DNA of 64,000 bases from the NCBI GenBank assembly GCA_002269645.1, contig NIVC01000290.1, forward strand, positions 84,178-148,177, given 5' to 3'. The DNA comes from Macrostomum lignano. Its lineage: Eukaryota. The position numbers and the translations under genes are program-made. The notes under the pieces were generated by a model. That model was not told the origin of the DNA. It was given only the letters and a program-made list of their open reading frames with translations, and ran no database searches. This document shows, piece after piece, positions 1 through 64,000 of this stretch (position 1 is its first letter; each line of letters begins with the position of its first letter).

Positions 1-956
1 TACCCACGCCATGCCCATGCCCACACATGGCATGGTTGCTAAAGTTGTATAAAATATTTTTAGGCCCCTATACTTAAAATTTCTTGGTGAATGTTTAATC
101 TAGACTAGGCCTAGTTGTATTAACAAGGAAAATATTTTATTGCCAAAGTAGCAACACCCTTCTCCAATTGATTGAGCTAGGCCTAGCTTTGAGAGCACTG
201 CCACTACTTAGTACTAGGGCCTAGTGCAGTTGGCAATCTTCTAGTTTACTGCATTAAATTATTTTCACATTTTCACAAAATTTGCAAACCCTTCTGCCCA
301 TCATCCAGTGGTATGTCTTCCTGACATAAGAATATTGACTGACAGAGACAGATGGCAGGCCTACAACTACAACTACAATGGCTTTTAGAATTATGGTTAG
401 ACCTATCAATCACTGACTGTGACTGACTCCATTTCATAGACTCCCACGACCCAACCATCCACATTTCATACAAATACCACTAAGAGGTCATGGCCTCATG
501 GGCAAGCATCAAGGCTTAAATTCAGGGCAAAGCATGGTAGATAGCACTAGCAATGGTGTAAGACCAAGATGGCCACACACCAAGATGGCCACAGCTGGGT
601 GGGGTCACGGAAAATGACAACTGGTTTTCTATTAGATAGCTTTGGGTAGGGAGATGTGGGGTTGCAATGGGGGTTTAGACAGACAGTCAAAATTTTATTA
701 GTATATTGCAAGGCTAAAGACAAAAATGGTTACGAGTCTTAATTTCCTACTTATAGTAGGCCCCTAAGAGTTGTAAACATATTTCGTATTAAACAAATCT
801 CTTCTTCATATAAATGTGGTGTAGCTTTTTTCCATTTATCTTATTGGTCGAGACTAATTTACTTGTTTAAAGGGATAAAAACTGCATAAATTTCATGCCC
901 TGTTCAAAATTCATCTGTCTCATTCACTGACAGCAGTCTAAGCACTTAGATACAAA

Positions 957-1325
957 ATGGCAGGCGGATATCCATGTGTGGTCTGTCTGCAGCCAGTTTG
1001 CGATGGACAAGAAGCAATTGAGTGTTCTCAATGCTTGAATTGGCAGCATTGTGCATGTGATAGTCGCGTCACAATCAATCAGTATTCTGCAATGAGAAAT
1101 GTCGGTGAGTTTTTCTGGCTTTGCAATCAATGCAATAGACGGGCTCCTACAGGTAACTTAGCAGTGTCTCAAGCTGCAGATGCTGCAGTGGTACATGTAC
1201 AAGCCCCAAATTCTAGACCAGCGGCTGTTCCTCTGCCTGCTGAAAATCCAGAACCAGTGCATCTGATTCTGGCACAAGCTATGATAATGATAACCGGCCA
1301 TGATAACAATCTGGCTCATAAATAA
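957..1325 (+). CDS. PHD-finger (C4HC3) ORF, probably transposon-derived or partial
   Basis: ORF begins MAGGYPCVVC..CSQC..WQHCAC..FWLCNQC, which has PHD finger spacing. It is followed by a low-complexity P/A tail and has no linked exons. Confidence 0.55.
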   Translation: MAGGYPCVVCLQPVCDGQEAIECSQCLNWQHCACDSRVTINQYSAMRNVGEFFWLCNQCNRRAPTGNLAVSQAADAAVVHVQAPNSRPAAVPLPAENPEPVHLILAQAMIMITGHDNNLAHK

Positions 1326-1554
1326 ATAACTCAATATAGTGACTTTGCATGTAGCACTTAGCATGAAGCCTCAGATTTATTTATGTAAATATCATTTGTA
1401 CTCTTTATGCACTGCAACAAATTTGCACAGATATGAGATGCATGTATTTTTCAGCAAGTATATACCCAAGAAATGCAAGGATTTAATCAAAGTCTGACAA
1501 TTCTGAAATCTCATCAAAATAAGCCGAACCTCTAAATACATGTACAGATACAAG

Positions 1555-2100
1555 TCTGATACAAACAGAAGAGAGAAGAGATGAGATAGAAGAGATAAAA
1601 GAGGAGAAAGGAGAGATGAGAGAGCAGAGACAAGAAATGAGACAGTAGAGCTAGAACAGAGGAGAGAGGAGAGAGGAGAGAGAAGAGATTATAGAGACAA
1701 GTGGAGAGAGAAGAGAAATATGTGAGAGTAGACATAAGAGACAATGGGAGAGAAGTGGAGTGAAGGAGAAAGGAGAATAAAGGGGGAGAATTGAGAGGAC
1801 AAGAAGAGAGGGGAAGGGAGAGAAGAGAGATGAAAGGAAATAGAAGAATGGAGAAGGGAAAGAGTAGAAAGGAGAAGAGAGATGGGAGAGCAAGAGAGAT
1901 GAGAGGGAGGAAAGAGTAGAAAGGGAGGTGAAAGAGTAAAGGGGAGAAAGTTGAGAGAAGAGTTGGGAGAGTTGGGAAAAAAGAGGAGAGATGTTAAAGG
2001 AGAGTACAGATGAGAGATGAGAGAGAGGAGATAAGACAGGAAATAAATAATAGGAGAGAAGGTTGAGATGATAGAGGAGAGGGAATAGAGAGAATTTTGC
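1555..2100. repeat. AG-rich low-complexity tract
   Basis: Degenerate GAGA/GGAGA/AAGAG sequence. It generates spurious L/S-rich minus-strand ORFs. Confidence 0.85.
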
Positions 2101-2539
2101 ACTGACCTACAAGGTGCGAACAAACATGAGAAATCAAACTGAAATGTGCTAACTTTAACAATTCCAGACTTCTATTGTTCCTACAAAATTTTAAACAGCG
2201 GGGCAGGACCTCCTGCGGGGCAGGACCTCCTGCGGGGCAGACCCATAGAAATTTTTCCGGTTTCCAAGATAATATTGACTTATAAAGAATAAACACATAC
2301 CGTACAAGCTTAAATTTGAGCTCAAAGTTCAAGCTCAAATCCTAAATATATAAACATCGCCACATGAGCATGGAGTCACAACATAGTTTGAATATAATGG
2401 AAAGCGCACGTAAATAAGCGAAAAATGGTATCCAATGGGCCAACATGAGCAAACTTTCAATATGCTAATTGGGAGGGGATTAAGCAATCACGGGCTGACT
2501 ACCATTCTGCCACTCAGCGGGGTCAAATGGGAGACTAAC

Positions 2540-2792
2540 TCCTAATAAATAAATTTTCTCAGTCCTATAATCTTTAATGGCATGACACGGCCTTCACACA
2601 TGGGGGCTCCAAGGCCTCCACACTCCTAGTGATTTTAGAATAGTCTTTGGCTCTTAGCAAAGACAGCGCACTGCCCCCATCCACCAGAAGGTGGGTGGGC
2701 ACATTCTCGATTGGATATTCTACAACAATATCTCTCTCGCATTGCCTTCTAGCTGGCCTCAGCTGGTACAAGTCGGGCACTTTTTCAAACAT
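2540..2792 (-). pseudogene. Degenerate retropepsin-like aspartic protease fragment (LTR retrotransposon gag-pol remnant)
   Basis: Minus ORF contains HLLVDGGSALSLL, resembling the LVD[ST]GSxxSLI protease motif. After a frameshift it continues PLKIIG, resembling the downstream GxxLxVxG region. No RT or integrase is nearby. Confidence 0.4.
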
Positions 2793-2849
2793 TGGCTTTT
2801 TTCCTATGTTTGCTATCTATCTTTCCTATCTTTCCTTCTTTCCTAAGGG

Positions 2850-3705
2850 GAGAGAGTGGAGACCAGAGATAAATGAAAGAGAGAGCAAAGATGAAAGAGA
2901 AGAGAGGTGAGGGAAGATTGACAAGAGAAGATGGGAAAGAGGAGATAGGAAAGAAGAGAAGAGGAGAGAGAGATAGGAAACAAAAGAGAAGATAGAAGTT
3001 TCAAAGGATCTGAAGGACATAGAGAGAGACAGGAGGCCAGAGATTTTGCCAATACATGTTTTCAAAAGACAAGTTTTTGTTTGAGTATGACTTCAGATTT
3101 TAGAACTAGATATAAGCTGAGCTGAGACAGAAGATGAAAGTGAAGATGAAAGATGAAAATGTGACTAAGCCAGGTGCTTTTAGTGCAGGGGTTGGCAAAC
3201 TTTTTACCTCAATTGAGAACCCAGCTTATGACTGCCCTTCTATAGTCCACTTTGTTGGCCCCCAAAGTGAAGCAAGGAGTCCTGATGACAGTGGGCCAGA
3301 GGTGAGGAGAGAGGGTAAGGAATAGAGAAGAGAAATACAAGCATAGGATAAAGGAGAGGCGAAGGAATAAAGGAGAAGAGAGTTGATGAGAGGAGAGATT
3401 AAATACGAGCAGAGAGAGAGGAGAAGGGAGATTAATGGAGAGGAGAAAGGCAGGAAAGGAGAAGAGAATGAAGAGGAAAAGGGAGATGAAAGCAAAGAGG
3501 TGAGGAGAGAGGAGAGGATAGAGATAAGGAGAGAGGAGAGAAGAGAGGTAAGGAGAGGATGAGATGAAAGAGGAGAAGGCAAGAGATGAGAGAGGAGAGG
3601 GCAGAGATGAGAGAGAGAAAAGATTAGAGACGAGAGGGCAGAGATGAGAGAGAAAAGATAAGAGACGAGAGTGCAGAGATGAGAGAAAAGATCAGAGATA
3701 AGAGG
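2850..3705. repeat. AG-rich low-complexity tracts (2850-3060, 3300-3705)
   Basis: Degenerate GAGAG/GGAGA repeats are directly visible. Confidence 0.8.
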
Positions 3706-6300
3706 GCACTCCAATTTTTGCTTACTTCTATCATAACTAATACCTTTAACCTCTACCTTTAACATTTAACATATACAAAAAACATGTCAGTTTTAGTATA
3801 TTGAAGATAGGTTTGAAACTATTATCCATGATACAAAAACCAAATGTCTTGTGCTAGTAGTGCTACTAGCTTTAGTAGGTAGTAATACCTGCTATAAAGG
3901 GAAGTGTTTTTTGTTTTACTTAGTCTAATTTCACTAACAAAATCTGTCTTCTCTAAGACTTGAAGCTAGGTCATACCCCACCCCAATCACAGCCAATAGA
4001 AAATGAGGAAATATATAGACCTATTCCTATCCAAGCAGCCATTCAGAGCTGTGGCCATCTTGGTCATGCGCCAAAGATCTGTTTAAAAATCTGCTGTTGC
4101 ATAGCATGTATGACAATGTAGCTCCTATTTTTGTTTTTTTGTTGTGCAATATAGCAGCATAGCAGTATGATGAATTGGCATTTAATCAGGTTAAAAAAAA
4201 GTTTTTTTAGAAGTGGGAAAAAAAGCAATGTGGGAAAAAATAACTAAATTAAAAATTCCAAAAAAACTAAATTAACATTTTTGTTAATAAAAGTAAAGGC
4301 ATAATCCTAGGCAAACTATGATGACATGCTGATATAGTCAGTCATAAAATAGGCTGAAATTCAATTTTTTTCTAAATAATTCAACTTGGAAAACTAGGAT
4401 TATGCCAAAATAAGTTTTTGTTGTTGTAATAAAATCCATATTTTTTATTAGGTCTAGTTTAAGCAGATAATTATTTATAATAATAATGTTACAAAAATTT
4501 ATTGAGTTTTATTTAATTTTTTACTTAGTGTTTTTTGAAAAAGGTAGCCTATATACTTTATGTGCATATTGAAAAAGATCCCATATTGCAACTGCGAAAA
4601 AGGTCATTTATTGTCCTAATATCTTAAAGGCCCAATATGGAAAACATGGCTGCTGGCCAAGCATAACTTCCATGGCAGCCAAAAAAAACTTAATAAATAT
4701 GAGCTACACTATCCTTCATGCTATGCAATAGTATGCAATTTGCTATGCATACTAAGCACATAGCTACATGTTGGTGGAAATGGCTACACCTACTCTGTGT
4801 GCACTGTGAATTTTCAAAAGTCAATACACATTATAGCACATAGGAATTTTCCCTAAAATTAGGCCTTTATGAGACTATGGCAAAAATGTACAAATTTTAC
4901 TTTTGTTTTTTATACATATGAAACATTATACAAATATAATTATTATTTTTAGTTTTTAACTTTGTCTAATTGAATTTAGATATTGAAATCATCAGTTTAG
5001 TAGTATCATTTCAAAATTTATGATTTAGAGCTTTGCATAAAGTAGTGCATATGCATATAGTGTACATTGGCTTATACCAAAGATTTAGATAGTATTTTTC
5101 TGAGGTACATATAAAATGTTCCAAACTATAGGTTGGATACATGCCAGAATGTATACTAGAGAGTTTTTTGTTTGCATACCTATTGCATGCAGTTGTTGCC
5201 ATGCTTGCCAATTACATGTTATGCACACTGTGCTATAAAAATTAAAAATTGACAATAAATTATAATACAAAAAAGCAGAAGAATACACTTTTAAATGCCA
5301 TAAGAATTAAAACATAATATAAAGATTTTCTCGCACAAAAATATTTTTGTTTTGCAGTATAAATAAATAAGATAAAGCAGATTTACAAGTATTTTCAAGA
5401 ACTATGGTATGTTCTATAATATAGAATTATAACACCCTCTGCCATATCTCAACACTCAAGAAGACATGTCCCACTTTCATGCCACATTCTATGCCATCAA
5501 GCTCTTTTACACCATAGCATGCCACTTCTGCCATACAATATCCAAATGCATGCCCATGGATGCCAACATTCTTTGGCCAAATCAAATGCAAACTAGAATT
5601 TTCTGGCATGATATATGCCTTCTAGAGTATAGTTAAAATTTGGTAGTGCTTCATTTGGTTGCACTGTCTAAGTAAATGTCTAGCTATTTTTGGTCACATA
5701 GAGACAAAATATGCTCTAGAGTGCTTTATGCTTTAGAATAATTATAATTGGTAAATATGCTTTCTGTTATTTCTTCTACTTAGCATTTATTAGATACTAG
5801 CTATAACCCCCTTGTGCCATATAAAACTCAGACACTTATGCAACATATCAGCATTATCACTCATTCCTTTTGGGCTATAGAGAACTCTTGGACACTTTCT
5901 GTGCCACATTAGCATTATCACTTATTAGGACTAGCACAAATTTAAAATATTTTTGTAAACTAAAGGTTATTAGTATTACTTTAAGACCAATTGCTTAAGC
6001 TATGTCCTTATTGGAATAGATTTTCAAATGTAGCAATCAGCCCAAGATATATAGATATTTTAGACATAGTGCACTGCATTGCTTCATATATTTGGGAATA
6101 TTTGCTTGTCCTTTGCACTGCCATGTCCACATGGCATGCAATTCTATAGGGGTAGCTCAGCCGAGGCCGTGCAAGGGTCTACTTCGGAATTTTCAATATT
6201 GACCCATCACAAAATCACATTCATAAGCTTAATAAGCAGGTGTTGCAGCTGGTAACCATGAACTAAAGCACATCACCAGAACTCTGCCCGAAATCTATTC

Positions 6301-8379
6301 ATGCGGTCCCCTATGGCGCTGGTTGGCCGCTGCCTCCGCCGATGCCTGCTGCTGCGCCCGCCCCAAACTGCTGGCTTCAGCGCGGCCGCCGCTCCCGCAG
6401 CAGCGCCCGCTGCACCCGGGCCACCTGCGTCTGCGGCGGATTCTCCACTTAACTGGCAGCCAGCCAAGAATGTCACCATGGAGCAGAGCTTGCGTATTGA
6501 TGATTACTTTCAGGTAATCAAAATCCATGTCCCTGAGCCGTCTCGCGATTGCTTCTTTAAACCAGCCTTCCAAGCTCTTCTCGAATATGATAGCTTCACC
6601 TTAAATAAGCCTTCAAAACTCTTCTCAAATATGGTAGCTTCTCCTTAAATCGGCCTTCAAAACTCTTCTCGAATATGGTAGCTTCTTCTTAAATCGCCCT
6701 TCGAAACTCTTCTCAAATATGGTATTTTATTAGAGGCAGGGGGTTGTGTGCACCCTGGCGCACTTTAAGCGACATAGGCACACAACCGGCGAGAGGCATT
6801 ACTGCCCATTCCGCCGACTCCCCTGAGCAGGCACACAAGCGCGCGGATACGTACGCAGGCACACACTCACACAGGAGTGTACAGCGGCCCTAACTTTATT
6901 TTAACGTTAGGCATGTACACTTCACTGTGCCTTGGGGGGTTGGCTCTCAAGGCCGTTAATTGCACGAGCAGAGCCAAGCCGAGATTCCAATTCAGCCCCA
7001 AATTAATGTGACTGCACTTGAAATCGAGCCTGGGTCGCTGGCATACCAGAGCAGCTGCGCTACCGCTGGGCTACGGCCCCCCTCCCTCAAATATGGTAGC
7101 TTCTTGAATCGGCCTTCAAAACTCTTCTCGAATATGGTAGCTTCTCCTTGAATCGGCCTTCAAAACTCTTCTCGAATATGGTAGCTTCTCCTTAAATCGG
7201 CCTTCAAAACTCTTCTCGAATATGGTAGCTTCTCCTTAAATCGGCCTTCAAAACTCTTCTCGATTATGGTAGCTTCTTCTTAAATCGGCCTTCAAAAGAC
7301 CGACTCCACCACCCACTCCGTTGCCCAGGTGAACCGGTTGGTCAGCAAGCGCCAGCTGATGGAGCACCGAGTCCACCTTGGCCACAAGGCCGGTTGCCGC
7401 AGCGAATGGATGACGCCCAGCCTCTTTGGCTGCCGGTGCGGCGTCGACATCATCGACTTGGAGCAGACGGCGCCTTTGTTGCGCCGGGCCCTCAACTTCA
7501 CCGCTCACGTGGCCGCCCGAGGCGGCATCGTTCTGTTCCTGTGGCAGGGCTGGCCCGCCCTGTCGCCCCTGGTGGAACGACGCGCCGCCGAGATGGGCGA
7601 ATTCGCCTACACCCGGCCCTGGGTGGACCAGGCGGTCACCGATGCCGCCACTTATTTCGATACGGCCACCCGGCTGCCCGACCTGGCCGTGTTCCTCTCC
7701 TGCATGAGCCCCGTCATGCTGCCGCATCCCGCCATTGCCGCCTGTGCCAAGGTGCGCCACTTTGACCTTTAGTCATTGCTGGGATTAGGCATTTGACCTT
7801 TGACCTTAGTAATTTCCAGTATATATTTTTTGACCTTTGACCTCAGAACTTACCATAATGTAGTATTTGACCTTTGACCTTAGCAATTGCCAGTATATAT
7901 TTTTTGACCTTTGACCTCAGAACTTACGATTATGTAGTATTTGACCTTTGACCTTAACTTGCCAGTAGATGTTGTGCACTTTCTGAGATTGGTGCTTCAT
8001 TTGACCCCAACTCCGAGTTGTGCTAGCTTTGATTGGGTGCTTTTGTTTTTTCGACCTTTTTTGAGCTCAGTACATTTGTATAGGAGTGCAAAGATAAAAT
8101 CCAGCAACCCCAATCCAACAGGTTATGATTCCCACCGTTGGCATCTGCGACTCGAACTCGGACCCTCGTCTGGTGACCTACCCGGTGCCCGGCAACGATG
8201 ACTCGCCGCAGGCGATACAGCTGTACATGGCGCTCTTCGCTGAGGCCATCAGGCGCGGCAAGGCCGCCTTCGCTCAGTGGTCGGCCGAGGCTCCGCAGGG
8301 CAGTTCGGCCGGAGACAAGGAGGCCTGGTGCGGGCTGCGCCGGTGGGCTGGGGGGTCTACAGGGCACTGTTGGTGTTGA
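6301..8379 (+). CDS. MRPS2: Mitochondrial ribosomal protein uS2m; exons 6301-6513, 7329-7751, 8122-8379 (about 297 aa; possible extra 3' exon 9128-9371)
   Basis: Arg/Ala-rich presequence followed by the S2 motifs [25 protein letters not shown] and [26 protein letters not shown]. Both GT-AG introns are phase 0 and join in frame. Confidence 0.92.
6560..7296. repeat. 44-bp tandem repeat (TTAAATCGGCCTTCAAAACTCTTCTCGAATATGGTAGCTTCTCC) in MRPS2 intron 1, interrupted by a SINE
   Basis: Unit starts at 6645 and 6689 are 44 bp apart. The array resumes after 7086. Confidence 0.9.
6725..7085 (-). mobile_element. tRNA-derived SINE (tRNA-Ala-like head), 361 bp, with 13-bp TSD
   Basis: Minus strand begins GGGGCCGTAGCCCAGCGGTAG (A box), then GGCTCGATTTC (B box), and ends CTAATAAAATA. 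It is flanked by the direct repeat CTCAAATATGGTA at 6712-6724 and 7086-7098. A related copy is at 26029. Confidence 0.8.
7790..7960. repeat. 37-bp-period repeat (74-bp dimer) carrying TGACCTTTGACCT in MRPS2 intron 2
   Basis: Motif starts at 7794, 7831, 7868, 7905 and 7942. Confidence 0.85.
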
Positions 8380-8519
8380 ATCCGGCTTTCTGGCATCGGA
8401 TTTAGAGATTTAGGCGTTTTAACTGAGAACCATTTTTATACAAGAGTCCTTTAAATTTGTATGCCATTTTATCAAGCCCGATTACCATTTTTAATCGGAA
8501 TCAGAACGCCAAGTTGAAG

Positions 8520-9055
8520 CTAAACAGATGCCATTTGTAAAAACCAGATGCCAATTTTGAAAACCCAGATGCCATTTGTGAAAAACCAGATGCCATTTGT
8601 GAAAAACCAGATGCCATTTGTGAAAAACCAGATGCCATTTGTGAAAACCCAGATGCCATTTGTAAAAACCCAGATGCCATTTGTGAAAACCCAGATGCCA
8701 TTTGTGAAAAACCATATGCCATTTGTAAAAACCCAGATGCCATTTGTGAAAAACCAGATGCCATTTGTGAAAACCCAGATGCCATTTGTAAAAACCCAGA
8801 TACCATTTGTGAAAAACCCAGATGCCATTTGTGAAAACCCAGATGCCATTTGTAAAAAACCTGATGCCATTTGTGAGAACCCAGATGTTATTTTTGAAAA
8901 TCTAGGTGCCATTTTTGAAAATCTAGATGCCATTTGTGAAAATCCATATGCCATTTTTAAAGACCCAGTTGCCATTTATTAAAAGCCCAGACGCCATTTC
9001 AAAGCCCAGACGCCATTTCAAAACCCAGACGCCATTTCAAAACCCAGACGCCACT
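8520..9055. repeat. About 21-bp tandem repeat (CCAGATGCCATTTGTGAAAAA)
   Basis: Directly visible. It yields repetitive 7-aa ORFs. Confidence 0.9.
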
Positions 9056-9607
9056 ACACAGCCAAAGTTTTCCACCCTGGCAACCCGAGTCCCATCCTGA
9101 CTCTGCCGTCCCGCTTCCCAATTTCAGTTCCGCTGCCGACCCTCGCGACGCATTTCGTCGAGTCCAATCGCAGGCGCTCAGACCGCCCGAACAGCCGGTG
9201 GACTCGGCCGGCGCTGATGCCGCCGGATCTGCCAGCCAGCAGCGACAGAGTCGGCAGCGCTCGGAGCCTCGGCAGCAGCCCTTGCGGCCCTCTGCCCGGC
9301 GTCCGCAGTCACCGGACAGCCACCGGAAGCCGCGGGCGCCGCCGCCACCGCCCAGAGACGAACTCGACTGACGAGAGGCCTTTGCGCAATCATTGTTTCC
9401 TCTGCTCCTCTTTTTTCTAATCTGTCGCTGAATTTTCACGCCTCTGTGTAATAGAGCAGCCATGCATGCATGCTAGTTTTCAAGTAGTATCCGTGTCCAG
9501 TGCACTCGTTCCTATTAATATCTGTTTATTGTGAATTAAAAGTATGCAACTAGACAGCTGTGCTTTTCTGATATTTGTGTTTCGATAAATTTTACTAAAG
9601 TAAATGA

Positions 9608-10178
9608 GCAGCTCACCTGTGCTCAAGGTCGGGATTTAGCAGCTCACCTATACTCCAGGTGGGGATTTAGCAGCTCACCTGTGCTCCTGGTAGGGATTTA
9701 GCAGCTCACCTGTGCTCCTGGTAGGGATTTAGCAGCTCACCTGTGCTCCTGGTAGGGATTTAGCAGCTCACCTGTGCTCCTGGTAGGGATTTAGCAGCTC
9801 ACCTGTGCTCCTGGTAGGGATTTAGCAGCTCACCTGTGCTCCAGGTGGGGATTTAGCAGCTCACCTATACTCCAGGTGGGGATTTAGCAGCTCACCTGTG
9901 CTCCTGATAGGGATTTAGCAGCTCACCTGTGCTCCTGGTAGGGATTTAGCAGCTCACCTGTGCTCCTGGTAGGGATTTAGCAGCTCACCTGTGCTCCTGG
10001 TAGGGATTTAGCAGCTCACCTGTGCTCCAGGTGGGGATTTAGCAGCTCACCTGTGCTCCAGGTAGAGATTTAGCAGCTCACCTGTGCTCCTGGTAGGGAT
10101 TTAGCAGCTCACCTGTGCTCCTGGTAGGGATTTAGCAGCTCACCTGTGCTCCAGGGGGGGATTTAGCGGCTCACCTGG
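9608..10178. repeat. 31-bp tandem repeat (GGGATTTAGCAGCTCACCTGTGCTCCTGGTA), about 18 copies, between MRPS2 and ERAL1
   Basis: Unit starts at 9693 and 9724 are 31 bp apart. The array is highly homogeneous. Confidence 0.92.
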
Positions 10179-10305
10179 GCCAGTCCAGTCGAATAATGGA
10201 TGGTGCAGCAAGCATTCACTACTCATAGCAGCAGGTGTGGCCGTATGTCGAAGCAGGTTATCAGGATGATAAAAGAGATAATACTACTTTCAGTAGCTCC
10301 AAAGC

Positions 10306-13300
10306 ATGCACAATAGCATAAGCACTGTTGCATCGAATCTCCAGGCTGCAGTTTCGTCGGCAGTTCGAATCTGCCGCGGCGGCTGCCACCAGCAGAGACT
10401 CCCGGCTCTGCTGTTCAGCCGGGCCGCCGCCTCAGCAGCTGCCGACCTTCCAGCCGCTGCGCAGGCGGACAAGTCGGTCGAGAAGGCGCGCAGCCTGTGG
10501 CAGAAGCTCTCCTACCTGCGCCCGGACTCGCCGCCCGATGCCCGCCTGCTGCGCGTGGCCGTGCTGGGCCCCACCGGCGTGGGCAAGAGCTCGTTGGTCA
10601 ACATGCTGTCCTGCTACAGGTCCTGCGCCGTGTCCCAGCGGATCAACACCACCCGCTCCAAGCAGGCCGTCATCAGCACCCGGGGCAACTCACAGCTGGT
10701 TTTCCTGGACCTGCCGGGGCTGCTCAGCGAACAGAGGCGAAAGCGCTTCAACCTGGAGAACTACATCATGCGGGATGTGCACTCCACCGTGTTTCAGGTG
10801 GGACCTGCTGATGAACACCTGCCTCGTTTCATTAGCTCTCAGTACCAGTGCTTGTCTACAACTGCCATCTTACTGCGCCTCTTCTCCCCCACTCCCCTCT
10901 TCTCCCCGCTCCCCTCTTCTCCCCGCTCCCCTCTTCTCCCCGCTCCCCTATTCTCACCCGCTCCTCTCTTCTCCCCCACTCCCCTCTTCTCACCCGCTCC
11001 TCTCTTCTCCCCCGCTTCCCTCTTCTCCCCCGCTCCTCTCTTCTCCCCCACTCCCCTCTTCTCACCCGCTCCTCTCTTCTCCCCCGCTCCCCTCTTCTCC
11101 CCCGCTCTCCTCTTCTGCCCCGCTCCCCTCTTCTCCCCCACTCTCCTCTTCTCCCCCGCTCCTCTCTTCTCCCCAGCTCCCCTATTCTCACCCGCTCCTC
11201 TCTTCTCCCCCGCTCCCCTATTCTCACCCGCTCCTCTCTTCTCCCCCACTCCCCTCTTCTCACCCGCTCCTCTCTTCTCCCCCACTCCCCTCTTCTCACC
11301 CGCTCCTCTCTTCTCCCCCGCTCCCCTCTTCTCCCCGCTCCCCTCTTCTCCCCCGCTCCCCTCTTCTCCCCCACTCCCCTCTTCTCCCCCGCTCCCCTAT
11401 TCTCACCCGCTCCTCTCTTCTCCCCCGCTCCCCTATTCTCACCCGCTCCTCTCTTCTCCCCCACTCCCCTCTTCTCACCCGCTCCTCTCTTCTCCCCGCT
11501 CCCCTCTTCTCCCCCGCTCCCCTCTTCTCCCCCGCTCCTCTCTTCTCCCCCACTCCCCTCTTCTCACCCGCTCCTCTCTTCTCCCCGCTCCCCTCTTCTC
11601 CCCGCTCCCCTCTTCTCCCCCGCTCCCCTATTCTCACCCGCTCCTCTCTTCTCCCCCACTCCCCTCTTCTCACCCGCTCCTCTCTTCTCCCCGCTCCCTC
11701 TTCTCCCCCGCTCCTCTCTTCTCCCCCGCTCCCCTCTTCTCCCCCGCTCCCCTCTTCTCCCCCACTCCCCTCTTCTCCCCCGCTCCTCTCTTCTCCCCGC
11801 TCCCCTCTTCTCCCCCGCTCCCCTCTTCTCCCCCACTCTCCTCTTCTCCCCCGCTCCTCTCTTCTCCCCCGCTCCCCTATTTTCACCCGCTCCTCTCTTC
11901 TCCCCCGCTCCTCTCTTCTCCCCCGCTCCTCTCTTCTCCCCCGCTCCTCTCTTCTCCCCCGCTCCTCTCTTCTCCCCCGCTCCCCTCTTCTCCCCCGCTC
12001 CTCTCCCCTCCTCTCCGCTCCTCTTCTCCGCCTCTCTCAGCCTCATATCCTTGTCTCTGCCTTACGATAAGCAATCTGGTGATGCATCACGTGCCAGTTT
12101 GTGACCTGCTGCCGCCACTTGCCCGCAGGCCGACCTCATCCTGGTGATGGCCGACGTCTCCCACAAGCCGTCGCGCAGCCGCCTGGACCCGGAGGTGCTG
12201 AAGGCGCTGCATTACTTTGCCGACAAGCCGTCTGTGCTGGTGCTGAACAAGGTGGACCTCCTGCGCGGCAGCCGGGTGCGCCTGCTGGACACGGTCCGCT
12301 GCCTCACCGACGGTGTGGTGGCCGGCCGGGTGAGCCACGTGGACAAGTACGCCGGCCGCATCGAGGCCATCGACCGGGCCGTCCGCGAGCTGCAGGCGCT
12401 GGAGGGCCGCGCTGAGGTTGGTTGGTGATGATCCTGGCTGACTGGGGGCATCGAACCCGGGACGTTGGTTACTGTACTCGTTACACATTCCCGACCAAAG
12501 CTATCGATTGCTGGAATCGAACCCAGGACCTTTGGCTTATATATATGTTACGGACCAAGACCATTGTTGGAACCGAATCCGGGAACGTGACTAATAAATA
12601 CTCGTACACGTTATAGATCCTAGGAATCGAACCCTGGACCTTCCACAATCGGTTGACCCTGTGGAACCCTCTTCACCCGTTGAATTTTCCGCCCAGGCCG
12701 CAGACGAGGCCGCCCTCACGGACGGCAGCGACTGGCACGGCCGCTGGGACCCGAGCTGGGAGCGGTACCTGGTGCCCCCTGTGGAGCGGCTGCAGCGGCA
12801 CCTGTTGCCTCCGCCCGACGTTCTCATGTGGGGCCCCAACCCGCCCGCGCCGACTCCGCTGCTGCTTGAGGAGAACCGGCGAGTCGCACTGCTGGACGAC
12901 GAAGCGGACGAGCAACGGCTGCTGACGGCTGTGCCCGACGGCGGTGAGGGGGCGACTGAGAACGAAGGTGAGTGAGCTCGGTGTCCTGAGACTGTCATAT
13001 CCCCCACTGTCCCTGTGACTTCCATTGTCCCTGATTAGCATGTGACCTCCATTGTCCCTGATTAGCTTGTGACCTCCATTGTCCCTGATTAGCCTGTGAC
13101 CTCCATTGTCCCTGATTAGCCTGTGACCTCCATTGTCCCTGATTAGCCTGTGACCTCCATTGTCCCTGATTAGCCTGTGACCTCCATTGTCCCTGATTAG
13201 CCTGTGACCTCCATTGTCCCTGATTAGCCTGTGACCTCCATTGTCCCTGATTAGCTTGTGACCTCCATTGTCCCTGATTAGCCTGTGATCTCCATTGTCC

Positions 13301-13660
13301 CTGATTAGCCTGTGACCTCCATTGTCCCTGATTAGCCTGTGATCTCCATTTCCCTTCTCCCAATTCATTTCGATCTCTTTATCCCTTCATTCACAGACGA
13401 CGACCCGCTGCCCGCCAGCCTGGCCGAGGCCGACGACCGTAGCGCATTGGCCAGCGGGGGGCGGCCGCCCAGCCTCTCGCAGCTGGACCCGTTCGCCCTT
13501 TGGCTGCGCGAGCAAATGCTGCTTGGCGCCGTCACCAAAGAGGAGGCCCTGGCGCGCCGGCGACGCTGGCGCGAAATTGGCTGCCTGATTCAGGGCCAGG
13601 CCACGTGGCGCGGCTTCCAGGTGAGACCCGGTTGCTGGGGGAATACTGTCTATCTGTCTA

Positions 13661-13757
<97 letters not shown>

Positions 13758-14275
13758 GTTTCTGTCTCCATCTGCCTACCCATCCACCCCATCCGCAGGA
13801 GGTGTTCATGGTGTCGGCCGCCACGGGCCACGGAGTGGACCGGCTCCGGGATTACCTATTCTCCATCGCGCTGCCCCGGCCGTGGCTTTTCCACAGCTCC
13901 TGCCTGTCGGACATGGAGCCGCTGGACCTGGTCCGCATGTGCATCTGGGCCCGCTGCCTGGACCTGCTTCCCCAGGAGGTGCCGTACCGCCTGGGCTTCG
14001 AACTGCTGGACCTGGACCGCTCCCGCGACGGCCGTTTGTTCATCAGCGCGCGCATCCGCTGCCCCTCGCTGCGCGCCCTCGCCTGCGTGATCGGGCAGGA
14101 CGGCGCCAACATCCGCGAGATCGCCACCAGGTCCAAGGAAGAGCTGCAGGACGTCTTCAAGTCTGGAGTGGTGCTGAAGCTCTCGGCTGTGCGGTCCACC
14201 GTGCCGGGCGGACACCTCAAGCTGATGAAGCAGGCCGAGTCCTTTGCCCAGCTGCTGCCCGACGTGTCCCACTGA
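10306..14275 (+). CDS. ERAL1: Mitochondrial Era-like GTPase; exons 10306-10797, 12129-12416, 12697-12967, 13397-13620, 13799-14275 (583 aa)
   Basis: G1 GPTGVGKS, G2 VSQRINTTR, G3 DLPG, G4 NKVD and G5 EVFMVSA. C-terminal KH domain (LPQEVPY, VIGQDGANI). Intron phases 0,0,1,0 join in frame, total 1752 nt. Confidence 0.92.
10876..12045. repeat. CT-rich minisatellite (CTCCCCTCTTCTCCCCCG-like) filling ERAL1 intron 1
   Basis: About 1.2 kb almost free of A/G. It causes the spurious 613- and 580-aa ORF extensions. Confidence 0.9.
13010..13350. repeat. 27-bp tandem repeat (TCCATTGTCCCTGATTAGCCTGTGACC) in ERAL1 intron 3
   Basis: About 12 near-identical copies. Confidence 0.92.
13648..13756. repeat. 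(TCTG)n microsatellite in ERAL1 intron 4
   Basis: Directly visible. Confidence 0.95.
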
Positions 14276-14494
14276 GGACTCGCATTTCACACTGCCTGCG
14301 AGAGTTCTGAGACTGCCTTTATTAGCTGTACAAATACAGACCGGAGCAGGCGGCCACCGCCTTGCCTAAATCTGCCCATAAATGCTGTTCGAATCCCTGT
14401 TTTTTCCTTTGTTACTTTTCTGCAGATTTTTGCGATTTGCAAGTCCTGCGCTTGCTACTCCAAGTAGCAGTTACATGTAGCTAAATTGGTCAGC

Positions 14495-14590
14495 TTCAGT
14501 CAGTCAGTCAGCCAGTCAGTCAGTCAGTCAGTCAGTCAGCCAGTCAGTCAGTCAGTCAGTCAGTCAGTCAGTCAGTCAGTCAGTCAGTCA

Positions 14591-14635
<45 letters not shown>

Positions 14636-14790
14636 CTAGTCAGTCAGTCAGTCAGTCAGTCAGTCAGTCAGTCAGTCAGTCAGTCAGTCAGTCAGTCAGT
14701 CAGTCAGTCAGCTAGTCAGTCAGTCAGTCAGTCAGTCAGCCAGTCAGTCAGTCAGTCAGTCAGTCAGTCAGTCAGTCAGTCAGTCAGTCA
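14495..14790. repeat. (CAGT)n microsatellite
   Basis: About 300 bp, directly visible. Confidence 0.95.
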
Positions 14791-14840
14791 ATTTTTAGTC
14801 AGTGGCCATGTGCCGCTGTGTCAAATCAATCAGTCAATCT

Positions 14841-15045
14841 GCAGCCGGCAAGGATGCAGCAGCCGGCAAGGATGCAGCAGCCGGCAAGGATGCAGCAGCC
14901 GGCAAGGATGCAGCAGCCGGCAAGGATGCAGCAGCCGGCAAGGATGCAGCAGCCGGCAAGGATGCAGCAGCCGGCAAGGATGCAGCAGCCGGCAAGGATG
15001 CAGCAGCCGGCAAGGATGCAGCAGCCGGCAAGGATGCAGCAGCCA
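14841..15045. repeat. 18-bp tandem repeat (GCAGCCGGCAAGGATGCA), about 11 copies
   Basis: Perfect array. Confidence 0.95.
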
Positions 15046-16075
15046 GTCCTGCTCATTCTTGACCCGAGAGCGGGCACACGGATGCTTAGGCAGGCACGCG
15101 CTGCTGCTTCAGTCAGAAAGTGAAATTTGGCCTCGCGAGAATCGAACCCAGGTGCTTTAGCGCGAGGAATCAAACTCGGGGACCGGAGCTGGGAGAAGGG
15201 AGTGATCGAATAGAGAGTTTGAAAAGTCCAGAATAGGAACAGGATCGCAGTGTGGCAACCGCCGTGCATGTCTTCTCTATGCCGACAGGTCTCAGCAAAG
15301 TCTGGCAAGTGCAGCAGTCAGCCAGACTGGCAGATTTCGCTACTGTTCTCTTGCGCAGGCCGGGTCTGCTGCCCCGAATATATCGGCATTCCAACGCCCG
15401 CCTGCGGCTCTGGGCACGATGTGTTCAACCACCTGAGGAGGCCCCGCTCTGGCTTGGCATTTTCCGAATTCGTCAGAACTGCGCACTTCGCTCCGGCCTT
15501 TCCTGCACTGGCACCTGCTGACAGTTTTTGGTCAGTTCTGGGCTGCTTGACTGGCTGCCTTACTGCTGAGAAGTGCAGATTCATAGCATGGAATTCATGC
15601 CTTTCTACTCCACTTTGCTGGTCTCGTCTTTGCCAGGTGCAACTCCTGAATCTCCAGCAATGAATGACTGATGCGCTCAGTTGCAACCAGTGAAGGACTC
15701 CCATGGGCGAATTTTATCTTTTAACTACCATCTCCCTCCCTCCCTTCCACCCCCTCTTCCCTCTCTGCTCTCTCCTCTCCCCTCCATTCTCTCCTTTCTT
15801 TCCAATCTCTTTCCTCTCTACTCCAAAAGAGCCAAAACTCAGTCCGATCTCGAGAGCGGAAAAACAGGCCACCGCCTTTGACTGTGGGGCCCTTGAACCG
15901 TCAGTCAGCCAATCAGACGGGGGGGGGGCAGAACTGAGCGTCTCTCTACGGTATTTGAGTGAAACCCTAGGAATGGCTGAACAGCGCTTGTCCCGACAGC
16001 AGCTGACAGCCCTCTCTGTTGCCAGCCCCGCGCCACCTTGCTTATCGAACCGTCATCTTCAAGGAGTGACGCACA

Positions 16076-24880
<8,805 letters not shown>

Positions 24881-25024
24881 GAGGGGGAGGCTGGGGACTC
24901 AGTTTGATGGCGGAACCAAATGTGTCATTTGCAATTTGCATTATTGGGACTGGCTGTTCTCAACTGGGCCATCCTTGATCGCGCTTTGAGTAGCTTGGAA
25001 GGGCTTGGAAGCTGTCGGATTTTG

Positions 25025-25530
25025 GAGGCTGTAGGATGATGGAGACTGTAGGATGATGGAGACTGTAGGATGATGGAAGCTGTAGGATGATGGAGACTGT
25101 AGGATGATGGAGACTGTAGGATGTTGGAGGCTGTAGGATGATGGAAGCTGTAGGATGTTGGAGGCTGTAGGATGATGGAAGCTGTAGGATGTTGGAGGCT
25201 GTAGGATGATGGAGGCTGTAGGATGATGGAGGCTGTAGGATGATGAAGGCTGTAGGATGATGAAGGCTGTAGGATGATGAAGGCTGTAGGATGATGGAGG
25301 CTGTAGGATGATGAAGGCTGTAGGATGATGGAGGCTGTAGGATGATGGAGGCTGTAGGATGATGGAGACGTAGGATGATGGAGACTGTAGGATGATGGAG
25401 GCTGTAGGATGATGGAGGCTGTAGGATGATGGAGGCTGTAGGATGATGGAGGCTGTAGGATGATGGAGACTGTAGGATGATGGAGACTATAGGATGATGG
25501 AGACTGTAGGATGTTGGAGGCTGTAGGATG
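25025..25530. repeat. 18-bp tandem repeat (GGAGGCTGTAGGATGAT-like)
   Basis: Directly visible downstream of the SLC13 stop. Confidence 0.92.
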
Positions 25531-26028
25531 GGTCAGTCTAAAGTTCTATTAAGTAAACGTTTGTAAAAAAACAAAGCAGTTTGAATTACATGTAACGGTA
25601 TTCATCTGAGAACATCAGACTGACCATTCTAGATCATTATTTTTAGTATATGGATTTCAGCTATTTTAGGCAACTCAAACGGGCCCCAGTCTATGGCATA
25701 AACAGACAGAGCTGATGTATCAGAGGGGCAGTGTTCTTGACCTGAAGGCTTGAGTTGTCCATGCGCTTATAATTAAGATCATGTCGGGGAAAATGCGGGC
25801 AGTGATTTTACTTAACAAAAAAGTTTCTTAAAAAGAAAACAGTTCCAGGAAATTTGGGTGTTCATTTTTTGCTTTTCCCGTTAAGCTCCCATCTTTAAAA
25901 GCACCACAGTCCATTTTCCTGTCGAGGTTTTTATTTTTAACCGCTTTTTCTGTTCCGAAGCTCCACAGTCCGCATGGTTTTCTTTCACTCACGCAGCCTT
26001 GGGCCGGTCACGGACAGCTGAACACTGA

Positions 26029-26125
26029 GGGGCCGCAGCCCAGTGGTCCGGCGCGGCGCTCTGATGTGCCAGAGGCCCAGGCTCGATTCCAAGTGCAGTC
26101 ACATTAAATCGGGGCTAAATTCGGG
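26029..26125 (+). mobile_element. Truncated second copy of the tRNA-derived SINE (head only)
   Basis: GGGGCCGCAGCCCAGTGGTCC..GAGGCCCAGGCTCGATTCCAAGTGCAGTCACATTAAATCGGGGCT aligns to the reverse complement of about 6990-7080. Confidence 0.75.
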
Positions 26126-26161
26126 TGCAGATAACAATTTCAATTGGAGGGGGCCGCAACC

Positions 26162-26207
26162 CATGGACAACTAGAGTAGTTGTCTAGTTGTCCTCTAGTT
26201 GTCCATG
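26162..26207. mobile_element. 46-bp miniature TIR element with 15-bp perfect TIRs and 8-bp TSD
   Basis: CATGGACAACTAGAG...CTCTAGTTGTCCATG flanked by CCGCAACC at 26154-26161 and 26208-26215. Confidence 0.75.
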
Positions 26208-27414
26208 CCGCAACCCTTAGGGGGGGCGCCAATATTTGGTGTCTTGGTTGTCACTACCAGATTGCAACTTTGCAACTGGAGCAAGTGTTGTTTGTCCACA
26301 GATGCTAGAATAACTACTAGATGTCAACTCGCAAAAATGCGCTTATAATCTACTCTTTATCAGCAGCATAATTAGTGTTTTCTGCTTTTGCAATAATGGA
26401 ATAGAAAGATATTAAATTTGTAAGCTGAAGATTGCTGGAAAACTTGAAAAAGCCAAATCAAGTGCGTGTGCATAGCGAGCAAGAGAGAAAAGGGGTTGCG
26501 CCCTAGCCCTCAGCCATATCAGTTTGGGTTGTTTCCTCTTGCCCGCTTGTGTCTGACTTTGGCCTTTACTTACTGCTCTCTCATTGGCTGGGCCAGATTG
26601 GGCCTGCCCCCTAGGCTGAGTTTCGTCCATCTTACTGCCTTCTCCTTACTGCTCTCTCATTGGCTGGGCCAGATTGGGCCTGCCCCATAGGCTGAGTTTC
26701 GTCCGTCTTGCGTTCACTTGTGTACATCAAGTTAATAAATTAAATTTAAGTGACACTGTGCAGACAAACTACTGAAAAAAGAGTAGACGCTCGGCTTTTT
26801 CACAACTTTAATTACGAGGGGCACATCCGGTTATTCTAGTATCTTTGGCTTTGTCCAAGGACGAGCTATAACCTTATTGAGACTTTGAAACCTGATGGAT
26901 GTCACTCGCACAACAAAATTCAACACTTTATAAAAACTTGCCATCTCGCCAATAATGCATGTTGCAGCGACACCGCCAGCTTCCTTCCGCTTCATCTGTC
27001 CTCCGTTTGGCCAGTAGATTTAGCCATTATATTAAAATCGTTTCTTTGAAAATATAATTTATGATCGCCGCCATCTTTCGAGAAGATTTCACCTGTGAAA
27101 TTCGCACTCTGGCTTTCTTGCTTTTTTCCGATTCATGCAGCCGGAATCGCTCTCCATTTCTGAGCAGAGGTGAGTTCTGAGTTGTACTCTGAATTTTACC
27201 TGAGTCAGAGTTCAGCAGTATTGAGCAGGGCTTGAGTAGCTCCAAATATTGGTCTGGGACTTGGGTTGGGAGCACAGCGCTTTAGTTGACGGCAAGGAGG
27301 TCAGGAACCTGACTTGACTTGAAATTAATATTGAGGATAATATGGAGTGCTCTGGGTCGAATCAGGCTGGTGAATTCAGTCTTGTCTCTATCCTCAACCC
27401 TCTATTAGCCTTCC

Positions 27415-28048
27415 CCACTCTATCCGCCATCCTCCTCACTCTATCCGCCATCCTCCTCACTCTATCCGCCATCCTCCTCCCTCCATCCGCCCTCCTCACT
27501 CTATCAGCACTCCTCCTCACTCTATCCGCCATCCTCCTCATTCTATCCGCCATCCTCCTCCCTCCATCCGCCCTCCTCACTCTATCCGCCCTCCTCCCTC
27601 CATCCGCCCTCCTCCTCATTCTATCCGCCATCCTCCTCCCTCCATCCGCCCTCCTCCTCATTCTATCCGCCCTCCTCCTCACTCTCTCCGCCCTCCTCCT
27701 CACTCTCTCCGCCCTCCTCCTCATTCTCTCCGCCCTCCTCCTCACTCTCTCCGCCCTCCTCCTCACTCTCTCCGCCCTCCTCCTCACTCTCCGCCCTCCT
27801 CCCCACTCTCTCCGCCCTCCTCCTCACTCTCTCCGCCCTCCTCCTCACTCTCTCCGCCCTCCTCCTCACTCTCTCCGCCCTCCTCCTCACTCTCTCCGCC
27901 CTCCTCCTCACTCTCTCCGCCCTCCTCCTCACTCTCTCCGCCCTCCTCCTCACTCTCTCCGCCCTCCTCCTCACTCTCTCCGCCCTCCTCCTCACTCTCT
28001 CCGCCCTCCTCCTCACTCTCTCCGCCCTCCTCCTCACTCTCTCCGCCC
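27415..28048. repeat. CCT-rich about 21-bp tandem repeat (CTCTCTCCGCCCTCCTCCTCA)
   Basis: Directly visible. Confidence 0.92.
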
Positions 28049-30174
28049 TTTTCCATACAGTCGCAGTTGTAATATTTTACCTCGATCAAAAGGTCTATGA
28101 ATGCTACTGATAGTAGCCAGCAAAGAGCAGATTTTCAAATCAACTTGTCAGCAAATCCAAGCATTCAAAGTGAAGCCGAGATCGCATTGGCTGGTTGTCA
28201 GAGCTATCAGCAGCCAGTCCGACAGCTGGCATTGGCTCACTGGAGAGGCCCTGCAACGGGCAGAGCTGATAAAGGCTTGTTCAACTGCAGACTGATACGC
28301 GAAGACAGCGGCCCCTCCCTAAGTTTGACAAGCCGGCTGGCGCACTCACGGCTCGTCATAAGAGAGCTTTTAGCCTTGGCAAATAATTTCAGGCATTCTA
28401 TCAATTCTAGCAACCAGCATGAACAGCACTGCAGAGTTTCGGTGAGCTTTGCTTTCACTTATTTTATCGCCTTACATGTAATTCGGGCTTAGTTCTGACT
28501 CAAGATTGCTTGGAGCTGTCAATCATAGCCTCATGCTTGTAAAATACTCATGGCTGCTCAAAGCGAACTCATAAACTGAGCTGAGCAGCTCTTGCGAGTT
28601 GTGATCCCGTGAGTTGTTATCTCCTGCCAAGAGTTGACAACTAGAGATGACCGAAACTTTACTGCAGGAATCCAATTTTAAATTAATACCGGACCAAAGT
28701 CACGTGTGATGGCCTCAGCTTGGCTTCAAGGCTTAGCTGGGTCTTAACCCCCCTAAGACCATGTGGCGCCAGCGAGCACGAGTGGCGTCAGAACATGGGG
28801 CGCGATTGCCAAGACAACAAGTCCTGCGCCTTGCACTTTAAACCTTCGGTGCAGGCAGGTTCAATTAGAGAGAAAGTCTGTGGTGGTCCGGTTTTTCAGT
28901 TTGAGCGCAGTTTTTCCATCAGCTGCATCTGAATGCAGTTCAGTGTTTATGTTAAACAGGCATTGTGAATTCTATACGCTGAACTGAATGAAAAAGGACA
29001 CTGCAGTCTGCAGAAGTCCTCAGTTACACGGCTGCTGTTCTCGGTTCCCCATGGCAGTGCACAGATAGAAACAAATCAATTAAGTTCGCCAAGCAGGTGC
29101 CGCGGTTCCCATAGTAATTATTTGCAGGCGATTGCCAGCAACCACGAGCTAATAAACTGCTGAGCCGGACTCATGCACCTGCGACCCCATGTTTGCCGGC
29201 CGTGACTGCGAGCTCGGGTGCTGATCACGCGGCGAGGCAGAAGAGAGATTTGTCTGCCATAAAACAGCTGCATCTCCGCAGTTCCTGTGACAGTCGAGCA
29301 TGCGCAGCCTCCATGCAGTTTGATTTTCATTTGCTGCCTGAAAGCGGCGCTCTCATGCAGCAGCTGCGAGATCAGCAGAAATGCAAATTCGAATCCGCTA
29401 TCGAGCTGTCACTGGAGAACTGCGCCAGTTTCTTTAGCAGAAGAAACACTTTTGCACAATTCAGCGTCAGGGTGGCCCCCGAGATGAAGGGTCGGTTCTG
29501 GGCCTCGGGCGAGTTGGATTTGACTCCCCCCTCCTCTCCCTGTCCTGCGAAATTTGCATCTTTCACGAGTTTTGTCTCCTGAGTGAAAAATTACTGACTG
29601 CGTCTAGAGAGATAACAATGGTGAGGACGCCCCATGCAGTCCGAGCAGTCCCCAGCTTCCATTTTCTAGAAGTTCCAGCTTCCAGCTTCCAGAATTTTTG
29701 GCTCCCAGCTTCCAGAAGTTCCACCTCCCATTTTCAAAAAGTTCCAGCTTCCAAAATTTTCGGTTTACAGCTTCCAGCTTCCAAATTGCAGTAGAGATGC
29801 GAGCTTTGGTTACTGGCTTCCAACTAGCTTCCCGCCGGCTGCAACCGGCTTCCGGCTTCCAGCTACCAAACATCTGTCAGCTTCCATGCGCAAGAACGAT
29901 TGCTGTAACTGACCCTATATGTAATTTTATTTTAATCTGGACTGCGATATCCAATCTAAAAAATGGCATAAAATTTTGAGCTGGCTTCCCCATTTGGCAC
30001 AGCAGGGTAAGGGAATTATGGGGAAGCTTTTTGGTCCTCTCCGATGCGACACCGCAAATGGCGATGCCGCTGAGTGCCGGCTCGCATATGCGTCATAAAT
30101 TTTACTCGAACCGCATAACGAGCTGTCTGCCCCTGCTCAGAATATTTGGCTGCAAATGAGTAGCCTCAAAGACG

Positions 30175-30582
30175 GCGCCCAACTGGGGAATGGTGGCGCC
30201 AAACTGGAGACAGCAGCGCCAAACTGGGGACAGCGGCGCCAAACTGGGGACAGCGGCGCCAAACTGGGGACAGCGGCGCCAAACCGCGACAGCGGCGCCA
30301 AACTGGGGACAGCGGCGCCAAACTGGGGACAGCGGCGCCAAACTGGGGACAGCGGCGCCAAACTGGGGACAGCGGCGCCAAACCGCGAAAGCGGCGCCAA
30401 ACTGGGGACAGCGGCGCCAACTGGGGACAGCGGCGCCAAACTGGGGATGGTGCCGCCAAACTGGGGAAAGCGGCGCCAAACCGGGGATGGTGGCGCCAAA
30501 CTGGGGATGGTGGCGCCAAACTGGGACAGCGGCGCCAAACTGGGACAGCGGCGCCAAACTGGGACAGCGGCGCCAAACTGCC
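30175..30582. repeat. About 20-bp tandem repeat (GGCGCCAAACTGGGGACAGC) upstream of the GPCR
   Basis: Directly visible. Confidence 0.9.
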
Positions 30583-30611
30583 AAAGCTTTCGATCTCCCT
30601 CCCGCCCGCAG

Positions 30612-32341
30612 CCCCGAGCCAGACTGGCACTTCGACCTGCAGGCCAACCTGACCGGACAGCAGCCGGACTGGCTGTGGAGAAGCGCCTCTACGAGGCCAT
30701 CTGGAACGCCCTGCCGCCCGTGATGATTCCCTGCGGCCTGGTCTGCAACGTCTGCGCCTTCCTGGTGCTGCTGCAGCCCCGCCTGCGTGGCCTGGTGGTG
30801 CACCTGCCGCTCACCGTGCTGTCCGTGGTCGACTGCGTCGTGCTGCTGATGGGGCTCCTGCGGCACTGGCTGCGGAAAGCGTCCTACTTCACCGAGAACT
30901 TCGGGAACAGCCTTGACCCGCAGACCCTGTGCACCGCCTGCTGTCCGGGTGAGCACAGGTTGGGATGAAGGACTCTGGCCGGATTTCAGTTGCTATGGGA
31001 CTTATCAAAATCACAGTTGCTATGGGATTGATCCAAATCACAGTTGCTATGGGATTGATCCAAATCACATTTGCTATGGGATTGATCCAAATCGCAGTTG
31101 CTATGGGATTGATCCAAATCGCAGTTGCTATGGGATTGATCCAAATCGCAGTTGCTATGGGATTGATCCAAATCGCAGTTGCTATGGGATTGATCCAAAT
31201 CACAGTTGCTATGGAATTGATCCAAATCGCAGTTGCTATGGGATTGATCCAAATCGCAGTTGCTATGGGATTGATCCAAATCACAGTTGCTATGGGATTG
31301 ATCCAAATCGCAGTTGCTATGGGATTGATCCAAATCACAGTTGCTATGGGACTGCAATGACTATCCAAATCACAGGTGCTATAGGACTGGTGACTATCCG
31401 AATCACAGTTGCTATGGAACTGATGTTGCACTTTATTGTAAAGCTGTGCATGCTCAGGACACGCGCACTCACTCACAATGCCCAACCCAGGATTCGAGCT
31501 GCTGCTGTACCTCAGCCTCATGTACTCCTCTTGGATCATCATGGTGATCGCACTGGAACGCTTCGTGACCATCTGCGTGATGCCGGGCAGCCGCGGCCGG
31601 GCCTTCCTGATCTCGAAGCGCGGCCTGATCATCGTGCTGTCTGCGGTGTTCGTCGTCCTGCTGGGCTGCAACCTGCACTTCCCCTTCACACGCTACCTGA
31701 ACCGCAACTCCAGCCGCTACGGCGAGTCCTGCGAGAACCGCGACGAGTTCCATCATTTTGTGGAGGCCGTGTTTCCCAGAATCGACCTGGCGCTCACCGC
31801 CTTCCTACCGTTTGCCGTCATCCTCGCCTGCAACCTCGCCATCATCGCCAAGCTGCGGGCGGTGCGACGCGCCTCCGTGCTGGGCAACGGGCAGTCCAAG
31901 CTGGCCAGCCACCGCACCACCGTCATGCTGCTGCTCACCAGCTTCACCTTCGTGCTGCTCACCTCGCCGGTCAAGCTCTACCTCACCGTGATCGGCGGCG
32001 CCTATCCGGACTGGCTGAGCGCGAGCTCCGACCCCGGCCTGTTCTACTCCTATCGGGTGCTCTGGTCCGCCCTGCTGGTGCTGCAGTTCACAAACCACTG
32101 CTGCAACTTCCTGTTGTACTGCGGCAGCAACCCGCAGTTCAGGCGGGAGGCGGCCCGACTCGCCCACAGCTGCTGCTGTCGCTGCTGGCCCCGCCGGATC
32201 GGCAACTCCGCGGCCGCCTCCTCCTTGGGTGGCCCGCAGTCAGCGAAGCAGCCGCACGGCCGGCTGCACCTGGCCGGAGGCTCGGCGTCCGGGACGGAGT
32301 CGCCTGCGGCCACGGCCGCCACCGCGGTGTCCCGGATGTGA
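30612..32341 (+). CDS. Class A (rhodopsin-like) GPCR, FMRFamide/peptide-receptor-like; exons about 30612-30948 and 31491-32341; N-terminus unresolved
   Basis: Seven hydrophobic segments. TM1 LPPVMIPCGLVCN, TM2 LTVLSVVD..LLRHW, TM3 ALERF, TM6 FTFVLLTSP and TM7 TNHCCNFLLY (the NFxxY variant typical of invertebrate peptide receptors). The phase-1 GT-AG intron joins in frame. Confidence 0.88.
30985..31420. repeat. 27-bp tandem repeat (CAGTTGCTATGGGATTGATCCAAATCG) in the GPCR intron
   Basis: Directly visible. Confidence 0.93.
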
Positions 32342-33678
32342 GCAATGCTCAGCAGGGATATGAGCACTCGCGATCTCTCGAAACGTCGATTTAGTGTACA
32401 TGTACGAGACGTACAGTACATGTAAAACACTGCAAATGTAAAGGCAGAAAGCTGGGCAAGTGGCAGCCAGCTACAGCACCCTAACCGATCGGTAGCAATT
32501 CCCGGGCCGCGGGTTGATTGGAGACGCCGAGACATTCCATGAATCCAACCGGTTAGCTGAGAGCGAGACAAATCTGTTTGATCTGGGAGGGAGCTTTAGA
32601 ATTGATAATACATGTAAGCCAGGATGTTTTCGCAATATTCCGCTAGGACCCCCCGGATGGGGATTTCCCGGCGTTTTTAGTAGACTGTTCCGACATGCCA
32701 CTCGTCGGCCTGGTCCTGACCTGCCCGTGCTTAAACGCAAGTTGACACTATTATTAGTAACCCTGCGAACAGGTACTGCTGACATGCTAGCTCGTACATG
32801 AAAATTTAGGCCACTATAGATTCTTGCAGCTCGCCCCTTTATTATACTATACCTGTGTTTGTTTCATACTGACTCGCTTAATCATTCACATAAAATTGAC
32901 AAAAATGTTCCCTAAGCATCCCAGTGGAGATGTGTACGCTGAGAGTTAACAGTAATTAGAGGGGCGAATTTAGTTCCTTTCATTCATTAAACTTCGATTA
33001 TCCATAATTAAGCTTTTACGAGCTAGAGTGCATGCAATTTCTATGGGGACAATGGAGCGGCCCAGTTTTGCATCCATCTCCTACCGGTACCAGCGCATTC
33101 TACAAAAATCTTTAGAAGCCCAAGAAAATCACTCCGGTGACAGCTGTCTTGAGCTGCTCCCGAGTTGCCAGTTCACTTCCTGCCCTGTTTCTATGGAGTT
33201 TTATTTAGACAGCAAGTTTCCGAAACGCTTTTTGACTGCTCAGGAAAGCAGGGATCCCTGTATTTAGCCAAGACAAATAACGGGCCACCGTGAGTTCAGT
33301 TTCACTATGTAAACAGTGAATGAGCAAATTGTCTTTAGCGATTCTTATGCAAACTGTTAACCCTGAATTCTGTGTGCAATACGCCAACACCGACCAGCTT
33401 CCTGGTGTCTGCAACTGTATTTGCGGACCTAAATTTCTCTTTAGAGTATCCGGTGTATGAAGGCTCCTTGTTAACTTCATTATGCTTTTCTTATTCAAGA
33501 TGCCATTTTCTGCAGAGATTACAGACTCGTAGTTTTTGCATGCAGAAGAAACTAGAATCTCATAATAAATTCATCATGGAAAGACAGCCAACTCATTAAT
33601 AATTTAATGTACGTCATCTTATAAATTTATGATAATTCTTTGGATGATTATTCTGTAGCGACTGACAAAGCTTGCTAC

Positions 33679-34188
33679 GGGTCGCTTTCACAAACCCTAA
33701 ATTTCACGTCGCAAGACAAACTTTTGTAAGCTCTAAACTTCATAAACCCTATATTTCACGTCGAAAAGTTGTGCACACTATTTCACAAGCCCTAAATTTC
33801 ACAACGCCTAAAACCACTATGGAGATACAATCTTTCTACAATCTTCTGTATCTCCATAGTGTTTTTAGGCGTTGTGAAATTCTGTGCATGCCTTTTAGGT
33901 GTTATGAAATTTAGGGCTTGTGAAATTCTGTGCATGCCTTTTAGGTGTTATGAAATTTAGGGCTTGTGAAATTCTGTGCATGCCTTTTAGGTGTTATGAA
34001 ATTTAGGGCTTGTGAAATTCTGTGCATGCCTTTTAGGTGTTATGAAATTTAGGGCTTGTGAAATTTAGGTTGTGAAATCTGCTGCATTGCTTATTTTCGA
34101 CGTTGTGAAAATTAGAATTTATGGAATATAGGTCTTATGAAAGGTTCTGGTTCTGACGTTGTGAAAATTAGGGTTTGTGAAACGACCC
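33679..34188. mobile_element. Foldback-like MITE (about 510 bp) with modular TIRs, central hairpin and internal 46-bp tandem repeat
   Basis: Left end GGGTCGCTTTCACAAACCCTAAATTTCAC matches the reverse complement of right end GTGAAAATTAGGGTTTGTGAAACGACCC. Inner inverted repeat ATTTCACAACGCCTAAAA(C/A)CACTATGGAGATACA at about 33795-33880. Four 46-bp units at 33882-34070. TSD is not clean. Confidence 0.75.
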
Positions 34189-36755
34189 TCTTGCTTACGT
34201 ATGCGCGCGGAGAGTGTATTTCGCAGAGCGTAAAAAGGTGAAGCGTAGAATGGGGATACAAAGAGCCTTATAGTAGGCAAGAGCGGTATGAGTCTTTGTT
34301 CCCCCTAGCCCTCAGACACGCAGATCCCACAGAGGGTGAGTCAACCAATTGGGGCTTGGCCAAGGATTTCTCTATAACTTTAGAATTAGATAAAATTCGT
34401 GTAAAACTAGTTTTGTGGGGAATACTGGGCTAGAATAACGCTCGTTGGTGGGCCTAAGTTGGTACGAAAAAAACTAAGAATTATTTTAGCGTAGAAGCTG
34501 CAATCAAAGAAACAGTTAAACAGATTGATAAAATGACACGTTAGCAAAATATAGTTAGTGCGCAAGCACTGAAAGTGTTTACATAAATGCAGTAAAATCA
34601 CATGCAATCCTGCTCAAAAGTTTATTTTGAGTTTATGTAACAAACGGTATGCGTAAAATTGCTAGTCTAGTTAATAGAAGTCTCAGACAGCTCAGCAAAG
34701 ACGTCACTTGTTGAGCACGGGAACCACAGATGTCGCAGAACTCTAAAAGTGCAAAGAGAATGAGCAAGTTGTGCAATGATCAAAGACAATCACTAATTGG
34801 CGATACTAAAAAACTGATGTTCGAAAAGCAAAATCAGCAGGCATTAGCTATGCAACAGCGGCCACAATAGGTTAAGCTGGCTTCAGTCGGCACTTCCTAT
34901 TACCAAGGTTCATCATTAATAATTGTTTACAACTTCATCCCAGTTGGATCACTGACAGGTAAAACATGAATGCACGATTTGCAATAATTACTTACCAGTT
35001 ACTGGAATCCAGCAGGTCATGACTGGATTATCTGGAAAATAAGCAGTCAGTGAATGCACTATCAATGCAGCAGTGAAGATTAGCGATTTACATATGATAA
35101 AAGCTTAAAGTAGTATAAATAGTTGTATCAGATGGCAATTATATGCAACAGCTGCCACAATAGAGTAACTGGCTTCAGTCGGCACTTCCTATTACCAAGG
35201 CTCATCATTAACTGGCTTCGATCGGACTGCATAATACAGTAACTACAATTATTTTATTACTCATACTTACAATAATAAATACAACAATCACTTACCAGTG
35301 CAATGGATCTGCCAAAAAGGATTCGAACTGGGCTGCAACTATCCCAGATACTCAGACTGGACTGCCATCTTCAGATATACTGGCTGTAAAATCTAAAAAG
35401 AAATACAAAAATAAATGAAAAATCAGTTACAGCATTAAACTGGCACAATAAGTCAATTTTATACTTTAGTCTTTAAGAATCTATATCAGATGGCAATTAT
35501 ATGCAACAAGTGCCACAATAGAATAACTGGCTTCAGTCGGCACTTCCTATTACCAAGGCTCATCATAAAATAACCTAGTGATTTCTTGCATGTTTATCTA
35601 AGTGAAACTATAGGTACTATATAATAAACAAGATAAAGTAAAAATCAACCTAAACTTACCAAAAAAGCTGTACATCTTAATACTCTTAATAGCCAAGTAA
35701 CTTCTTGTCAAGTTGACTGAATTGGTTATTATTAGCAGCAGATCTTGAGTTGAAAATGTGCAGAAATAAAAATGAAACAAACAAATAGAAAACCAATTGC
35801 CATTATAAAAATGCTACAAAAATAAGATGTTGTTTTGTTTGAATCTATGCTAACATATATAGGCCTATTCAAATGTCTAATCCTAAATTTAAATTTAATA
35901 TTTTCGAAAATATCCCAATAATGAATAAGATTTGTACAATGGTCAATAGAATGCAAATATTCAAATATTTTCCAAATTAAATAATCTGAGTAGACCCCCT
36001 AGCCCTACTAATACTAATAGGCAAAATATGTAGAAGCAGTTATAGTCTCTTAGAAGGCTAGTTTTAGATTCATATGAAAATTATATATTATTGTTTAACT
36101 TTGCAAAATGTTTTCAGTATACAATCTTTGTTATAAGTATACCCAAAAGTTTAGTATAAATATAAGCTACGTTTGAGGAGGAAAAGCAACTTATTCATTT
36201 GTGAAAGCTCAAGCTTAACCATTAAACTTGTTCACTAAATTCATTTTCAGATTTATAAAGTGTAAATCATTTTGCAGTAAAAATCCTAAGTGTTAAGAAA
36301 GATTTGCTAAAGGAAAGAAACTAGGAGCACATGTAAAAGGGATACTAAAAGTAATACTATGACCTTTAAATCTTACTAATGCCCAGACTAGAGAATAGGA
36401 ATTCCAGTTTTTTGCCCCCAAACTGTTTTGGCCATGGACATTTCGCCTCCAGACCATTTTGCCCATAAACCAGTTTGGCTATAGGCTTGGCCAAAATGGT
36501 GATTATGTAATTTAGAGATACAGCCATACATATATCTTTCTTTTCTTTTTTAATGCTATTTTTTAGTTTTAATGTATAAAAATGATGATCTAAATTGTTG
36601 CTACAACAATTGTGTTATTGCAATTTTGTTTATTATGATACAAATTATTACAAGTTTTTAAAAGGGGTCTCCCTAAAACACACCCCATACTACCCTGCAG
36701 TGCTATACATTAAAACAAATTGGACTATAACTGAAGACATTTCAAAATGCATTTA

Positions 36756-37425
36756 CAAGGACCACTAGAAGTTACCATTGTATCAGGACATAAAACTTGT
36801 AAATATTGTAAAATTATTTGAGGGCCCACTTGTTTGCATGTATTTATCAGTACTTGCTTTCAAAAAAGCATCTACTTGACTTGAGTCAACTGTTTTAAAG
36901 AAGCATGCACTATATTTGAGCCTAAGAAGCTGCATATAATATGTGTATTTATAGTTTATTTAGGCTATAATCAAGATATTTTGAGTAATTATATCATTAT
37001 ATGCAACTTGTTTGAATATTTCCTAAGGTTTTATGCAGACAGCAGATACTGCTAGTAGGCCCTAATAGCACTATGAATTCGACAAAGCTTGAGAAAAGCA
37101 TTAGAAGGGCTTCTAACTAACTTACTATCAACCAGAAAGTAATTTAACCAATAGGTCTATATTTTTTATAACTTATAAGCTTAGCCTTTACACTTTAGCT
37201 AGCTATGACAGTTAGGCTATCATGACATTAGGGTAGGGATATCATACTAAAACTCCAACAGCTACTAGGCTTACACCTAGGCCTACCATGATTATTAGGC
37301 CTAGTTATTATTATTATTAGGCCTACTATTATTATTACTGGAGACTAGGACTAATTCATGCACTCATGCTTAATATTAGTATAGACAAGTTTAAAATATG
37401 ATAGTTTATTTGTTTTTAATGTATA
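36756..37425 (+). mobile_element. Older truncated copy of the P-element 5' end (inverted relative to 45650-46328)
   Basis: Starts CAAGGACCACTAGAAGTTACC and aligns over about 670 bp to the reverse complement of the right end of the 39928-46328 element, with scattered substitutions. No partner TIR or matching TSD was found. Confidence 0.8.
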
Positions 37426-38273
37426 TAATGTTTATTTGTTACCTTTTAATGTATATAAAGGTAAAGAACATTTTAAAGGTAGAAACAAACTGGTAGTTAT
37501 AATAAATAATAGTAAGATTTTAATAAGTCAAGATTAGGCCTATTTATAAAAACATTACAAAAATGTATCTTACTAATGGTCTTTGACTTTAGCCAAATAT
37601 ATTATAACCTACAAAATATTAACAATTGAAGATATAAAGTGTTTTTAACTTTGAATATTTGCAATTACAATTTGCAATTACAATATATTAGTATAAGGTC
37701 TGCCTAGGCACCACACTCTAGATCATGTAATATATATTGAAAATTTAGATATACATTGGCTTTGCACTTTTAAAATTCTTATTGGTAGTCTTACCCCTAC
37801 TAATAGGCCATAGTACTTTTATAGACAATATAGCTATAATAACCCCCACTCTTGTATCTTATATATATATATATACACTAGAAAACTCTAGTATACAACA
37901 GACTAGAAAAAATGGTTGACAAAAAGTATCTAGCAATAAAAAAATCTACTAGAAAATTATGCTACAGAACTAATATATGGGTATTTCTTTTTAATGACAG
38001 TCGTGACTATGGTGTCTAATTTAGTGAATAAAATTGCCTAATTGTTACAGGTGACTCTAAAAATGGCTTACCATCAATATATAGGAAGCTATATGTCAGA
38101 TTACAAGGCTTACTCTCCTACATACTGTCTAGCAAATTTTTTATTAAAGAAAGATAGACGTGATGGTTGTGATGTATAGAAATTCACATTGTGTAGGAAA
38201 AAATGTTTGTTGCATTTTTTCATCAAAAAGATGACAGAATTTGCAATGCATGGCACTATTTATTATTAAGAAT

Positions 38274-38550
38274 CCTGATTGCAGCGCATGGGCATTTTGG
38301 CGGACGGCGTCCGGCGCGGATCTAATACGGCGCGGCGCGGCGCATACGCGCGCGGCGATTAGTACGGCGCGGCGCAGTACTAATTAGATGCCGAGGCATT
38401 TAGGCTTGATAAGACAGTCATAGTTACTCCTGCCGTTTACCCAAAACTGCGTTAACTTTGCTTTAGGTTTCTTTCACAGGTAAGTCATTTCACAGCGTGG
38501 CGCAGGTTGTGTAGGCGTCTGGCGTACTTAAGCCATGCGCTGCAATAGGG
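38274..38550. mobile_element. 277-bp TIR element (piggyBac- or hAT-like MITE) carrying a 28S rRNA fragment
   Basis: 18-bp TIRs CC(TG/CT)ATTGCAGCGCATGG with 2 mismatches. TTAAGAAT on both sides (38266-38273, 38551-38558). Internal 28S-like segment. Confidence 0.75.
38379..38442 (-). other. 64-bp degenerate fragment of eukaryotic 28S rRNA (R2/I-PpoI/Pokey target region); not an rRNA gene
   Basis: Minus strand GGGTAAACGGCAGGAGTAACTATGACTGTCTTATCAAGCCTAAATGCCTCGGCATCTAATTAGT versus the recalled conserved 28S GGGTAAACGGCGGGAGTAACTATGACTCTCTTAAGGTAGCCAAATGCCTCGTCATCTAATTAGT. About 57 of 64 positions match by hand alignment. Confidence 0.85.
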
Positions 38551-39037
38551 TTAAGAATGAGTAGCACTTTGACTGTTGAGAAGCATTATAGCATTAGACA
38601 TGTGCATTAACCAAAAAAATCTAACTTGTTTAAACTGACAGTTGTACCATGATGGTTGTGACATTTCAGAATTTTAACAAAAATCGTTACTTTTTGTATA
38701 AGAAACCGTGTAAAATATTGATTGTGGCACTTTATTTGTCTAAGTACTTACACATCAATGATTATTCTACTTCTTTATTTCAGATTCGATCATGCTCTGG
38801 CCATCATTCTGCAGTGCTGGGCAATAATGGTACCGGCCTGATGACAACAGAGGTAAAGCTGACTGACATTAAGATATTGCATTGATTGAAATATATTGTG
38901 AACAATTTGGATACTTACAAATTACTCATATTGACTGACAGCAAAAGCAACCTTCAACAATGGGCTAATTTGGCTTGCATTTGTTTTTTTTGTAGCCAGT
39001 GAGTGATGCATGTGAGCAGTGTACCAGTACTTAAAGT

Positions 39038-39469
39038 TCAAAGATTGGAAAACTTGAAGTGGCCTCGTGCATCCACTGGTTCAGGAGGCGTAATTTTGCA
39101 CAGGACATCACTTTCCTGGTAGTAAATTGCATCCTTTCTTTTGGGCCAGATATAGTGCAGTGGCCCTCGCTTGTTCATTACATTCACTTTGAAGTGACGC
39201 GAACCATCGTCATCAATGACCTTTGTGACCTGCTCAGGGTACTGCTGCTCATTGTACACAACTAGCACCCAATCACCAACGATTACTTGGGCGAGAGAGG
39301 CTTGTAGATTGTTTGATGGCTCTAGCTGCTCCCTCAGTTGTTCAGGCTCTCTTTCGGGCTGCACAGCAACTGCAGGGGTAGGAATGTCAGTCACCGAATA
39401 GGGTGAGCAGAAGACATTAGGTTGCGTTACATCAGTACACCAGAAGTGTTGGCCTTTGATGCCTGGTAC
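39038..39469 (-). pseudogene. Terminal exon of a DNA-transposon-associated ORF (VPG..H motif plus Tudor/SH3-like domain; possibly Sola2-like)
   Basis: Acceptor at 39470-39471, then VPGIKGQHFW..GDWVLVVY..QYPEQV..VNVM..WPKRKDAIYY..ITPP..RGHFKF. I recognise this pattern from C-termini of invertebrate transposase-like proteins. The superfamily is tentative. Confidence 0.5.
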
Positions 39470-39927
39470 CTACATGTAAAAAAGATTTGATAATGCATTG
39501 AGTTCTCTGCTGCTGTTTTCACCATGGCTGATCAGCTAGAATCAGTGGCTGAAATGATCAGTTCTAGAATGAGAAATGATACCTAGGCCTAGCTCAAAAA
39601 CATTGATTGCAAATCTGTAATTACATAACACAATTCTTTTGTTAAAAAAACAAATTTTTCAATACCTTGGGGATGCTGGCTACGCTTAAATGATGGTCGT
39701 GACATGATGGTTGCACTTATCTTTGATGCTTTTTTTCCAATGAAAGGATGACTCTATATTAATAATTTTTAATAATTGTCTAACTATTAATGAACTAAAT
39801 ACAATTGAATTGTTTTGATAAGAACTGATTTCCCGATTTATCCAAGACAAAACTATATTGATGTAAAATCTGATGGTTGCACTTTTACACTGCTGCAACT
39901 TTGTTAGTGTTCCCCACAACATACAAT

Positions 39928-42900
39928 CAAGGACCACTAGAAGTTACCGTTGTATCAGGACGCAACACTCGTAAATATTGCAAAATTATTTGAAGGCCCG
40001 CTTGTTTGCATTGCAGCTTAACTTTAAATGCTCATAACTCCGGACTGGTTGCACTTTGAAAGATAATTTTTTCGCCAGGTTGCTCGAAATTTTGTTCTCT
40101 TAAACATATAACAAACTTTAGCGCTATATCTACATGTAGGAGCGGCGGGCGTACAGTAAAGTAACGGCAATACACAATATTTCATTGCATACAAAATGAA
40201 TAAAGTTTCAGTTACTTCAATTATTGCCTCCTAGTCTCGATAAAGTAGCAGACCATACAACATACTCTGTAGTTGGAAGCTTTATAAAGCGGATAATCTG
40301 TACAGAGTTCAGTGGGCTGCAAAGGCGTCACTTCACTATCAAAAACCAGTATTATAAAAATCAGAAAGGCGCAGTATTTTTGAAATCTTGGCACACCTGC
40401 CCAACAAGAACTCCAACATTCATAATCTTTCTTTTGCTGTTCAAATGAACAGTAGGAGTCAAATAAAACTTGTACAGTAGCACAACTTTATTTGTATTTA
40501 AGTTCAATTTCGATATAAAAACCTCTAATTTCATAAAGAATACATGCGAAATAAGAAAACAAAGTCAAAAAGCAACAATAAGCCAATGTATTTTAAACTT
40601 AAACTTTCATACCAATCAAGTCATTCTGTCTAAAAAATCTCTTAAAATCACAAAGCATAATGAATCACAGTACTTCACCATGTTAGCTCAGCAGACATTG
40701 ATGGATGAACATCTAGATTGGATGATTTGGCACACCTGAAATGAAACCAATTTGGGATTAATAAATACCTGCTTTGCAATGAACAACAAAACAAGCCTTG
40801 TTTTGAGTAAATGAATACATTTTCTCTATAACCTAATATGTATGAAACAAAGCTTAAACCATCAAATCACAGCTGGTTTAACTAACATGAAACTGACAAA
40901 CTAACAAATTAAAGTACATTGAATATGGATATAAAGGTAATGATAATAAGAAACTGTAGTTAAACTAAACAAACATCTCAACCGTCAATCTGCAACATTT
41001 TTAAACAATATGGTTCATAAAATAATTGTCAATGACAAGACTAACAACCTACTTATTGCACTGATGAAAAACAAGATAAGGTTTACAATCTTGTATAAAG
41101 ATAGTTAGAACAATAGCTTTAGATAAGTCTATAAATGGTATACATCCGGCTATATAGAATTGTCTTAGGCCTAATAAATAAGGAAAGAGAATTATACACA
41201 TTTAGACTTCAAAGTATATTCAATTGTGAATTTATATACTCTAATATATTGCTGTATTGACAACAAAAAACTATAACAAACTATAAGCCATGTTGCTAGG
41301 AATGCTAGTTAAACAAACAAATAAATCTTACACATTGTTTACACATTGTCTATAACACTGTGTAAAACTATATTTGTCTTTAGACTAAAATGTTTTTTTC
41401 CTATTTGTCATTCTAATGTATAGTAAAAAATAGTACTCCTTTACCCTTGACTTCAGTTTTGAACATATAACTTCAGCTTAGTGAAATGATATAATTAATC
41501 TAATCCAAATCAAATCTAATCTAATTCTATAATTCTATTCAGTATAGCAAAAATGAGTGTCTTGTTCTAAAGTGGTATTGGTAAATGATTTACTTAAACA
41601 GCATAGCTCAACCAATTTTGAAGCATTTAACTTCACTTAGCTATAAAATCAACAATCAGGTAACTAGAATACAAAAAAATAATCAACAGACTTATTAATG
41701 ACTTTTAAAAACAATTTTTGCATGTAAAGGGTAATAGATGCCTACAAAATTATAAACAAAACTGTACATTTGACAAAACTGTCAACAATTTTCTAACAAA
41801 CAGTAGAATGTTAGCCTGTAAGTAATTAAATAGATGCCTACAAAAATATGAACAAAACTGTACATTTGACAAAACTGTCAACAACTTTCTAACAAACAGT
41901 AGAATGTTATCCTGTAAGTAATTAAATAGATGCCTCCAAAAATATGAACAAAACTGTTCAAACTTTTTAATAGACTCAACTAACTTAAGCAAACTTAAAT
42001 TGATACAAAAGCTTGCAATAAATTATAGCTATCCCCAAAGTATATAAAAAATTCATGGGCTTCAAGAAATACATCTGAGTATGCCAGCAATTGGTCAACT
42101 AGCCAGAGTGTGATAATAAAGAATGTAGCAAATCATTCATGTTGTAGTTTACGTAGTCTACGTCCATTGGCATTGAAAGTATGCCGAGGTATCTCTGATG
42201 ACTTACGCACTAGGCCTTTGAAAAAAGTATTTGCAAGCCGGCGAGCAATAGATGATAGTTGATCCTTTTGAATATCAAAGTCAACAAGTGACTCAAAAGT
42301 ATATAGAAAAAGGCGAATTGTATGGCTGGCACACTTCAGTGACATCATACCAAAGAGTGAGTAGCACATTGATGCATAGACAATTAGCCATTCAGGAGGA
42401 TGTTGCAATTTTCCTCTAGATAAAAGGTTAGTAAACTCACTATCTGGTGCCTGTACAGTTTGAGCAGGAAATACTTCAGGCACTTCTAAGGACTCCTTCA
42501 TTGAAATATAGCCGCAGATATAATACAGAGTTACTCTTTCATCCAGTGATACCTCTTCAATTTGGCCTGGCAAATTATCAATTAACTCAATCTCTTCAAA
42601 TGACATTGTGCCAGTACAACAGCTGTCTTGTGCTTGGCAGTTCATAGATGGTGCATCAATTTGCAGGTCTGCATACAGTTGCATTCTTCGTAGGCGGGCT
42701 GAGAGCATTATCTGCTCAACTGATATATAATAGCAGCCCCCATGTCCTTGTCTGTAAATAGAAAATTCTCCTTCAAGTCTGTCTGATTGAAGCTCACCTA
42801 GAGAATGTGTATAAATAAAAATTAAATGACTCACTTACTTTGAAAAGGTACTTTTATCTAAATCAACTTTCACTACTTACTGGTATACACTTATTCTTAC

Positions 42901-45900
42901 CTAATAACACATAGGAAAATTTACAGTCTTTTAGTAAATATCTGCTCAGTTCAACCAGCCCTTTTGATGTCTGTATAGCAGCCTTGCGAGTTTCTGAAGT
43001 AAGCGATCATAAACGTCCAGGTCCTCGACCTCCAGGCATCCGTTCTAATACTTCGGCAAACATACTTAGTAACTTAAGATTGCTTGACTCTTCAGAGAAA
43101 ATTGGACTACGTGTATCATCATGCAGCTGCATATGAGATGTTGTTGATTTTACATTAACCACTTTCCAAAACTTAAGGATAAAATCTATAAAAGTGGCTG
43201 TACCATAAAACCCATGAAGTTGAAGAGCAGCAATTGTCTTTTCATTAAAAACTTGAAGAACTAAAGATACCTTCTGACGTTCCAATGGAGATGGATGGCA
43301 TGATTGTGGACTAAGTGTTGTAGGTCGAACAACATGAAGCTGTGATTTCTGCTCAATATCTATAATATCATTCCAATTAGCTTGACAAATAGGCCCTTCT
43401 GGTAAAAGTTGAAAGTCAATAATCTTTGAGCCTTGAGTATACCAATTATTGCGAATGTTTTTCAATAGATGAACTGTGTCATATAATAGAAACAAAGGTA
43501 GGCTTTGATCTACTGGGTTAATTGCCTTCCAGGGTGCATCCATGTTGTCAAACTGAAACTTCTGGTAGCAGATACGGTTGATGAAATGATTGTCACAAAT
43601 AAGACTTACAACCTGCCCATTGCATTGATGAATAACCCTAATTAGTTTTACAATTTGTTGGAACAAGAAGTTGGGTTTTAAACTATAAACAGGAATCAGC
43701 CTAGCCACAAATGATTGGGCTCCCATGAATGGTTTTATCATTAAGGCTAGGATAGTACGAGCCAATTGTGTTGGTACATCCTCAGCATAGCCAACTGTAT
43801 GTCCACCTCGGAAACGAGCTGATGGTAAAACGTATACTTCATCAAAAATAACAGTACACAACTTCTGTGACGGAGTCAGTTGGCCAAAATGTGTGCTCAC
43901 AATGGTCTTACAATCTAAGTCTGTTCCAACATTACCAAGACCACCAAGATGACGCTTTAGAGTTGTAGCATGCGGTAGAGTCATAAGGTGCCTTGCTGAC
44001 CGATAAGCATTAGTGCCAGATAGGAAGATCTTCATGGCTGTTAAAATGTCTGATGAATTATAATAGTGCCCATTTGATGATAAGGACAATTCCAGTTGAC
44101 GAAGAAGAAACAGTTGCTTGGAGCTACATGGTAACTTTCGAATGGTTGCCACACTAGACTTGATCTCATCACTAATTGTCAATGGGGCCTGTTTGACCCT
44201 ATTGACAATAGCTTCAAGTTGACTAAAGCGTTCTAGTTTCCATTGAAATCCTAGGAGGTCAGTTACCTTGACAACACTGTTCTGTCGATAGGCTTCAACA
44301 GTGAAGTCACTATTAACACAGATATAGAATTCAACTGCACGTTCAAATATGGTCAAGAACAAAACATTCGAATCCGAAACTTGCACAAGCCAGCCAACTA
44401 AGAAGGGAAGAGCTAAAGCAGCAACTTGGAAAGCATTCCACGAACAGATTCGATCGGCTTTGTTAAATGCAGGCATTTGATCTGGTTCTTGACCACGCTG
44501 TGACAGGGAAATGCCTCTTTTAACAGCCTGCCTTGACTTCTCTAAAAATATTTTTGAATTACAAACAACAACACATTATAAAAGGCAATCCAACTTTACC
44601 TGAGCTATAGGTTATATAACATGCTATATGATAGGGCATATTGTTAACTTACTTGGATATGTTTGGCGCATATCACTTTTCTTAGCAAATTGAAAAATAG
44701 AAGGTGGGTCCTAGGTCTTGTGAACCGCTTGACTTTTACCATGGGGGCATCATCTTCCCAATGCTTTCGGCAAATGCCCATGAACTTAGAGACATTCTAC
44801 AATTTATATATAAACTTTAGAAAGTTAATTATTTTTACTATACATTTTAATTATTCAAAAATTATATTGATCTCAATTATTTACTTTTAAAGAATAAAGT
44901 AACTCATTAAAAGGTCATTTTATTCACCTTAATAGACGATGGCAATGCATTAATCCATCGGCAATGCTCAGCCTCATCTTTAGGAAAGCCAAATATAGCT
45001 ACCTTCTCTTCATTGCGATAGTTACTTCTACAAGATGGTATGCAACATTTCATGGGCATGGTTTGATAATTTTTTGTGAGTACACTGAAATTGTTAGATT
45101 TAAAAACCAAAAAATTGAAACATTTCAGTTATCTCACTTTACATTTTAAAATATTAGACCCAAAACATAAACTATGAAAAAACAAATGAAAGCCAAAAAG
45201 GGTTTTAATAAGTGAATAACTGTGTATTATATTAATGCACAGATTTGAAAGTGAACACAAACTGGTAATAAAAGAAAAACAAATAAAAAAGTAGCAGAAA
45301 TATTTTTTCTTCTAAAAAAACACCAATATTAATAAATAAAGGCCTTTTAAAAAATTGTACCTAACACAATTGAAAAGCTGCTATTTGACATTAAAAATAG
45401 GTGCTGCAAATGTCTTCAAGACAGTAATACATTACAATATTATTACACTGATAAAAATTGGAAAAAATAGTGTTTTCAACACAAAAATAAATAGGCCTAA
45501 AGAAATTGAAAAGCCAGTATAATAAACTTTAGCCTTGTTGTTTCTAGTGGGAAACCAACTTTTAATATGCTAAAATATGTCTGCTACAAAAGGACAAAAG
45601 AATAAAAAGCATAGGTTAGTTAGCTAAAGCAACATCTTATTGGTTGGATACATTAAAAACAAATAAACTATCATTTAACTTGTCTGATACTAACATCAAG
45701 CATGAGTACATGAATTAGTCCTAGTCTTCAGTAATAATAATAATAGGCCTAATAATAATATTAATAATAATAATAACTAGGCCTAATAATCATGGTAGGC
45801 CTAGGCATAGGCCTAGTAGCTGTTGGAGTTTCAGTATGATAGGCCTAATGTCATATGATAGCCTGTCATAGCTAGCTAAAGTGTAAAGGCTAAGCTTATA

Positions 45901-46328
45901 AGTTATAAAATAATATAGACCTACTGGTTAAATTACTTTCTGGTTGATAGTAAGTTAGTTAGAAGCCCTTCTGATCCTTTGACCTTTTCTCAAGCTTTGT
46001 TGAATTCTCAGTACTATGACTAGCAGTATCTGCTGTCTGCATAAAACCATAGGGGGCCTAGGAAATATTAAAACGAGTTGCATTTAATGATATAATTACT
46101 CAAAATATCTAGATTACAGCCTAAATAAACTATAAATACACATATTATATGAAGCTTCTGAGGCTCAAATGTAGTGTATGCTTCTTTAAAACAGTCGACT
46201 TAAGTCGAGTAGATGCTTTTTTGAAGGCAAGTACCGATAAATACACGTAAACAAGCGGGCCTTCAAATAATTTTACAATATTTACGAGTGTTGCGTCCTG
46301 ATACAACGGTAACTTCTAGTGGTCCTTG
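39928..46328 (-). mobile_element. Full-length P-superfamily (THAP9-like) DNA transposon, 6401 bp
   Basis: 80-bp TIRs (CAAGGACCACTAGAAG...GCTTGTTT, 1 mismatch). Perfect 8-bp TSD CATACAAT at 39920-39927 and 46329-46336. Internal THAP-transposase. Confidence 0.93.
42133..45059 (-). pseudogene. THAP-domain P-element transposase, 4 exons (44928-45059, 44653-44796, 42901-44541, 42133-42797), disrupted
   Basis: THAP C2CH (CCIPSC..FGFP..W..ICRKHW..PPSIF). Catalytic motifs IFDE, CDN, YDTVHLLKNIRNNW and QSDRLEGEFSIYRQ. Lesions: frameshift near 44712, TGA at 43007-43009, extra A near 42925-42930. Confidence 0.88.
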
Positions 46329-48356
46329 CATACAATTTTAAGTTCTAGTCAAGAAAAAAGAAATCAAGGCACTAATATAATGGTTCTGTTTAAAAAAACA
46401 TGTTTTGGGCTATATAAAAGACACTATTTCATTATATTTTGGCAATTGCAAAAAACAACAAACATTGTATTACTCTGGGCATACATGGGTGATAATATTA
46501 GAAGTCAAATTTTGTGCATATAATTAACTTTTCTAACTAAAAATATAATGAAAATCAAAGGACCAAAACTTTTACTTTATACAAGCTCCAAAAACATACT
46601 GTAATAATTTTCTTTTTTTCCTAGCCCAGTGTTACACCTTCAAAAAATACCTATATGGCATAGTTGTTGACATACAAAAGACCAAAATGTTATAATGCAA
46701 GAAGGGTCCTATATTATTGCAATAAAAAAAGGACTTCAATTAGGCCCTATGTTCTTATTCAATTATGTCCAATGTATAGGCCTAGCCCTATATCACAAGT
46801 AAATTTGTTTTTCTAATATAAATTTGAATTTATGGCATACAGACACAGTGTACACTTATTTTTTCTAGCATACCATGTGTTAGACTTAAGTGTGATAATA
46901 AACCACAATATTATTATTAGATAATTAGGTCATTGTCATTACTAACCATAGTCCATATACTAGACTATAGCTATAGTAATATATAAGCCCCTGGCTATCT
47001 TGTGTTGATGTACTAGGCCTATAATAGGCCTAGTTTTAGTTTATAAAATGCCTAATGTATAGACATTAGAACATTTCAAAAAGTAGGGGGCAGATATCAT
47101 TGATGCTCCTGCCCCTTCTTACTTTAAAAGTGGCGCAGTGGGGGCATGCCCCCTCCCCTCATTCTTCTGATACCTAAAATTGATTAGTATAACAATTTTA
47201 CTAATTAAATTAGCACTCTTTTGGGAGAAACATATATCGAAACTTGCTCAGCCCCCCATTCCGACGCCTATGGGCTGATAGGCCTATTCCGAGTTTTGAC
47301 TGGCTGGACTTAATCGATTGAGGAAATAAGATTAAGCATGAAAGGGATTGATGGCAATAGCCAAAACCAATAGGACGGCAGGTCAGACAACGAGACAGGG
47401 TCTATTTTTTAGTATTAGATGTATTAACAATTAAAAAACTAGACGAGATTAAGACTTCACTCGACTCAGACATCAGACTTCACAGCAGAGTCACACGCAC
47501 TCCAAAACACACGCTCGAGAGGAGGTCCACGTACGTCGAAACGAGCAGCGTCGTGCAGTTCAAATTTACTGAATTGCAACTTTCAATTTGCTCAAAGTAA
47601 ATATCAAAATGTACGGTAAAACAATAGCATCAAGGCCATTTTATATTTGTAAAGTACTAACAAACTAATTTTTTTGTTATTTTTTTTAATATTTTCTTAT
47701 ATTCCTTTAAAAATCATAAAAGTGCTGCTATTCAATCCCCCTTGTTAAAGGACTTTTTTAAAATATTTTTTTTCTTAGAATCGATCGGTTTAACCACGAT
47801 GACTGAGAGAACTTCCTGAAAAAATTACAGTTTGTCTTCTTTGTTGATTTTTCTATGTAATGAATATAGTTTTTTGCTAGCTTGTAAAGGAAAAGTTTAA
47901 GAAGTTTCGTTTTTTGCTTTGGCTGTTGCCTGCTTTAAATTTATATATATAATATATTGAAATTTAATTGATAGAATTTTGATAGAATCACAAAAGCAAC
48001 TTGTCACCGAAACGACTATTTGTCATCGAAACGTCTGTCACCGAAACGACTTGTCACCGAAACGACTGGTACCCATTGGAATGAGTCTAGCCAAAATCAC
48101 ACTTTCAGCCAGGATTCACGTCAGAGAGGACAGAGACATAAATCCATCTCCGATGGTAGCGATGGAAGCAAAATGCAAAGGCAAAAAAATCCCCCCCTTT
48201 AGAGGGAACGCATCTGGGACTCTGGATGTCCCCAGTGTCCCTCTTGGCTGCACACTATGAATCACACCTCTATAACAGCCAAGGCGAATACTTTCATAAA
48301 TATTGTACTTTATTCCTTGTTTATAACACCTGTATATTTGTTCTTTAGAAAGCCAA

Positions 48357-50785
48357 CTAGCAATCTAGCGCCCCCCTTCGGGGTGGCCAATAAGCAAGGG
48401 ACGAATCCTTTAAAATGAAAAGAATTCTTAGGGAGGGGGCTAGGAATCGAATTCTCATTTTAATTCCGGCCCTGGGCTTATGTACCAATAAAACATGCTT
48501 GTGTAGAATTAAAAAAACTGACAATTCAACCTACTTGCCTTCTTTCAGAGCAATAGCGTACTACTTCTGTTGCGGTGCAAGCATTACGCTCTGCAACGGC
48601 TGGAAAAGCAACTACAGCTAAAAAATTTTGTTTCCCAAAGGCCAAAGGCAACAGTTGCCTATCATGTAGGGAGTCACTGGCGTTGCACCAATTTTAATGA
48701 TGTCTGCTCTTAACTGTTTTAACGGTTACATACAAACATTGTGTCGACAATGTTATTGTATTTGGAGCCAGTGTGGTTATTTGATAGTGGATATTGCCTA
48801 GTACAATGACGTATAATTAATTGGTTTGACTTGCTAAAAGTATTGTTTCCGTAATTTAGATTTTGTAATTTTGTACTTTTAAAATTGCAAATCAAATACC
48901 AATATTTTCCCACAGCCTAATTTCCTTTTAGCTACAGTTCTTTTTTGCAGTTTTCATGTGCTCCTAACCCTTTTAATCTTTATTCTCTCATACGGTAATT
49001 AAAACGAAATTTTATTTTAAGTCACTCGCCACTCAACTCTAGTAAGTTATTTTACGACTTTTGTTTGACCCATTTTGCAAATCATGCATACAACTTTGAA
49101 ATACATGGATTCACAGCTCTGGTTAACTGATGCAATATATCTGTGCGACTCCTACACTAAATTCTTCATCGACATATTCAACTCCACTTGATTAATTCCT
49201 TAACTGCGAAACAAGTGTGTGATTAATGTATAGATTTTTAACGTAATAAAAACGAACCTGTGCTTGGGCCGCTTTCACTCTCATTACCCCAGATAATAGG
49301 GAATAGGGGGCATAAGCCAGTGTACTTAGCATGTACTGCGCTTTGGAAAAAATTCGACATCGTTGGCGCCCCAGTAAAGAGGCTTGTTAAAAAATTCTCA
49401 ACCAAACTTTTCTAGCTGCCTGACAAGACTGTACTATCATATACGCCTACCCATTCCCCCAGGGGGACACACCAGTGTACTTAGCAACGTACAGTGTCGG
49501 AATAACTTCTTCATTTGCGCCCCAGCCGGTGGAGAGGGGCGCAGTCAGTCATTAGCGGAAACAAGTACAACAAAGTACCATATATACTACGCTCATAACT
49601 ACATATACTTAAAGTACATGTAAAACACTGCAACCTGCTGCTACCATATTGATCACACACCCAGACCTGTACATTTGAAGCAATCTAACTAACAAAAAAT
49701 CAGAATGGCTGACAATAAATATTTAAGTATATAAAATTTTCATTCTTCTTGACAGTCACAAATTAGAGAGCAGTCTTTCATTAATTAGTACTCAATAATC
49801 CTTTCCTCTGCGTATTCAGACGAAAACAAGAAAAACTCTGCACTGTAATGTTAATAGCAAATTTAAAAACGCAATCAAATGCAAGTAGTCATTTTATTTA
49901 CTCCGTATATTTACAATTGCAAAGTCATAAAAGGATAAGAACTAAGATGTTTTTGCAGAAGGCTTCGCCAACAAGATGGTACCATAGCACAAATTCTGTT
50001 ACGAATTTTTCATTGGTGTCAATCTTTCCACTTGTTGGCTTGCTTTAGTCTGCACAGCTGGACAGAGACATTCACTTGGGGCATGTAAATTTCAGGCATT
50101 ACTAATGAGCATGTAAGAATAGTTTGCAACCCTCCTCTTTTTGCAACCAGGCTTAGGACTGGCTTCGGCAGAGTTAAAGCCATCACAACAGACTATCTGG
50201 GGTTTGCAAAGGCTGCTTCAAACCCCCTCTGGCTGCATTTGCATGCACGAGGGCCATTCCAAAAGTTCATGCAATCAGAAAATTTCTCCCACCACAAAAA
50301 GCTGCCAATTTGAGCTTCTCTCACCGCACTATTAGACTCTCTGGCCGAACCCCTCAGCAGAATATGGACAGGATTCTTACTGAACTATCAAGACTGTCTC
50401 TGGCTCAACCCCTCAATCAGAAAATGAATCAGAATTTAATTTAAATCAAGTCTAGTGCTACGCTTCCACACTGCATTTTCAATTCAAGTCGGAGTTACAA
50501 TTCAGTTATGATGCAATCTATTTTAGAATCAGAATTCAACCAGTCAGTTTGTTCTCTAGCATTCTTACAATGCATTTCAAGTCGAAAAGTTTGCTTGACC
50601 TTTGCAAAAAAGCATGTTTTTCAAATATTTAATGCCTTTAGCATCGAGCAATTTCTTAGCCACGATGCATGTACCGTCACGGGAAAATTTCTGATCGAAC
50701 AGTGCAAGTTCGAACAAAATCGGTCCAGCCATTTTTTCTCTAATCGATCACATAGACACAGACAGACCATTTTTAGTATATTGGA
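48357..50785 (-). mobile_element. Non-autonomous Helitron (about 2.4 kb)
   Basis: Minus-strand 5' end TCCAATATACTAAAAATGG at 50785. 3' hairpin CACCCC-GAA-GGGGGG followed by GATTGCTAG ending at 48357, then T. Its 5' about 350 bp is homologous to 60540-60906. Confidence 0.75.
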
Positions 50786-50929
50786 CTAGCAATCTTCGCC
50801 CCCCGTTGGGGGACATCTGTATAGAATCTCTGTTCTCTACAAGTAACAAAAAGACAGCCAAATAAAGCCTTCACAAAGACAACAGACAAACTGCTCAAAT
50901 AAAGTGTAATGCAAAAAGAAATCATCCCA

Positions 50930-52190
50930 AGACAGCAAGCATCCCCCAGATAGCAAGCATCCCCCAAATAGCAAGCATCCCCCAGATAGCAAGCATCCCC
51001 CAGATAGCAAGCATCCCCAAATAGTAAGCATCCACCAGACAATAAGTAGCTAGTGCCACAATTTCCTTAGCTCTATAGTGGCTCCTTTAAAATTGGCATG
51101 ACGCTTACTTTTACGTTTGAAATTGTGTATCTTTTATGTTTGACATGGTGGCTCTTTTATGTTTGACATGGTGGCTCTTTTATGTTTGACATAGTGGCTC
51201 TTTAGTGTTTGACATGATGGCTCTTTAATGTTCGACATGGTGGCTCTTTAATGTTTGACATGGTGGCTCTTTAATGTTCGACATGGTGGCTCTTTAATGT
51301 TAGACATGGTGGCTCTTTAATTTTTGACATGGTGGCTATTTAATGTTTGACATGGAGTCACATATATGTTGGACATGGTGGCTCTTTTATGATTGACATG
51401 GTGGCTCTTTAATGTTTGACCTGGTGGCACCTCAATGTAATGATGGCTCTTTAATGTTTGAAATGGTGGCTCTTTAATGTTCGACATGGTGGCTCTATAA
51501 TCTTCGACATGGTGGCTCTTTAATGTTCGATATGGTGGCTCTTTAATGTTAGACATGGTGGCTCTTTAATGCTCGACATGGTGGTCCTTTTATGCTTCAC
51601 ATGGTGGCTCTTAAATGTTTGACATGTTGGTCCTTTTATGTTTGACATGGTGGCTCTTTAATGTTTGACATGGTGGCTCTTTTATGTTTGACATAATGGC
51701 TCTTTAATGTTCTACATGGTGGCTTTTTTATTTTTGACATGGTGGCTCTTTTTTAATGTTTGGCATGGTGGCTCTTTAATGTTCGACATGGTGGCTCTTT
51801 AATGTTAGACATGGTGGCTCTTTAATTTTTGACATGGTGGCTATTTAATGTTTGACATGGAGTCACATATATGTTGGACATGGTGGCTCTTTTATGATTG
51901 ACATGGTGGCTCTTTAATGTTTGACCTGGTGGCACCTCAATGTAATGATGGCTCTTTAATGTTTGAAATGGTGGCTCTTGTTCGACATGGTGGCTCTATA
52001 ATCTTCGACATGGTGGCTCTTTAATGTTCGATATGGTGGTCCTTTTATGCTTGACATTGTGGCTCTTTAATGTTTGACATGTTGGTCCTATTATGTTTGA
52101 CATGGTGGCTCTTTAATGTTTGGCATGGTGGCTCTTTAATGTTTGACATGGTGGCTCTTTAATGTTAGACATGGTGGCTCTTTAATTTTT
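50930..52190. repeat. Helitron-internal satellites: 18-bp (TAGCAAGCATCCCCCAGA, 50930-51040) and 23-bp (CATGGTGGCTCTTTAATGTTTGA, 51130-52190)
   Basis: Directly visible. The same two arrays recur at 61085-63770. Confidence 0.92.
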
Positions 52191-53339
52191 AACGTTTGTT
52201 AAACGTTTTGTTAAACGTTTTTGACGTTTGTAACGCAAGAATTTTTTGTATTTTTTCGCGAATAAACTTGAAAAGTACAAAGTTAAAACTTATGAACATG
52301 GCATTAAAAGTACAACCGATATGTCACGTATACATAGCGTGTGCAATGGCTGCATGTGACCAGATGAGTTCCTTTAATACTCTACGTTAGTCTATAGTCG
52401 CAGCCCTCGGATTCGCTCATTCCTGCCCTCAAATCCATAGTCAGAACAATCAGTTCGGCTCTATTTCCTTAGCCTTTGCGCTTTGCCACAGACTATTCAT
52501 ATTTGTTTCGCCAAAGATTAAGAAATGAAGTAAGACAAAAGCTTCATTCAGGGCCTTCGCCTTAGTTAAAATTGACATCTTGTGAGTTTCGTATATTATT
52601 CAACTTTCAATATATGGAAGACGAAGGCCCCGTCGCAAGTTGATGCAAATCGTTTTTTATGAGCTTACAGTCCACAGTTGTCACAGGTGACTTGATCGAG
52701 ATATTTTTGATTTTTGAAAAAAAGACTGTCACTCGTAGTTTGCGTAAAAATCCATATACTAAAATTCACTCTAATGTTAAGTTTTTGCGAACCTTGGAAA
52801 ACTAAAAACAAAATTGTTTCGTCTTTTGCATAAATTTGCGATATAAAATAAGTAAAGTTTTTACACGAATTATAATGAAATTTCAGGTGAAAAATAAAAG
52901 ACAAAATTAACTGCTCATCAAAGATTGAATTCATTAAAAGCAGTGCAAAAGAAGGTTTGTTTCAAAAGTTACTTTCGGCTAATATGAAATTGCCTTAAAA
53001 TACAAATTAACTGTAAAGTGCAAATTGACTGTAAAAATTAATACAATGAATAAAATAAGCCTAATTGAGCTTCAACATAAAGTTCATCAGCTATTAGCTC
53101 GTACTCACTGCCATGCAATATCTACGCTTCGTTAGAAATGAGGTTGGGGCAATAAGTTTCCTGCGATTCTTTTAGGAATGAGAGCTATTGACAGCTATTG
53201 CTTTAGAGAATGAGAGCTATTACTTAAGAGATATGGGGAAATAATTATTCTATTTTTCCTTAAAAATAAATGAATATACTTTCTAGCCTTTTGCATAAGG
53301 AAAATTATTGCTCACCCCTCATTTTTTACGATAAATAAA

Positions 53340-56300
53340 TTAGTCTTCAGTGAGAACTTCTGGAAACACAACGTTTCTGGTCCTTGTTCCCGGAATCCGG
53401 ACGCGAACATTTGCCGCGTTCTTTGCTCGTGACAGCGCCGTGTACAGCTGGCCATGCGTGAAGCAACCGACTGACAGGTCAATGCCAACTGTGTCCAGAA
53501 ACTGTCCCTGCGACTTGTGAATCGTCAGGCAGAAACTCGGCTTCACAGGGAACTGCAGCCGCTTAAAACTGACGGGGAGGTCCGCATTGCTAGGAATCAG
53601 CGGGATTCGCGGCAGAAGAATCTCGTCTCCCGTGAACTGGCCGGCGGCAATCTTGCATCTAAGCACGTTCTCGCCCATTGCGAGTATGATGAGCCGCGTA
53701 CCATTGCACAATCGTGGCGGGTTGATGTTCCTGAGAAGAACTACTGGCATACCCACTTTTAGCCTCAGCAAGTGAATCGGAAAGTTCGGGGCATCCAGCT
53801 GGTTGAGCAACTCAGGCGGGAAGTGCGTAGCGGCATCCTCATCGGCCACACTGTCTATTGAGCGGTACTCCCGCAGGCTGCCGGGGAACATGCCCAGGCA
53901 CGTCTCGTTGATGGCATCCACTGAGTCATTGTACGGCGCCAGGATCGCTCGGCTTGCAAAGTAGCCGTCCCTCTCCACTGACGCCTCAAACGATGGGTAC
54001 ACAAAATTTATCAGATCATTGAGCGGCGCCTCCGCAGAAATGATGATCTCAGCAGGAAGAGACACTTTCTCCTCTGCATCCTGGTCAATTGTTCCGGATC
54101 CGATCTGGGGGAGTTAAAAGTCAAATATTTAAAACGCTAGACAGACTTTAAGCTAGGCATTCTTGAATAAGCCACAATTTTTAAAATGGAGCTCTCAACA
54201 CGAAAGAAACCGAATATCCTTAAATCTTCCAATAAATAAACTGATGAAAACAAACTTACCTGCTTGAGTAGCTCGGTGTATCTCAAATACGTTGCAGAAT
54301 CGGAACTGCTCAGCAATCGGATGTTTCTTGTAAGGCGATGCCGCCGGAAAAATTTCCACAGTGGGGATCTGCTGACACACGCCATGACGCTGTTGGCTCG
54401 AGTCCCATGCACCACAACGGGCAGCAGCTGGCGAAAGTCCCCAGCGCAAACGAAAACCACTCCGCCGAATGGCACGTCCTGCTTCCGCACGTCTCGCAAG
54501 CACCGGTCGACGGCCTCCAAATCCTTCCGGTTTGTCATAGAAATCTCGTCCCAGACAATTAGACGCACTGTCCGAAATACAGCGGCCTGTTTGGACTGCG
54601 CTCCAACAGCGCACACGTCTTTGCTCGAACGGATCGCCCGAATTGGTATCTTGAACCTGGCATAGACAAATAGTTTCACCATGCCTAACATATTTACAGC
54701 ACACGAAATATTTACAACTGCTTTTTGAAATATTGACAATAAATTACTCACGTTGAATGCGCCGTCTGTCCACCTGGCAAAAGAGTCGCTGCGATTCCAG
54801 AAGCCGCAACGGCGAGGGCGACTTCACCCCGGCTGCGCACGAAGGCTAGCAGAACCTCTAGCAGGAAGGTCTTGCCAGTGCCAGCAGGTGCGTCCAGGAA
54901 GTGCAAGCCGCTGGTGCCGTCCACAAGATTCTGAGTCACGGACTCGTACACCGCTTTCTGCTCATCTGTCAGCATTGGTAAGCGCGCCTCAGTAATCAGT
55001 GCTTGCTCAACCGTATCAAACTGCATTGGTCCATCTTGAGGTGTCACGGAGGCCGCAGGCAGGCCGTACTCTGGCAGGCTTCTCCCGCCCATGGAGATCA
55101 GCATGCTCTGAAGCTCACGCAGCGCCAGGTCAGTAATCTCCTCGGTGCTCAAGTCTCGGTGGTGGAACCGCAGGTCCTCGCTGAGATCCTCGGCAAAACT
55201 GCACCAGAGGTCGCTGCCATCCTCAGGCTCACCCATATGAGAATTACGGCCAGAAGATGTCTCAGGGCTCTTGGCATTCTTGACTGAACGGCCTCAGCTA
55301 GACACCGCCGCCAGTGATCATCTCGCTGCAGCAGGCCAAGGGCCATGCAAGCAGCCTTGGCGCTCGGATGCACAACGCCGTCCACGGTCTGCAGCGCCTC
55401 GAAGCTAGTCGGTCCCCTAACATTCAAAAGGAGCATTCGAACATAAAATAAATCACCTGCTCTTGGACTCACCGTGTACATGCGTGCAACGTTTTTGTTC
55501 CGCACTACACCCGGATGGCCATCGACTCGCACACCCTGCTTGGCCCGCCGCCACTCTCTTTCGCTGGAGAGCCACACAAAGTAGGACGGCACCTCCGTGT
55601 AGAGCAAGGACCCAGCAAATTCGTCAATACGGCACAGCTTGAAAAATGCCGTCAACGTCGAATCCTTCGGCGTTCTCGCTTTTGCTCTTGCGGTCCCCTC
55701 GTTGAAATACACGAGCTGCTCTTCCGACTTGTGAACGCAGAGTCGGATGACCGCCGGAAACCTGTTGTGCACCTGATCAGAAAGTGGAAGGAAAATATAC
55801 AGCCTTTAAGTTTCGATGGAAATTCAATTTATACTATGACGAGGTTTCACAGCTCTGGTTAAAATGAGCCAATAATAATTAGAATGCGAATTACTTCAAA
55901 GCCCAAGATGGTATTCACGGCTTCCATTGGACCAATGTAGCGCGCGGACAGGTACTCTTTAATCTCATCACGCGGCTTATTTCCTGTCGTTTGCGTCGGC
56001 TGCTGGTCACCCACTGCCTGCTCTCTCGGTTCAGTAGAATTCCTATTGGCATCGACTTTGAACGTCGCCATGTCGCCACCCTTTAACAGGTACTTGATCA
56101 CGTACTTGACCGACTTCACAGTGGCGCAAACTTCGACGTTCAAGTGGCACGCAAACTGGAGCAACAGGTCAGGGCTGTACGGAACGACCCACCTGTTTTA
56201 ATGAAAAAATAATATCATTAACTTTCAGAAACAAAAGCTGCAATGCACAACTAAGCAATATATTAGCGTTTGAACTTCCCTGTTGTCCATGCGAATGCTC

Positions 56301-59300
56301 CGGCCTTTGAACAGTTTGTCCACTGTAAATCCGCCCATCTCAGGCGATAGTCTGCGGTACAGTGGGTAGCCAGTATCGCTGGTCAGCGTCACCTGCTGGA
56401 ACTCTTTCGGAAAGCCCTTGCTGCATTCGCCATTCTCCATGCAAGGACACGCCGGATTCTCCTTGCCGCAGGGGCCATGGATCATGTGCGTCTTCACCAG
56501 CTCATACAGCACAGGCTGCTGCTCTGGGTCCGGAATCTCGGCAGACACGATGTCATCGTATCGGTCCGGAGTCACTCGCTGACCGCTCATGAGCCACAGC
56601 AGAAAGTGCACATGGGGAAGACCTGGAGCGTCAAAAAAGTATTAAAAAATATCACAAAACCTTTGTAAATCTAAATTTTAATAAATCTTAAAACTTTGAT
56701 TCTTGCAAGTCAGAATTTTTACTCACCACGCTTCTGGTACTCCAGTGAGCAAACGTGAGCGGCCTCTTTCCCATAGCGCTTGGTCAACTGGGCCAGAAGA
56801 GCTTTCCTCTTCATTTCAAAGACTCGGCTAACAATGTCCGGCCGGTCTTCTGCCCGCTGTCCAGGCAGCAGCTGAGCGCTGATCTCCGGCCATTTCGGAT
56901 TGCACGTTGCGGTGACAAACAGGTCCGGCTTACCGAACTTGTGAACATAGGTCATAGCGTCCTGTAGCCTCTCCATCAGGTACCTTGGCCCGCCAACGAA
57001 GCTCGAAGACAGAAGCACATGCGCGGGCTTGCCTATGTCACTCGGATCTCTGTCGGTAGACCTGCCATCAGCTGCAAACAGAGCGTCCCGCAGACCGCTG
57101 TATGTCTCGCTGCGCAGGTCCTGCTGATGGGTCCGCAAATACAGCAGCCTCTCTGCCTCAATCTTGGCACACATGTCCACCAAGTACTGCTGAAATAATC
57201 TTCGGCCATAGTGCAGCACACTGAACTGGCCCGCTCGCACCATGATTTCGCTCGCATAGTATTTCATGGGCGTCAATTTCTTGCCATTACTCATCAGCAA
57301 CTCCGGGTGCCAGCCATCTTCGCCATTCGGGAACAGCAGCACATACTCCAGCGGGTCATATGAGCGGTGCGTCTCGCTGATTCTCTGGGAACCGCCACCA
57401 CGCAGTTGAATCACGACGTCCCGACTGGCCGGTGTGTTCTCATTGTCCTCCACAATCAGGATACCGACCTCGTTCGCCGTAGGCAAGTTGTAGCGCCTGA
57501 TTTTGAACGGAGTTTGTGGGATACAGAGTCTGTACAAATTGGATAATTGGATAATTTATTACGCAAAATATCTTATTAGAATGTCTTGCAGACATACCGA
57601 ATGTGTTCCCCAGATGGTCGACGGTCAGGGTGAATTACGATTCGCGCATCTCCCAACTCCGGATCTTGACTGATTCGATGAGCGACTGCCCTCAGGCTGC
57701 GGACATAGCCGTTGCACTCGTGAAGCAGCGTCTGCAATAGCTCCAGTAGCTCCGGCTTCACCTTCTGGCTGAGACTCTGGCGGCTTTCAAGTTCGCGATC
57801 ATTGAAATACACCTGCCAGCCATGGGGCTCAGCTGAATCCTCTGCAAACAGCGGCGCCGTGTTGTGATGCAACTGGCCGCTGATGATGAAGCTGGGACAC
57901 CAGCCTGGCACCAACCGCAGTTTGGCACCCAGCGATGTCAGGTGCAGCGCCGAGTTGTAACTCCGAATGTTGGTCAGGAACTCGGCACTCATTCTGTGCC
58001 GCCCCAGGTACAGATCTGCCAGCACTTGAGGCACGGTGCGGCTGGGCAGCTTCACCTTGCCTTTGGCGCAGCAGAAATTCCTCGTCTCAGAGCACCAAAG
58101 TAATGCACCGCATTGGTCGCATGCTCTGTCCATTGGGCCACAGTTATGGGCTGGCGCTTCAGGCCTGATAATCCGTTCTGGCCTGTGATTAGAAGGATTA
58201 GGATTAGGAAGGATTAATGGCAAACAGTTTTCCCAGTTAATCTTTCAGCTTACAAAAAAATTTATTGGAATAAAACAACTTGAGTTCGATGACAAATAAA
58301 TTATGATGACCAGTCACACCAATGACCTACCTCTCTTGAGCAGGTCTTGCGCCAAAATGACATGCACTCTGCTGAGTTAATCTTGGCTCCTCTGCATCTA
58401 CAATGGGCTCAGAAACTGGAATCGGATTAGCAAATCGCAATGACTCATAATGCTCATGACGCAAAAGAATTCGGACGATTGCAATCGGTGGCTGCAAAGG
58501 GGACATACAGTACTGCAGTACAGTGCCGTTTTCTTGATAAATCACCAGATCAACATTAAAACAACGGCTTAAAAGCGGAACAACTTCATCAGGCACATAT
58601 GTGCCTTCAGAAAAAGAGGAATCAACAATGAAATCAGCATTTTCTGGCAAAACAAAGCCTTGTTCAATCAATTCTGGCATAATCTGCACTACACGGCTCG
58701 TCAGCTCGTGTCTTAAAGATGCCGCATCGGTCTCAAGTGGAGTGCCCTGCAACTGATCACAGACTGCATAAAAAAAACAGTTCCCATCACCAGGAATGCG
58801 AATTATGCGCAACGCATCAAAAGGTACCACAGACGGTGTGGCCAACTCACTACTATCAAACCTGGAATATAGGAAAAAAATTATACACAACTTCATTTGC
58901 CGGTAATTAAAGTAGTGACGAATAAATTTTATGCTATTCTATACTGATCTCTTAAATAAAACTCTTGGAAAGCAATCGACTTGAAAAGATGAGAAAAAAT
59001 GCACGAAACAGATTCCAGTTTTTAATTATATGCCCAAGTACCAATAAAACATCAGCTAAGATAGAAAATACCCCGAATTAGGCACAAAGGGCACTTGGAT
59101 TTTATATAGCTATAAAATATATAGCTCCAATTAAAATGTCATCCTACCTGCCAGCCGACACTCCTCGACGGCGAATTTGCTCGGCTTCCACTCGAGCTCT
59201 TCGTTGCTCTTCGGTTTCTGAAGCGCGTCGCTTCTCCGCACGAGTTCTGTCTCCAGATCTACGCTCTTCTCGCTGAGCGTCTGTTTCCGTTGCCCTTCGC

Positions 59301-59626
59301 TCAGCATTTTCCTGCCGGAGTCTCGTCAGGCGCTCTTCTCGCTGAGCGTCGGTTTCAGTTGCCCTTCGCTCAGCCTCCTGCTGCCGGTGTCCAGCCAGCC
59401 GCTCTTCTCGCTGCGCGTCAGTCTCCATGGCCGTTCGCTCAGCCTTCTGCTGCCGCAGTCCAGCCAACCGCTCTTCTCGCTGCGCGTCAGTCTCCATGGC
59501 CGTTCGCTCATTCTTCTGCTGCCGCAGTCCAGCCAGCCGCTCCTCTCGCTCAACGGCACTCTCTTGCTGACGCTTCTTCTTGGCATCTCTGCTCTTCTTC
59601 AATGCGCTGGTGCCACGTCGAGCCAT
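53340..59626 (-). CDS. Helitron Rep/helicase with N-terminal ETxxQREERL repeats and OTU protease; 9 exons (59148-59626, 58331-58861, 57598-58182, 56727-57496, 56280-56622, 55895-56192, 54752-55772, 54260-54656, 53340-54104), about 1730 aa; one frameshift and one mutated donor
   Basis: OTU GDGNCFF..HYESL; Zn-finger CDQC..CC. Rep motifs FVTATCNPKW, EYQKRGLPHVH and KYVIKYLLKG. PIF1 motifs DAPAGTGKT, WDEISM, GDFRQLLPVV, QFPVKPSFCLTIHKSQG and HGQLYTALSR. 1-bp deletion near 55235. Intron 5 starts GGAAGT instead of GTAAGT. Confidence 0.9.
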
Positions 59627-60936
59627 ATTGGAATTCAAATTGAAAGATAAGAATTTTGAGTTATAATGAAAAGAAAGGATAGTAGGGGTTGTGTGCGAGA
59701 AAAGAGAAAGGTATGAAGTCTATAATGTCACGCGTTTTAAACTCAGCAACCACCCAATCCCAAAAAGCTGGACACCATTTGTACACTGTTAGACTGTCAG
59801 TGTGTACAGCAAGCCTAAATTCTCTCCAATACCCGCCTGCTAATTGGTCAGGACTCTTTTTATTATTCAATACTCTCTCTCAAACACCTAACTCTAACTC
59901 TCCTATGTGAAAGGATTCAGATAAATTTTCTGAAGGAGGCGCAAGCCTCAGTAGCCAATGTACATCTATCTCTGTGGCACTTTTGGACTTTTTTATAATC
60001 AGACGGTTTTATTACATTTTGGAGGGTCAGTCTCAAACATGGTTCGTATATTGTGAATCAATTAGATACTGTATATATGTGCATGTATTTCACTCTCTCA
60101 CTCTCCCTCTCTCCAGCATTTAAAGTTAGTATGTCAATTGTGCACGGGAAGATTTTATAATGTACAATCTTTTCTCGCAGTGTACATTTATAGTTCTCTA
60201 GCCTGGCGACAAAAAATACTACTTTACTGGGCGCTGCAAAGTTTAATTCCAATCAGAATGGCTCACAGTAGGAAGTTCTGCTTGACCCTTGCAGAAAGGC
60301 ATGTGTGTTATTCGAATATTCGCGCTTCTTCTATGCTTTACAGGAACTTTTCATGCTTAAAATGACACTTCTTTTACGATTTTTATGACACTTGTGGTTC
60401 TGAATTAGTAAGCCTCGACGCTAGCATTTTTTAGGTTTTTCATGACGCTTCTTTTATGTTTAACAAAAATTACACTATAAGATGAGCACGAAGCAGTTAT
60501 GACATAATCAATTTTTCAATCGTCAGTATGGTTACGCAGTCTAAATCAAGTCTCGTAATATGCTTCTACACAGTGTTTTCAACACTGTGACGCAATTCAA
60601 GGCGGAGGTACAATTCAGCTGTTATGCAATCTTTATCACAATCAGAATTCAGTCAGTCAGTTTTTTCTCTAGCATTTTTACAATGCATTTCAGGTCGAAA
60701 GAGCTGCTTGACCTTTGCAAAAAAGCATGTTTTTCGAATATTTAATCCCTTTAAAATTGAGCATTTTCTTAGCCAAGATGCATGTACCGTCCCAGGAAAA
60801 TTTCTGATCGAATGGTGCAAGTTTGAAGAAAATCGGTTGAGCCATTTTTTCTGAAATCTATCGCATACCTACCCACATACAGACAACTCATTTTTAGTAT
60901 ATAGGATACAAACCTTAGAGATTTAGTATATTTAGA

Positions 60937-63900
60937 CTAGCAATCTTCGCCCCCCGATGGGGGACATCTGGATAGAATCTCTGTTCTCTACAAGTAACAA
61001 AAAGACAGCCAGAAAATCCTTCACAAAGACAACAGACAAACTGCTCAAATGAAGTGAATTGCAATAAGAAATCTTCCCAAGACCACAAGCATCCCCCAGA
61101 TAGCAAGCATTCCCCGGATAGCAAGCATCCCTCAAATAGCAAGCATCCCCCAGATAGCAAGCATTCCCCAGATAGCAAGCATCCCTCAAATAGCAAGCAT
61201 CCCCCAGATAGCAAGCATCCCCCAGATAGCAAGCATCCCCAGATAGCAAGCATCCCCCAGATAGCAAACATCCCCCAGATAGCAAGCATCCCCCAGATAG
61301 CAAGCATTCCCCAGATAGCAAACATTCCCCAGATAGCAAGCATTCCCCAGATAGCAAGCATCCCTCAGATAGCAAGCATACCCCAAATAGCAAGCATCCC
61401 TCAGATAGCAAGCATCCCTCAGATAGCAAGCATCCCCCAGATAGCAAGCATCACTCAGATAGCAAGCATCCCTCAGATAGCAAGCATCCACCAGATAGCA
61501 AGCATCCCTCAGATAGCAAGCATCCCCCAAATTGCAAGCATCGCCCAGATAGCAAGCATCCCCCAGAAAGCAAGCATCCCCCAAATAGCAACCATCCACC
61601 AGACAAAAAGTAGCTAGAGCGACAATTTCCTTAGCTTTATAGTGGCTCCTTTAAATTGGCATGGCGCTTTATACCTTTACATTTGAAATTGTATATCTTG
61701 AATGTTTGACATGGTGGCTCTTTTATGTTTGACATGGTGGCTCTTTATTGTTCGACATGGTGGCTTTTTTATGTTTGACATGGTGGCTCTTGTATGTTCG
61801 ACATGGTGGCTCTTTTAATGGTCGACATGGTGGCTCTTTAATGTTCTTCATGTTGGCTCTTTTATGTTTGACATGCTGGCTTTTTTATGTTTGACATGGT
61901 GGCTCTTTTATGTTCGACATGGTGGCTCTTTTATGTTCTACATGGCTGCTCTTTTATGTTCGACATGGTGGCTCTTGTATGTTCGACATGGTCGCTCTTT
62001 TGGGTTTGAAATGGTGGCTCTTTAATATTTGACAAGGTGGCCCTTTAATGTTTAACATGGTGGCTCTTTAAATTTCGAAATGGTGGCTCCTTAATTTTCG
62101 AAATGGTGGCTGTTTTATGTTTGACATGGTGGCTCTTTAATGTTCGACATGGTGGCTCTTTAATGTTCTTAATGGTGTCTGTTTTATGTTTGACATGGTG
62201 GCTCTTTATTGTTCGACATGGTGGCTCTTTAGTTTTCGAAATGGTGGCTGTTTTATGTTTGACATGGTGGCTCTTTAATATTTGACAAGGTGGCCCTTTA
62301 ATGTTTAACATGGTGGCTCTTTAATTTTCGAAATGGTGGCTCCTTAATTTTCGAAATGGTGGCTCTTTTATGTTTGACATGGTGGCTCTTTAATGTTCGA
62401 CATGGTGGCTCTTTAATGTTCGACATGGTGGCTCTTTAATGTTCTTAATGGTGTCTGTTTTATGTTCGACATGGTGGCTCTTTTATGTTCGACATGGTGG
62501 CTCTTTAATGTTCGACATGGTGGCTCATTTAGGTTTGAAATGGTGGCTCTTTAATGTTTGACATTGTGGCTCTTTAATATTGGACAAGGTGGCTCTTTAA
62601 TGTTCGACATGGTGGCTCCTTAATTTTCGAAATGGTGGCTCCTTAATTTTCGAAATGGTGGCTGCTTTATGTTTGACATGGTGGCTCTTTAATGTTTGAC
62701 ATGGTAACTCTTTTATGTTTGATATGGTGGCTCTTTTATGTTCGACATGGTGGCTCTTTAATGTTCGACATGGTGGCTCCTTTAGGTTTGAAATGGTGGC
62801 TCTTTAATGTTTGACATTGTGGCTCTTTTATGTTCGACATGGTGGCTCTTTTAGGTTTGACATGGTGACTCTTAAATGTTTGACATGGTGGCTCTTTAAT
62901 GTTTCACATGGTGGCTCTTTAATATTTGACATAAAGTCACATATATGTTTGACATGGTGGCTCCTAAATGTTTGACATGGTGGCTCTTTAATGTTCGACA
63001 TGGTGGCTCCTTAATTTTCGAAATGGTGGCTCCTTAATTTTCGAAATGGTGGCTGCTTTATGTTTGACATGGTGGCTCTTTAATGTTTGACATGGTAACT
63101 CTTTTATGTTTGATATGGTGGCTCTTTTATGTTCGACATGGTGGCTCTTTAATGTTCGACATGGTGGCTCCTTTAGGTTTGAAATGGTGGCTCTTTAATG
63201 TTTGACATTGTGGCTCTTTTATGTTCGACATGGTGGCTCTTTTAGGTTTGACATGGTGACTCTTAAATGTTTGACATGGTGGCTCTTTAATGTTTCACAT
63301 GGTGGCTCTTTAATATTTGACATAAAGTCACATATATGTTTGACATGGTGGCTCCTAAATGTTTGACATGGTGGCTCTTTATGTTTGACATGGTGGCTCT
63401 TTTATGTTCGACATGGTGGATCTTTTTTGTTCTACATGGTAACTCTTTTATGTTTGATACGGTGGCTTTTGAATGTCTGACATGTTGGCTCTTTTATGTT
63501 TGACATGGTGGCTCTTAATTGTTTGACATAGTGGCTCTTTAATGTTCAAAATGGTGGCTCTTTAATGTTCGAAATGGTGGCTCTTTAATGTTCGAAATGG
63601 TGGCTGTTTTATGTTTGACATGGTGGCTCTTTTATGTTTGACATGGTGGCTCTTAATTGTTTGACATGGTAGCTCTTTAATGTTCGACATGGTAGCTCTT
63701 TTATGTTTGACATGGTAACTCTTTTATGTTCGATATGTTGGCTCTTCTATGTTTGACATTGCGCTTCTTTGATGTTTAGCAGTTTTGTTGTGTTTTTAAG
63801 GTGTTTTAATAAAAAAATCTTTTTGCACTACTATGATTCGAACCCAGGTCGCTACATTAGCATTCCAGTCTGTTCGCATCAGGCTATCTCTTTTCAATTG

Positions 63901-64000
63901 GAGAACATGAATTGTGGCCCTTATAATTCAATTCTTACAGCAAGTCAATTGGAGTAAAAAGTTATGACATAATCAATTTCTCAGTCAGCCAGTATCAGTC
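60937..64000 (-). mobile_element. Third Helitron (non-autonomous, satellite-expanded); 5' end lies beyond the window
   Basis: 3' end CCCCC-ATC-GGGGG..GATTGCTAG at 60937 is nearly identical to that at 50786. It has the same subterminal sequence and satellites. The window end resembles about 60495-60530 of the neighbour. Confidence 0.82.
61085..63770. repeat. Expanded Helitron-internal satellites: 18-bp (61085-61605) and 23-bp (61700-63770)
   Basis: Directly visible. Higher-order duplication of 391 bp (17 x 23) between 62641 and 63032. Confidence 0.93.

What the first reader, a model, noticed from the sequence alone, without database searches (positions are those of the whole stretch)
38274..38550. 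TIR-bounded mini-transposon carrying a copy of the 28S rRNA R2/Pokey/I-PpoI target with the cut site altered
Seen: a 277-bp element with 18-bp TIRs and identical TTAAGAAT flanks. Its right end reads TTAA|CCCT, a piggyBac-style terminus. Inside is a 64-bp stretch matching eukaryotic 28S rRNA at about 57 of 64 positions, and most differences cluster where TTAAGGTAGCC becomes TTATCAAGCC. Established: this 28S segment is the insertion or cleavage site of R2 retrotransposons, the I-PpoI homing endonuclease and Pokey (an rDNA-specific piggyBac of Daphnia that uses that TTAA). Inference: this may be a Pokey-like family that carries a non-cleavable copy of its own target. The copy could be a decoy, a homology or guide sequence for rDNA targeting, or a captured flank left by an insertion and excision in rDNA.
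Basis: partly seen in the sequence, partly recalled or inferred. Interest (0 to 1): 0.85.

Follow-up and report, generated by a model that had tools for sequence, protein, structure and literature searches.

The report
Flatworm mini-transposon carrying a 28S fragment
A 277-bp non-coding mobile element in a Macrostomum flatworm genome carries a 71-base copy of the 28S rRNA stretch that R2, Pokey and I-PpoI cut, mutated at the cut point; most likely a passenger, but other copies could not be checked.

Summary
Window 38274-38550 is a GC- and CpG-rich 277-bp insert in AT-rich DNA. It has 18-bp terminal inverted repeats (16/18, 14 perfect) and identical 8-bp flanks TTAAGAAT. On the minus strand it holds a 71-73-nt copy of eukaryotic 28S rRNA (Infernal 38.3 bits, E=1.7e-8; 57/64 as reported). 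This copy spans -36 to +35 around the R2 nick site, and AGGT is replaced by TCA exactly there.

The window is from Macrostomum lignano or a close relative. This copy lies in an intergenic cluster of transposons, not in rDNA.

The piggyBac/Pokey assignment is not established. The duplication is 8 bp, and only the right end reads TTAA|CCCT. The termini also fail the hAT consensus and do not match the P-like element nearby.

The 28S piece ends in a snap-back palindrome followed by echo repeats, which fits filler DNA made by template switching. My best reading is a young MITE-like element with a passively captured rDNA fragment.

The centring on the cleavage site, and the damage at it, leave open an endonuclease-scar or target-mimic reading. 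No other family copy could be retrieved, so the decisive family-level tests remain undone.

The parts
38266..38273 (.). Left copy of the 8-bp direct repeat TTAAGAAT (target-site duplication)
   Evidence: Identical to 38551-38558. None of 139 chance inverted-repeat pairs had a direct repeat longer than 6 bp.
38274..38291 (+). Left terminal inverted repeat CCTGATTGCAGCGCATGG
   Evidence: pair I2: 14 nt, 100% complementary; 16/18 when extended to the ends.
38323..38338 (+). First copy of the GC-rich direct repeat TAATACGGCGCGGCGC. It is either an echo of the end of the 28S piece or a subterminal binding repeat.
   Evidence: D6, 94% to 38360-38375; D1 family also at 38327, 38364 and 38492.
38358..38384 (.). 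13-bp-stem palindrome ATTAGTACGGCGC-G-GCGCAGTACTAAT. Its right arm is the last 13 nt of the 28S-like piece and its left arm is the inverted copy.
   Evidence: I10, 92% complementary, 1-nt loop. Its centre, 38371, coincides with the end of the 28S homology at 38372.
38372..38442 (-). 28S rRNA-derived segment, 71 nt, matching Rfam LSU_rRNA_eukarya positions 2244-2314. It spans -36 to +35 around the R2 first-strand nick (TTAAGG^TAGCC).
Evidence: The R2Bm 60-bp target and its nick position are in PMC13000458.
38402..38412 (-). Altered core. 28S TTAAGGTAGCC-A reads TTATCAAGCCTA, so AGGT is replaced by TCA and one T is inserted. This removes the Pokey/I-PpoI TTAA and the R2 GG^TA nick site.
   Evidence: The I-PpoI site CTCTCTTAAGGTAGC occurs in I-PpoI papers such as PMC3597653 and PMC2602781 (full-text match; papers not opened).
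38492..38505 (+). Third, diverged copy of the ACGGCGCGGCGCAG motif, near the right end
   Evidence: D1, 86%.
38533..38550 (-). Right terminal inverted repeat (reads CCCTATTGCAGCGCATGG inward), abutting TTAA
38551..38558 (.). Right copy of the 8-bp direct repeat TTAAGAAT

Best explanation
This is a recent insertion of a short, non-autonomous cut-and-paste DNA transposon (MITE-like) in the genome of the flatworm Macrostomum lignano or a close relative.

How it moves (inferred): a transposase encoded elsewhere binds the 18-bp terminal inverted repeats, and perhaps the GC-rich ACGGCGCGGCGC repeats. It excises the 277-bp unit and inserts it at a staggered cut, which produced the 8-bp duplication TTAAGAAT.

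The 28S piece: the 71-nt segment in the middle is a passenger. It was copied from rDNA or rRNA into the founder of the family as filler DNA, during error-prone repair with template switching. The strand copied 28S up to ...TAGTACTGCGC, snapped back on itself to make the 13-bp palindrome, and re-copied the same short motif 37 nt further on.

The altered core: AGGT to TCA is most simply one complex indel. It came either from that copying event or from later mis-repair of a break at this site. It is not a designed feature.

Shown: insert boundaries, TIR, TSD, rDNA origin and extent of the piece, palindrome at its end, and its non-rDNA location.

Inferred: trans-mobilisation, filler-DNA origin, passenger status.

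The superfamily is unresolved. The 8-bp duplication argues for a family that duplicates 8 bp. The right end alone looks like piggyBac.
For: - TIR plus 8-bp TSD are far beyond chance.
- GC and CpG change sharply at exactly these boundaries, CpG o/e 1.44 against 0.48-0.68, and the TSD is perfect. This indicates a young insert.
- No ORF inside the element exceeds 38 aa.
- The 28S homology is highly significant and sharply bounded.
- The piece ends exactly at the centre of a 12/13 palindrome, followed by a 15/16 direct echo.
- Two rRNA helices in the piece are broken by uncompensated changes, so there is no selection for rRNA-like folding.
- The whole element folds only modestly better than shuffles (z = -2.0), mostly through its TIRs.
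- The surroundings are a transposon cluster, not rDNA: a P-like element at 39928-46328, a solo P-like end at 36756-37424, and a Helitron.
- Transposons holding rDNA-derived pieces are a documented class: Pokey IGS/ITS2 repeats, SINE28, 5S-SINEs (PMC10946416; PMC3849761).
Against: - Only one copy was seen. Multi-copy status, the family consensus and the TSD rule are untested.
- A random 71-nt capture from a 28S of roughly 3.4-4 kb would be centred within a few nt of the R2 nick site with probability of a few per thousand. The densest cluster of changes also sits on that site.
- The GC-rich repeats could be transposase-binding sites rather than template-switch echoes.
- The termini fit no 8-bp-TSD superfamily consensus that I could test. 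They are not hAT YARNG and do not match the neighbouring P-like TIR.
Confidence: 0.55

Rival explanations
1. Endonuclease scar or escape. The MITE-borne 28S piece is an ectopic copy of the target of R2 or of an I-PpoI-like homing endonuclease. It was cut at the core and mis-joined (4 nt lost, 3 nt added). Alternatively, only copies with a destroyed core survive without an R2 insertion. The altered core would then be a consequence of the site's biology, on top of a passive capture.
For: - The piece spans -36 to +35 and covers 53 of the 60 bp of the R2Bm in-vitro target (PMC13000458).
- The AGGT to TCA change lies exactly across the R2 GG^TA nick and the I-PpoI TTAA^GG cut.
- A small deletion with a short insertion is a typical end-joining scar (established knowledge).
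- R2 occurs in flatworms, in Schmidtea and Schistosoma (PMC3581529).
Against: - R2 was not shown in Macrostomum here.
- The clustering of changes is not significant alone (P=0.13).
- Five further edits lie outside the core.
- With a single copy, a family-wide change cannot be told from a private one.
Confidence: 0.2
2. The element belongs to a Pokey-like piggyBac family that targets the 28S TTAA site. It carries a deliberately non-cleavable copy of its own target, serving as decoy, guide or homology arm.
For: - The right end reads TTAA|CCCT, a piggyBac-type terminus.
- The 28S piece is centred on the Pokey TTAA / R2 site and lies near the middle of the element.
- Pokey shows that an rDNA-specific piggyBac can hold rDNA-derived sequence (PMC3849761).
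Against: - The duplication is 8 bp. The left TTAA is 4 nt from the TIR and the left terminus is CCTG.
- This copy is not in rDNA.
- No piggyBac transposase or second TTAACC...GGTTAA pair is in the window.
- Pokey's rDNA repeats are IGS/ITS2 and are absent from its MITEs.
- No DNA transposon is known to use internal homology for targeting (my own knowledge).
- The homology is short (71 nt) and about 14% diverged.
Confidence: 0.1
3. A MITE born from rDNA. The whole CpG-rich interior, not only the 71 nt, derives from M. lignano rDNA (spacer or expansion-segment sequence next to a rearranged 28S fragment). The TIRs arose by inverted duplication or by a transposon sitting in a dead rDNA unit.
For: - GC is 55% and CpG o/e 1.44 in a CpG-depleted genome region, an rDNA-like composition.
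- The TIR contains GCGCATG, which also follows the captured stretch in real 28S (...GACGCGCATGAATGG; read from the sequence, weak).
Against: - Rfam finds no other rRNA similarity in the element.
- In real 28S the flanks of this stretch are conserved for at least 60 nt each side (PMC3581529), yet they are absent here.
- The 7-mer match is within chance.
Confidence: 0.1
4. Not a mobile element. An inverted repeat and a direct repeat arose by chance around a fragment of rDNA that was inserted at a repaired chromosome break.
For: Only one copy was seen, and rRNA or rDNA fragments are known to be captured at breaks (established knowledge).
Against: The joint expectation of a perfect 14-nt inverted repeat with adjacent 8-bp direct repeats is far below 0.01 per window. 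The boundaries coincide with the compositional step.
Confidence: 0.03

Closest known systems
Pokey / mPok (piggyBac superfamily, Daphnia)
   Same: A DNA transposon family linked to the same 28S TTAA site. Autonomous Pokey holds rDNA-derived sequence, MITE derivatives exist, and copies also occur outside rDNA (PMC3849761). The right end here reads TTAA|CCCT.
   Different: - Pokey's rDNA pieces are IGS (about 200 bp) and ITS2 (about 50 bp) repeats in the 5' non-coding region of autonomous copies. mPok MITEs (about 750 bp) lack them.
- Here a 277-bp MITE holds 28S coding sequence, the target site itself.
- The duplication here is 8 bp, not TTAA.
- This copy is not in rDNA.
- The host is a flatworm, not a crustacean.
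SINE28 and other rRNA-derived repeats (5S-SINEs, Cassandra/Ajax TRIMs)
   Same: Mobile elements whose body includes a fragment of an rRNA gene (PMC10946416).
   Different: Those are retroelements, and the 5S cases use the rRNA piece as a Pol III promoter. This one is TIR- and TSD-bounded (class II), and its 28S piece has no known promoter role.
Internally deleted DNA transposons with filler DNA (Ds, P-element deletion derivatives, Pack-type capture)
   Same: A short non-autonomous element whose interior holds foreign host sequence with palindromic and repeated junction features, as expected from abortive gap repair with template switching (established knowledge; Pokey also acquires host DNA).
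   Different: The captured piece is centred on a site-specific endonuclease target and is damaged at the cut point. Ordinary filler DNA does not predict this.
R2 target site / I-PpoI recognition site in 28S
   Same: The piece covers 53 of the 60 bp of the R2Bm in-vitro target and the whole 15-bp I-PpoI site region.
   Different: The core is changed from TTAAGGTAGCC to TTATCAAGCC, so neither the R2 nick dinucleotides nor the I-PpoI TTAA overhang remain. The copy is outside rDNA, inside a transposon.
MITEs resident in rDNA of Nosema bombycis (LSUME1 and others)
   Same: MITEs associated with rRNA genes (PMC10946416).
   Different: Those are MITEs inserted into rDNA. Here rDNA sequence is inside the MITE.

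Membership tests
MITE (generic non-autonomous class II element) | Short (under about 800 bp), no coding capacity | tested here: met
   277 bp. The longest stop-free stretch inside is 37-38 aa. No protein match.
MITE (generic non-autonomous class II element) | Terminal inverted repeats flanked by a target-site duplication | tested here: met
   16/18 TIR and 8/8 direct repeat, beyond chance.
MITE (generic non-autonomous class II element) | Multiple dispersed copies in the genome | not testable with these tools
   One copy in the 64-kb window. The M. lignano genome is not in any searchable collection. Scans gave only chance 19-mer hits. Look-ups found no contigs.
piggyBac superfamily | 4-bp TTAA duplication abutting both termini | tested here: inconclusive
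   The right end is AGGG|TTAA. On the left the TTAA is separated from the TIR by GAAT. The identical flanks are 8 bp, TTAAGAAT. If GAAT belongs to the element, its match to the right flank would be a coincidence of under 1%.
piggyBac superfamily | Termini 5'-CCC...GGG-3' | tested here: not met
   The right end is CCCT. The left end is CCTG, or GAAT under the TTAA reading. The feature is met at one end only.
piggyBac superfamily | Autonomous partner with DDD transposase (Pfam DDE_Tnp_1_7) sharing the TIRs | not testable with these tools
   None among the 34 window ORFs scanned. No other TTAACC...GGTTAA TIR pair in the window. The rest of the genome is unavailable.
Pokey family | Insertion at the specific TTAA of the 28S gene (as well as other TTAA sites) | tested here: not met
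   This copy lies in AT-rich non-rDNA. Rfam finds no rRNA outside the element. Other copies could not be examined.
Pokey family | Sequence or ITR similarity to PokeyA/B | not tested
   The Pokey ITR sequences are in a figure not held by the tools.
hAT superfamily | 8-bp target duplication, consensus nTnnnnAn (Ac-type) | tested here: met
   TTAAGAAT is 8 bp with T at position 2 and A at position 7. The consensus is from my own knowledge. The chance of a fit in AT-rich DNA is about 0.13.
hAT superfamily | Termini matching YARNG | tested here: not met
   The termini are CCTGA and CCCTA. Position 2 is C, not A, at both ends.
P superfamily | 8-bp duplication and TIRs related to a P-type autonomous element | tested here: not met
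   The 8-bp TSD is met. The TIRs of the P-like element 4 kb away (CAAGGACCACTAG..., TSD CATACAAT) are unrelated to the MITE's TIR.
Transposons with rDNA-derived segments | Internal segment with significant similarity to an rRNA gene | tested here: met
   LSU_rRNA_eukarya 38.3 bits, E=1.7e-8. Alignment score 52 against a shuffle maximum of 18.

The most novel reading that the evidence does not exclude
The element represents a flatworm DNA-transposon family tied to the 28S R2/Pokey/I-PpoI hotspot. Every member would carry a centred, inactivated copy of that target site. The copy would be kept either as immunity against R2 or homing-endonuclease attack on an ectopic target, or as a decoy or tether acting on the rDNA-targeting machinery. 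That would be only the second rDNA-associated DNA transposon lineage after Pokey, and the first transposon known to carry a mimic of a site-specific element's target.
Probability: 0.1. Interest if true: 0.8.

Novelty: new variant of a known kind. Interest (0 to 1): 0.4.

Why it matters
DNA transposons linked to rDNA are very rare. Pokey is described as the only rDNA-specific one (PMC3849761). The review table of rDNA-derived transposon sequences, as far as I read it, lists only IGS for Pokey and mPok among DNA transposons (PMC10946416).

A class II element holding the 28S coding stretch that R2, Pokey and I-PpoI all attack, centred on and damaged at the cut point, would matter in either of two ways:
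- It could be a simple record of repair-mediated capture from rDNA or rRNA.
- It could be a first glimpse of interplay between a cut-and-paste element and site-specific rDNA parasites in flatworms.

If the family is multi-copy, its copies are natural ectopic R2 target sites. Their state (intact, scarred or R2-occupied) would directly show how strictly R2 is confined to rDNA. If it is a one-off passenger, it is an ordinary MITE.

Tried and rejected
1. Other copies in the window. TIR 14-mer with up to 2 mismatches, the 28S 15-mer, and sensitive blastn of the element against the window all returned only the element itself.

2. Other copies elsewhere.
- Exact scans of metagenome, prokaryote-genome and viral contigs with the right-end 19-mer gave 9 hits. 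All were bare 19-mers in bacterial-type DNA with no second TIR.
- Two further viral scans (altered core; TIR..TIR) gave nothing.

3. A six-frame peptide query of the element against 5.8 billion proteins found nothing at E<=10.

4. Exact-protein look-ups meant to reach Macrostomum contigs or an empty homeologous site found nothing on record.

5. A literature search for the TIR and altered-core strings gave no paper. No paper on Macrostomum MITEs was found.

6. The idea that the flanks are an older, deaminated copy, prompted by a 12/14 TIR-like 14-mer at 38241-38254, was rejected. Purine/pyrimidine and nucleotide alignments of the element to the joined flanks were no better than shuffles.

7. 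The idea that the 28S homology extends 45 nt upstream, as in the first Infernal alignment, was rejected. That part costs about 17 bits and is not significant alone.

8. The idea that the neighbouring P-like transposon is the autonomous partner was rejected, because its TIRs are unrelated.

9. Origin from bacterial or organellar LSU rRNA was rejected. Among the LSU clan only the best match is kept, and that was the eukaryotic model.

Full report
**The object**

Window 38274-38550 is a 277-bp block. Its ends are CCTGATTGCAGCGCATGG and, read inward from the right, CCCTATTGCAGCGCATGG. That is 16/18, with a perfect 14-nt core. Immediately outside both ends lies TTAAGAAT (38266-73 and 38551-58). The direct repeat cannot be extended by a base in either direction.

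In 300 block-shuffles of the window, a perfect 14-nt inverted pair within 1 kb arose 0.46 times per shuffle. None of those 139 chance pairs had an adjacent direct repeat longer than 6 bp. In the real window this is the only pair with an 8-bp repeat.

The block is 55% GC, against 27% and 41% in the adjacent kilobases. Its CpG observed/expected is 1.44, against 0.48-0.68 elsewhere in the window. The boundaries are therefore also compositional steps. The insert has not shared the CpG depletion of its surroundings, and with the perfect duplication this points to a young insertion.

No stop-free stretch inside exceeds 38 codons. The structural part of the finding is confirmed: a MITE-like, TIR- and TSD-bounded insert.

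**The 28S piece**

Infernal against Rfam matches the minus strand to LSU_rRNA_eukarya. The score is 21.6 bits for 38372-38486, but 38.3 bits (E=1.7e-8) when only 38372-38444 is offered. The 45 nt upstream therefore cost about 17 bits. On their own they are no better than shuffles (P=0.19), and downstream there is nothing.

A plain local alignment to the Rfam consensus scores 52, against 9.7 +/- 1.5 for shuffles.

The 28S sequence is conserved across metazoans for at least 60 nt on either side of the R2 site (PMC3581529). The sharp ends of the homology are therefore real ends of the captured piece. It is 71 nt long, GGGTAAACGG...TACTGCGC.

The oligonucleotides in PMC13000458 place the R2 first-strand nick between TTAAGG and TAGCC. 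The piece thus runs from -36 to +35 and includes 53 of the 60 bp of the R2Bm in-vitro target. The I-PpoI site string CTCTCTTAAGGTAGC (full-text match in I-PpoI papers) and the Pokey TTAA lie at its centre.

There are ten edit events relative to the consensus. Five lie within 11 nt: AGGT is replaced by TCA, and one T is inserted after AGCC.

**How unusual is the pattern?**

The clustering alone is unremarkable (P=0.13 by a scan statistic). More striking is that the piece is centred, to within a base or two, on the cleavage site, and that the cluster sits there too. A random 71-nt sample of a gene of roughly 3.4-4 kb would be so centred with probability of a few per thousand.

Two things temper this:
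- The first-stage reader could only flag an rRNA fragment it recognised, and this is the best-known stretch of 28S.
- The piece also corresponds to a natural structural unit of the rRNA: the 3' strand of one helix, two hairpins and the linker between them (structure line).

I therefore treat the centring as a real but unexplained hint, not as proof of function.

**Signs of how the piece got there**

The 3' end of the 28S homology (38372) is exactly the centre of a 13-bp-stem palindrome, 38358-38370 / 38372-38384, with 12/13 pairs (I10). One arm is the last 13 nt of the 28S piece and the other is its inverted copy. Thirty-seven bases further on, the same 16-mer recurs at 15/16 (D6). A third, weaker copy of the motif lies near the other end (D1).

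A snap-back followed by re-copying of a short template is what error-prone repair synthesis with template switching leaves behind. This is established knowledge for filler DNA in deletion derivatives of DNA transposons.

Inside the piece, helix GGGAGU/ACUCUC has two uncompensated mismatches. The second hairpin has one broken pair and one compensated pair. There is thus no sign of selection for rRNA-like folding.

Six of the seven substitutions are transversions, and there are at least three indels. This is an odd spectrum for slow neutral decay, but the numbers are small.

As single-stranded DNA the whole element folds only modestly better than shuffles (z = -2.0). Most of that comes from the TIRs and this hairpin.

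**Where it sits**

A GTPase ORF at 10306-12147 is 98% identical, over its matching quarter, to a UniRef protein of Macrostomum lignano. The window is from that flatworm or a close relative.

The left part of the window holds host genes: the GTPase, a Na/sulfate symporter fragment and a rhodopsin-type receptor. From about 33 kb on it is AT-rich and full of repeats. The element lies between two P-like features:
- a solo end of a P-like transposon at 36756-37424, 86% identical to the end of the full copy;
- a complete 6.4-kb P-like transposon at 39928-46328, with 80-nt TIRs, 8-bp duplication CATACAAT and a TNP-like RNase H ORF.

A Helitron lies at about 53.3-58.9 kb. Rfam finds no rRNA anywhere else in the window. 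This copy is therefore not in rDNA.

**Which superfamily?**

The right junction, AGGG|TTAA, is textbook piggyBac. The left is not. The TIR starts CCTG and the nearest TTAA is 4 nt away.

Reading the duplication as TTAA requires two things: the element's first four bases (GAAT) must match the four bases after the right TTAA by chance (under 1%), and the left terminus must have lost its CCC. Reading it as 8 bp requires only that an 8-bp target happened to begin with TTAA in AT-rich DNA (about 2%) and that the termini resemble piggyBac by chance.

I favour the 8-bp reading, roughly 2:1, but a single copy cannot settle it.
- Ac-type hAT: the target consensus nTnnnnAn fits, but the YARNG terminus does not.
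- P-type: the neighbouring P-like TIR (CAAGGACC...) is unrelated.
- piggyBac or hAT partner: the window has no such transposase, and no other TTAACC...GGTTAA pair.

**Attempts to see the family**

This is the test the finding needs, and I could not do it.
- The window holds no second copy.
- The searchable DNA collections hold no Macrostomum. Exact scans with the right-end 19-mer returned nine chance hits in prokaryote-type contigs with no second TIR. Further viral scans returned nothing.
- A concatenated six-frame peptide query found no protein at E<=10.
- Exact look-ups of neighbouring ORFs, and of the M. lignano GTPase itself, found no contig.
- No paper contains the TIR or altered-core strings.

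**Comparison with what is known**

Pokey is the obvious comparison. It is a piggyBac element that inserts at this very TTAA, also lives elsewhere in the genome, has MITE derivatives, and carries rDNA-derived repeats (PMC3849761).

Those repeats, however, are IGS and ITS2 sequence in the 5' non-coding region of autonomous copies. The authors stress that the mPok MITEs lack them. The review of rDNA-transposon interplay lists 28S-derived sequence only for the SINE28 retroelement. Among the DNA-transposon rows I read, it lists only Pokey's IGS (PMC10946416).

A class II MITE holding 28S coding sequence, and specifically the hotspot site, is thus a new variant of a known kind. It is not a member of Pokey on present evidence.

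**Verdict**

The most likely account (0.55) is a young, trans-mobilised MITE whose founder picked up a short 28S fragment as repair filler. The altered core would be one complex indel.

An endonuclease scar or escape at an ectopic R2/I-PpoI-type target is a serious second reading (0.2) and could coexist with the first.

The family-level BLAST against the M. lignano genome would decide among these within minutes.

Noticed in passing
window 39928-46328: A complete P-like (THAP9/TNP-type) DNA transposon, 6.4 kb. It has 80-nt TIRs at 99% identity starting CAAGGACCACTAG and an 8-bp duplication CATACAAT. Its ORFs of 489 aa (TNP-like RNase H N-terminal domain) and 233 aa lie on the minus strand. It looks recently active.
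   Followed up: partly
window 36756-37424: A solo end of an older copy of the same P-like family. Its TIR has 1 mismatch, and about 625 bp are 86% identical to 46284-45648. The flank differs and no partner end is seen. The MITE lies 850 bp beyond the end of the detectable similarity.
   Followed up: partly
window 50126-50180 (-): A twister-P1 ribozyme-like sequence: 41 bits (gathering score 67.2), E=1.6e-7 in a 700-nt search. The outer stems and the conserved core nucleotides are kept and one internal stem-loop is deleted. Twister ribozymes are reported to be abundant in Schistosoma (my own knowledge).
   Followed up: partly
window 34856-35570 (-): Three weak SNORD49-like C/D-box hits (23.5-25 bits, E 0.13-0.34), spaced about 300-400 bp apart in AT-rich DNA. 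They may be a dispersed or tandem repeat rather than snoRNA genes.
   Followed up: no
window 33686-34169: A 46-bp tandem array (4.4 copies, 98% identity, 33864-34065). Inverted copies of the same unit lie just upstream (33686-33800), giving many perfect 14-mer inverted pairs.
   Followed up: no
window 51108-52190: A minisatellite of a 23-bp unit CTTTTATGTTTGACATGGTGGCT, about 47 copies at 81% identity. It lies between the twister-like sequence and the Helitron.
   Followed up: no
window 53340-58896 (-): Helitron remnants: a Helitron_like_N Rep domain (E=3.6e-46) and PIF1 helicase / Pif1 2B domains, split over several ORFs. The coding region is therefore broken by stops or frameshifts, or by introns.
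   Followed up: no
window 38241-38254: A TIR-like 14-mer, TTGCAATGCATGGC, lies 20 bp upstream of the MITE in the orientation of the left TIR. It matches the TIR core at 12/14, and both differences are transitions. Alignment of the element to the joined flanks gave no support for an older decayed copy, so it is probably chance.
   Followed up: yes
window 38407-38413 (+): The altered 28S core reads TGATAAG on the plus strand, which fits the WGATAR GATA-factor motif. A 6-7-mer match is easily chance, so it is noted only.
   Followed up: no
window 6000-33000 against 34000-53000: Strong compositional contrast: 47-63% GC with overlapping long ORFs in all frames at 10-18 kb, against 29-40% GC in the repeat-rich half. 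CpG is depleted in both (o/e 0.68 and 0.48).
   Followed up: no
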